This document shows positions 1-64,000 of a DNA stretch of 64,000 nucleotides, piece after piece. The DNA lies in contig NIVC01002889.1 of NCBI GenBank assembly GCA_002269645.1, positions 62,001-126,000 on the forward strand. Direction: 5' to 3'. Each line of letters begins with the position of its first letter. Positions within the stretch are counted from its first letter, which is position 1. Position numbers and translations under genes: made by a program. This DNA comes from Macrostomum lignano (Eukaryota). The notes beneath the pieces were generated by a model that saw only the letters and a list, made by a program, of their open reading frames with translations, searched no databases and was not told the DNA's origin.

Positions 1-876
1 GTGCTGGAGTCGCCCAGCCTGCCAGTCGGCTCGCTGCACATCGTCACCCACGACGGCGCCACTGTTGGCCGCGACCCGGCCGCCCTGCCCACCCTGCTGC
101 TGGCTGGCGACGCCTCGGTGAGCAAGCTGCACTGCCGGATCGAGTACAGCCGGCCGGACAGGCACTTCCAGGCGGTGGACATGGCCAGCCACACCGGCAC
201 GCTGATCGGCGGCCGGCCAATCAGCAACCGGCGCGAGATCAGCCGGCCTGCGGCTCTGCTGCACGGCTGCCGGCTGCGGATCGGCGCCACCGAGTTTCTC
301 TGCCATATTCACCGGTACCCCGGTGAGGCCACCTGTTCCAGGTGCGAGCCCGGTCTTATACAGCGGCCGCAGTCGCCCGTCGCCGATGATTCGCCGAGCA
401 GCGCCCCGGATCGGCGAGCCCAGCTGCGCCAGTTGAAGGCCAAGCACGGCCTCCTGGCGCCGGCAACTGGCGCGGCCGCCGCGGCGCCTCCGGGCTACGC
501 GGACCGGGCCGCGGCTCGCAGGCGCGAGTTCGGCCTCGACGACGACTCGAGGCAGCTGGAATCAGGCGGCCGGCCGGTTGAACGTCAACAGGCTGCCGCG
601 GCCTCCGTCGATGTGGCGCTGCACGAGCGGGAGAAGTCGAACCCGGGAGTCCGCCTGCTGGCCAGGATGGGCTGGCGGCCGGGCGACGGAGTCGGCGTCG
701 GCGAACGTGCCGAGCGGAGTCTGCGGGAGCCGCTGGGCGCCGCGCCGCGCCTGTCGGAGCGGGCCGGACTCGGCTCCGAGCTCGGCCGGGCAGCGTCGAA
801 CGTCGACGCCGAGGCTGATCGGCGGCGTGCTCGAGTTGCCATGGTGACGCGTGAGCGATACGATCGGATTGGATAA
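1..876 (+). CDS. AGGF1: AGGF1-like FHA + G-patch domain protein, 5'-partial (runs off the window start)
   Basis: FHA-like segment (ATVGR...VSKLHCRIEY...DMASHTGTLIGG) followed by RCEPG...LKAKHGL...Y.DRAAARR and a G-patch (NPGVRLLARMGWRPGDGVG); this order is typical of the AGGF1 C-terminus. Stop TAA at 874-876. Confidence 0.8.
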   Translation: MLESPSLPVGSLHIVTHDGATVGRDPAALPTLLLAGDASVSKLHCRIEYSRPDRHFQAVDMASHTGTLIGGRPISNRREISRPAALLHGCRLRIGATEFLCHIHRYPGEATCSRCEPGLIQRPQSPVADDSPSSAPDRRAQLRQLKAKHGLLAPATGAAAAAPPGYADRAAARRREFGLDDDSRQLESGGRPVERQQAAAASVDVALHEREKSNPGVRLLARMGWRPGDGVGVGERAERSLREPLGAAPRLSERAGLGSELGRAASNVDAEADRRRARVAMVTRERYDRIG

Positions 877-972
877 CTTCGCTGAGTTATTGTAATATAT
901 TTATGCTCTGCTTCACTGATTTCTGCTAGCTTTTCACCTCGGCTCCGTACAGCAATCCGACCTCTGCTCCGT

Positions 973-1975
973 CATCAGTGATCCACTATTCCGACATCAG
1001 TGACCCACTCACTATTCCGACATCAGTGACCCACTATTCCGCCATCAGTGACCCACTATTCCGACATCAGTGACCCACTCACTATTCCGACATCAGTGAC
1101 CCACTCACTATTCCGACATCAGTGACCCACTATTCCGACATCAGTGACCCTCTATTCCGACATCAGTGACTCACTATTCCGACATAAGTGATCCACTATT
1201 CCGACATCAGTGACCCACTATTCCGACATCAGTGACCCTCTATTCCGACATCAGTGACTCACTATTCCGACATAAGTGATCCACTATTCCGACATAAGTG
1301 ATCCACTATTCCGACATAAGTGATCCACTATTCCGACATCAGTGACCCACTATTCCGACATCAGTGACCCTCTATTCCGACATCAGTGACTCACTATTCC
1401 GACATCAGTGACCCTCTATTCCGACATCAGTGACTCACTATTCCGACATAAGTGATCCACTATTCCGACATCAGTGACCCACTATTCCGACATCAGTGAC
1501 CCTCTATTCCGACATCAGTGACTCACTATTCCGACATAAGTGATCCACTATTCCGACATAAGTGATCCACTATTCCGAAATCAGTGACCCTCTATTCCGA
1601 CATCAGTGACTCACTATTCCGACATAAGTGATCCACTATTCCGAAATCAGTGACCCACTATTCCGAAATCAGTGACCCACTATTCCGAAATCAGTGACCC
1701 ACTATTCCGACTTCAGTGACCCTCTATTCCGACATCAGTGACCCTCTATTCCGACATCAGTGACCCTCTATTCCGACTTCAGTGACCCTCTATTCCGACT
1801 TCAGTGACCCTCTATTCCGACTTCAGTGACCCTCTATTCCGACTTCAGTGACCCTCTTTTCCGACTTCAGTGACCCTCTTTTCCGACTTCAGTGACCCTC
1901 TATTCCGACTTCAGTGACCCTCTTTTCCGACTTCAGTGACCCTCTTTTCCGACTTCAGTGGCCCACTATTCCGAA
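973..1975. repeat. Minisatellite, ~22-bp unit (ccactattccgacatcagtgac) with 26-bp variants
   Basis: Direct tandem repetition; variants drift along the array (gacatc to gaaatc to gacttc). Confidence 0.95.
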
Positions 1976-2747
1976 AGTCTGGTCGGTGCAGTTCGGGCCG
2001 AAATTCTAAATCAGTGCTTCATCATTGCGCTCAACAAAATAGTTTTTGAATGCTGGGTTGAAATAAAAAAATTGGTTGAACAGGTAGGCCTGCTGTGACA
2101 ATCTGTGTATTGCTTTCCTTCCTGTATGATTTTGTCCTTGTCGCTAGTTTTTCATGTAAGTCATTTTTCTCCTTGTCGGATGTGAACGCGAACTGAATTG
2201 TTGCAAGAGGTTTCTTTGCCTATTCGCTTTTTGTTTGGGAAACACTGCTTTAACATTCTAGCCTGTCTGTGCATGTTGTGTTGAAACTCATGAATGTTGA
2301 AAATACACGTTGCTCAATAGAATGCATTTATTACATTTTATAGTAACTGTCCTTGAACTGAAAAACTACTTTAAAATTTGTATGTTTTACATAAATATTT
2401 GCGCATTATTTTACCGACATAATTCGCACTGTATACCCAAGCACCTGGGCCTTTCTATACAGCCCCATCCTTGAGCAGTATTATAATATAAGCGCTCAGT
2501 GGCGAGATGGAACCAAGGCTGGCTGACTCGTGCGCTTTAAAGTATATGTTGCGGCAATGGCTGGGATAAATAAGCCGTCAGCTGAATGACTGGAGTTTGC
2601 TAAGGAGAAATTTTCCTTAATGCTGCTTATTTATGCAGTCTGAGCTTGCTTCACTTTCTTAGGCGAGTGTTTGCCCACTGTACTGCACCATATAAATTGC
2701 CATGGGACATCAATGTCCTCAGTCTCAGTGTCCTCACCAATCAATTC

Positions 2748-2985
2748 TATTTCGACATCAGTGAACCTCTATTCCGACATCAGTGACCCTCTATTTCGAC
2801 ATTAGTGACCCTCTATTCTGACATCAGAGACCCTCTATTTCGACATTAGTGACCCTCTATTCCGACATCAGTGACCCACTATTCCGACATCAGTGACCCA
2901 CTCATTATTCCGATATCAGTGACTCACTCACTATTCCGACATCAGTGACCCTCTATTCTGACATCAGTGACCCTCTATTCCGAAT
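2748..2985. repeat. Second block of the same ~22-bp minisatellite
   Basis: Unit ctctattccgacatcagtgacc matches the 973-1975 array. Confidence 0.9.
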
Positions 2986-4629
2986 TAAATATCGAATAAT
3001 GAGGCAGAAAATGCTATGGCTAGCGAAAACTTGAGACTAAAAAGAATGTAAGTCTCCATCTTGCTCCCGCAAGTCCATTTCTAATCATCAATTATTCAGT
3101 CAGGTGAGGCTGAACCGGTACGAGGTGAGCAGCTGGCTGCCGCCATCTATCCGAGTGTATATTTCATCTCAAGTTTCATACTTTTTCAATTAGCCTCGGC
3201 ATCGCAGCAGCCGGTCAGAATGCGGATTAGCTTGAGCTAAAGACAAATTCATATTTGCCCTTACCCAGGGGATCTGGGACGCATGCTGACTGGCAAATCA
3301 ATCAAGCAACACCGGCTCTCCGGGACTTCAGATTCTAGGATGCAGCTTCCACTGCGTGACAAGCTCGCTGCTGACAGCTGCCATAAAATCCAACGCGTTT
3401 AACTGGCAGAACATTTTTACAGCAGTATTATATGCGCGCAATTTTGCGAAAGATTTCTTAAGCATCCTCCAATCCGCTGCGGACGATGAAGGAAACAACA
3501 AGGGGACTTGTACCTTCCTAACATCTATTGCTCTTGCAATTTCGCCTCCATCGCCTGCAATACTTAACTGTTCTAGCGCCAGGTGCATGCTCTGGGATGT
3601 GTTGAGCACACTTGAGCTGTTTAACAGGCTGTCAATCAATACGCCGGGAAATTAAGCTAACAATTCCAAGATGCGTTTATCTTCTTGCATGCCACGCCAA
3701 TTTTTATTGCACTCGTAATGACGCGACCCAGAAACCAACGAGGCATCGGATCTTAGCATGCGCTTTTTCTTGCCTAACCAGGGGCAGCCACTGACGTCCG
3801 AGCTTATGAATAGTTAATGGGAACTCGAGTTTCTTGTGTATAATAATATAACCTTTGCACTTTCAATATGGGGTAAAAGTTACTGGCCAACGAACTCTAT
3901 TCGTTTGCCTCAGACTCTTGAGCATTTGAAAAGTTTTGCTGTGCACAGACTCTTGCATGCGGGTACTTCTCTCCTTCAAGGGTCAAGAGCTGCTCTGTGT
4001 GTCCACGAACTGCGCTCCTTGTCAATCCTAATGTCTTCACCGGGCCGCTTCCGGGAGCGGAAAAGCTTCTTTAAGTTTCGCTTCGCTTCAGTTCAGTTTC
4101 AGAAGGGCCTTATCAAGCCGGTGCAGTCCCGCTATTTCGCTTCATTGCGTGCGCGGCTCGGGGCGTGCAGAAAGCTGCTGGCATAATGAGATACTGAGGC
4201 TGAGCAGTGGACTGCTAGGTCAGGCTGAGTCTGTGAAACTTCAACTTGGAATAAAACTACGAGTAGTTAAGCTCAGGCCCATGATTTGGAGTTGAGAAGC
4301 TGCGCCTGTCTACTCAAATAATAGTTTTTTTAGTTTGCGATGTTACTCAATTGAACACTTGTGAGCACTTGCTCAAACTCAATTAATACGCTGTTAAGAA
4401 TACATGCACTGTATTAGTCATATTATACTTTACTAAAAGCAACACAATAGCGAGAGTAAGTTTATTTTAGTTCAACAGTCAGGGTGTAAATTTATTAGGG
4501 CGCAGCAGAGCCAGCAATACTTTCATCAGCTGCTCACGTGGGTTTTAAAATGTTTTGTTAAAGTTTCCAGTACCCAGCAATCTCAAGTAAGATTCACTCA
4601 GCCTCAGCAACAATGCGTATTTCATGGCT

Positions 4630-6369
4630 TCAGCAAGTGGTCACGACCATGACGCAGCCGCCGTCGGCGCTGCCGGCACTTCGGCAGCCGCCCGATCGCT
4701 TCCTAGCCCTCAGCGGCTGCTCTGCATCATTTCTCTCCCTAGAGCCGTCGGGCTCCGTTTCCTCTGCACCATCGCCGACGCTGCCGCCGCCGCCGCCGGC
4801 GTCGCCCCGGCACAGATAGCGCACTATCTGGATTAGCAAATCCATGATCTCCACAATCCAGATCAGCGTCACGCCGATCCACATCGAGAACAGGCCTCCA
4901 ACCTGGCTCAGCGTGCTGGGCAGGGTGCGCACCGCCTTTTCCTCGAACACCTTCACCATGTGGTCCTTCTTGGCGATCTTCACCGTGAGGAAGCTGCGGC
5001 TGATCAAGCTGTCCTCGTGCAGCGCCGCCGCGGCGCCCGGCTCGCCTCTTTTCAGCGCCTTCTTGATATTGGCGTAGTGTTGGACAATCTCTTTGTAGTG
5101 ACCGCCCCTGCCGCGCTCGCTATGGCTGAGCATGCCGGCAAAGTCCAGGTGGAACGAGTGCCTCGGCCAGCCGGCCTGGGACACGATGGTCTCGTAGGTG
5201 TAGTGAAAGCACGGCTCCCCGCACTGGCCCGTGCTGTTGTGCGCGATGCCGTTGTAGCATCGGGACGCCTTGGCCGCCCGGTTCAACTGGTCGGCGGTGA
5301 TGTTCGCGACGCTGCCGAACGCCTCGCAAGGCCGGAGATCCCGGCTGGCCAGGCCTGGTGGCTCCGGCAGGGTGGCTGTGTAGCAGCCGCACTTGGCCAC
5401 GATGGTGGCCTGCTTGCTCAGGCTGTCGCACAGGCGCGAGCTGTAGGCGAACTCCTCCCCGGAGGCCACGCGCAGTCTGGCGGGCACCTCGCCGCTGCAC
5501 TGGCCCCAGGGCGGCTCCAGCCGATGCCAGGCATTTGGCACAATCTTCACCTCGGTGAAGGTGCCCGGCATGACGTTGAAGCCGTCCTTGCTGATGTCCG
5601 GGTAGGAGCCCTGCTCGTGCAGCACCAGCCGAGCGCCCCAGGCCAGCGTGTTGACGTCCACCATGAGACAGTCGATACAGTAGCTCTCGTTTGCTGAGTA
5701 GTCCAAGAACACCTGCATCTCCGTATAGATCACCTTGCTGGCGTACTCCGGCCTGATGTTGTACATGTAACAGTTCAGATGGTCGGGGTGGTCGATGCGC
5801 CGCCACTCTCCGATCTCGTGACAAAGGATGTGGCCGACCGGCGGCTCTTCGTTGGGTTTGAGGACCACGGCGAAGCACTTGGTGACCAGCTGGTTGATGC
5901 TGTGGCCCAGCTCCGTGTAGTTGAAGTCCTTGTCGGGCAGGTTGTACCAATAGTGCAGGTGATTCAGCAGGCTGTTCTTGTACGGGTCCATGGTGCCGTT
6001 GCTGGTGGCCGAGATCAGCCTGAGCAGGGCGCGCCAGTACTGCCTGGGCGTTGGCCAGCCGCGCTCCCTGATAACCTCCCGGCCCCGCCGAGACAGCGGG
6101 TTCTGATTGCACAGCGTGAAGCTCGGGAACGTGGCGCTTTGGTCCAGCCGACTTTTCGGCTGCTGAATGGTGTCGAACTGCAGGTACTGGCGCACGATCT
6201 CGTGCAGGTTGACCAGGCAGCCGATGAACAGGCCGGAGACGCAGACCAGCCACATGATTCTGATCCAGCCTTTGGCGCGGACAATCTGCGGAATGCCCCG
6301 CAGCGAGGTGCGCATAGCAAAGCTGACAAAGATCTGGCGCATGCCGCCCGGCCGCCTGGCCTGACCCAT
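4630..6369 (-). CDS. DEG/ENaC (amiloride-sensitive, FaNaC/ASIC-like) channel subunit, single exon, 579 aa
   Basis: Pre-TM1 TSLRGIPQI, TM1, FPSFTLCNQNP signature, Cys-rich thumb (CDSL...KCGCY...C...C.EPC...Y), TM2 TLPSTLSQVGGLFSMWIGVTLIWIVEI. Confidence 0.93.
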   Translation of the reverse strand: MGQARRPGGMRQIFVSFAMRTSLRGIPQIVRAKGWIRIMWLVCVSGLFIGCLVNLHEIVRQYLQFDTIQQPKSRLDQSATFPSFTLCNQNPLSRRGREVIRERGWPTPRQYWRALLRLISATSNGTMDPYKNSLLNHLHYWYNLPDKDFNYTELGHSINQLVTKCFAVVLKPNEEPPVGHILCHEIGEWRRIDHPDHLNCYMYNIRPEYASKVIYTEMQVFLDYSANESYCIDCLMVDVNTLAWGARLVLHEQGSYPDISKDGFNVMPGTFTEVKIVPNAWHRLEPPWGQCSGEVPARLRVASGEEFAYSSRLCDSLSKQATIVAKCGCYTATLPEPPGLASRDLRPCEAFGSVANITADQLNRAAKASRCYNGIAHNSTGQCGEPCFHYTYETIVSQAGWPRHSFHLDFAGMLSHSERGRGGHYKEIVQHYANIKKALKRGEPGAAAALHEDSLISRSFLTVKIAKKDHMVKVFEEKAVRTLPSTLSQVGGLFSMWIGVTLIWIVEIMDLLIQIVRYLCRGDAGGGGGSVGDGAEETEPDGSRERNDAEQPLRARKRSGGCRSAGSADGGCVMVVTTC

Positions 6370-9300
6370 GACTGCTCAATCTGCGGCTCGATTCCACCTC
6401 GGTCCGCTGTCTGTGGGATTTGAACTCAGTTTCTTAGCCTTGAGAATGAGCTCCCTTCCAGCCAATCAGGAGGAACCGGGGGTTCCCCTGTCACAGCTGC
6501 TCAAGTTTCTGCTCAGCCTCTCTCAGTCCTGCGCGCAGTTCGGAAACTTCACAACGTTCCATTTAGATTCAAATCAATTGATCTTTGATGAGTGATTGGG
6601 GAATACAAATATCCCTCATCATGCTTATTCGCCCTCACTAAACTATATATTATAGTTACTGGTGATTCAAGATACCCCCTAAAAATTAGCATGATTAATT
6701 TTACTTTTATAGCTGTACAAGTCTAAAGCCTTTTCGTCGGTAACTACATGTACAGGTTTTTACGGTTATTCGATCAGGCAGTCGCGTACTTTTAATATAG
6801 TTAATTAAAAAATTCAACTGCCGTTTTAGTAGCGTTTCTTGTTAATTAATACGTCAACGTACGTAATTAATACTAATACGCCAATTAGAATGTCTACCAC
6901 ATGTGCTTCTTGCATCAGCTCTGACTCCGTTGGAAACTGGCCTTCACCCAGGCGGGGCTTCTGGACCTTCAACAGGTGGCACCAGGTGACTGTGAATTTC
7001 TCCGATGTCTCTGATCAAGAGAGAGTGGGCAAGCCCTCAACATCTGGATATCCAGACGCGATCATTTTTTTTCAAGATATTAAATTCGTTTAAAATAGTG
7101 CCTAAAGTGTTTAAATGTACTTTAAGACTGTTTAGCGCTGGAGCTCTGCAGTTTCTATTTTATAATAAACAGGTTTGAGCAGTTGTTTACTCAAGGTATT
7201 TTCGATGCTAAAATTATCTTGCAAAAAACATGCATTACGCCCAGCTAGCGAAGCAGCGGCCTCTCAGCAGCTCGGAAGCAGAGAAGTCCGGAAGCAGTTC
7301 TCCCCTCTCTTCGATGAAGTTTTATGCAATACTTTGACTAGGAGGAAACTACATGCCTCTATAGTCCCCTGAGCTGCATCCAGCGAAATAAATCAAGTAT
7401 TTATGGCTAAGTAAAGACACAGAAAAACTTTTCTCTTAAATTATTGCAGAGGATGCGGTCATTCAGACAGCGAATGCGATGCCTATATTCAGCTCGCAGA
7501 TATTTGCTCTTTGCTGCATACGAGTCTACTATAGCTTCTAAGGGTCATTGGTTTTATTGCAGGCCTTCCATTGGGAAAGACTGTCATCAAAGCTACGCTC
7601 CTTACTAGGTTTACTTTGAGCGAGTTTTAACGTATAACTTAGAATAATTCTAGCTCAATCTCTACGACCCGTATTCGCCATGCTCATGTATTTTTAAGCA
7701 TTATACTTTCAGTCTCCGCCAGTCTGCTAGTTCAAGGACTTCTCATCGGCTCTCAAAAAAACACATGGACATCTGAGTATTACCACAAGGACCACTATAG
7801 GAATTAGGACGCCTAGCTATTTGGATAATGCCTATATGCAATTAATGATTTTGAGATCTGGAGAACTACTCGATCTCTATTGCCAATAAAAACACACACT
7901 TTGGTGATGGGTAGCAGAATTCGAGCTTGGGCAGATTTCTAAAAAAGGCCGCTTCGATTCAGCGCGTATCTTATATATGGCCCCGTAGCCTTTTCTCAGA
8001 CTTTTTTATGCAATTTGCGTCACAAACCGCGGCTCTGAGTTGAATTAGAGCTACCAATGGTTTCTGGGTGGAAAATACGACGTAAAAACGTGTTGCTGAG
8101 TGTACGAGCGTAGTTTGTCACATTAATTTTACTTTTTTAATGCATTTTTGCCTGGCTATGCATTAAGAAACAGGAAAGAAAGGCCGTGGGAGCCTTTATA
8201 CAAATTGTCACACTTTATACACGTAAGATAGATAACGTCACACGTCTTAGACACGTTAGATAGATCACTTCACACGTTAGATATGTAGGTAGAAAATGCT
8301 TATATGAATTTCTCTTCTGCCCACGGTTGGCGATAGATTTGAACAGCATAAAATGATTTCGGATTCCTAAATCCACTAAAATATTCCACACGTACGTATG
8401 GGGATCTGTGCAGCATGCGGGAGGCCGCTGGATGCTCCAGCTGAAATAGTCTCTTTTTCTGCCTGGCATTCACATTCACTGAATTATTGATTTATTCAGC
8501 TACATCAAAAGGCGTCAATGACGCGCGCATCAAAAGCAACAATTTCAGCATCTGCTCGTCATCTAATACTGTAAATTCATGCCGTTTAATTGACATTTTC
8601 TGTCTCGTACATGTATTAATTCGCATCCTCGCTAGATCGAGCTCTTTAACAGTTCCTTCCTTGCCCACGACTATCAACGTTCGATGATAGCAAAATACCT
8701 TTAGATATAAGTTGAAAGAACCCCATTAGAATTTCAAAGCCATAATGTTCTTCAGTAGGAACTTGTGGATTTTTTATACATGTCGTTCTAAAATTGAAGA
8801 AAAGAGCTGATTGGCTTGATACATACTTACGATAGAATCATTTCAGGTACGAGTATAGCAGACTTGTTTCTGTTTTGGGCCTGATACGCCCAAGCAATGC
8901 TACCTTAATTCTGGCAGTAGATTAAATTATTTCACTGATTTGTCGCTAGGCGGCCGAAACTAGCGCATATGCTTTGGGCCATAGAGAAACCGAATGGTAA
9001 GATGCATTAATCCAACACAAACAAGTGTAGATTGCAAAAACCGCTACGAGGATCAATAAGAGCTATGAAAAATTCAAGTCATATCAAAAGATGAACATTT
9101 TGGGTCTGCCTCATTGATAAATAAAACCATGATCTGAAAAATTAAAACCTCCATTCTCCGTAATGTCTTTTTCGGTAAAGCCTGCCTTCTAAAATTTCCA
9201 AGAAACATAGTTTTCCGTCCTAGAGTTAGTCTTGGTACGCGAGGACGGTGTAGCTAGATTGAGTTATAGTACGAATAAAAAGTTCATTGCGCGGAATCAT

Positions 9301-10488
9301 ATTAGGATTTTTTCAAAACTTACTATATTCGTCGTTTTGTTTCCTTCTTCCTTCACATCCTTTCTATTCAGTTTTAGCATTTTCTTTTTTTGTTATACAT
9401 ATTATATTTACACTACCGACACAAATTTAACAGTAAAAATGACGCATATTTCTTTGCATACTTCAAAATAAAACTTGTTGTGAGGCTGACGATAGCCGAC
9501 GTTAAATAAAACGAAAGGCTAAGCATTCTTTTCTAGCCATGTAAAATCACGAAAATTGGATTCACTTAAAAGATGTCGTCACAAGTAGTTACTTCAATCA
9601 ATGTGAGTGTAATAATTTTCTCACTTGTCTTGTATTGATCTTTGAATTACTACTTCCTACTAGTTTTATTCCTAATTACTGAAATCTGTTAACAATGCAA
9701 CTTTTATATTTTACAGTAAAGATAAATGAACGAAGATCAATCAATTAGTTAGTCAATCGTTTTGTAAAGTTTTGATGCGTTAAAGTTTCTTTCGCTTACG
9801 AGCTTGTATATTAGCTATAATTTTTAGATGTGGAAATCATTTTTAATTTCAATTTCTAAGCATGATGTGCATTTATTTTTTGGCACCTGCTCTAGCTTTT
9901 TTGAACAATAAAAGTGTTCAAAGTTTTTAGCAGTTAAAATCACATCAATTTTAATTTCAGATTCAAAGGAATGAGTGTCTGGTATAAACATTAGCTATAT
10001 TTCTTTGAAAATTTTGAAACTGCTACTTGGATAACCAGAGATTATATTTTAAAAATGAAGAAATTTTTAGTTTTCTGAATCACAGATTCTCAGTTCATTA
10101 TAATGCATTTATTCGAATATAGTTGAATTATTTAGTCTGAATAAACTTGTATTTTATTATTTGTGCCTGGCCCTGAAATTATACTTTGAAGCTACTATAA
10201 AAAATTATTCTTTTTTAAGATGAAAGTATCTTGTCACTTCTTTTGCCTTTTATCAAGATACTTACCTTTATTTTAGGAACAAAATACTGCGTAAAAATTA
10301 AAACAAAAATTGTATTTTTTTAGCTGTCTTGAATAAAAATCCGTTAGAAAATTAACGATGTGCTCAATCTGGGATGTGTTTGAACAGAAAATAAACTCAT
10401 GGAGGATTTGAGAATCCAGAAAGCTACGTCACTACACTGTTAGTATATCTGCTATATTCATGTTTCAATCAAACCATCACAAACCGCA

Positions 10489-11491
10489 ATGCCAATCGTC
10501 CAGCTCGATTTGTTCAACCCGTCGCCGGAGCAGCAGAGCAGAGCCCGAATCGCCTACGCCATCAACGTGTTCGACGTGCTGCCCCTGCCAGCCCTGCTAG
10601 TCGTGGTGTTCCTCGCCTACTCCATCGTGCTGCTGCTGTTCCGCTTCCTGGCCTATCGGGTTGTCAGCGAAGCCGGCGAGCCGAGCAGCGAGCCCAGCGG
10701 GCCGGGGCCTCTCCGCTCCTGCTGCCTTTGCTGCCTGTCCTGCGCCGACGCCTGCGACTGCTGCGACAGTCGGGGCACCGTGGCCGGCTGCTTGAACGGC
10801 GTCTGTCCGCACAGGCGCAGCGGCGTCAAGTACTCGGATGTCATGCTCTGCCACACTTGCGGGGTGAGCACGGACTGATTGAGGCGAAACCTTTAACTGC
10901 TTCATCCCACCATTAGACACTTTAGTACTTGACCTCACCTGACACCCCGATACCTCATATGACACTCCGATACCTCATCTGACGCTCCGATACCTCATCT
11001 GACAGCCGAATACCTCATCTGACACCCCGATACCTCATTTGACACCCGAATACCTCACCTGACACCCCGATACCTCATATGACACTCCGATACCTCATCT
11101 GACGCTCCGATACCTCATCTGACAGCCGAATACCTCACCTGACACCCCGATACCTCATTTGACACCCGAATACCTCACCTGACACCCCAATACCTCCTCT
11201 GACATCCCAATACCTCATCTGACATCCCCATACCTCATCTGACACCCGAATACCTCACCTGACACCCCGATACCTCATCTGACACCCGAATACCTTATCT
11301 AACATCCCAATACCTCATCTGACACCCAATACCTCATCTGACACCCCAATACCTCATCTGACACCCAAATTCAGCGTTCCACCGTCGACTGCTGCGACGC
11401 AGACTGCGATGATTGCCTTTGCTTCTGCTTCGAGTGCAAGTTCCGGCCTCGGGGCCAGGCGCTGCTGGGCAGGCAGGAGCCGCTGGACTGA
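10489..11491 (+). CDS. Small single-pass membrane protein with Cys-rich C-terminus, 163 aa; exons 10489-10863 and 11375-11491
   Basis: ATG at 10489; hydrophobic stretch PLPALLVVVFLAYSIVLLLFRFLAY; donor GGG|GTGAGC at 10864; acceptor TTCAG| at 11374; phase-0 join continues the Cys pattern (CHTCG|RSTVDCCDADCDDCLCFCFECKFRPRGQALLGRQEPLD*). Confidence 0.75.
10935..11370. repeat. Intronic 20-bp minisatellite (tacctcatctgacaccccga)
   Basis: Tandem units fill the intron and run up to the acceptor. Confidence 0.95.
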
Positions 11492-11904
11492 TTGACCTTC
11501 AGATGACCTTCCAATTGACTGAAGACCATTTATACACTGTAAACACTGGTTGATTTATTGAACTTCATTCACTCTAGTTACTCTTGCATTATTACAATCT
11601 GTCATAAGTGTGCAATATTTTAACTTTCTCTACATTCTACTTTAAGTAGTGCAAAAAACACTTTTATTCTAATAGAAAATGCTGGTCATATTTAATTCGC
11701 TGGATCAATGCTGTGAGTTAATTTTTTGATGAATTGAGAATTCAAATTTTCATAATACCAAGATGGTTGTTCGTATAAAACTTACTTTTGATGATTTTAC
11801 TTGATCCATTGTGCACCCAATCTTACATGTAAGTCCTAATGGTAAAGTCTCTGCAATTATATCCTACACTGATGTTCCCTGGTATCGGCAGTGGGCGTTT
11901 ATTT

Positions 11905-12212
11905 GTCTGTTTTAGGTGGGTGTTTATTTGTCTGATTCGGTTAGGTGTTTATTTGTCTGATTCGGTTAGGTGTTTATTTGTCTGATTCGGTTAGGTGTTT
12001 ATTTGTCTGATTCGGTTAGGTGTTTATTTGTCTGATTCGGTTAGGTGTTTATTTGTCTGATTCGGTTAGGTGTTTATTTGTCTGATTCGGTTAGGTGTTT
12101 ATTTGTCTGATTCGGTTAGGTGTTTATTTGTCTGATTCGGTTAGGTGTTTATTTGTCTGATTCGGTTAGGTGTTTATTTGTCTGATTCGGTTAGGTGTTT
12201 ATTTGTCTGATT
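11905..12212. repeat. 25-bp minisatellite (tgtttatttgtctgattcggttagg)
   Basis: Near-perfect tandem copies. Confidence 0.95.
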
Positions 12213-12771
12213 GGGGTGGGGGTTTTCAGTAGAATCAAGTAAATCATCTCAAAGTACATTCATTGATCTGTTGTAATGCAATAAAACTCGGTTGCCCAGC
12301 AACTTACGAGCTAAATAAATCATAAATAATTTATATAATAAAATCACACGATTGGTAAATCTGGCGTCCTTCTGCTTTAGCTTTTTTCCATGCCACGTCA
12401 TCAGCGCAGATTCGAACTGCTCGATTCGAGACGCCGCAGACTGTCGGATTTTGCAGCAGTTAAAGAATTTCCAGGTCTTGAGATGCAAGCGCACTGTAAC
12501 GTCTGAGCTCAAAAGACATTGCAGTACATTCCACTTCAATCAGGAAACATCAGGCCCGACGTCTGGACGGAGCAAATTGAAGGCTTCGAATAAACTGATG
12601 AAGCAGCATTTTAGTTAAATATCGCGCCCAATTACCCGACCCACCACCGTCTGGCCCGCGCTATGTTCGACCTCAGGAGCCGATCAGCCTTTTTGCTGTC
12701 CTCCGCGTCGCCCGCGTCTTCTCCCTAAACAGCTTTCCTTCTGAGTTCGGAATTAAAAAGCTCTCTCTCTG

Positions 12772-13810
<1,039 letters not shown>

Positions 13811-14314
13811 TTTGTGAGAACAGTATCTATGCGCGTTCAGCCCCCGTGAAAACCTTGCCAAACGCTGCTTTCAAGATAGCAGTTGAGAACATTTGGATGA
13901 GCCTGTCAGTTAAGAGAGGCCACACCGCCATCCACTCGTGTTTTTTACCAGCCATAGCTAATATTTTTTTCGGGAAAATCGTGGAATTTTCCATTTGCAG
14001 CGAAATTATACGCCCGAGGCTTCATGAGCTCTTTGACAGTGACTACTTAAGTCATGCAGGTAACCCGGCGGCTCACTCATTACACCTGCCAAGCACTGCT
14101 ACTCACAACTGGCCATAATTGACGCGTGGCTGACCGACACCTAGCTTCGTTTGGCAGCTGAGTACTCGTAAAACAAAAGCTTCAACTAAAAAAATTTTTC
14201 TCGCTATCATTTGGGCCGAGAATTTTTGAATAAAGGGAAAAGAGTTCATCCAGTTTGAGACTGCTGCAATTATGCAAATAAACCATGAGTTCCAATCTAA
14301 TCTCACCGCTTCTA

Positions 14315-14725
14315 CTCTCCTCTCCACCAATCCAATCTCAGTGCTATCACTCTCCTCTTCACCAATATAATCTGACTGCTTTCACTCTCCTCTCCACCAA
14401 TCTAATCTCACTGCTTTCACTCTCCTCTTCACCAATCTAATCTCAGTGCTATCACTCTCCACTTCACCAATCTAATTTGACTGCTTCCATTCTCCTCCCC
14501 ACCAATCTAATCTCAGTGCTATCACTCTCCACTCCACCAATCTAATCTGACTGCTTCCATTCTCCTCCCCACCAATCTAATCTCACTGCTTTCACTCTCC
14601 TCTCCACCAATCTAATCTCAGTGCTATCACTCTCCACTCCACCAATCTAATCTGACTGCTTCCATTCTCCCCACCAATCTAATCTCACTGCTTCTAGTCT
14701 CATCTTCACCAATCTAATCTGACTA
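14315..14725. repeat. ~35-bp degenerate minisatellite (ccaatctaatctcactgctttcactctcctctcca)
   Basis: Tandem copies visible. Confidence 0.9.
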
Positions 14726-15527
14726 CTTCCGCTATCTGCTCTCCTTTCCATAGCAGACTTTCAAAAAATGCTTTCGAACTTTTAAAGATATTAATGAATT
14801 ATAATTGAAATATTGATACCTTGTTATTTACGTAATTGTCTTAATAAATGTTATCACCGAATACTGCATGACATTAAATAAAGAATGCGGTTTTAGATAC
14901 TGTGTATGAATTTGAAATAGAAAGTTCACTCAATTTTTTGCCAAACGAAAAGTTTTGATCGAAAACTACAAAGGTGTTTGAAAGAATCCTATTTTTCCTG
15001 TTTTAGACAGTACACAGAATCAGTGAATCAGAGAACTAAGCTAAATTCCGCTAACTAAAAATTTGTACACGCGTGTAGGATATTGGGTAATATACGTAGA
15101 ATATAGTCAATTTTCACTGTAGCATTGGAAGATTGTTTAGTAAGGATACAACTAAACAACTGCGCATTGTAATTTTTTCCATATGATTCACAGTTATTTC
15201 ACGCTTATATAAAGCTAAGGAGGGTGGATAGATAATAAACGCCGGAATGGGGCCATGTGATGAAATTTGTACGTGTAGTAAATGTACATTTGAGAGAAAC
15301 TGTGTAGAACACCATTGTATCTTGGTATTTGTAATAATGAATAAACAACACTCAAAATAAATAGAGAACTTAGTGGGTAATAGTTCCGCCCTCAGCCAAT
15401 AGACATCGCTGGAGGGAGGTAGGAGGTGTTACTTATGTTGCCACAGCCAATGAGAGAGGTCGCTCAGGATAGGGTGTGGCTAGCGTGGCCTTGCAGCCAA
15501 TGAGAGGTCGCTTAGGATAGGGTGCGG

Positions 15528-16737
15528 CTAGCGTGGCCCCGGTCTGTAACCCTCGTCCTCGAAATTGTGTTTCACGCGGAACTCGTACCTCTGCTTCTGC
15601 GTCTCGTACTTCTCCAGCTTCTCCTCGATGTCGTCCTCCTCGGACTCGCTATCCGCCATGCCAATCAGGGTGGCCGCCATGACGCCGGCGCACTTGGAGC
15701 GTTTTTTGTGCACAACCCAGCGCTCTTTGTCGCTGCAGTGGCAGCCGCAACGGCAGTAAGCTTGTCGTCGATGGTAATTTGGAACGTATGGAGGCAGAGA
15801 ACTTGCTGGGGAATATAGTGTGGAGCGTGTAGTGCAATAGTAGAATAGAGAGTGGTTAATTCATATTTTTAACTTTCAATGATTAAACTGTAAAGTATGA
15901 TTAAAATAAAATCAAAAGTAAACAGCGACCATTCTGAAAATCTTTCAGTCAACGCTGGACTCCGCCACTGCACTTACCAAAGCTGTGTGCGTTTTATGCA
16001 GCTTAGTGTCTGTCTGCCTGTCTCACTGACTATTGAGTTATCGATTGGGCACCCCATGCGCCCACCAACCCATCTGTCACCCCATGCGCCCACCACCCAA
16101 TCTGTCACCCCATGCGCCCACCACCCCATCTGTCACCCCATGCACCCACCACCCCATCTGTCACCCCATGCGCCCACCACCCCATCTGTCACCCCATGCG
16201 CCCACCACCCCATCTGTCACCCCATGCGCCCACTATCCCATCTGTCACTGGAACCCATGCGCCCACAACCCTTTCACTCCATGCGCCCACCATCCCATCT
16301 GTCACCCCATGCATCCAACAACCCATCTTGCACCACATGCGCCTCGACACTCCAGCAGACATCGCGAGGTTTAATTACTATATATTGCGAATTGCTTTCA
16401 TCTGTTTTCAATATATCAAAGCTAAACTATCGCCTGCCCTGTTTTGCCACATTGTCTTGCTCAGTTAAACTCTAAATGACGCAACAATACGACCTATATT
16501 CTGATTAGATTCCAGTTCACAAATCGCCAACTCACAATTTTTCCTAACACACGCCGACGACGCTGGCTGCTCCGCTTGCAGCTCGTCGACGGCAGCAGCA
16601 ACGGCTGCCGCCGACGACTCAGGAGAGTCGCCACAGCCGCCGCCGCCGCCGTCGCTACTGATGCTGCTGTTGTTGCTCTTCCTCAGGCGGTCTCGCCGAA
16701 GTCTACGAGTAGACTGAGCACTGCTGCTGTCCGACAT
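15528..16737 (-). CDS. Uncharacterised protein; exons 16737-16536 and 15805-15528 (further small 3' exons at ~14150-12250 are possible)
   Basis: ATG at 16737; donor AAT T|GTGAGT (phase 1); acceptor CCCAG|CA (phase 1). The join gives an open frame MSDSSSAQ...RKN|SSSLPPYVPNYHRRQAYCRCGCHCSDKERW...ADSESEEDDIEEKLEKYETQKQRY with GC-rich coding-like composition. Confidence 0.6.
16050..16335. repeat. Intronic 28-bp minisatellite (ccccatctgtcaccccatgcgcccacca)
   Basis: Tandem copies; explains the repetitive ORFs at 15897-16475. Confidence 0.9.
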
Positions 16738-17254
16738 TCAGCTAAGGAGCGTTTGAGAAGTGCTAAACTGACCAGCTGTGCCTGTCTTCTCTCAACAGTT
16801 GCTCTGCTCTGCTCTGCTCTGCTCTCGCTGTTTTTGTAAGCAGAGAACGCAAATAAAGTAGGGGGGGGGGGTAGTTGAGCTCGCACACGAGAGCTTCGAA
16901 CACAATAGGGGGAGGGACTGCACCGTATGAGCGTTGAGAAGAAAGTGGAGGCGGAGAGCCAGCCTGCTCTCTCACCCGCCTCGTTATATGTGCTCAAAAT
17001 TTGGCAATTACTTTTCTTCATAGCTTTTATGATATGCTAGTGGCCCTATTCTCGAGGTCGAAGACGGGAAGTTCTGGCGCACTCTGAGTCATGACATAAA
17101 AACAGACTCGCTGCGCTGCCACTACTAGAGTAGTGCAGAAGCAACTCGAATTCTTCCCTATTTGGCTGATACGGCTTGAGCCCTGCTTTTTTGTGTCAGG
17201 TGTCACTTGACAGTGTCATGTCATAGTCATGTGTTTTGTGACATTTGGCATGAC

Positions 17255-17482
17255 ACTGCATCATGTCAGTCATGTCAGTCATGAGTCATGTCAGTCATGT
17301 GAGTCATGTCAGTCATGCCAGTCATGTGAGTCATGTGAGTCATGTGAGTCATGTCAATCAAGTCAGTCATGTCAGTCGTGTGAGTCATGTCAGTCATGTC
17401 AGTCATGTCAGTCATGTCAGTCATGTCAGTCATGTCGGTCATGTCGGTCATGTCAGTCATGTCAGTCATGTCAGTCATGTAT
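17255..17482. repeat. 9-bp tandem repeat (catgtcagt/catgtgagt)
   Basis: Direct repetition. Confidence 0.95.
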
Positions 17483-17899
17483 TAGGTCAGAATAATGTAA
17501 CATTCATGTCATCTTCATTTCTTTGCAGTCAAACAACTGCAGAAGAGAAAATTTGAACGGGAGAAAATTCTCCTCAACTCCTCACGCAGGGCTCAGATTC
17601 CCAAGCGAAGGACTTGGCGGAATGAGAAACCAAAAACACGCGAGCTTCCGAGCAAAGCTCAAAGCTCGATAGACGAATAGCATCTGCCATTGCTTTTCTA
17701 CCTCTGACTCCACCCGACTCTGCGCTGCTCAGTTTTTAGGGGGGGAGGGGGCGGATGACGCCATCTTTGTAGAAAACTCATCGGCTCTGAGTCTGACTCG
17801 ACACGGGGCGGCTGTCCCGCTCATGTGGCTTCTTGATGGGGCCTTGAGCTGTCTTTTGTGCTAGCCGCAGCATATTTTAATTGCAGCGAATTTTAGCAA

Positions 17900-18695
17900 G
17901 TTCTCTATCGAATCTCTATCCGATCTCTATCGAATCTCTATCCGATCTCTATCGAATCTCTATCCGATCTCTATCCTATCTCTATCCGATCTCTATCGAA
18001 TCTCTATCCGATCTCTATCCTATCTCTATCCGATCTCTATCGAATCTCTATCCGATCTCTATCCTATCTCTATCCGATCTCTATCGAATCTCTATCCGAT
18101 CTCTATCCTATCTCTATCCGATCTCTATCCTATCTCTATCCGATCTCTATCGAATCTCTATCCGATCTCTATCCTATCTCTATCCGATCTCTATCGAATC
18201 TCTATCCGATCTCTATCCTATCTCTATCCGATCTCTATCGAATCTCTATCCGATCTCTATCCGATCTTTATCCGATCTCTATCCAATATCTTTCCGATAT
18301 ATATCCGATATATATCCGATCTCTATCCAATCTCTATCGAATCTTTATCCGATCTCTATCCGATATCTATCCAATTTCTATCCAATCTCTAGCCGATCTC
18401 TATCCAATCTCTATCCAATCTCTATCCGATATCTATCCAATCTCTAGCCGATCTCTATTCAATCTCTATCCAATTTCTATCCAATCTCTATCCAATTTCT
18501 ATCCAATCTCTAGCCGATCTCTATTCAATCTCTATCCAATCTCTATCCAATCTCTATCCAATCTCTATCCGATATCTATCCAATCTCTATCCAATCTCTA
18601 GCCGATCTCTATTCAATCTCTATCCAATCTCTATCCAATCTCTATCCAATCTCTATCCAAACTCTATCCAATCTCTAGCCGATATCTATCCAATA
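17900..18695. repeat. 10-11-bp tandem repeat (atctctatccg/atctctatcca)
   Basis: Direct repetition. Confidence 0.95.
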
Positions 18696-19308
18696 CTATA
18701 ATAAATCCTGTCATTCGGCAAAAACTCGTCCCGTTCTCGTCCTTATCAAAAGTTCCCAACTGAAAGCCGTAATCAACAGTGAAAGATTCCAAGCGTTGCT
18801 AGTGAAAAATCTCAAGTAAGTACATTTCTTTGAGAAATAGGACTCTCCATTGCTTTCTTGGCTCTCTTGCCTCAAGCGACACCCTGCAGCTGGGCTGCAC
18901 TTTTGGCTACTGGCACCCGGCAACAATCCGGATGACACAGCGGCCTTCATTTCCTGCTCGTTTCCTTGTATTCGAAAGCTCGAAATGTAGAATCTTACAT
19001 GCATGGCTTACGCTTAGTGTAATGTTGAAAGTTTTCTTATAAAAAGTACATTTGCACTCTGTTGACAGCCTAACGGGTGTCCCAAAAAGGTGAAATTTTA
19101 AACCAAAACTGTGCAAGACTATCTGCTCTTGGTTCCTAGCAACCGCAAATGCTGCTGAGAGTCAACATTCATAAGATTTGCTTCCCGCAGTTCTTATTTC
19201 AATTCATGAGAAACATCATCGCCATTGAAAGAATGAGTGAATGCCACAGACAAGAGGCTTATTTCTTATTTCGATTGATTTCGAATGATTCGAACTTGGC
19301 GTGAGTTG

Positions 19309-22300
19309 TCACACGCTTGACTCCTGCAGCATCACGGTTTCCACTCGCTTCTTCACCCCATCTGGTGCCGCAACGGCGGTGCCGCCCACCTGCGTGTCGA
19401 TGGCAGCCGGCCGGCAGCCGCAGCACCGTCTGGCGAGTCCGCACAGCCGGCTGGCCAGCAGGGCCTCGCGGAATTCCGCGTTGGCAGCGAAGTGGGCCAC
19501 GGCGGAGGCGGCCATGCTGGACTTGGCGCAGAGCAGCGCGGCGCGCACCAGAGAGCGGTGCAGCCGGCTGTGCTGCCGGATTGGCGAGGCCACGGCGACC
19601 GCAGCGGTGACGGCGTAGGGCGCCCAGCACAGCAGGAAGGCGCCTTGAAGGCGGAGCGAATGGTGACTTGATTTAATGGTCAGGCAAATGGCCTCAGATG
19701 GAGTGCCTAAAGCAGGGACAAACACCATATTCTGTGACCAACACCATATTCTGTGACCAACACCATATTCTGTGACCAACACCAGATTCTGTGACCAACA
19801 CCATATTCTGTGACCAACACCATATTCTGTGACCAACACCATATTCTGTGACCAACACCATATTCTGTGACCAACACCAGATTCTGTGACCAACACCATA
19901 TTCTGTGACCAACACCATATTCTGTGACCAACACCATATTCTGTGACCAACACCATATTCTGTGACCAACACCATATTCTGTGACCAACACCATATTCTG
20001 TGACCAACACCATATTCTGTGACCAACACCATATTCTGTGACCAACACCATATTCTGTGACTAACACCATATTCTGTGACCAACACCATATTCTGTGACC
20101 AACACCATATTCTGTGACCAACACCATATTCTGTGACCAACACCATATTCTGTGACCAACACCATATTCTGTGACCAACACCAGATTCTGTGACCAACAC
20201 CATATTCTGTGACCAACACCATATTCTGTGACCAACACCATATTCTGTGACCAACACCATATTCTGTGACCAACACCATATTCTGTGACCAACACCATAT
20301 TCTGTGACCAAAACCATATTCTGTGACCAACACCATATTCTGTGACCAACACCATATTCTGTGACCAACACCATATTCTGTGACCAACACCATATTCTGT
20401 GACCAACACCATATTCTGTGACCAACACCATATTCTGTGACCAACACCATATTCTGTGACCAACACCATATTCTGTGACCAACACCATATTCTGTGACCA
20501 ACACCATATTCTGTGACCAACACCATATTCTGTGACCAACACCATATTCTGTGACCAACACCATATTCTGTGACCAACACCATATTCTGTGACCAACACC
20601 ATATTCTGTGACCAACACCATATTCTGTGACCAACACCATATTCTGTGACCAACACCATATTCTGTGACTAACACCATATTCTGTGACCAACAGCATATT
20701 CTGTGACCAACACCATATTCTGTGACTAACACCATATTCTGTGACCAACACCAGATTCTGTGACCAACACCATATTCTGTGACCAACACCATATTCTGTG
20801 ACCAACACCATATTCTGTGACCAACACCATATTCTGTGACCAATGGGCACATTTGCAACCGACAGCTCAGCCGCAGCCATTGCGCGGCGCATCTGAAGGC
20901 TGCGTACGGCTGTTCAGTCCAAGGACTGGGGGTCGCCACACACCCTCAATTACCCCAGCTAATACTGGCACCCATTTTACAGCTGGGTGAACTGAAGCAA
21001 TGCAGAGTTAAGTGTCTTGCTCAAAGACACAAATTGTTCCGAGTGGGAATCGAACCCCCGACCTTTCATTCGTGAGACCGACGCTCTAACCACTAGACTA
21101 CAACCCTCTTTCTAGTACATCCCGTGTGAGCGTGTGCATGAGCGCAAGCCTGAGTACAGTATTGGCGCGCTTGTATGTGCTCAGGAGGCAGCGGAATGAG
21201 CAGAATTGCCTCAGCACTGGTTCTGAAACTATGTCACGGAAGAAGTGCAATATATTATTATACTACACTGTAGAAGTCGAAAGCAATCCTCACCGATCAC
21301 ACACAGGATGTGGATTGCAACGCGGCGCTCCCGCCTCAGCTGGCTCTCAGCCTGCAAACTGCTCATCTGCCGCTTCGCCTGCAGCTGGAATGTCAAAGTT
21401 GCGATGGCAGCTGGGTAAGCAAAGACAGGACTCGGTTTGAAACACCGACACTAGAAATCATTCACTGAGGCACAGTAAGAATTTGAAGTGGAAGCAGTTT
21501 ACGTAGAACAAGAGCTTCCAGTAGAAGGCTGCATATGCTGAGACATAATGAAATATAGAAAGTAGAAATTGAAATACAGGAGTGGCCGCGTTCTCAAAGC
21601 ACAGCCGGAGACATGATGAAAACGACACAAGGAAAACAAAGACTCAAATCACTGGACACAGGTGCTCACGTAGGCGAAGATCTTCCAGTAGGACACGCAG
21701 ACACCAAGACATCGGGTGAAGCAGACACAGGATGAAATACACACAATGAAATAGACACAGGAGGACACAGACCCAAGCCTCAGCATGAGACACAGGTGCT
21801 CACGTAGGCGAAGATCTTCCAGTAGGACACGCAGACACCAAGACATCGGGTGAAACAGACACAGGATGAAATACACACAATGAAATAGACACAGGAGGAC
21901 ACAGACCCAAGCCTCAGCATGAGACACAGGTGCTCACGTAGGCGAAGATCTTCCAGTAGGACACGCAGACACCAAGACATCGGGTGAAACAGACACAGGA
22001 TGAAATACACACAATGAAATAGACACAGGAGGACACAGACCCAAGCCTCAGCATGAGACACAGGTGCTCACGTAGGCGAAGATCTTCCAGTAGGACACGC
22101 AGACACCAAGACATCGGGTGAAACAGACACAGGATGAAATACACACAATGAAATAGACACAGGAGGACACAGACCCAAGCCTCAGCATGAGACACAGGTG
22201 CTCACGTAGGCGAAGATCTTCCAGTAGGACACGCAGACACCAAGACATCGGGTGAAACAGACACAGGATGAAATACACACAATGAAATAGACACAGGAGG

Positions 22301-23100
22301 ACACAGACCCAAGCCTCAGCATGAGACACAGGTGCTCACGTAGGCGAAGATCTTCCAGTAGGACACGCAGACACCAAGACATCGGGTGAAACAGACACAG
22401 GATGAAATACACACAATGAAATAGACACAGGAGGACACAGACCCAAGCCTCAGCATGAGACACAGGTGCTCACGTAGGCGAAGATCTTCCAGTAGGACAC
22501 GCAGACGATAACCAGTGGCAGAAGGAACTGTGCGGTGAGCAGACTCAGCCAGTATGCCCGGTGCCCGGACTCGCGGCTCGACCAGTTCAGATCACAGGTG
22601 GACACGGAGCGAACGGCGACGAACAGTGAGTCGCTGACGACAATGGGTAGCATCCATAGCAACGACATGGCAACCAGGCAAGCGATGAGTCGGACAGCAG
22701 CTCGGGTGGACACACTGCGGCTGGTGAGGATGGACCGGCAGCGAAGAAGCGACAGCGCGGTGAGCACGTTCAGCGACGTGAGGCCCAGCCAGCCAGTCCA
22801 GAAGACGTACCAGCGACAGTACCAGCTGGGGAAGCGCCACTGCGGTCTCCAGGCCGCGTGTACATTCAGCAGAGCGGCCAGGATGCTGCAGAGACAATTG
22901 CTGATGAAGCTGGCGCACAACAGCCAGGAGAAGCCGTTCCACAGGGACTTCGAGACAATGTGAGTGTAGGCGGCCAGTCCGTTGGCGCTGATGGCCGTGG
23001 CGAAGATGAGGGAGAAGCTGGTCGCGTCGATGTAGCGCTCCAGGTCTGTCGGTGTGTCTTCTTCCGCCGCTGAGGTCGCGTTGACTGTGCCGGCCTGCAT
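19309..23100 (-). CDS. Divergent opsin (class A GPCR with retinal-binding Lys296 equivalent); exons 23100-22474, 20892-~20851, ~19692-19309
   Basis: TM1-5 in exon 1 (WRFPSWYC, STCDLNW, FLLPLVIVCVSYWKIFAY|GTGAGC). Acceptor TTCAG|ATG gives IFAY|MRRAMAAAELSVAN. TM6 GAFLLCWAPYA; TM7 LCAKSSMAASAVAHFAANAEFREAL aligns without gaps to rhodopsin F293-R314. The exon 2/3 junction is uncertain. Confidence 0.8.
19720..20843. repeat. 19-bp minisatellite (caccatattctgtgaccaa), ~59 units, between opsin exons 2 and 3
   Basis: Near-perfect tandem array. Confidence 0.98.
20945..21106 (-). mobile_element. CORE-type (MIR-like) SINE with tRNA-derived head
   Basis: The minus strand reads tgtagtctagtggttagagcg...ggttcgattccc (Pol III A and B boxes). 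The plus strand cccattttacagctgggtgaactgaagcaatgcagagttaagtgtcttgctcaaagacaca resembles the reverse-complemented MIR/CORE domain as I recall it. Confidence 0.7.
21117..21232 (+). mobile_element. Fragment of dispersed tRNA-SINE family (body only)
   Basis: gtgtgagcgtgtgcatgag...cagtattggcgcgcttgtatgtgctcagg...gcggaatgagcagaattgcctc matches copies at 23.9, 33.4 and 37.1 kb. Confidence 0.75.
21655..22505. repeat. 134-bp tandem repeat (6 full units + 1 partial) containing the opsin exon-1 3' end and its splice donor
   Basis: cacaggtgctcacgtaggcgaagatcttccagtaggacacgcag recurs at 21657, 21791, 21925, 22059, 22193, 22327 and 22461. Confidence 0.97.
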
Positions 23101-23859
23101 GCTTAAAGTGAATTGTTCTTCTGTAGTCAATTGACGAAAATCTTTATTAGAGTTTTTTTAAAGTGACTTGAGCAGCTGAGCGATGTACACTGGAAGTGAG
23201 ATGGTTGTCCAAGGACTTCTGAAGTCACTTCTGAAGTACTCCTTGTGGTTGTCAAGCGGGTTGTTCGGGGACGCAGCAGATTTTTATTAAAATCAGATCT
23301 CGCCAGAAGCAAAACAGTCTCATCTTCAAGTGCCTCAAGGTTGTCAACTGAAAAGCAGTGCTGCTCACTTTATAGTTGCTCAAAAGCACCTGCCTTTCAG
23401 TTTGCACCGCCCATTTTTTTAGGCAAACCAATAGGAGCAGGTGGAGATTGGAATCGCTGATTTTTAGTGATGAGCTCGCATTGTCCGGATCACATCTTAG
23501 CGTCATCACTAATCCAGAGTAGAGATGGGCTTTAGGGCTGTCACGACTTTCTTAGTTATTTTATCAGTGACAGTACACCTTCACTTGTCTCTGCTTACTT
23601 TTTCTCCTTCTCTGTCCTGTTCAAATCTTGTTAATCTTCTCTCTCTATACCTCGCTCCTTTCTGATTGGTTCTCTATTCTCGTCTCTCTCTCCTCAGTCG
23701 CACACTCCACCCCCCCCCCAGGTTATTGACATTAATATACCTGTTTGGGCCCTGAGCTCCACTTACCGTCTGTTTGGTCTAATTAATTAAGTATCCTCTC
23801 AATTAAAATAGTCGTATTACATTATTTTGTTTACAGGGGCTTTTGCAGGAAAATTGGCC

Positions 23860-24105
23860 TGTGAGTTTTCGTGCGATTCACACACACGAAGGCTGACCCC
23901 CCAAGGCACAGAGAGTGTACATGCCTGCTGATTAGAAAGCCAGGGCCGCTGTACACCCTGTGTAAGCGTGTGCCTGAGTGCAGTATTGGCGCGCTTGTGT
24001 GTTCAGGAGTCAGCGGGATCGGCTGAATTGCCTCAGCGCTCGTGGCGGGACGATGTCGCCGAAGGCGTTGCGCCTGGGTGCGCGCCAGCCCTGCTGCGAA
24101 TCTTA
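23860..24105 (+). mobile_element. tRNA-SINE family copy (5'-truncated)
   Basis: ccccaaggcacagagagtgtacatgcc...aaagccagggccgctgtacaccctgtgt shared with other copies. Confidence 0.75.
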
Positions 24106-24306
24106 ATACAGCTCAAGAGACTGAGGTACGGAAATTGAAGGTTCTTTTATAGCAGCTTTCGAGTTTCAGTTTTATCTCAAAAAATGGTTGCAAATCGAGT
24201 CACTCAATCTGTTTTATCAACTGTAGCATTAGTAAGGATTAAACTTGATTGAGTCACAGTGTAAAACTAGTCAGAATTCCGAATTAGGTCAGGTGCTCAA
24301 GCCGCG

Positions 24307-27004
24307 CTAACCGGACCTGAAGGCGTCCCGGCCACGGGTCCGGATGAGCCGCTCCAAGTCGTTGTTATCAAAGAAGGGCAACCGGCGCAGCTCCGCAAAC
24401 TTTCTGCTGGCCATTTTCACACAGCGGCCCCACGCGTCTCTGGCCGCGCACACGGGCCGCTCGACCAGCTGGAAGCAGGGCATTCGGACCAGGCGGAAGA
24501 ACCAGTCGAGCACCGACTGACCTTCCGTGTCCTTTGATTGCTTCAGGCAGTAATAGAAACTGTAGTGTGGTTTTTGGGGGATCGGTGAGAGTTGAAAATT
24601 ATTAAAATTAGATTGTTAGAAGCTAGTTGAGACTAGAAAATGAGACGTCACTTAATGTTTAGAATAGAAATTATTAGATGAGACTAGATAATAGATTATC
24701 AAATGAGACTGGATAATGGATTATAAAATGAGATTAGATAATGGATTATCAGATGAGACTAGATAATGGATTATCAAATGAGATTAGATAATGGATTATC
24801 AGATGAGACTAGATAATGGATTATGAAATGAGACTAGATATTGGATTATGAAATGAGACTAGATAATGGATTATGAAATGAGACTAGATAATAGATTATG
24901 AAATGAGACTAGATATTGGATTATCAGATGAGACTAGATAATGGATTATGAAATGAGACTAGATATTGGATTATGAAATGAGACTAGATATTGGATTATG
25001 AAATGAGACTAGATAATGGATTATGAAATGAGACTAGATATTGGATTATGAAATGAGACTAGATATTGGATTATGAAATGAGACTGGGTAATGGATTATC
25101 AGATGAGACTAGATAATGGGTTAGGGTTATCAGATGAGACTAGATAATGGATTATCAAATGAGATTAGATATTGGATTATCAGATGAGACTGGATAATGG
25201 ATTATCAGATGAGACTGGATAATGGATTATCAGATGAGACTAGATAATGGATTATCAGATGAGACTAGATAATGGATTATGAAAAGAGACTCGATATTGG
25301 ATTATGAAATGAGACTAGATATTGGATTATCAGATGAGACTAGATAATGGATTATGAAATGAGACTCGATAATGGATTATCAATTGAGACTACATATTGA
25401 ATTATCAGACGAGATTAGATATTAGATTATCAGATGAGATTAGATATTAGATTATCAGATGAGATTAGATGTTGAATTATAGGATGAGATTAGATATTGG
25501 ATTATAGGATGAGATTAGATAACGGATTATCAGATGAGATTAGATAACGGATTATCAGATGAGATTAGACAGTGGTGCATCGGATGAGAATAGAGTAACA
25601 GAAGAGCATCAGAGAATTAGAGACCATACTAAAAGTGCAGGTCAAGGATCTAGGCTCGTATTTAAAATGTATAAGAAGGCATCAGCACAAATACAGTCAG
25701 GAATCACCTGACGTCGCACTCGCAGTGAGAAATGGTGAAGTGGAACAGACTCGTGTAGCCATATCGAGTCTGCAGAGGGTCGATCACTGTGGTGCAATGG
25801 TCGTGATCTCTGCAGCATTTGTCAGTTTCGAACGCGCTGCCGAGGTCCGAATAATTGCTCACTCGGGCGCCTGGAATGGCGCCATCGAGTAACGAGGTCG
25901 TTCATTTGTTGGTTTTAATAAATCTAGTAGATTAATTACAATACAGTATAAACCTACTATAACTTATAGTAGATAGATCATTCCAATTTGAATTATAAGT
26001 AGTATAAGTAGTCTGTTAGCATAAAATCTCACTGCAAGTATTGTTACATAGTATACTTCACTGCAAGCTACATGCTACATGGAGTCAAGTTTGTATGTAT
26101 GCTATTTATGCTATGTAACAATAGGTTTCACTGACACCCCTGGTGCTGGCGCCCCTGGTGCTGGCGCCCCTGGTGCTGGCGCCCCTGGTGCTGGCGCCCC
26201 TGGTGCTGGCGCCCCTGGTGCTGGCGCCCCTGGTGCTGGCGCCCCTGGTGCTGGCGCCCCTGGTGCTGGCGCCCCTGGTGCTGGCGCCCCTGGTGCTGGC
26301 GCCCCTGGTGCTGGCGCCCCTGGTGCTGGCGCCCCTGGTGCTGGCGCCCCTGGTGCTGGCGCCCCTGGTGCTGGCGCCCCTGGTGCTGGCGCCCCTGGTG
26401 CTGGCGCCCCTGGTGCTGGCGCCCCTGGTGCTGGCGCCCCTGGTGCTGGCGCCCCTGGTGCTGGCGCCCCTGGTGCTGGCGCCCCTGGTGCTGGCGCCCC
26501 TGGTGCTGGCGCCCCTGGTGCTGGCGCCCCTGGTGCTGGCGCCCCTGGTGCTGGCGCCCCTGGTGCTGGCGCCCCTGGTGCTGGCGCCCCTGGTGCTGGC
26601 GCCCCTGGTGCTGGCGCCCCTGGTGCTGGCGCCCCTGGTGCTGGCGCCCCTGGTGCTGGCGCCCCTGGTGCTGGCGCCCCTGGTGCTGGCGCCCCTGGTG
26701 CTGGCGCCCCTGGTGCTGGCGCCCCTGGTGCTGGCGCCCCTGGTGCTGGCGCCCCTGGTGCTGGCGCCCCTGGTGCTGGCGCCCCTGGTGCTGGCGCCCC
26801 TGGTGCTAAAGCCCTTAGTGCTAAAGCCCCTGGTGCTGGCCCTCCCAAGTCTCCCAAGTCAAGTTCAGTGTATCAAACTTTTCCCTGTATAATATATATT
26901 ATTACATTTTATTTAGCACTTACCTGTGCCGCACCACTTAGTTTTGGGGTGAATAAATGTCGGATTAGTGTTGTAATCAACGCCCGGCACGAGAGCCGGC
27001 AGGC
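24307..27004 (-). CDS. PLA2G3: Group III (bee-venom-type) secreted phospholipase A2; exons 27004-26924, 25870-25708, 24559-24307; first (signal peptide) exon not identified
   Basis: Phase-consistent joins give FIHPKTKWCGTG|ARVSNYSDLGSAFETDKCCRDHDHC...TISHCECDVS|FYYCLKQ...WFFRLVRMPCF...C...WGRC. This contains the Ca loop WCGxG, catalytic HD and SHCxCD. Confidence 0.9.
24672..25572. repeat. Intronic 25-bp minisatellite (atgagactagataatggattatcag)
   Basis: Tandem copies inside the last PLA2 intron. Confidence 0.95.
26136..26842. repeat. Intronic 15-bp GC-rich minisatellite (cccctggtgctggcg), ~45 perfect units
   Basis: Perfect tandem array within the PLA2 intron 26923-25871. Confidence 0.98.
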
Positions 27005-27597
27005 CTAAGACGAGAATTAGAGAAAAAGTTGGCATTGCCATATTTAGCGATTGTAAATATACTGTAGAGCTTAGCTAATTTTGTTCGTAATTCAGCTTGT
27101 ATATAATGGCTAGATGAAGTATCGATTTTCACTGCTGCACATGTAGCAGGGTGTAGCAGTTCGTTCCGTCTATGACTGAGGAGCGGGGAGGGGTTCACAG
27201 TTGGACCATAGACAACTGCAACACAGCCGGAGAAGTTTGCTTTGGGCTTGCCGAGAATGATTATATTTGTCTATTTTTAGATTGCTTGCTACAGTAGCAT
27301 AAATATGATAGACCTGCTGTTTGATGTCTATTATAAATCTACCTACTAGTTGAGACAGACTACTAACTATTAAAATAGTTTGAACGATTATTATTCAAGC
27401 AAGCGTGAACTAAGAGTATAGGAGTTTCAGCAATATCTGGGTTTTAGTTAAGAAAAACAAACGGAAAAAATCCAACGGTCAGAGGGTGATTTAAGACTGC
27501 TTATCCAGTGGTCAGCAATGTCTGTGAAACCCAGAAGCATTTAAAACCTTGCATTAGAAATCCAGCCTGCTCAAGGTTTCTATCTCTTATCAGTACT

Positions 27598-28622
27598 CTT
27601 CTCTCGAATCTTCTCTTTTTCTCCTCTCTCTTCTCTCCTCTCTTTTCCTCTGTCTTTTCTCTCTTATCTTCTCCTCTGTCCTCTTCTCTCTTCTCCTCTG
27701 TCCTCTTCTCTCTTCTCTTCTCTGTCCTCTTCTCTTCTCCTCTGTCCTCTTCTCTCTTCTCTTCTCCTCTGTCCTCTTCTCTTCTCCTCTGTCCTCTTCT
27801 CTCTTCTCTTCTCCTCTGTCCTCTTCTCTTCTCCTCTGTCCCCTTCTCTTCTCTCTTCTCCTCTGTCCTCTTCTCTTCTCCTCTGTCCCCTTCTCTTCTC
27901 TCTTCTCCTCTGTCCTCTTCTCTTCTCCTCTGTCCCCTTCCCTTCTCTCTTCTCCTCTGTCCTCTTCTCTTCTCCTCTGTCCCCTTCTCTTCTCTCTTCT
28001 CCTCTGTCCTCTTCTCTTCTCCTCTGTCCCCTTCTCTTCTCTCTTCTCCTCTGTCCCCTTCTCTTCTCTCTTCTCCTCTGTCCCCTTCTCTTCTCTCTTA
28101 TCCTCTGTCCTCTTCTCTTCTCTCTTCTCCTCTGTCCTCTTCTCTTCTCCTCTGTCCTCTTCTCTTCTCCTCTGTCCCCTTCTCTTCTCTCTTCTCCTCT
28201 GTCCTCTTCTCTTCTCCTCTGTCCCCTTCTCTTCTCTCTTCTCCTCTGTCCTCTTCTCTTCTCCTCTGTCCCCTTCTCTTCTCTCTTCTCCTCTGTCCTC
28301 TTCTCTTCTCCTCTGTCCCCTTCTCTTCTCTCTTCTCCTCTGTCCCCTTCTCTTCTCTCTTCTCCTCTGTCCCCTTCTCTTCTCTCTTCTCCTCTGTCCC
28401 CTTCTCTTCTCTCTTATCCTCTGTCCTCTTCTCTTCTCTCTTCTCCTTTTTCCTCTTCTCTCCTCTCTTCTCCTCTGTCTCTTCTTTCCTCTCTTCTCTG
28501 TTCTGTTCTGTTCTCTCCTCTCTTCTCCTCTGTCTCTTCTTTCCTCTCTTCTCTGTTCTGTTCTCTTCTCTCTACTCTCCTTTCCTCTCTTCTCCCCTCT
28601 ACTCGTACTCTTCTCTCTCCTC
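27598..28622. repeat. ~1-kb polypyrimidine/polypurine low-complexity array (tcttctcttctcctctgtcc variants)
   Basis: Almost exclusively C/T on the plus strand. Confidence 0.95.
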
Positions 28623-28803
28623 TGGCCCGCTAGATTCTGTCCGGCCCTTAAAGTAAAAAGCTTTGCCGACCCCTGGTTTAAACTATCAAGAGGCTGTACT
28701 GTTGCGATAAAACAGAATATAATTGTAGTCTTAGGACAGGAATTTGCAGTAGAGATCATATCCGTTCCGTTCCGTTCAAATTGCAGGCTCAGTGGACTTT
28801 GGT

Positions 28804-29676
28804 TCAGTTGTACATCCGGTACCTCTTGTACTCCGCAACAGCCGGTTTGTACTTCATCCACAGGCCGCTCGTGGCCAGGTCCCGGTCCACCTGGAAGTCG
28901 CGAAATTCCACGTGACGGCAGGTGGCAGTGGACTCCATGTACAGGGCGCTGGTGCACACGGAGTTGCTGGCGGCCTCGACTAGGCAGTCAACTAGACTCA
29001 ATTTGCCGGGTACAACGCTCGAGCAGTACTCATTCGGCTGGCGATAGCCGTGGGCGGCAAATTTGGCTCGCTGCCAGAAGTTGACGCCAACTGCGCGGCT
29101 GGCAGCTACGGTGGACAGCGGCAGGCACAGCAGGGAGTGCAGCTCAGAGCAGTTGGCGAACTCCAGGCCGTCGCTGCTCGGGCGGTAGAGCACGCAGTCT
29201 ACTGGATCTGAGCTACTGTTGGCCGCCTTCTCGTCAATGTAGGTATTGGCAGCGGTTGTCGAATAGCTGCTGTTAGTCCGTAGAGCGTACTGCTTAGCGA
29301 ACCTGTTTCTTAGTGCAGACTCAGCAGCGATGGCTCGCGCAGTCAGTCCAGTCCAGAATGCTACATCACCGGTCAGGTTCAGCTTCATCAGGCTGACGGC
29401 CGCGTCAGAGCTCAGCGAGCTGACGGCCAGTCTGCCACCAGCTGATCGACAGGCCCGTGCGGCGCTGCACCAGGTGTGCAACGGACTGACGGTTGCCATG
29501 GCGCAGGTGGAATTGTCCAACTGGAAAGGAAACCCGGCGTTGGATGAGCAGTTGACGTCTTTGAGCTCAGCTGGGGTAGTCTCAAAGTCCATGGAGGGAA
29601 ACCTCTGGCCGAACGCACCGTCAAAGAGGCAGCAGACAGGGAGTACCGCGAATAGAAGCAGCAGCAGTGACCGCAT
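28804..29676 (-). CDS. Secreted protein: signal peptide + C-type lectin-like domain + PAN/apple-like Cys domain, 290 aa
   Basis: MRSLLLLLFAVLPVCC signal; TWCSAARACRSAGGRLA...FWTGL...DCVLY...ANCSELHSLLC CTLD pattern; C-terminal SLVDCLVEAASNSVCTSALY.ESTATC. A small alternative last exon near 28707 is possible. Confidence 0.7.
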   Translation of the reverse strand: MRSLLLLLFAVLPVCCLFDGAFGQRFPSMDFETTPAELKDVNCSSNAGFPFQLDNSTCAMATVSPLHTWCSAARACRSAGGRLAVSSLSSDAAVSLMKLNLTGDVAFWTGLTARAIAAESALRNRFAKQYALRTNSSYSTTAANTYIDEKAANSSSDPVDCVLYRPSSDGLEFANCSELHSLLCLPLSTVAASRAVGVNFWQRAKFAAHGYRQPNEYCSSVVPGKLSLVDCLVEAASNSVCTSALYMESTATCRHVEFRDFQVDRDLATSGLWMKYKPAVAEYKRYRMYN

Positions 29677-30297
29677 GCTTGGCTGCTCAGCCGCGAGTGC
29701 AGCTAAAGATTAAGTTAAAGCAGTTTCTATGGATGGTTGGACAGACGGGGATAAATATAGCTAACGGATTCAGTCGACTGGGTGGCTGGGGCTGTTGACT
29801 TCCAGTTGTCATGCCTGACTAATCATCTAAGTAAGCCTACCTGCTGTAACCATGGATACGATGCCGCCACTGATGCGCCGACGCTGTAAATAAACTGTTA
29901 GCTCGCTTCTATCTCCCCCATCTTAGCTTGAAATTGTCCCTTGGTCAGGATGCTGCTCCGGATATGTTTGTGTTGGGTAATGAGACAGCCCTGGCATCAG
30001 GTGATCTGCTTGAGAGAAACAGCATTGGGACTGACTGGATTGGAAAGGCTTGCTGCAAGGCTTCCTTAGCAACAGTTGCTAGCTGCAACAAAAACAGCTA
30101 AAGCAAGCCCGCCCAGTTTTGTTCCACGCTCATCCGTTGGGGTTTTGCTTCCGAAAGGAATTCTAGAAAAAGAAAATTCCAACTAAACGTACACAAGTAT
30201 GCGGGTTAGGATAACTTTTACGCTATTACTACTTGTAAGTAGCATGAAATTTTTTCAGGCTTCTTGTACCAGAGAAATGAGTCAAGAAGTGTCTTGA

Positions 30298-30661
<364 letters not shown>

Positions 30662-32108
30662 CTCCCTAGTGACTGTCTGCCTGTATTTGAAAGTCCTGCC
30701 ACTTTTCCAATGATTATTTTACAAGAACTAACACTTGCTTGGACAAAAAAGCTCACATGAACTTTTCGTCTCCATGCCAATTCAGAGGTGGCAGCGCATT
30801 GAGCTTGATCTCATTAAATCCATTTGGCTCGATCGCCCTAGTCTAGGCTTCCCACCCTGCCAACCTTCAATTCGTTTTAATCTCGGATTTCAGCGGCAGA
30901 GGGAAGCGCACATTTTAATCTCTTTTTATATAAAAAATATTCTAACAGTTTGGCAGATTTTTCCTGCCGAAATCTATTTTTTTTTCAGGCAAATACGCTG
31001 CAGAAACGGACAGAGTTCAGAATGCATTCGGTGAAGGTAGGAGCCGGTTAAAATCAATGTCCCATATTGGTTAGCTGACTGTGTGCAGCAGGAGAGAAGG
31101 AGCCGCGGTACGGTAAGGCATGGGAGCGACAGTCAGCTGCGGCCATGGAGTACGGAACTTGAAATCTGGCTGGAGGGATTGCCTGGTTGCCACGCGGAAC
31201 TGCGTGCTGCGCTACCCCCTGAGGAAGAGGCACAACTCTTTCCTTCCGCTCTCCCTCCCTCCCTCTCCCTCTCTTTCCCGTTTTTAACGGCCAGCAAATT
31301 GGGAAGCGACAGTTCAGTGATAGGGCCAGCCAGCTAGAGGTAAAAAATGTTAAATCAACTGCGCAAGAATCATATGGTTCCGTATTTCGCTGTGGCAAAC
31401 CTCTCGACTCGCCTGTCCGCCTCCTTGACTTCGGGCAGCTGCACTGATCTGGCCTGAGGCAGACTGGGCGCCGCTCTCCCTCAACTCCCTCGATTCCTCC
31501 CACCCACCCCTTCTGCAACACACACACACGCACGCACACACACTAGCTAAGCCGAATCCCAAAAGTCACAGATCCCACCCACTTTTCCGCGGACACTTTG
31601 CCTACTTACACACGTTTCTATCCTCGGGGACTTCGGCTCCTCTCTCGCATTCAGCGCCACATAGCAGCAGTTTCATCCCATCGCTTCCCCAGCAGGACTT
31701 GCTTAGGAAAATTTGAAGCTGCTGCTGGACGGACGTCCAATGCTCTTCGAGCGATGCGGAGCGCTCCTTCAGTAGGGCAGCCTCGCTTGTTCTAGAATAG
31801 TAGAGTAGCCAGAAAAAGGCCAACCGGCTTCGATGACGAACGCGTCGGCAGTCGTTTTTGGGTGCGCCATCATCAGCTCTCTGCTCCTGCTGCTCCGACC
31901 AGCTTCCGGTGAAATTCGTAAGTCTGGGACCCCCCCCGCAAACAAAACCAGCACCTTTCTGAGCCTTCCCGACGTAACAAAAGTCGTCAAGCACTTGAGA
32001 GGCTGAATCGGGGACCTTTGAAAGAATGAAAGACTTTTGATACGGTGAGGGACTTTTGGTACGGACCTTCGACAGCTACAGTGAAGAACATTCGGGGACT
32101 TTGTTGCG

Positions 32109-35100
32109 ATGCAAAAAATGGGAACTTTACTTCTAGAAATTTTCGTTAGGGCTCTTTGTCTGTGCTGTTCGAGGTGAATGTGCATTTTTAATATCCCATA
32201 CGTTTCTACGCAACCCAGCCACCATCGGCGATGACGAAGTGAAGCTGGTGAACCTGCTGTTCGAGCACAAAGGCTACAACAGGCTGATCAGGCCAGTGGC
32301 CGATTTGAACCAAACTGTGCAGGTGGACTTTGGACTGGCGATGGTGCAGCTCATCAATGTGGTTCGTGTGGGCCTGTGTTTATGCAGCTTTCATGCAGCT
32401 TTTTGTAGCTCGTGCGTGTAGGAAATGGTTGACTATTTGATGTAGGTCTGACGTGGCTTTGACGATCATTTCATGTAGGGTTGATTCAGGTAGAGTTGAT
32501 GCAGGTAGGGTTGATGCAGGTAGGGTTGATGCAGGTAGGGCTGATGCAGGTAGGGTTGATGCAGGTAGGGTTGATGCAGGTAGGGTTGATGCAGGTAGGG
32601 CTGATGCAGGTAGGATTGATGCAGGTAGGGCTGATGCAGGTAGGATTGATGCAGGTAGGGTTGATGCAGGTAGGGTTGATGCAGGTAGGGTTGATGCAGG
32701 TAGGGTTGATGCAGGTAGGGCTGATGCAGGTAGGATTGATGCAGGTAGGGCTGATGCAGGTAGGATTGATGCAGGTAGGGTTGGTGCAGGTAGGATTGAT
32801 GCAGGTAGGGCTGATGCAGGTAGGGTTGATGCAGGTAGGGTTGATGCAGGTAGGGTTGATGCAGGTAGGGTTGATGCAGGTAGGGTTGATGCAGGTAGGA
32901 TTGATGCAGGTAGGGTTGATGCAGGTAGGGTTGATGCAGGTAGGATTGATGCAGGTAGGGTTGGTGCAGGTAGGGTTAATGCAGGTAGGGTTGATGAAGA
33001 AAAGATTGGAGTAGGTTTTTGTTTTGAAGTAGGTCTGATGTGAAATGGATTCAAATTAGATGCTTTTTAAATGAAGGAATGATTGGGTTTTGGTGCTCGA
33101 GCCTAGGTCTAATTTAAGTTAGCAAATTTCGATTTCTTCTTGTTGCCTCGCCATAACTCTTGCTACAGTCGCGCGTTACACTTTTACAATTGCAGGAAGA
33201 GAAGGCCCAGATTCTGAAGAGTAACGTCTGGCTTAGAATGGTAAGGCATTGGGGGGGGGGCTGTAGCCCAGTGGTCCAGCGCGGCGCTCTGAAGTGCCAG
33301 CGGCCCAGGCTCGATTCCAGGCTCGGCAGTCGCATTATTTGGGGCTGAATTGGAATCTCGGCTTGGCTCTGCTTGTGCAGTTAACTGTAATGCAGGCCAA
33401 CCCCCCAGGCACAGTGAAGTGTACATGCCTAACGATAAATAAAGCTAGGGCCGCTGTACACTCCTGTGTGAGTGTGTGCCTGTGCGTATGACTGCGTACG
33501 TATCCGCGCGCTTGTGTGCCTGCTCAGGGGAGTCGGCGGAATGGGCAGCAATGCCTCTCTCCGGTTGTGTGACAATTTCGCTTAAAGTGCACACAGCCCC
33601 TGCCCCTAACTAAACTAACTAATGGTAAGGCATTCAAGTCCATAACCAACTAACTTTCGATTTTGGTGAGAACATTTTTTGCTAAACTGACTGGCACGAG
33701 CCATCCTTAAAGTCGATTTGTAAAAACTTAAAGCATTCCCAGTATTTATAATTCAATTTTGACTCTCTCAGATGTGGAACGACTATCAGCTGCGCTGGGA
33801 TCCGGCAGACTTTGGCGGAATTCAAGTGATCAGACTCAACCCGGACAAGATATGGAGGCCGGATATTGTTCTGTATAATAAGTAAGAGCTATACGAGTAT
33901 ATCGTATGAAGAGCCAATATTACTAACTCATTTACGAGCCTATCAGCGCTCTATAAGCTCTAATGAACCAAGCTAGCAGAAAATAGTAAAAATCCTAGAA
34001 AATATTTTTATAATCCACACTCAGTAATAGTCAAAACCGCTACCCTACCTGAGTGAGTGAGTTACGTCACTTGCCGGTTGAGGTGAGAAAGAAGTCGCCT
34101 CTCACGGTAGGGTGGCGGTTTTAACTGTTACTGAGTGTATTTGTTAGAAAATACGCTTTAGAGATTAGTAAACTGAGCTAGTCTGTTTCCCGGGGGGGGC
34201 GGCTGTGGGTGCTGCTGCAACTTCTACATGGTAACAAACGCAGTTACGTTCATTCCAATGAGTAAAAGTACAAGTACAAGTACAAGTACAAGTACAAGTA
34301 TAAGTATAAGTGTGCAAGTACAAGTACAAGTACAAGTACAAATACAAGAAAAAGTACAAGTACAAGTACAAGTACAAGTACAAGTACAAGTACAAGTACA
34401 AGTACAACGATATCACATGTCTTTTTTGGTCGCTTTTAGAAAATTGAAAATATAAACCTTTTACTACGATTTTTGAGGGGTTACCGAGTTTTACACGTTG
34501 AAAACAAAGTATTGTATTTGTTGAGACTGTGTCTTATGGGGGCTTATTGAATCGGTTCAACCCACGGGGGCCGTGGCACAGTGGTCACAAATTGGAATCT
34601 CGGCTTTCCTCTCCTGTGCGTATGAGTGAGTGTGTGCCTGTGCGTATGAGTGCGTACGTATCTGCGCGCTTGTGTGCCTGCTCAGGGGAGTCGGCGGAAT
34701 CGGCAGTAATGCCTCTCGCCGGTTGTGTGACAATGTCGCTTGAAGTTCGCCAGGGTGCACACAGCCCCTGTCTCTGATGAATGACATCATATTGATAAAC
34801 ACGTTCACCCCGCATGTGGCAGCGCCGACGGCCGCTACGAGGTCTCCTGGGAGCCGAACGCGCTGATATTCAGCACCGGCACGGTGCTGTGGATCCCGCC
34901 GGCCATCTACCAGAGCTCCTGCACCATCCACGTCAGGTACTTTCCCTTCGACCAACAGGAGTGCGAGATGAAGTTCGGCAGTTGGACTTTCGACGCAACG
35001 CAGGTAGAAAGAAACGTTTAGCTGTATTGAAAAATGAAAAAAGTATCAAGGGGAAAGAGATGAAACAGATTCTTCAGTTGCTAGGGCTGCCCAAGTGGCG

Positions 35101-38100
35101 GAGCGGTGTGAGTGATGACGCGCCCAGCAACAGGCGGGAAAGTGCAGGGACTTCCCTGTCCTGGCCAGCTGCTGCCCGGCTGATCGATGGCAATCGAAAA
35201 GCGGCTGCAGGGATCGATTAGTGACAGTCGGGGCAGGCTTGGGACACTGCAGAGCACAGCTCTCACGCGGCCGGCATGTTTGCTGAGGAATCGGAATGAG
35301 CAACCAAATTAGCGCGGAGTTGGGTATTCTTGCACTCTGCCGCTGGCCTCTGTGCGAGTCTTTTAATTGTGCCCAGCTGGAGATTTTAGACTCGTGGAGT
35401 GCCCCAAATTATGGGTTCTCTTCAAGCACCATAGTTTTGATGCGAAAGTGGCATTGAGTCTGAGCTTAAATCCTAAGCTTAAGGCTTGAATCCCGGGAGC
35501 TCACAGATAGAGAGCACATGGACAACTTAAGTAAGGTATCGAAGGGACGCATGATTGAGCGCGCATTTTGAAACTGCTCCACGTGACACAAGCGCGAATT
35601 TCAACTGCTTGACTCTGGAGCAAGAGCGCATCTGAATACAACTTGAGCTCGAGTGATTTATGGCGTAGATGTTTTATGGGTATCTTGATGATTTAGCCCC
35701 TCCCCTCAAGTGAGCGCAGTTCAAGTGTATACAGAATATTCTCGAGGCTACGGGTCTAACGTATGAGGCTAGATAGGAGGGTCGCTAGTCAGGCAGGTGA
35801 TGTACATCTTTTGAAGTCCTAAATGTGCGATGAGTACCTACAATTGTCTGCGCGCTTCTGCCCGTGCGCGCTTATGTCGAATATTGTAAAAAATACACAT
35901 GCGCGCTTATTCTGCCCTCCCGCATCTAACGCCCATCCATCCCATCCCTCAACAGGTAGTGCTCGGGCTGTACGAGAACTCTCGCGTTGTGGACCTGAAC
36001 GACTATTGGCGTTCCGGCTCCTGGGACATCATCGACTGTCCGGGCAACATTAGCATCATCGAGAAGGCCGGCCAGCCGCCGCAGACGATGATCATCTACA
36101 AGCTGTCCATCCGGCGGAAGACCCTCTTCTACACTGTCAACCTCATCATTCCCTGCGTACTCATCTCTTTCCTCAGCGTGTGCGTATTCTACCTGCCGGC
36201 CGACGCTGGCGAGAAGATGACCCTGTGCATCTCCATCCTGCTGGCCCTGGTCGTGTTCCTGCTGCTGGTCAGCAAGATGCTGCCGCCGACCTCAATCTCG
36301 ATCCCCTTGATATCCAAGTTCCTGCTGTTCACATTCATTATGAACATCTTCACCATCGTGTTCACCGTGATCATCATCAACTGGAACTTCCGTACGCCGA
36401 GGACGCACAAGATGCCTCGCTGGGTGCGCGGCTTATTTCTGAAATTTCTGCCCAGGCTGCTGCTGATGAAGCGGCCGGAGCACATCGACCAGGAGGAGCG
36501 GCGCGAGCTCAGCATGGACAAGCTGGGCGAAGGCGGCGGCGGCGACGGCGGCTGCCATCAAAGGCGACTCCGCGGCGGCATCAGCAGCGGTGCTGTCCGG
36601 GTCTGCGGCAATGGCGATGCAGCGAGAACTGCGAGCAGCGCCGGCGATGAGGAAGTCTCTGACCCCGAGGAGGCTGAAGACGAGCCGGATGGAGACAGCG
36701 AGGTAGAGACTGGTGAGACGCGGCGGCGAGGGCGACGGCGAGGTCTAGCCGGGCTGGAGGTGACGCCGGAGCTCCGCAGAGCCATCGCAGCCATCAACTT
36801 CATCTCTACGCACCTGCGCGTTGAGGACGAATACAAGAGGGTTCGTTTTTTTTCTACTGCTTCTTGTGTAGAAGAGGTCGAGGTTGAGTTGTGCTCAAAT
36901 GTCTGGATCAGCCTTTTACTATCAGCTCCATTTTTATTCGAAAGCAGAGCAGCTCAGCGGTAAACGCGTCCGACCCTCGAGCAACGACCCCTGGTTCGAA
37001 TCCGTGCGCGGTCACATTCATTTGGGGCAATTGTGCACGGAAATTGGCCGGGGGTTGTCGTGCGATTCACAGCCATGAGGGCCAATCCCCATAGAGTCGA
37101 TTAGAAAGCCAGGGCCGCTGTGCACCCTGTGTGAGCGCGTGTATGAGTGCGCGTCTGAGTACAGTATTGGGGCGCTTGCATGTGCTCAGGGGTCAGCGGA
37201 ATGGGCAGAACTGCCTCGGTGTGTGAGATGATGTTGCCGAAAGAACATCCGTTTGAAATCACTTTTTGAAAAATTATTTTTTATCTTTCGCATCTTGTCA
37301 GTTGTCAATTTTATTAACAGAATTGCTTCATTTTCAAACATTTTTTCATCAGTTTCCGTCATTTTCATAAATATGCTTATCATTTACCATCTTTCATAAT
37401 CTGATAATCACTAGCTACTGTATCTTTTACTTGCCTTATGGCTTTATTTGATCAATAATTACTAACTAGTAATCATATGTCTTTTTTCATTTTTTATTTA
37501 CCATCGATTGTTCATTCCTTATTATTTACGATTTATGATTTGCGATATGTGCATTATGATTTGTGATTTATGAGTTATGATTTATGGTGTATGCTTTGTG
37601 CTTTTTGATTTGTGATTTTTGGGTTATTATTTGTGATTTGTGATTTGTTATTTGGATTTATGATTTAGATTCATGAGTTATGATTTGTGATTTATGAGTT
37701 ATGATTTATGATCTATGCTTTGTGCTTTTTGATTTGTGATTTGTGATTTGTGGGTTATGCTTTGTGCTTTTTGATTTGTGATTTGTGATTTGTGGGTTAT
37801 GATTTGTGATTTATGAGTTATGATTTATAATCGATGCTTTGTGCTTTTTGATTTTTGATTTGTGATTTGTGGGTTATGCTTTGTGCTTTTTGATTTTTGA
37901 TTTGTGATTTGTGGGTTATGCTTTGTGCTTTTTGATTAGTGGTCTGTGATTTGGATTAATGATTTAGATTCATAATTTATGATTTGTGATTTGGATTTAT
38001 GATTTTTGATTCACTATTTATTATGCATGCTTTATAATTAAAAATGTTATGATTAATGATTTATTATTCAATCCGCGCTCCGAAACTGCCAGGTGCTGCA

Positions 38101-38272
38101 AGACTGGAAGTACGTGGCCTCGGTGATCGATCGCATTCAGCTGGTGATCTTCAGCTCGGTGACTCTGGTCGGCACAATCGCCATTCTGCTCAACGCGCCT
38201 TTCATACTGGAATTTGTCGACCAGGGCGCCATCATTGAGAAGCTGATAGCGGCGCAGAAGGCCGAGTCCTGA
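32109..38272 (+). CDS. Nicotinic acetylcholine receptor non-alpha (beta1-like) subunit; exons 32109-32166 (tentative), 32219-32361, 33196-33240, 33772-33881, 34823-35003, 35956-36840, 38093-38272
   Basis: GYNRLIRPV...VQLINV|[15 protein letters not shown]|[10 protein letters not shown]...[11 protein letters not shown]|ADG; Cys-loop [15 protein letters not shown]; M1-M3 with [20 protein letters not shown] (cation-type); M4 [11 protein letters not shown]. No vicinal CC in loop C. All phases are consistent. Confidence 0.93.
32480..33000. repeat. Intronic 15-bp minisatellite (ttgatgcaggtaggg)
   Basis: Tandem copies. Confidence 0.97.
33257..33612 (+). mobile_element. Near full-length tRNA-derived SINE (A box tagcccagtgg, B box gctcgattcc, body, A-rich taac tail)
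   Basis: tRNA-like head followed by a body shared with six other loci in the window. Confidence 0.8.
34262..34410. repeat. (AAGTAC)n microsatellite
   Basis: Direct repetition. Confidence 0.95.
34540..34772 (+). mobile_element. tRNA-SINE family copy
   Basis: gcgtacgtatctgcgcgcttgtgtgcctgctcaggggagtcggcggaat...cacacagcccctg is nearly identical to 33490-33603. Confidence 0.8.
36945..37222 (+). mobile_element. tRNA-SINE family copy with head (cagctcagcggt; ggttcgaatcc)
   Basis: A and B boxes plus the aaagccagggccgctgtgcaccctgtgtgag body. Confidence 0.78.
37545..38015. repeat. Degenerate (tgatt/tgtgatt)n low-complexity array
   Basis: Visible periodicity in the last nAChR intron. Confidence 0.85.
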
Positions 38273-38597
38273 GTTAAGGTGTTAATTTAGGCCAAACGGC
38301 TGATCCATGTACTGTGAGTACAAGCCTAATTCAAGTTTCATTTGAAATGTGCACCAATTGCCTCTGACACGCTTAAGCTGAGTAGTGTAGCTAGCTATAT
38401 TTAATTAGCTAGAAGTGCTTTTGCGGCTTAAAAAGCCTCTTGCACAAATGTACATCATGTTTATAGCTATTTGCGCAAATAATTTGTACTCTTTTTGCAC
38501 TCAATCATATTGCTGGGCACCCAAACTTGCAATTTATAGTCACAGAGTATTGTCAAAGGCTGAGGGCCTAGCATAGCTCAAAAAGGCGACTTTGACG

Positions 38598-38869
38598 CAA
38601 GGACTACTCAAGTACAAGGACGGGAAACAACGTTTCTCAGAAAAAGTTAGGGAGGCTGGTTTTCGCCGAAAAATACACTATGGAGATTTCATTTTCATTT
38701 TTTCAGCACAAGTTTCATTTTGTTATTGCTTTCTATAAGAGGAAAACCCAATTTTCATCTTTTGATATGTTGTGCCTTTCTTATAGCTCTATTGATAATT
38801 TGATATTTATAAAACCAGTCTCCTTAACATTTTCTAAGAGACGTACTTCCCGTCCTTGAGTAGTCCTTG
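38598..38869. mobile_element. MITE, 272 bp, ~60-bp imperfect TIRs, imperfect 8-bp TSD (hAT-like)
   Basis: Left end caaggactactcaag...gacgggaa...ttctcagaaaaagttagggaggctggttt; the right end reverse-complements to caaggactactcaaggacgggaag...ttagaaaatgttaaggagactggttt. Flanks ctttgacg / ctttgata. Confidence 0.75.
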
Positions 38870-39810
38870 CTTTGATAAAGCTCATCAACTCGTTTATAAT
38901 ATAAATTACAAGTTTGGATGTCCAATCCTTGGCTCGCTGGTTTCTCGGTCAGAAACGTTGCGTGTTGTCTATGGCCAAACCCGAGTTAGCTTTATTCTTA
39001 GCTTAGGGTAAACTACTTGAAGTAGCTTAAACTCGAGTACATTAAAGAGTTAGGAAGCGGTCTCATGAAGTCTTCAAATTTTGCAGCGATTTTGTCCCTC
39101 AATAATTACTTTTTCGAATGCATTCTACTCCGCATGCAATTGTGCTCTAGCTGTCCTCAACTCCTCACACAGCTAATTTGAGAATTGTTGCAATTGTTTT
39201 GCTGCATTTCTAAATATGCGAACTTTGTCCAAATCAAAATCTGATTCAAAAGTGCTAAAAACAGTGCGTTCAAAAATTTCAGATTATGTTTCTAATATTT
39301 TATATTGTCATTAGCTTATTATATAAAGTGCTGTTTCTGATAGCTCCGCAATAATAAGTATCTTGTTTCCATGGCACCATATATTCGAACTAGGCTTGAA
39401 AAGTACACGTTAATAATTTGGCATCGCTATAAGACCTGGATTTTTCACCTGTTGATAGAGACTTGTGCCAAGAATGTGTTGGCATTATTTTGTTGAAAAA
39501 TAAAAGTGCACGATAGAATTCGATCGAGTGCTTTATGTTCAAGATCAAAGCACCTCGTAAATTATAATTGGTTCAGGTGAAACCGGTATACAGGATATGT
39601 AATGCTGTCACCAATAAAGTTAACAATTTTTCTCAATGATTTCCAGCAGCCTTGACGGTACGACAGTTATAGAAATGATTTAAGGAATCATGCAGAAGTT
39701 TGTTTCTACAAAGAAGCAAACAAATAACACAGGGAATCACAGGTGATCACAGGGGATCACAATAAAGCCACAATAATTCACTGACAAAGGTGAGCTTACA
39801 CCCGGAAGTG

Positions 39811-41477
<1,667 letters not shown>

Positions 41478-42247
41478 TGGGGTAATTCTTAACAAAAATT
41501 TGGCTTCTTAACAATAGAAAACAACTTGGCTCTGCTGTTAATTTATATACACAGGTCGGTGAACAACAACAATAATAATAAAAGGCGACTGTCGGTACAA
41601 GATTAAACAAACCAGATTAAACCTGTTCTGGCGGCAACGGAATCGGCTGCATAACTGCAAATCCATGGCTGTAACTCCGTCACGTGTGGCGCGCACCTGC
41701 ATGGAAATTGATAAGATATTCCTGTGCTTACTGGCTTGCTTGCATTGTGAGAAAATTCACAATGAGCGTTGATTTTATTAAACAACATTGTATGGAACTT
41801 TTATCAGTTCCAGTGAGCTCAGTTTTAGAGATTTGCTCACAGCCGAACCGAAATGAGCTTGTTGAGTAGTTCCCGACGCCCCGAGGCTCGCGCTAAGAAC
41901 GAAGATTGATTAAATAATTTCAATTGCATCCCCTATTAGTACAATAAGTAGAAGTGGTGACCTTCCCCGAGACAATTTTGCTTTGAGTTTCTATCCGCCA
42001 AGTTTTGCGACAAATTTCTAGATCGCAGCATTCGTTACCGTCCAGATCGTATACAACGTTTTTAATGGCAAGGTCGGATATTAGGCTCTCTCTTAGTCAC
42101 TGGTGCAGTGACTAGGTTACAGCCTGTCTGTCAACTTGCCTTTCATTTAGCATTAGAAACTGTCACAGAACGTGCCACGTATAAAAAGTTGCGGACTCTC
42201 GAGAAGCCAAATCCGCTGCATTATTTTTATGCGGTTCATTTTACTAT

Positions 42248-42563
42248 ATATAGCTTTTTGCGTTCAATTTAAGATCGCGCTGAGTTGAAATAACAATTTA
42301 ACTGACAGACAGATCGCAGGATGGATCGAACAGCGATCAAAGATGAAACGTCTCTAACATGAACAAAGGCAAAGTCTATGGTTCTCAAATTGAACGCTAA
42401 TTTTCTTAAATTGAACGCAAAAACGGTTTTGGCCCACAGCAGCACCCCCATTTTTTACCATAGACATCTCTGCCAGCCGCCACTTGCAGCCAATGTGGCC
42501 ATGCTCACTTCAAATTCTTAAATTGAGTGCAAATTTTATGAACTTGAACGCAAAAAGCTATAT
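42248..42563. mobile_element. MITE-like element, ~316 bp, 20-bp perfect TIRs, TA-flanked
   Basis: atatagctttttgcgttcaa (42248-42267) and ttgaacgcaaaaagctatat (42544-42563); internal extra ttgaacgc copies. Confidence 0.7.
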
Positions 42564-43914
42564 TAATCGCTGTGCGCCCGAGGATTTGCCATTGACGCCC
42601 GCAAAGCATGGGCATTACTGTTATTATAGTTAGACTAGGCGTGTTGAAACGGGGAGAAACGCACGGCATCTCGCCCGCTGCAATAATCTATGGCCAACTT
42701 CAATAAGTAAAAAAACTCGTATGCATATAAGTATCTAGTTAATTTTTCTACAACTTAAAGTAAAGCTTAGTGCTGCTTAACAATTCTTAGTATCAGTTAC
42801 TATTTTTTCAATTCGCAAAATAAGGAGTTTTGGCCATAGACAATTTTTGGATTTCATTATTTCTTTCTTTGTCTTGTGTGCCGGTGTGGGGGGGGCTCAG
42901 CGCCCCCTTGACCCCGCTTTCTTCTGACTTTGCCATAGACATTTTCAGCGGGCCGTGAAACCGACTGAATGCATTGGAGTAAATGGGATTTTACCATAGA
43001 CAGTCTCAGCGGCCCGTGAAACGCGGTTTCACGCCCGCTAACTATAACACTAATATGGATGGGCCGCATCGGGCAGAAACGAGCTAACACTCCTCGGCGC
43101 TATTGTGCCATAGACGCAGATCAAGGCTGCGAGAGAAGGAATGGAAGAGCGGGTGCAGGAGCTAAGTTTCAACCATGGACACTTCCATTTGATGAAAACG
43201 AAGCTTTTCACGCAGCACTGCAGTCTATAGAAACAAAAGTTGCAGCACAGTATAAAAGAGATTGAACCAGCAATTTTTCTGGCATTAAATTAAAGTTTTG
43301 ACTTAAAATTTCGTTCGATTCATGCGAGTTTGACTGTAGTCCACGCTCGTACGGTTTTTATGGGATTGATTAAGCGCCTGCCGGGCAAAAGGTTATTGTG
43401 CAATTATACAATATCGATGCTTCTTTAGGTTCAACAATTAAATTACAGATTTGCCAGCTCGTACACCTCTGCAAGATGCGCACTGTCTCCGACTAGATGT
43501 CCAGTGCACTAATCTTTGGGTGCGCATCTCTCAAAGATGACAGTGACAGTGCGCATCTCTCTGCAAGATGCGCACTGCATCTTGCAGAGAGATGGATAGA
43601 TGGTAAAACCACAGTCCCTGTGGGTTTTACAATCCATCAGCTGGATCGCGATTCGCTAAAACACAGGCGCGAGAGAGCATATTAATGCGCTTTTAGCCTA
43701 ACTTGTCAAATGTACACTGCCTACCAAACTCTGCGATTCTGTATAGGTACAAGCTCTGCGTCCAAGTTCTGTCTGTCTGTATCTCTCTCTCCCCCTATCC
43801 TTTCTTTGCTCAGTAATGCGTGACCCTGCAGATAGTAGGCAAAAATAGAGAGAAAGCGCGAATCGTCGGAGAAGCATTTGAAAGCCACCAGTAGAGCTTC
43901 CCAGAGTGCCCGAG

Positions 43915-44832
43915 ATGGAGCCAGTACTGGACGCCAGCGGCCAGCCCATCAGCGGCATCGTCCACACGCCGGATGCTGAGGGTGTCACGGTGAAGAATCG
44001 CCTATGGCGCGGCTACTACGTGTCGGACTTTCCCGAGGCCGAGGTGCGCATGGACAGGCTGTGCGAGTTCAGCCCCAGGCCCGACGACGTGTTCATCTAC
44101 GCTTATTTAAAGTGCGGCACCCACTGGCTGCACGAGATCTGTCACTTCCTGCTGACTGGCCAGGCCGAGGTCCGGCCGCAACCCAAGGAGCTGGCCATGG
44201 TTGAGGCGGCCGACCTTGAAGATTTAGATAAGATCCCATCGCCTCGAGTGCTCAATTGTCACATGCGCTGCTCAATCCTGCCGCAGCGGCTGGTCGCTGG
44301 CAACAAAATTATCTACGTTGTGCGCAATCCCAAGGACACGGCCGTCTCGCTGTACCATCACGTGGCGGGCATAGACGACTACGAGTACAAGGGAAGCTTC
44401 AAAGGGTTCCTGGGCCTGTTCGAGAACGGCACCATGGACGCTGGGTCTTGGTTCAGTCATACCCGAGACTTCCTGACCGCCATGGCCCGAGAAGGCGGCG
44501 GCAACATCCTCATGGTGGAGTTCGAGCGGCTGAAACGGGACCCGGAGTCTCAGATCCGGCGCATCGCCAGGTTCCTGCTCGACATAGACATCTCGGACAG
44601 TCTGCTGACCGCCATCTGCGAGAAGGTGTCCTTCAAGAGCATGCAGAAAGCGCGCAGCAACGATTTCAAAGAGTTCTTCAACGAGCGGGCCAGCCAACAC
44701 GGCTTCTACCGCAAGGGAGAGGTCGGCGATTGGAGAAACTACTTTGATGAGGAGTCCAGCCTCCGCATTGATCGTCTGTGCGCCGAGGCTCTGGCCGGCT
44801 TTGAGAACCTCTATCAGCCCATTTACGAGTGA
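43915..44832 (+). CDS. Cytosolic sulfotransferase (SULT family), single exon, ~305 aa
   Basis: 5'-PSB AYLKCGTHW, catalytic LNCH, 3'-PB RNPKDTAVSLY, FYRKGEVGDWRNYF. ATG at 43915. Confidence 0.95.
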   Translation: MEPVLDASGQPISGIVHTPDAEGVTVKNRLWRGYYVSDFPEAEVRMDRLCEFSPRPDDVFIYAYLKCGTHWLHEICHFLLTGQAEVRPQPKELAMVEAADLEDLDKIPSPRVLNCHMRCSILPQRLVAGNKIIYVVRNPKDTAVSLYHHVAGIDDYEYKGSFKGFLGLFENGTMDAGSWFSHTRDFLTAMAREGGGNILMVEFERLKRDPESQIRRIARFLLDIDISDSLLTAICEKVSFKSMQKARSNDFKEFFNERASQHGFYRKGEVGDWRNYFDEESSLRIDRLCAEALAGFENLYQPIYE

Positions 44833-45841
44833 CAGAGGCTAATTTTATGAACACTAACTTCCCTTTGCTCGAATTTTAGTAATAACAAAATAATTATTGA
44901 ATCATTGAACGCATTAAAGAAATGCTTGTCTTAGAAATATCATCGCAAGGAATTAAACTTTTCTTCGGTACTATACTTCAGTCATTTAACAACATTTGTC
45001 TCTGCCTGTGCCAACTATTCTAAATAATTGATGGCAGCAAGCCACATGGGACTGGTCGAGTTGCCACTCATTACCTGGCATCAGCTGAGAGTGCTCAAAC
45101 TTCACGTCTAGCATGGCCGAGTAGGTAATTAATTTAGACAGACAATTCAGCCGTCATTGTTAAAACTCGCTTGCGCAGAAAAAAGGAAAAAATAAGAACT
45201 ATTAACAAATTAAGCAAGGCCTAAACTTATCAATATCTGTTTGCTTTCGAACCACCTGCCAAGGCGGAGTTTTCCTTTTTCGTGGGAAAATTTCTCAGTG
45301 AGATCCTTCGAGTCAGGCCGAGAGTTCATTTGCACTTTTATTTCCAAGCAAGCTGCAGTTGCGTGCGTTTCCTGGGAAGAGAAGAGGGAATAGATAAGGC
45401 TACAATTCGAAATAGCTACAACTTCTGTGAATACAAACCGTTGAGAACCGCTTAAGACTGGCTGACTGAATCATCTATAAACAGTGTTGCTGTTGGTTTC
45501 TCCATAGCAACTATCGGCAGAACCTTCGTACGTAAAAATTATTGAATTGTATAACTATATATGAAATTCAAAACTAGGAAGATCTAATTTTATTTCTATA
45601 TCGCAACTGCTCAACAGAACCACTTTTTATCAAGGGCTTCTTCTATAAGAGTTACAAAAGTAGAATTACAGTAAAAAGTTTATATAAACCTATTAGACAA
45701 AGAAATTCGCAACTTCCTAAAGTTTTGGCACTATAATACTTGGCTCCTAAAGCTATGCTATACAAAAATAATGTTATTACTACTCAAATGTACTTCAAAC
45801 TACAAAGCAAGTCTGTGTCTGTTTGTTAGTCTGACACTGAA

Positions 45842-46618
45842 TCAGCGCTGCGCTTGCAGGTTGTCCCTGCACACTTCGTCCCAGTCGGGCCACACGGCCG
45901 CTTTCACTCTGTCAGCGTAGTCGCTCAGATTCCTGGCCCTCTCCATGATGAAGCTCTTGTGCGGGTAGTCAATGGGCAGGTAAAGAATCTGAGCCAGGTG
46001 AGCGAACGCGCTGGCGTCCACGGTGGACAGCTGGTCTCCCAGCATGTACTTCTTGTTGCCAAGTAGCACGGACAGAGCCAGGAGGTCGTCGCAGCCGATC
46101 TGGTAGATCTCCTCAGGCGAGTTCCTGCCGATCCCGTGCTCAGTCAGCCTGCGCTTCGACAGCGTAGGCATGAACGCAGTGAACATCTTCGCCTGCCAGG
46201 CGGGCAGGAACTCCATCAGCGCGATGGTCTCACGGATTCGCTCCACGTAGCGGTAGTAGGCGTAGGAGAAAACAGTCCGATTGTCCAGCACCACGGAGAT
46301 CACCCTGCCCAGGGCCTGCTGCTCAGCGTTGAGCTCGTCAGCTTTGTCGAATTCCTTAGTTAAGAACTGGATGATCAGGGTGGACTCGTTGTACTCCTTG
46401 CCGTTGTACTCAATGAAAGGAATCTGACCTTTGGAGCTGCTGTTCTCAAGCGCCCTGATGGTTTTGTGCGGAATCTGCTTGATGCGCAGCCAGGTCTCCA
46501 GTTTGAGCCCGAACGGGGACGCCGAGACGCAGGTCCGCAGGCTGGGAAAGTTGAACGCGTACACCATGCCTTCGTCGAAGTTTTCAACCTTCAATTTGCT
46601 CGAACTGCTGCCTCCCAT
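45842..46618 (-). CDS. FAXC: Failed-axon-connections / metaxin-like GST-fold protein, single exon, 258 aa; predicted N-myristoylation (MGGSSS)
   Basis: SPFGLKLETWLR, SSKGQIPFIEYNG, ESTLII, LSVLLGNKKYMLGDQLSTVDASAFAHLAQI. Confidence 0.85.
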   Translation of the reverse strand: MGGSSSSKLKVENFDEGMVYAFNFPSLRTCVSASPFGLKLETWLRIKQIPHKTIRALENSSSKGQIPFIEYNGKEYNESTLIIQFLTKEFDKADELNAEQQALGRVISVVLDNRTVFSYAYYRYVERIRETIALMEFLPAWQAKMFTAFMPTLSKRRLTEHGIGRNSPEEIYQIGCDDLLALSVLLGNKKYMLGDQLSTVDASAFAHLAQILYLPIDYPHKSFIMERARNLSDYADRVKAAVWPDWDEVCRDNLQAQR

Positions 46619-47985
46619 GCCTGTAGTTGATTGGAGATAATTTGCTGCTTAGACAATTCTACTGAGCGGTTTGGATTGTCAACTCTGCTTCAGTCTCTGC
46701 TCTTAGCCTTCTCTTTTTTTCTGCCTCTGTCGCACTACCAGCCACTCTTGGGGCAGGCAAAAGCATTTAGTTCATAGAAAACTGTATAGCCAGGCAAATT
46801 CTAAAAAATCTATGCATTTCGTTTCACACCGCAAGGTCTGACCTCGTTTGAGAGTGCGCTAAGGCCTCGCTGATAGCATGTACACTAACGATGAGAACAA
46901 CATACTTACAATTGTCTGTCCCTAGCGTGAGAGACACCTGAGAGAATAATTTCGTTCTCACCGCAACAGATTAGACCATAATTCGAGCCGTAAATTGTCT
47001 GATAAATTTCTTTTCAAATTTCTCAGGCTCATGTCTGGTTAAAGAGATATTTGAGAACTTTTGCTCTACTTTGAATTGCATATTTACTGCTAATAAATGG
47101 ATATTTTTTTCAAATATGATTACATCAATAATTTTAGTTTATTTACGGGGAGGCAACAAAGAAAAGAAAAAAATGTTTGAATAAACAACGATTACATGTA
47201 GCTTATGGCCTTCATGTATAGTCATCTGTTTAAAGCAAAAAGTATTTTCCCTGAAAACTTGATATCTAGCCTATGAGACATCAGCACCCAGCGAGCTTTT
47301 GGCATCAAAGCCGTGGCTTAACCCTGACTCTCCCATTGATGCTTGGCCTACCTACCAACAACTCCCAATTGACTGCTTCAATTTTCGTTTACGGAGCTTT
47401 ATCCAGGCATGCTCCAGGTCACCTTCGTTCCAAAATATTCCCCCATCCTTTTAGAACTCAGTAGTGGTAGGTAACTTCTCCGAGTTGTTTAACACACTTT
47501 TGAGCGGCCATTATTTCACACTTTTAAGTTTGATTTGATTGGATGAGAGATGGGGTGGGTGAACTGATCGGTCACTTGGGCAGAGAGTATGATGTACATT
47601 GGTTACACTTGGCGAGGGACAGCTGAATTGACAATCAGATAAGATAATTGGCGACTCCATAACTTAGTACGAGTAATAAATTTATAATTAGCTTAATAAA
47701 ATCCGAGCAGTCGCTGAATGGTGCAATAATTACCGCTTGGACTTGTCATTGTGTCTGGATAAAAGTTCTTCGCAATGTCTATCCAACTCAGATTTACACG
47801 TACGTACCTAGTTGTACTCTACCGGGCAAAGAGTCGGCCTGACTTTATTGCGCAACCCAGCTGGTGAGGGTTGAGATAGAAATGAAAAGGGAGACCTAGT
47901 CTGCGATTCAACTAGTGTCTTGAGTGACAGGTGCAGGACAACTACAGTACATCTGACTGAAGCCAGAGAGCCGACAAGCCGACAC

Positions 47986-50950
47986 ATGCCATCGAACTCG
48001 TTCCCGTTGATCCGCCTGCCGCGCTACTGCCTGAACAACTGGCAGCTGGTGACCGCCGCCATCCTGCTGCTGTTGGCCAACATCGGCATGTCGATGTGGG
48101 CCTTCATTGAATGCAGCAACTTCGACAAGCTGCTGCTGGCCGCCAAGATGACCGGCCGGCCGCTGAACCTGGACTGCAGCATCGTGCTGGTGTTTGTGCT
48201 GCGCAAGACTTTCTCAGCTTGCCGGCGATGGCGAATCAGCCGACTGCTGCCCATTGAGCAGAGCATTCGCTTGCACAGCCTCACCGGCTGCCTCATCTGC
48301 GTGCTCGGGCTGGCGCACTCGCTTGTGCACATCGTCCGCACCGGCCTGCTGCTGTCTAGCGGCGGCCTGGCCTGCTCACCGGTCGCCGCCTACCTGGGCA
48401 CCTGTCTGCGCATTGGCTGGGTTGGCTGGGCGGCCTCGCCAACCGGAGTGGCCCTGCTTGTCATCAGCCTAATCATTGCAGCCACGGCTAATCCAGCGGT
48501 TCGGTCGCGACTGTTCAAGACATTTCAGTATGCTCACCTGCTCTACTATCCTTTTCTGGTGCTGTGCATTCTGCATGCCAGGTGAGTGCCTTGCAAATAT
48601 CTTTTAGTAGCTAAGCAAGCTAAAATATGCTACCAGCGATTTTCAAGAATGCATTTAATAATTAACACTAAAAGTTACTAGTTCCTTAAAAAATAATGTC
48701 TACCTACCCAATCCAGTCTACTCAACCCTGTCTACTCAATCAGTCTACTCAACCCAGTCTGCTCAACCCTGTCTACTCAACCCAGTCTGCTCAACCCTGT
48801 CTACTCAACTCAGTCTACTCAAGCCTGTCTATTCAACCCAGCCTACTCAACCCTGCCTACTCAACCCTTTCTACTCAACCCTGTCTATTCAACCCAGTCT
48901 ACTCAACCCTGCCTACTCAACCCTTTCTACTCAACCCTGTCTATTCAACCCAGTCCACTCAACCCAGTCTACTCAACCCTGTCTATTCAACCCAGTATAC
49001 TCAACCCTGTCTATTCAACCCAGTCCACTCAACCCAGTCTACTCAACCCTGTCTATTCAACCCAGTCCACTCAACCCAGTCTACTCAACCCTGTCTATTC
49101 AACCCAGTCCACTCAACCCAGTATACTCAACCCAGTCTACTCAACCCAGTCTACTCAACCCTCCCTACCCAACCCTGTTTTCCTTGCACTGTCTATTCAA
49201 CACCATCTGCCCTAGCCCTCTCCCCGTCACTCCACAGATACTACTGGCTGTTCGCTCTGATCCCACTGAGCATGCTCCTGCTAGAGCAGCTGCTGGGAGC
49301 AAGGCCAGTCCACGAGCTCCTGCACGGCAAGTTCACTATCGAGGCCGTGAACTTTCATGCGCCCCGTCACGATGAGAGCACCCAAGTAGTGGAGCTGGTG
49401 ATGCGAACGGAGCGCCGAGTCGCCTTCAGCCCGGGTGCCTACGTGTACATCAACCTGCCCGCGGTGTCCCACTTTGAGTTCCACCCGTTCACCATCAGCA
49501 GCCCGCCGGAGCGATGCGACGCAATCACAGTACACATCCAGGCTGTGGGCCCTTGGACAAGGCGACTGTACGACCACTTTCGAGCGATGGCGGAGGCCAA
49601 GCAGCCCGAAGCTGGGCGCGTCACGGTGGCGACTAAGCGACATCCGACTGCAGGCGAAGACTATGACTCGCTGGTGGTCTGCGAGAGAGTCTTTGTTGAA
49701 GGACCGTACGAGGTTCGAGATAAGATTATTTTTCTGATCTTACGAGTATTCACAGAATGCCATTAAAACACCAGCCTTAACAACCCCTCTGAGATCCTGG
49801 CTGTGAATGTACACTGCATGCTCCCAATCAGCGTCAACCCCTCTGAGACCCTGGCTGTGAATGTACACTGCACGCTCCCAATCAACCTCAACAACCTCTC
49901 TGAGACCCTGGCTGTGAATGTACACTGCATGCTCCCAATCAACCTCAACAACCCCTCTGAGACCCTGGCTGTGAATGTACACTGCATGCTCCCAATCAAC
50001 GTCAACCCCTCTTGAGACCCTGGCTGTGAATGTACACTGCATGCTCCCAATCAACGTCGACCCCTCTGAGACCCTGGCTGTGAATGTAAACTGCATGCTC
50101 CCAATCAGCGTGAACCCCTCTGAGACCCTGGCTGTGAATGTACACTGCACGCTCCCAATCAACCTCAACAACCTCTTTGAGACCCTGGCTGTGAATGTAC
50201 ACTGCATGCTCCCAATCAGCGTCAAACCCTCTGAGACCCTGGCTGTGAATGTACACTGCACGCTCCCAATCAGCGTGAACCCCTTTGAGACCCTGGTTGT
50301 GAATGTACACTGCATGCTCCCAATCAACGTCGACCCCTCTGAGACCCTGGTTGTGAATGTACACTGCATGCTCCCAATCAGCGTCAACCCCTCTGAGACC
50401 CTGGCTGTGAATGTACACTGCACGCTCCCAATCAACCTCAACAACCCCTAAAACCGCGGCCCACGTAAACCACTTTTGCAACCCAAAGGTGCACACGAAG
50501 CCGTCCTGGAGCCACAAGCACGTGATCATGGTGTCCGCCGGTATCGGAGTCACCCCGTACGCCTCCATCCTGCGCAGCCTGGTGCACCGGCGCGCCGAAC
50601 AGGACAGCCAGGTGCGCTGCCGGCGAGTTGACTTCGTGTGGGTTGCCCGCAGTCTCAACGGCTTTCGCTGGTTCGCCGACCTCCTACAGGAGCTGGAGGC
50701 CGACAACGCTGACTGGCTGAAGATGCACCTGTTTCTGACCCGGGTCAAGCCAGATTCGGCCACCCGCGAGCTCAATCTGAGTCACGTGACTTACAATCGG
50801 CCCGATTGGACCGAGCTACTCGGCAAGCTGTCTGACACCATGCCAGACTGCCGCTCCTGGGTTTACACCTGCGCCTCGCCTCTGCTGGCCGACTGCGTTG
50901 CCAACGCCTGCTGGAGCCTGCTGCTCCCGCATCGGACGCACAGCTTCTGA
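47986..50950 (+). CDS. NOX5-like NADPH oxidase/ferric reductase; exons ~47986-48581, 49238-49712, 50489-50950; 5' end uncertain
   Basis: LNLDCSIVLV, four heme histidines (RLH...LAH; YAH...ILH), ASPTGVALL, FAD site EFHPFTISSPPE, EGPYE|VHT, NADPH site SAGIGVTPYASIL, VDFVWVAR, RPDW. Phases are consistent. Confidence 0.88.
48705..49175. repeat. Intronic ~14-bp degenerate minisatellite (tctactcaacccag/ctg)
   Basis: Tandem copies in NOX intron 1. Confidence 0.92.
49788..50448. repeat. Intronic 54/57-bp minisatellite (gagaccctggctgtgaatgtacactgcatgctcccaatc...)
   Basis: About 12 tandem copies in NOX intron 2. Confidence 0.95.
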
Positions 50951-51374
50951 TGAACTTTCGGAGTTGGTTGCTAGGCAACGAAATAATCGCGTCTTATCTC
51001 CCTCTTACATTTAAAATCAATCGTATTGCAGTATTTTTATTCCAGAAAGTGTCTAAGCATACTTTTTTATCTACAATACGGTTGTTTCACTGAGAATACA
51101 GAGAAATTCTCAAAGGTACACACAGAGCATGATGACGCTCCGTACTACACTACTCAGTAGCATCATAGAACGCAAAACATTTCGTATTGCAAAGAATGTT
51201 TGACATGGCATTTTTAATCCTAGAATAAAAAATATATGTTAGCAACTTTCATTCTGTTCCATTGATTTCATTTTGACAGTCGCAGATCGACCAGCTTTAT
51301 CGTAGGCTTGGCTTACGAAATGCCAGTCAAATAAGCAAACCCAGTCAATTGATTAATTTGACTCCCTCGGATCA

Positions 51375-51475
51375 ATGTCCCCGGGTTCGAACCCGTGCGC
51401 GGCCACACGACTCACGATTCCCGCCCACGAGTGCCAACACCCCCAAGGCACAGAGTGTACACCCGGTGTGAGCGA
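51375..51475 (+). mobile_element. tRNA-SINE family fragment (B box ggttcgaaccc + ccccaaggcacagagtgtacac)
   Basis: Shares the B-box context (gtgcgcgg) with the 36945 copy and the body with the 23897 copy. Confidence 0.65.
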
Positions 51476-52213
51476 GAAAACAAAAAATCAAATCTGTTGA
51501 ACCGCAAACAAATGCATATAATAACAATATAATATTAAATTGACAGGTGCGACTACTCTAACTCGGTTATAATTACGATAATTAATTCTGCACGCAAATC
51601 AAATCTGATCTTTTTCTTACTTAAGCTATTTCTCGGATGGAATTCGGCCGAGAGACGAACAACAGTCGGATTAAAACGATCGGTAAAACATAACGATACG
51701 ACTGACACGGTACAGAGGATAGGGGGTGCAGATAGTGAAGAAGCTGAACGAGCTGAGCCAGCATTTCCTATCTCTCTAACTCCATCCATAGTTGCTGGGG
51801 GGACGCCTGCAGATGAATATTACGTAGGCTATCTCTCTTCCCCTCAGGTGTACAAAGCGCGCGCAAGCAGGCACACAGCACAGCTACATAAGCACAATAT
51901 GCACACATAGAATTGAATTAATACATAAAAATTACATCATACGATCGTAGAGTTAGCACATCACTGTATACACCAAAGTGCAAACAAACTATAGGAAATC
52001 TTCTGTTTAGAGAAACAAAATAGAGAATATTGATGAAATTTGAACAAAAATTAATATGACGGCGGAGGTGGCGAAGCTAAAACAGATCATCACAACAATT
52101 ACATATCGAATAATAATTGGGGATGGTGCGGTCCTAATGCTTTTGCTTGCGAAGATATATGGGTTGCTGTACTCGTAGTTCAATCTGCAAATTCTATTAG
52201 ACAGTCTAAATCC

Positions 52214-53222
52214 AATTCTCAGGGGTGATTGAGATGATTCTCAGGAGTGATTGAGATGATTCTCAGGGGTGATTGAGATGATTCTCAGGGGTGATTGAGA
52301 TGATTCTCAGGAGTGACTGAGATGATTCTCAGGGTGATTGAGATGATTCTCAGGGGTGATTGAGATGATTCTCAGGTGTGATTGAGATGATTCTCATGGG
52401 TGATTGAGATGATTCTCAGGGGTGATTGAGATGATTCTCAGGGGTGATTGAGATGATTCTCAGGAGTGATTGAGATGATTCTCAGGGTGATTGAGATGAT
52501 TCTCAGGGGTTATTGAGATAATTCTCAGGGGTGATTGAGATGATTTTTGGGGGTGATTGAGATGGTTCTCAGGGGTTATTGAGATGATTAGGGGTGATTG
52601 AGATGATTCTCAGGAGTGATTGAGATGATTCTCAGGGGTGATTGAGATGGTTCTCAGGAGTGATTGAGATGATTCTCAGGGGTGATTGAGATGATTCTCA
52701 GGAGTGATTGAGATGATTATCAGGGGTGATTAAGATGATTATCAGGGGTGATTGAGATGATTCTCAGTAGTGATTGAGATGATTCTCAGGGGTGATTGAG
52801 ATGATTCTCAGGAGTGATTGAGATGATTCTCAGGGTGATTGAGATGATTCTCAGGGGTTATTGAGATAATTCTCAGGGGTGATTGAGATGATTTTTGGGG
52901 GTGATTGAGATGGTTCTCAGGGGTTATTGAGATGATTAGGGGTGATTGAGATGATTCTCAGGAGTGATTGAGATGATTCTCAGGGGTGATTGAGATGGTT
53001 CTCAGGAGTGATTGAGATGATTCTCAGGGGTGATTGAGATGATTCTCAGGAGTGATTGAGATGATTATCAGGGGTGATTGAGATGATTATCAGGGGTGAT
53101 TGAGATGATTATCAGGGGTGATTGAGATGATTATCAGGAGTGATTGAGATGGTTATCAGGAGTGATTGAGATGATTATCAGGGGTGATTGAGATGATTCT
53201 CAGGAGTGATTGAGATGATTCT
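52214..53222. repeat. 22-bp minisatellite (attctcaggggtgattgagatg)
   Basis: Tandem copies. Confidence 0.97.
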
Positions 53223-53917
53223 GCCGACTGGCTAGGGAGGTTCTCAGGAGTGGTTCAGGAGATTCCCGAGGTGTCATGGCGTCAACCATAAATAACCAAA
53301 CTGCCAGGCCTCATAAAAATTGTTAATCTCCCTTGAAATCGCAAAACAAATGTGAAGAAGCGCACGTTCCACAGCAGAAAAGTTAGAAGGCTGGATCAAG
53401 CAAATACGTAGAGGTGAACTAAGAGTTGCAGTGCTAGGGCCAGTGAGGGGCAGGAAAACAACCGCAAAAGGATCAGAAATGAAAGTACAGGAGAGCCAAT
53501 ATATGCCGGAGAAATTGAGGACAGCCACTTACCAAAATAAGCACAACGGCAAGTAATAAAACAAAGCTTGAAAATGTACGGACAAAGACTTTGTGGTGCG
53601 AATTTGCGTTGCATCAAAAATGAAAAACCAGATTAACTTTAATTTGCTTTAATTTTCTTGAAAGATAAGCATCGTTGAACTTAGATCCGAGTCTGCTGCG
53701 GGTGCACGACGCTTAAAAGCATACGACTTACGAGCATATAGAAGAAACGGATGCACTGTGAACGGGCCGACTAAATTAAATAGCAAACAAACAATAGGTC
53801 TCTTGATTCGCTTTCAAATTTCCTGGCTAAGCTAAAAAATCACCTTGCATACACAGCACAGGATGACGGTCAAGGGCAGAGAATATAATATACAACAGCT
53901 ATAACCATCGGGGAGAA

Positions 53918-54280
53918 GGGGAGCTTGTGTGCAGGGAGCTTGTTTGCAGGGAGCTTGTGTGCAGGGGGCTTGTGTGCAGGGAGCTTGTATGCAGGGAGCT
54001 TGTGTGCAGGGGGCTTGTGTGCAGGGAGCTTGTGTGCGGCTTGTGTGCAGGGAGCTTGTATGCAGGGAGCTTGTGTGCAGGGAGCTTGTATGCAGGGAGC
54101 TTGTAAGCAGGGAGCTTGTATGCAGGGAGCTTTTATGCAGGGAGCTTGTATGCAGGGAGCTTGTGTGCAAAGAATATGTGGCAGGAACTTGTGTACAGGG
54201 AGCTTGTATGCAGGGAGCTTGTATGCAGGGAGCTTGTGTGCAGGGAGCTTGTGTGCAGGGAGCTTGTGTGCAGGGAGCTT
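53918..54280. repeat. 15-bp minisatellite (gcagggagcttgtgt)
   Basis: Tandem copies just 3' of the Akt stop. Confidence 0.95.
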
Positions 54281-54407
54281 TGGTGCATAGGCTTGCTATT
54301 GTTGCAGATTCGGTCCAATCCATACACAGTGGCGGCACACTGCGCGCCCTCTGTATTTCTATATTAAAATAAAATATACAACTCCGTTAGTGATCAGGTA
54401 GAGAGCC

Positions 54408-57400
54408 TCAGTGATCACCCATGCTAGTAGAGCTCATATAGGAGCTGAGCGAGGTGCGCGAGCCGTAGAAGCTGAACTTTTCAAAGTTCGGCCCGTCCGT
54501 TGGCCAACGAGTGCCGCTGGCGCTAACGGGGCCGGGCGCCGCAGGCGGGGTGAGCTGCACCGGCTCGCGCAGGAACTCGTCCGGTATGTACCTGGTGTCG
54601 CAGGCGTCGCGAACTTCCGGTTTCCACGGCGGTGGGATCTCCTTTTTAGTGAGCTTCACCCAGTCTATGCCGGCGAAGAACGGGTGCCGCATGACGTCTA
54701 CGGCGTCCAGGGTGGAGCCGCCGAGCCGCCTGGAGGGCTCTTTGATGAGCAGGCGGGCCAGGAAGTCCTGCGCCTGGCTGCTGAGATTGGCGGGAATTCT
54801 AACGCTGTCGTTCATGATTAGCTCGAATAGGATCTCGTGATCGCGCGAGTAGAAGGGCAGCCGGCCGCACATCATCTCGTAGGAGACGACGCCGAGGCCC
54901 CACCAGTCCACGCTGCGGCCGTAGTCATTCTCGTCTGCAGGAGGTTGACGCGCGGGAGTTAGTATCTCACCTGCTACTGGTGTGAGATCTAATTCGATTG
55001 GGGCTTGGGTGGGGTCTGAAGGAAGATCCGGGTTGACCTCTCGTACTCAGTAGGTAATACTCAAGATAATTGAGATCTTATATTTATAAGACTGCCTGAT
55101 CCTAGGTGAGATCTCATGGGAAGATGCAATCACCTGGGATGAGATCTCATGGAAGATGCAATGATCTGGGATGAGATCTCATGGGAAGTTGCAATGATCT
55201 GGGGTGAAATATCATGAGAGATGCAATGATCTGGTAAGATCTCATGAGAAGTTGCAATGATCTGAGGTAAGATCCCATGGGAGAAGCAATGATCTTGGGT
55301 GAAATTCTATGGGAGATACAGTAATCTGGGGTGAGATCCCATGGGAGATAAAATGATTTGGGGCGAGATCCTATGGGAGAAGCAATGATCCAGGGTGAGA
55401 TCTCATGGGGAGATGAAATAATCTGGGTGAGATCTCATGGGAGATAAAATGATCTGGGTGAGATCTAAGAGGGATATTGAATGATATAGAGAGACTTATA
55501 ATTCACCAATCTTAAAAGCCGCATGAAAGGTCCTAAGTTTGCAAATCTAAAACAGATCGCAGAGGACAATCACCGAGAATCTCCGGAGCCAGGTACTCAG
55601 GCGTGCCGCAGAAGGTTTTAGTCATAACGCCGTACTGCATTTCCTCCTTGCATAGGCCGAAATCGGCAATGCGAATGTGGCCCATCTCGTCTAGGAGAAG
55701 ATTCTCCAGCTTCAGATCTCTGTAGACAATGTTCATGTCGTGCAGGTAGCCAATAGCTGTGACAATCTCGGCTGCGTAGAAACGGGTTCGCTCCTCTGAG
55801 AATACGCGATCATGCAACAGGTGAAAGTACAGCTCGCCGCCGTTAACATACTCCATGACGAAGCAGAGCCGGTCCTCAGTTTGGAATGAATATTTTAGCT
55901 GGGTGAGGAACGGGTGCCGGCACGTCTGCAGGACTCGATTCTCCGTCATGGTGTGGATCACCTCGTCCTTCTGCAAGGCGGGTCCGGAGTGGAAAAGGGG
56001 TCGCGTATTGAGTACTTTAATATTAGACAGATAGGTCTCATGGGATGGAAATCATGTATATCAGTATGAGCTACAGATAGAACTCATGTACCTCAGTATG
56101 AGCTACAGATAGAACTCATGTACCTCAGTATGAGCTACAGATAAAACTCATGTGCCTCAGTATGAGCTACAGATAGAACTCATGTACCTCAGTATGAGCT
56201 ACAGATAGAACTCATGTACCTCAGTATGAGCTACAGATAAAACTCATGTACCTCAGTATGAGCTACAGATAAAACTCATGTACCTCAGTATGAGCTACAG
56301 ATAGAACTCATGTACCTCAGTATGAGCTACAGATAAAACTCATGTACCTCAGTATGAGCTACAGATAAAACTCATGTACCTCAGTATGAGCTACAGATAA
56401 AACTCATGTGCCTCAGTATGAGCTACAGATAGAACTCATGTACCTCAGTATGAGCTACAGATAGAACTCATGTACCTCAGTATGAGCTACAGATAGAACT
56501 CATGTGCCTCAGTATGAGCTACAGATAGAACTCATGTACCTCAGTATGAGCTACAGATAGAACTCATGTACCTCAGTATGAGCTACAGATAGAACTCATG
56601 TACCTCAGTATGAGCTACAGATAGAACTCATGTACCTCAGTATGAGCTACAGATAGAACTCATGTGCCTCAGTATGAGCTACAGATAGAACTCATGTACC
56701 TCAGTATGAGCTACAGATAGAACTCATGTACCTCAGTATGAGCTACAGATAAAACTCATGTACCTCAGTATGAGCTACAGATAAAACTCATGTACCTCAG
56801 TATGAGCTACAGATAAAACTCATGTACCTCAGTATGAGCTACAGATAGAACTCATGTACCTCAGTATGAGCTACAGATAGAACTCATGTACCTCAGTATG
56901 AGCTACAGATAGAACTCATGTACCTCAGTATGAGCTACAGATAGAACTCATGTACCTCAGTATGAGCTACAGATAGAACTCATGTACCTCAGTATGAGCT
57001 ACAGATAGAACTCATGTACCTCAGTATGAGCTACAGATAGAACTCATGTACCTCAGTATGAGCTACAGATAGAACTCATGTACCTCAGTATGAGCTACAG
57101 ATAGAACTCATGTACCTCAGTATGAGCTACAGATAGAACTCATGTACCTCAGTATGAGCTACAGATAGAACTCATGTACCTCAGTATGAGCTACAGATAG
57201 AACTCATGTACCTCAGTATGAGCTACAGATAGAACTCATGTACCTCAGTATGAGCTACAGATAGAACTCATGTACCTCAGTATGAGCTACAGATAGAACT
57301 CATGTACCTCAGTATGAGCTACAGATAGAACTCATGTACCTCAGTATGAGCTACAGATAGAACTCATGTACCTCAGTATGAGCTACAGATAGAACTCATG

Positions 57401-60305
57401 TACCTCAGTATGAGCTACAGATAGAACTCATGTACCTCAGTATGAGCTACAGATAGAACTCATGTACCTCAGTATGAGCTACAGATAGAACTCATGTACC
57501 TCAGTATGAGCTACAGATAGAACTCATGTACCTCAGTATGAGCTACAGATAGAACTCATGTACCTCAGTATGAGCTACAGATAGAACTCATGTACCTCAG
57601 TATGAGCTACAGATAGAACTCATGTACCTCAGTATGAGCTACAGATAGAACTCATGTACCTCAGTATGAGCTACAGATAGAACTCATGTACCTCAGTATG
57701 AGCTACAGATAGAACTCATGTACCTCAGTATGAGCTACAGATAGAACTCATGTACCTCAGTATGAGCTACAGATAGAACTCATGTACCTCAGTATGAGCT
57801 ACAAATAGAACTTCAGGGATACATAATGTACTTTTAACGCTTTGCAACAAGCCATTTTGCTCAGAAATTCTGCTCATTTGTTGCACATTACAGCTTGAGA
57901 GCTTGCATTATTCTACATAAACGCGTCTCTCAAAACTGATCCATGGAAATGATAAAAATGGCATTGCCACCAGCACAGGCCAGCAGATTCGCATTACAAT
58001 GTGCGCACACAATACAATAAAACAACTCATCTTGGATGATTGTACATTCTTTGTCATCATCTGTAGCGCCTGCATCCGGGTTGCTTTCAATCTCCCTCAC
58101 TCCCCTCCACTCTATCCTCTGCCCAAGTCACGTGTGGCGTACAATGCGCCTCTGGACAATGCCTGTCGTTTAGTAAGCTTTGTTTCAATCCATGGAATCC
58201 ACCCATTAGTCTAAAAGTCTTGCTGTTTTATTTTCCAGGAAATTCAGATTCCGCAAAGTTTATCAAATGCGCTAAATTTAACGTTTACAAATATTCAAAT
58301 TCTCATTTGAATGGAATTTTCTCATCTAATTTTCTATTACCCAATTTCTTAAAACTCAGATTCTATGAACTTGTTTAGAATCTCAGAGATTGACTCCAGA
58401 ATCTCTAAAGTTCAGAATTCCTGAAGTTCAGACTCCCACAAGTTAAGAATTCCTGAAGTTCAGAATCTCTACAGTTCAGAATACCTGGAGTTCAGAATCT
58501 CTACAGTTCAGAATCCCTGAAGTTCAGAATCCCTGAAGTTCAGAATCCCTAAAGTTCAGAATCCCTGAAGTTCAGAATCCCTGAAGTTCAGAATCCCTGA
58601 AGTTCAGAATCCCTAAAGTTCAGAATCCCTGAAGTTCAGAATCCCTGAAGTTCAGAATCCCTAAAGTTCAGAATCCCTGAAGTTCAGAATCCTTGAAGTT
58701 CAGAATCCCTGAAGTTCAGAATCCCTGAAGTTCAGAATCCCTGAAGTTCAGAATCCCTGAAGTTCAGAATCCCTAAAGTTCAGAATCCCTGAAGTTCAGA
58801 ATCCCTGAAGTTCAGAATCCCTAAAGTTCAGAATCCCTGAAGTTCAGAATCCCTAAAGTTCAGAATTCCTGAAGTTCAGACTCCCACAAGTTAAGAATTC
58901 CTGAAGTTCAGAATCTCTACAGTTCAGAATACCTGGAGTTCAGAATCCCTAAAGTTCAGAATCCCTGAAGTTCAGAATCCTTGAAGTTCAGAATCCCTGA
59001 AGTTCAGAATCCCTAAAGTTCAGAATCCCTGAAATTCAGACTCCCACAAGTTAAGAATTCCTGAAGTTCAGAATCTCTAAAGTTCAGAATCCCTGAAGTT
59101 CAGAATCCCTAAATTTCAGAATCCCTGAAGTTCATAGAGCAATTGTTCTATACAATTAGATTCACTGAAAAGTACATAATAAAGACAATAAGCGGCACCA
59201 ACCTCGATCAGCACACTTTTCTTCAGAATCTTGATGGCGAACAAATTGCTTGACGCCTTCTCCCGGCACAGCACCACCTTGCCGAAGGTGCCCATGCCCA
59301 GCACCTTCAGCATCTCGAAGTCCGACAGGCTAACCTTGTTCCTGGGTCTGCGCGAAATTCAACGGAAAGTGTAATGTAAAATTCAATGCAATTATAGAAT
59401 CTCTATAAACCTTTTGCCATAAAATTTTATCATAAAATTAATGCAACTAAAAATTCTCACAAGTTCATATCTAACAATGCCTTTATTAATAACTTGCTGA
59501 CTCCCTCACAGCAAACTCCCTCACTGCAAGCTCCCTCACTGCATCTAGCTGACTCCCTCACTGCAAACTCCCTCACTGGCTATCTAGCAGCCCCAATCTA
59601 CACGGGAACTCACAGTTCTGGCGGCTCCACAGCATCTGACGCGGTGCTAACAGTGGCCGGACACTCTCCAGACGACTTGTGCATATTAGTGACATTAACA
59701 ATTGCGTTCACCCAGGCCTCGCGCTCGGCGTTAGTCTCAACGTAAAACATTCGATCAACAATATTGGTGCCCTGCAGGCCTCGAAGCAGAAATGTGAATG
59801 GCTTTGGCGTATCCATGAACAGAGCTTTGGAATTTTTAACAGTGAAATTGTTCAGCGGCTGTAGGTACTCTTTCTGAGTCTTTGGCTTCACTTTATAGCC
59901 AAAGAATGTGCCATCCTGGTACAGTATGAAGTAGCGACGCCGCCAGTTTTTAATGTGCTCGCCGCGTTTCATGAGGTAGCCTTCCTTAATTAGCGACTTG
60001 GAGATTGGAATGCGACTAGGCAGCGGCTCGTGCGGCATGCTGCAGGCCTGGCTAGGGGCTTCGTGAAACAGCTGCATGTGCTGGTTCATGTAGTTCAGGC
60101 TGGGCACTTCGTTTGGCGGCGGCCTCTGACCGCCGAAGTACTGCGACACCAATGTCGACACCGAGTCCATTGGAGAGCAGTTCGCCTGCTCACCGCCGGG
60201 AGGAAGGTGCAGCTGCTGCTGGGCGGCTGACGACTGCGGCGATTCGCCACAGTCAGGATTTTCAATTTCCATATCCATATCGCCGTCTTCGTTGCGCTGT
60301 TCCAT
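54408..60305 (-). CDS. AKT: Akt/PKB Ser/Thr kinase; exons 60305-59614, 59347-59203, 55970-55574, 54934-54408
   Basis: PH domain [20 protein letters not shown]...PKPFTF; LGMGTFGKV; AIKILKK; [12 protein letters not shown]; DFGLCKE; activation loop [14 protein letters not shown]; [14 protein letters not shown]; turn motif LTPP; hydrophobic motif FEKFSF. Phases 2/0/1 are consistent. Confidence 0.96.
55110..55475. repeat. Degenerate ~30-bp repeat (gagatctcatgggagatgcaatgatctgg)
   Basis: Imperfect tandem copies in the last Akt intron. Confidence 0.8.
56052..57812. repeat. 32-bp minisatellite (tacctcagtatgagctacagatagaactcatg), ~55 units, intronic
   Basis: Near-perfect tandem array without spacers. 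Confidence 0.98.
58395..59135. repeat. 16-bp minisatellite (gttcagaatccctgaa), intronic
   Basis: Tandem copies; the unit is a ttcag/ctgaa inverted repeat. Confidence 0.95.
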
Positions 60306-60349
60306 GCATGCAGTTACACGGCGCTTTAGTCGATTAGTAGAAGGGCTAA

Positions 60350-60410
60350 GCCCCAAGGCAGACACAGTGTGTGTACATCAGGGCCCGCTGTACATCTTGC
60401 GTGAGCATTC
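60350..60410 (+). mobile_element. Short tRNA-SINE family fragment immediately upstream of the Akt start codon
   Basis: ccccaaggcagacacagtgtgtgtacatcagggcccgctgtacatcttgcgtgagc resembles the body at 23897-23975. Confidence 0.55.
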
Positions 60411-61789
60411 CTCAGGAAAAAAACTCACAACGCTTAAGTATCAGTTTTCATACAACCTGAAGCTGCATTACCCAACCCAACTCTACCTACAGCTGAAGTA
60501 CTTTGCTCTGCTACAGGCATAGCTTTGATGTATTGTATTTTCTAATCTATCTAATATATTTAATTTTAAACGCTTAAGAAAAACATTTCAAATAGTAACT
60601 CAGAGCAACTGTCACCTTAGCGCGTGCTTATAAAATATACTAATATTACCCAATATAGAAGCCTAGAAATGGTAACTCACTGTCAGGCTTGAATATTTAA
60701 TTTCGAGCAAAAACTACTCGGATTTGTTGACTGCCAGTCATCACGCGCCTTCGCCTGATAAAAAGCTTCCCCCTCAAGCCCTGACCTCTTCTTAGCTTTC
60801 TTATCAAATCGGTGCAGCGCACCAATGCACAGCTAGTGCAAGCCTATGAAGGCATCGCACTCGCTGCAATAACAATCCTAACTTTACAAGCTAAGGACAT
60901 TGTACCCTATGAAAGGCAGCGAAAAAAGGTAAACACAAACACAAAAGTTTGCTCTAGTTTTCCCGCAGACTGACTCGGCATTAGCCGCTAAAAAGGAAGT
61001 CGGACGGCGAGCTGACACAGCGATACAGTGTAGAGTTATCGAAGCCCTAGGCAGCATCCCCCCTAGCTTGCTGGCTAAAGAAGAGGAAATGAAAAGGAGG
61101 CAAGCAGCAGAGGCCAGTGACGCAAATAGAAACCTTTTTGAATGAAACCCTAACAAGGAAGCCGGGCCGGGAGCAGCGGAGTAGCAAAACGCGAGCTAGA
61201 GAGAGAAAGAAGGCAGAGCGGCGGATTCAAGTAGCACAGATTGAAGGAAGACAGATATATTAATAACGGTTTGCCTATGCAATACAGCCCACAACAGTAA
61301 TAGCAATTATAAGGTAAAAACTAATGACAGGGAAGAACGTACTGATGGAGGGCCGCGGAAAATCCTAATGTTCATAATTAATGCAAAGCGTTTAGATTAA
61401 TATTTTTAAGCCCTAAGTCTCGCTCGCAGTTTAATGAATACAGAAACTACATATGCAGATAGGGGTTTCTGAGTTCACAGCGAAGTGTAAACACAAGTGA
61501 TTACCCAAGCACCACTGACTGACTGGGTTAAAGCACGAAAACACCTAGGCTAAGAGATTGCAAACTAAGAAAGGTCCCGCACGTGACAGCTTGACTGAGC
61601 GCATAAGCAGAAACTGCTATGCTTTGACCTTCAAAGCACATCGTTACATAATGAAGTCGTAACTGAAGCCTCAATCGATTTTCATGATTTAGCAGGCCAC
61701 AGGTAACAAATAGCAGGTAAAGGCACCAAAGTAACAATATACTGACGCATTAACAAAACGGATTTTTTCACACAAACACAACTAAAACT

Positions 61790-62245
61790 TACTGCCTGAA
61801 TTCCGCACAAACACGAACTAAAACTGCCTCAATTCCGCACAAACACGAACTAAAACTGCCTCAATTCCGCACAAATACGAACTAAAACTGCCTCAATTCC
61901 GCACAAACACGAACTAAAACTGCCTCAATTCCGCACAAACACGAACTAAACCTGCCTCAATTCCGCACAAACACGAACTAAAGCTGCCTCAATTCCGCAC
62001 AAACACGAACTAAAGCTGCCTCAATTCCGCACAAACACGAACTAAAACTGCCTCAATTCCGCACAAACACGAACTAAACCTGCCTCAATTCCGCACAAAC
62101 ACGAACTAAACCTGCCTCAATTCCGCACAAACACGAACTAAAACTGCCTCAATTCCGCACAAACACGAACTAAACCTGCCTCAATTCCGCACAAACACGA
62201 ACTAAAACTGACTGAATTCCACACAAACACGAACTAAAACTGCCT
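61790..62245. repeat. 32-bp minisatellite (aattccgcacaaacacgaactaaaactgcctc)
   Basis: Tandem copies. Confidence 0.96.
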
Positions 62246-64000
62246 AGATTCTGCCCAGTTCGCACACAATATCAGTCTATAAATTCTAGTAAAAAATTTT
62301 ACGTCAATAAGGACATTGTCACAACTCACATACTGACTATTGCAGGAAAGAGACGCGTCAGACAAAATTAGATGTAGCTATACTTGATGAATACACAGAC
62401 AGACACGATATAATCCAAATCCAGCGGGGTGAATTCCGCGGGATTAAGCACGGGGAACACACATATATAGGCATATACGGGAGATGGAAACCGTATAAAA
62501 CGGCACAAGGGAGGGGGGATTGACAGTTCTAAGCATGGCTTTATGCAGAAATCCCAACAGCCAATGAGAATGAAAGGACACTTTGACATTAAATTCAAAC
62601 TACTAGACTGGCTGATGTTTGAGCAGGCTGGGTGAGACAGAGTTCAGCCAGATGGATTTAGATGAGGAGAAAGCGAAAAAGAAAAGTAAAACTCTTCTCG
62701 TGCCCGCGCGCTGCAGCCGGGGTCAGAGAAATCCCGAACAGCGCGGCGCCGCACTTTCTTGCCTCCTCCCGAAAGAACAAGCTCGTTGGCCAATGAGCGA
62801 TCAGGTGATTAGCTGTGATTAGCAGAATCTGAATTCTGAGCATTCCGAGACTTGACTAGCCTCCTGTTTGCGTGCGAGTTGAGCACAACGAATGCAAAAC
62901 CATCCGACCCTTCTCCCCAGAAGGAACAAGCTTAGCCGGCCTAAGTTGATTTACACTAGGCTCAGTGGAGATGAAGCCAGCTGAGCTCACTTCAGTAACA
63001 GAGGCTGAGCATTGTAATCAAAGCCGAAATAATTTTGCAGATTTCAATAAGAGCAAGCTCTAATGATTCTGCAATGCAGAAACAGAAGAACCATGGCATA
63101 CATGGGGGCACTCCATCGAATTGAGATAAATTTACCTTTCATATTATTTTATATTTGATAATGGATTAAACCATACTTTAAACTTTGGCATCCTGAATTC
63201 CTACCCAGATGCCTAATTGAAACTCTGTTTTTCCAAGCTGTGAACAGAGTCCACACACTCTGCAACTTTCATGGGTCAGAGAGGCTTAGGTAGAGAAGTG
63301 TGAAAAGTAGATATTCCAGCCATTTTCAATTGGGCATCCTGAATTAAGACCTAGGATGCCAAATAGAACTACAATTCTAATATCAAAAAACATAACAGAT
63401 AAAAAACAATACTAATACTCACTACAATCTAATTTTTCTTTGAAAGAAAGAGCAAAAAGCTCATCTAAATCATAAAAATATTGTCAACCTAATTTGATAT
63501 CAAATGCCCCAAGCCTTGGCTTTAAGTTAAGACTCCTCTGTTTGCTTTTTTTCAATAATCCAATGTGATAAGAAAACTGATGAATAAAGGGCAAAATATG
63601 AGTATATTATATATTTTTGCCTTTAACATCCCTTCTTAAATTCATTTAAATTGTATTAATCAAGTATACTTTTACTTTTTATATATAACTGATAATATTC
63701 TTAGAGTAAAATCATACAGGGTATAAATTAAATAGAAAGCCAAAAAGAGACAGAGCAGCCAGTTTCTTTATTGAGTTTAATAACTAATACTATTTCTTCT
63801 TTAACTAATTAAATTTACTTTGAACCTTTTGGCAGTCTTTAAAATAGACTCATTTCCTTAGATTGAGAAAAGTCCAAGCATTAATAGAATTAGTAGCCAT
63901 TTAGAAAAAGAAATATCCTAGCCTATTAATCTAAAGAAATTGTTTCAAGCAATACAAACCTCTTAGAACTATGACACTCTGATCTTAGGAATGCCCAAAG

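What the first reader, a model, noticed from the sequence alone, without database searches (positions are those of the whole stretch)
19309..23100. Highly divergent opsin: Lys296 kept, but no E113/E181 counterion, no DRY and no NPxxY
Seen, using bovine rhodopsin numbering anchored on C110, C187, K296 and N310/F313/R314: K296 is present (LCAKSS); position 113 = Y; 181 = V (VRSVSTC187); 94 appears to be N; 188 = D; the E/DRY position reads LRC; NPxxY reads SAVAH; the NKQ tripeptide reads NAE. Established: most opsins use E113 or E181 as Schiff-base counterion; DRY/NPxxY support G-protein activation and are eroded in photoisomerase-type opsins (RGR/retinochrome). Inference: a non-signalling retinal isomerase/carrier, a UV pigment with an unprotonated Schiff base, or a pigment using an unusual counterion (D188 or an anion). 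This is the best candidate for new biology in the window.
Basis: partly seen in the sequence, partly recalled or inferred. Interest (0 to 1): 0.75.

Follow-up and report, generated by a model that had tools for sequence, protein, structure and literature searches.

The report
Divergent flatworm xenopsin lacking a counterion
This is an intact, previously mis-annotated light-receptor (opsin) gene of the flatworm Macrostomum lignano, of the xenopsin lineage, that keeps its retinal-binding lysine and pocket but has lost the usual charge partner and signalling motifs. It is probably an accessory or atypical pigment, and related flatworm opsins with degraded motifs are already known.

Summary
Window 19309-23100 (minus strand) holds an intact 3-exon gene for a 350-aa class-A GPCR. 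It has K296, C110/C187, Y113, V181, D188, N83, LRC in place of E/DRY, SAVAH in place of NPxxY, and NAE in place of NKQ.

The organism is Macrostomum lignano. The only public model of this locus is a chimeric protein, partly read out of frame, named "cyclin-dependent kinase inhibitor".

It is an opsin by descent. 131 of its 149 best hits among 1.84 billion representative proteins carry the TM7 lysine. Its two introns match the two xenopsin introns in position and phase (Lingula, Mya, Pecten), and match none of the c-opsin, r-opsin, ASO-II, Amphiop6 or peropsin-like genes tested. A home-made ML placement puts it on the stem of polyclad "xenopsin B", with moderate support.

A 38%-identical paralogue elsewhere in the genome shares every unusual residue. 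The two are 78% identical at retinal-pocket positions against 38% at other TM positions, so the pocket is under selection.

Function is inferred, not shown. The likeliest reading is a retinal-binding opsin with weak or no canonical G-protein signalling (photoisomerase or retinal store, or a UV pigment). D188 or an anion is the only candidate counterion.

Novelty is moderate: flatworm xenopsin B with eroded motifs and counterion-less ASO-II opsins are both published.

The parts
22474..23100 (-). Exon 1, codons 1-209. It covers the N-terminus with an N-glycosylation site (NAT), TM1-TM5, and ECL2 with C187 and D188.
   Evidence: The ATG is at 23100. The donor is TAC|GTGAGC after 22474, phase 0.
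21385..22473 (-). Intron 1, phase 0, after bovine-equivalent residue 229. This is xenopsin conserved intron 1.
   Evidence: The position and phase are the same in Lingula P0002, Mya P0008, Pecten P0118 and the paralogue MligB.
21655..22506 (-). A 134-bp tandem array, 6.4 copies at 99% identity. It duplicates the last 33 nt of exon 1 plus the splice donor, leaving six decoy donors inside intron 1.
21294..21384 (-). Exon 2, 91 nt. It encodes ICL3 and the start of TM6 (LQAKRQMSSLQAESQLRRERRVAIHILCVI + 1 nt).
   Evidence: The acceptor is ttccag|CTGCAG and the donor is ATCG|GTGAGG.
19644..21293 (-). Intron 2, phase 1, inside bovine-equivalent codon 259 in TM6. This is xenopsin conserved intron 2. 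It contains a 19-bp minisatellite (19717-20843, 59 copies) and a SINE-like repeat (20894-21111).
19309..19643 (-). Exon 3. It encodes TM6 (CWAPY), TM7 with K296, helix 8, the palmitoylation cysteines, the C-terminal tail and the TGA stop.
19522..19524 (-). Codon for Lys280 (= bovine K296), the Schiff-base lysine, in the motif LLCAKSS.
22738..22746 (-). LRC, standing in the place of E/DRY (bovine 134-136). R135 is retained.
   Evidence: The paralogue also reads LRC, and Prostheceraeus vittatus xenopsin B2 reads LRH.
22591..22614 (-). The ECL2 hairpin segment VRSVSTCD, with V181, T186, C187 and D188. There is no Glu at 181. D188 is the only conserved acidic residue near the pocket.
19474..19506 (-). 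SAVAH (in place of NPxxY) followed by FAA and then NAE (in place of NKQ).
22897..22899 (-). Asn68, standing in the place of D83 (2.50).

Best explanation
Shown:
- Window 19309-23100 (minus strand) encodes an intact three-exon, 350-aa opsin gene of Macrostomum lignano.
- Both of its introns are of the xenopsin type.
- It has a 38%-identical paralogue, MligB, elsewhere in the genome that carries the same unusual residues.

Inferred:
- The pair is the macrostomid representative, or sister, of the polyclad 'xenopsin B' group.
- The protein still folds as a 7TM opsin. It most likely still binds retinal through a Schiff base at K296, inside a conserved opsin-type pocket (W167, F212, F261, W265, Y268, A295).
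- It has no acidic residue at 94, 113, 181 or 292. It also lacks D83, the acidic residue of E/DRY, and N302/P303 of NPxxY.
- It is therefore unlikely to work as a canonical visible-light pigment that activates a G protein.

Most likely mechanism: it is an accessory retinal-binding opsin. It would act either as a photoisomerase or retinal store serving other photopigments, or as a UV-absorbing pigment with an unprotonated Schiff base. If the Schiff base is protonated, the charge partner would have to be D188 on the ECL2 beta4 strand, which faces the pocket side in the bovine register, or a bound anion.

Confidence splits into two parts. About 0.85 for 'intact opsin gene of the xenopsin lineage'. 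About 0.4 for 'non-canonical, accessory or UV function'.
For: Identity as an opsin:
- Pfam 7tm_1 scores 7e-23.
- The best solved-structure sequence match is squid rhodopsin, with the lysines aligned.
- In an exhaustive HMMER search of 1.84 billion representative proteins, 131 of the 149 best hits have Lys at 296. The top hits are Lingula xenopsin XP_013397676, a Tripedalia cnidopsin, amphioxus and insect c-opsins, and a Mya xenopsin-like protein.
- AlphaFold gives pLDDT 86.4 and pTM 0.84, with 7 TM helices, helix 8 and an ECL2 hairpin. The top Foldseek hits are squid rhodopsin.
- Pocket composition favours opsin over non-opsin by +21 to +22 bits.

Xenopsin lineage:
- Both introns (after residue 229, phase 0; inside codon 259, phase 1) are identical in position and phase to those of Lingula, Mya and Pecten xenopsins.
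- They are absent from amphioxus and Asterias c-opsins, Nematostella ASO-II, Amphiop6, Mytilus r-opsin and a nemertean peropsin-like gene.
- This fits the published statement that xenopsins share two conserved introns, the first close to a c-opsin intron and the second unique (PMC5648526, PMC7529461).
- ML placement puts the pair on the polyclad xenopsin B stem. LWR is about 1, delta-lnL is 8-9, and RELL support is 0.54-0.63. The result survives removal of the motif sites.
- The pair shares derived states with xenopsin B: L134, loss of P303, and E312.

Selection:
- The paralogue keeps N83, Y113, LRC, V181, D188, L292, K296 and SA-x-A.
- Identity is 25/32 at pocket positions against 75/195 at other TM positions, p = 2.7e-5.
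- GC3 is 83%.

Precedents:
- Xenopsin B has been proposed as a photoisomerase (PMC6805122).
- ASO-II opsins use Cl- as a counterion (PMC12401545).
Against: - No expression, retinal-binding or spectral data exist for this gene.
- Overall sequence is so divergent that NJ attaches the pair to non-opsin GPCRs with 22% bootstrap.
- Family HMMs do not discriminate. The non-opsin HMM scores MligA at 171 bits against 160 for the xenopsin HMM.
- RELL support for the xenopsin-B placement is only moderate, and both lineages are long branches.
- Polyclad xenopsin B keeps an Asp at or near 181 and keeps D83, so the match is imperfect.
- R135, Y223 and E247 are retained, and Y306 is retained in MligB, so G-protein or arrestin coupling cannot be excluded.
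- Known photoisomerases (retinochrome, RGR) keep the E181 counterion (my own knowledge, not checked here). A counterion-less isomerase would itself be unusual.
- The pocket-residue list was taken from knowledge of the bovine structure, not measured on this model.
Confidence: 0.55

Rival explanations
1. It is a working sensory photopigment that signals through a G protein or arrestin. It would stabilise a protonated Schiff base with an unconventional counterion, either D188 in ECL2 or a bound chloride, as in coral ASO-II opsins.
For: - D188 is the only acidic residue on the extracellular/TM side that both paralogues conserve, and Asp is rare at this site among 146 opsins.
- In the bovine hairpin register seen in the AF2 model, residue 188 faces the same side as 186 and 181 (plus inference).
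- Basic residues cluster in ECL2 and at the top of TM7 and could hold an anion: R182 in MligA, R179/R180/H183 in MligB, and R282 and R285 in both.
- ASO-II opsins show that Cl- can be the native counterion (PMC12401545).
- R135, Y223, E247, helix 8 (N310, F313, R314) and the palmitoylation cysteines are kept.
Against: - ASO-II opsins need E292 and keep NPxxY. Here residue 292 is Leu and N302/P303 are lost.
- In MligB, R179 would pair with D188 across the hairpin and could neutralise it (inference).
- D83 and the acidic residue of E/DRY are both lost.
- V114 and L292 add bulk next to the Schiff base.
Confidence: 0.25
2. It is a decaying or non-functional gene copy, either a recent pseudogene or a gene that is never expressed.
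For: - Six decoy copies of the exon-1 donor lie in intron 1. Use of any of them would cause a frameshift and a premature stop.
- The public model of this locus (UniRef A0A1I8F2D3) reads exon 3 in three frames. That could reflect indels in another assembly or haplotype.
- MligA has lost Y306, which MligB keeps.
Against: - The 1053-nt ORF is intact over three exons with canonical splice sites.
- GC3 is 83%, against 45-48% GC in the introns.
- The pocket is 78% identical to that of a paralogue that is only 38% identical overall, p = 2.7e-5.
- Both introns are conserved in phase with xenopsins.
- The frame changes in the public model are as well explained by model or assembly error.
Confidence: 0.08
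3. It is not an opsin by descent. It would be a flatworm-specific class-A (peptide-type or orphan) GPCR that acquired a Lys at 7.43 by convergence and does not bind retinal.
For: - NJ groups the pair with non-opsin GPCRs at 22% bootstrap.
- An HMM built from the non-opsin hits scores MligA slightly higher than the xenopsin HMM.
- SSTR3 and GALR1 score close to rhodopsins in the PDB sequence search.
- Foldseek hits include many peptide receptors.
- Flatworm-specific orphan rhodopsin-like GPCRs do exist (PMC6114109).
Against: - The 17 best hits in the exhaustive search are all opsins, and the best non-opsin hit is 23 bits lower.
- Two introns match xenopsins in position and phase.
- The AKSS motif, G121, Y268, A269, A272 and A295 give +21 to +22 bits for opsin pocket composition.
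- ML placement on the outgroup stem is 9 lnL units worse, with RELL support 0.13-0.20.
Confidence: 0.05

Closest known systems
Flatworm (polyclad) xenopsin clade B. Examples are Prostheceraeus vittatus xenopsin B2 (DAB27258) and Stylochus ellipticus xenopsin B (DAB27259). Described in PMC5648526, PMC6805122 and PMC7529461.
   Same: - Same phylum.
- K296 is kept while NPxxY and the tripeptide are degraded.
- DRY is replaced by L-R-x (LRH in P. vittatus B2, LRC here).
- P303 is lost and residue 312 is Glu.
- E211 occurs in MligB.
- A (L/I)(R/Q)RE(R/Y)R(V/I) block precedes TM6.
- ML placement puts the Macrostomum pair on this clade's stem.
- The published suggestion of a photoisomerase role fits.
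   Different: - Polyclad B proteins keep an Asp at or near 181 with an ECL2 two residues shorter. They also keep D83 and Y306, and read DS-x-IY and LPE.
- The Macrostomum proteins read V181, N83, SA-x-A-H/Y and N-A/S-E.
- Pairwise similarity to polyclad B is no higher than to other xenopsins or to c-opsins.
- Intron positions of polyclad B genes were not available to compare.
- Xenopsins were reported as not found in macrostomids (PMC6805122) or in flatworm genomes (PMC10097855).
Canonical xenopsins. Examples are Lingula anatina XP_013397676, the Terebratalia transversa 'ciliary opsin' F1D8E5, and Maritigrella crozieri xenopsin.
   Same: - Highest-scoring relatives.
- Both conserved introns are identical in position and phase.
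- Y113, W167, W191 and the CW-x-PY/SW-x-PY motif are shared.
- Helix 8 carries N310..F313-R314.
   Different: - Canonical xenopsins keep D83, DRY, E181, N/DPxxY and usually NxQ.
- Maritigrella xenopsin forms a photopigment that lowers cAMP in a light-dependent manner, consistent with Gi (PMC6805122).
- None of those residues is present here.
Anthozoan-specific opsins II (ASO-II, for example Acropora tenuis Antho2a). Described in PMC12401545.
   Same: - No acidic residue at 94, 113 or 181.
- The E/DRY motif is degenerate.
- They show that an opsin can use an exogenous anion as counterion.
   Different: - ASO-II opsins have E292, needed for Cl- binding and as the photoproduct counterion. They also keep NPxxY and activate a G protein.
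- Here residue 292 is Leu and NPxxY is lost.
- The introns differ: Nematostella ASO-II has introns at 150 (phase 2) and 227 (phase 2).
- They are cnidarian only.
Photoisomerase opsins: RGR, retinochrome and peropsin (group-4 / tetraopsins).
   Same: - The G-protein-activation motifs are eroded.
- A non-signalling, retinal-recycling role is the working analogy for how this protein may act.
   Different: - They belong to a different opsin clade.
- They keep the E181 counterion (established knowledge, not tested here).
- A nemertean peropsin-like gene shares none of the introns.
- No tetraopsin appears among the named top hits.
Amphioxus Amphiop6.
   Same: K296 is present together with N83, no Glu at 113 or 181 (T113, Q181), DRC in place of DRY, and NYVVY in place of NPxxY.
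   Different: - It comes from a deuterostome.
- Its gene structure is entirely different, with six introns and none shared.
- It is not close in any analysis.

Membership tests
Animal (type II) opsin | Seven-transmembrane class-A GPCR fold | tested here: met
   Pfam 7tm_1 scores 7e-23. The AF2 model has pTM 0.84 with 7 TM helices plus helix 8. Foldseek TM-score to squid rhodopsin is 0.77.
Animal (type II) opsin | Lys at bovine position 296 (7.43) in TM7 for the retinal Schiff base | tested here: met
   K280 aligns with the retinal lysine in the HMMER alignment and in the MAFFT alignment. It is conserved in the paralogue.
Animal (type II) opsin | Nearest relatives in sequence space are opsins | tested here: met
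   131 of the 149 best hits carry K296. The top 17 are all opsins.
Animal (type II) opsin | Acidic counterion at 113 or 181 (or at 94 or 292 in special cases) | tested here: not met
   Both paralogues read Y113, V181, N94 and L292. ASO-II opsins show that this feature is not strictly required for membership (PMC12401545).
Animal (type II) opsin | Binds retinal and responds to light | not testable with these tools
   There is only indirect support. Pocket residues are conserved at 25/32 between the paralogues and their composition is opsin-like.
Xenopsin | Two conserved introns of fixed position and phase (PMC5648526, PMC7529461) | tested here: met
   The introns lie after residue 229 (phase 0) and inside codon 259 (phase 1). 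They are the same in MligA, MligB, Lingula P0002, Mya P0008 and Pecten P0118. They are absent from six non-xenopsin opsin genes.
Xenopsin | Falls inside the xenopsin clade in a phylogeny | tested here: inconclusive
   NJ is unresolved, with long-branch attraction to the outgroup. A home-made ML placement puts the pair on the xenopsin B stem, with RELL support 0.54-0.63. No standard ML or Bayesian software was available.
Xenopsin | NxQ tripeptide and C-terminal VxPx motif (clade A signature, PMC6805122) | tested here: not met
   The tripeptide reads NAE or NSE, and there is no VxPx motif in the tail. Clade B lacks these too.
Flatworm xenopsin clade B | K296 retained while NPxxY and the tripeptide are strongly modified | tested here: met
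   The description comes from PMC6805122 and PMC7529461.
Flatworm xenopsin clade B | Specific sequence affinity to the polyclad B proteins | tested here: inconclusive
   ML placement favours it, and L134, loss of P303 and E312 are shared. However, phmmer scores to the B proteins are not the highest, and the state at 181 differs.
ASO-II opsins | E292 assisting a Cl- counterion, with NPxxY kept, in anthozoans | tested here: not met
   Residue 292 is Leu, NPxxY is lost, and the introns differ.
RGR / retinochrome / peropsin | Membership of the group-4 clade, with an E181 counterion | tested here: not met
   The named top hits are xenopsins, cnidopsins and c-opsins. The peropsin-like gene has different introns. 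Residue 181 is Val.

The most novel reading that the evidence does not exclude
The Macrostomum pair could be functional visible-light pigments whose protonated Schiff base is balanced by Asp188 on the ECL2 beta4 strand, or by an anion held by ECL2/TM7 arginines. That would be a counterion solution not yet described in bilaterian opsins. They would signal, or isomerise retinal, without D2.50, the acidic residue of E/DRY or NPxxY. They may be expressed in the putative ciliary photoreceptors described in macrostomids.
Probability: 0.15. Interest if true: 0.75.

Novelty: new variant of a known kind. Interest (0 to 1): 0.5.

Why it matters
- **Taxonomic gap.** Xenopsins were reported as not found in macrostomids (PMC6805122). 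A genome survey found flatworms to possess only r-opsins and retinochromes (PMC10097855). This locus and its paralogue show that an early-branching rhabditophoran keeps two xenopsin-lineage genes. They were probably missed because their public gene models are chimeric or truncated.
- **Timing of the split.** If the placement holds, the divergent xenopsin-B-like lineage predates the split between macrostomids and polyclads.
- **A natural experiment.** The pair combines a strongly conserved retinal pocket with complete loss of the known counterion sites and of three activation microswitches. It therefore probes what an opsin does when it neither tunes a protonated Schiff base in the usual way nor couples canonically.
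- **Testability.** The photoisomerase, UV-pigment and new-counterion ideas could be tested directly in M. lignano, an established laboratory model.
- **Limit on surprise.** Degraded xenopsin B and counterion-less ASO-II opsins are both already published.

Tried and rejected
- **Word-indexed homologue searches.** I searched with the protein and with a two-paralogue profile. Both returned only the chimeric M. lignano model, so the method is too insensitive for this divergence.
- **NJ tree.** A neighbour-joining tree with Kimura distances attached the pair to non-opsin GPCRs at 22% bootstrap. I treat this as long-branch attraction and not as evidence.
- **Family HMM scoring.** It could not separate opsin from non-opsin affinity, so I did not use it for classification.
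- **dN/dS between the paralogues.** I did not attempt it. Their ML distance is 1.35 substitutions per site, so synonymous sites are saturated. I used pocket against non-pocket identity instead.
- **Foldseek.** It confirms the fold and ranks squid rhodopsin first, but peptide receptors follow closely. It is not diagnostic.
- **tRNA scan.** ARAGORN found nothing in the tRNA-like stretch of intron 2.
- **Alternative exon-2 acceptor.** An acceptor at 21410 was rejected because it breaks the frame. The acceptor at 21384 is in phase and matches the homologous xenopsin intron.
- **Public-model look-up.** An exact-sequence look-up of the public chimeric model found no contig.
- **ASO-II membership.** Considered and rejected on three grounds: residue 292 is Leu, the introns differ, and the taxon differs.
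- **RGR/retinochrome membership.** Considered and rejected on relatives and introns.


Full report
**What is at the coordinates.**
Translating the minus strand of 19300-23100 gives three coding blocks joined by canonical GT..AG introns.
- Exon 1 is 23100-22474. The ATG is at 23100 and there is no upstream in-frame ATG. The donor is TAC|GTGAGC, phase 0.
- Exon 2 is 21384-21294. The acceptor is ttccag|CTGCAG and the donor is ATCG|GTGAGG, phase 1.
- Exon 3 is 19643-19309 and ends in TGA.

The spliced ORF is 1053 nt, or 350 aa, and is uninterrupted. CDS GC is 64.6% and GC3 is 83%, against 45-48% GC in the two introns. The exons therefore still have coding-type composition.

**Checking the residue calls.**
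I used three independent registers:
- the HMMER pairwise alignment to squid rhodopsin;
- a 134-sequence MAFFT L-INS-i alignment containing bovine rhodopsin, whose landmark residues I verified by index;
- the ECL2 beta-hairpin of an AlphaFold model, with strands at 160-163 and 168-171, so that V163 = 181, T168 = 186, C169 = 187 and D170 = 188.

- D83 (2.50) is Asn.
- Residue 292 is Leu.
- Residue 114 is Val, where all 138 other opsins in the alignment that have a residue there have Gly or Ala.
- R135, Y223, E247, CWxPY and the helix-8 cysteines are retained.

No alignment puts an acidic residue at 181. The only Asp upstream of C187 in ECL2 is equivalent to bovine 175, and the paralogue does not conserve it.

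**Organism and annotation status.**
The only hit of two word-indexed searches is UniRef A0A1I8F2D3 from Macrostomum lignano, named "Cyclin-dependent kinase inhibitor". It maps wholly onto this window:
- It starts in exon 2.
- It reads the exon-3 region in three different frames.
- It then joins an exon of the downstream gene at 15531-15842, at 100% identity.

So the window is M. lignano, and the public model of this locus is a chimera. That explains why the gene is not annotated as an opsin. Whether the frame changes in that model are assembly errors or a real frameshifted haplotype cannot be decided here. In this window the frame is intact.

**Is it an opsin?**
- Pfam gives only 7tm_1, at 7e-23.
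- Against solved structures, squid rhodopsin is best (54.6 bits), but SSTR3 (50.6) and GALR1 (48.6) are close.
- The exhaustive HMMER search of 1.84 billion representative proteins is clearer. It gave 994 hits, and 131 of the 149 best carry Lys in the K296 column.
- The named top hits are Lingula anatina XP_013397676, a Tripedalia cnidopsin, amphioxus c-opsins, insect pteropsin-type opsins, a Mya opsin and Asterias opsins. The Lingula protein is treated as a xenopsin in PMC7529461. Maritigrella xenopsin and the Terebratalia "ciliary opsin", now classed as a xenopsin, are also among the hits.
- The best non-opsin hit scores 23 bits below the best opsin.
- Across 32 retinal-pocket positions, the residues of both Macrostomum proteins favour opsin over non-opsin composition by 21-22 bits. 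I took the position list from knowledge of the bovine rhodopsin structure.
- The AlphaFold model is confident (pLDDT 86.4, pTM 0.84) and shows the opsin-type ECL2 hairpin and helix 8. Foldseek ranks squid rhodopsin first, but other class-A receptors follow closely.

**A paralogue with the same oddities.**
A partial M. lignano protein (PAA90994.1) appeared among the hits. I fetched its locus (L001, GCA_002269645.1 contig NIVC01000099.1) and reconstructed a full four-exon gene, MligB, of 376 aa.
- It is 38% identical to the window protein, MligA.
- It shares every unusual state: N83, N94, Y113, V114, LRC, V181, D188, L292, K296, SALAY and NSE.
- Identity between the two is 25/32 at pocket positions against 75/195 at other helix positions (Fisher p = 2.7e-5).

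An old duplicate pair has therefore kept both the pocket and its peculiar residues. That argues for purifying selection on a ligand pocket and against a decaying gene.

**Which opsin lineage?**
Gene structure gives the clearest evidence.
- MligA's two introns lie after bovine-equivalent residue 229 (phase 0) and inside codon 259 (phase 1).
- MligB has the same two, plus one more in codon 112.
- I mapped exon structures of related genes from their genomic loci. Lingula P0002, Mya P0008 and Pecten P0118 have exactly these two introns in the same phases.
- Six other genes have neither intron:
  - amphioxus c-opsin: 120 (phase 1), 232 (phase 0), 312 (phase 0);
  - Asterias c-type opsin: 120, 185, 232, 312;
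  - Nematostella ASO-II: 150 and 227;
  - Amphiop6: six other sites;
  - Mytilus r-opsin: 63 and 108;
  - a nemertean peropsin-like gene: 100, 144, 184, 252.
- This matches the published rule. Xenopsins share two conserved introns, the first close to a c-opsin intron (229/230 against 232/233, both phase 0) and the second unique (PMC5648526, PMC7529461).

Sequence phylogeny is weaker.
- An NJ tree attaches the pair, which groups at 99% bootstrap, to the non-opsin outgroup at 22% bootstrap. This is a typical long-branch artefact.
- Family HMMs do not discriminate.
- I took labelled xenopsin A and B sequences from the supplement of PMC6805122 and wrote a small ML placement. It used a BLOSUM62-derived rate matrix with four gamma categories, a 159-taxon backbone and 289 sites.
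- The pair is placed on the stem of the polyclad flatworm xenopsin B clade. The likelihood-weight ratio is about 1, and the best non-xenopsin-B placement is 8-9 lnL units worse.
- RELL support is 0.54-0.63 for xenopsin B edges against 0.13-0.20 for outgroup edges. The result is stable to the choice of alpha and to removal of the motif sites.
- Both lineages are long branches, so I call this moderate support.

Polyclad xenopsin B shares L134 (LRH in P. vittatus B2), loss of P303 and E312. It keeps D83, an Asp at or near 181 in a shorter ECL2, and Y306.

**What it probably does (inference).**
- The pocket and K296 are conserved, so retinal binding is likely.
- No acidic residue sits at any established counterion site (94, 113, 181, 292).
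- The only conserved acidic residue on the extracellular/TM side is D188. In the bovine hairpin register it lies on the same face as residues 186 and 181.
- Basic residues are frequent in ECL2 and at the top of TM7.
- D83, the acidic residue of E/DRY, and N302/P303 are all lost. R135, Y223 and E247 remain.

I rank the readings as follows:
- about 0.4 for an accessory retinal-binding opsin with weak or no canonical G-protein signalling (photoisomerase or store, or a UV-absorbing pigment with an unprotonated Schiff base);
- about 0.25 for a signalling pigment that uses D188 or an anion as counterion;
- low for a pseudogene or a non-opsin.

A photoisomerase role has been suggested in print for xenopsin B (PMC6805122). 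Döring et al. note that several flatworm xenopsin B sequences have strongly modified NPxxY and tripeptide motifs (PMC7529461). A chloride counterion is established for coral ASO-II opsins, but those need E292 (PMC12401545), and here that residue is Leu.

**Novelty.**
Xenopsins were reported as not found in macrostomids (PMC6805122) or in flatworm genome surveys (PMC10097855). A full-text search found no paper describing a Macrostomum xenopsin. The gene pair is therefore a new and more extreme variant of a known kind, and not a new category.

Noticed in passing
window 21655-22506: A 134-bp tandem array (6.4 copies, 99% identical) begins inside exon 1. It repeats the last 33 coding nt (VCVSYWKIFAY) plus the GTGAGC donor. 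Intron 1 therefore holds six decoy donors, at 134-bp spacing. Because 134 is not a multiple of 3, use of any decoy would cause a frameshift and a stop.
   Followed up: partly
window 19717-20843: A 19-bp minisatellite (GACCAACACCATATTCTGT, 59 copies, 98% identical) fills much of intron 2. It stays open in frame, so it creates a spurious 527-aa ORF fused to exon 3 in mechanical ORF lists.
   Followed up: yes
window 20894-21111; L001 22213-22456: A repeat of about 220-245 bp in intron 2, with a tRNA-like look, is 82% identical to a segment just downstream of the paralogue's last exon. ARAGORN calls no tRNA. It is probably a dispersed SINE-like element.
   Followed up: partly
window 15531-15842 and 19312-21366: UniRef A0A1I8F2D3, named 'Cyclin-dependent kinase inhibitor', is a chimeric gene model. 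It joins opsin exon 2 and the exon-3 region, read in three frames, to an exon of the downstream gene at 15531-15842.
   Followed up: yes
L001 8351-21405 (M. lignano NIVC01000099.1): The public models of the paralogue (PAA90994.1, A0A1I8H915, A0A1I8J5A0) are truncated or read through into an intron. A full four-exon gene of 376 aa can be reconstructed. It has an extra intron, phase 2, in the codon of the Trp aligned with bovine 112, which MligA lacks.
   Followed up: yes
L003, L006, L008: The Mya xenopsin, amphioxus Amphiop6 and a Mytilus r-opsin share an intron after bovine-equivalent residue 108, phase 1. This may be an ancient opsin intron, or the result of recurrent insertion at the same site.
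   Followed up: no
window 1-876, 4630-6369, 28804-29676, 35899-36963, 39811-41128, 43906-44832, 45842-46618, 47920-50950, 54408-60365: The neighbouring ORFs have the following Pfam matches:
- FHA plus G-patch
- amiloride-sensitive Na+ channel (ASC)
- C-type lectin
- Cys-loop receptor TM region
- myo-inositol oxygenase
- sulfotransferase
- GST-like
- ferric-reductase / NOX-like
- AKT-like kinase (PH domain plus kinase domain)

There is no second opsin in the window.
   Followed up: partly
window 40170-41135: A trinucleotide (GTN/ACN-type) microsatellite, several hundred bases long, lies inside the myo-inositol oxygenase locus. It gives poly-V, poly-Y and poly-T ORFs. The window as a whole is unusually rich in minisatellites, for example at 26.1-27.0 kb, 27.5-28.7 kb, 30.3-30.7 kb, 32.4-33.0 kb and 49.7-50.8 kb.
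   Followed up: no
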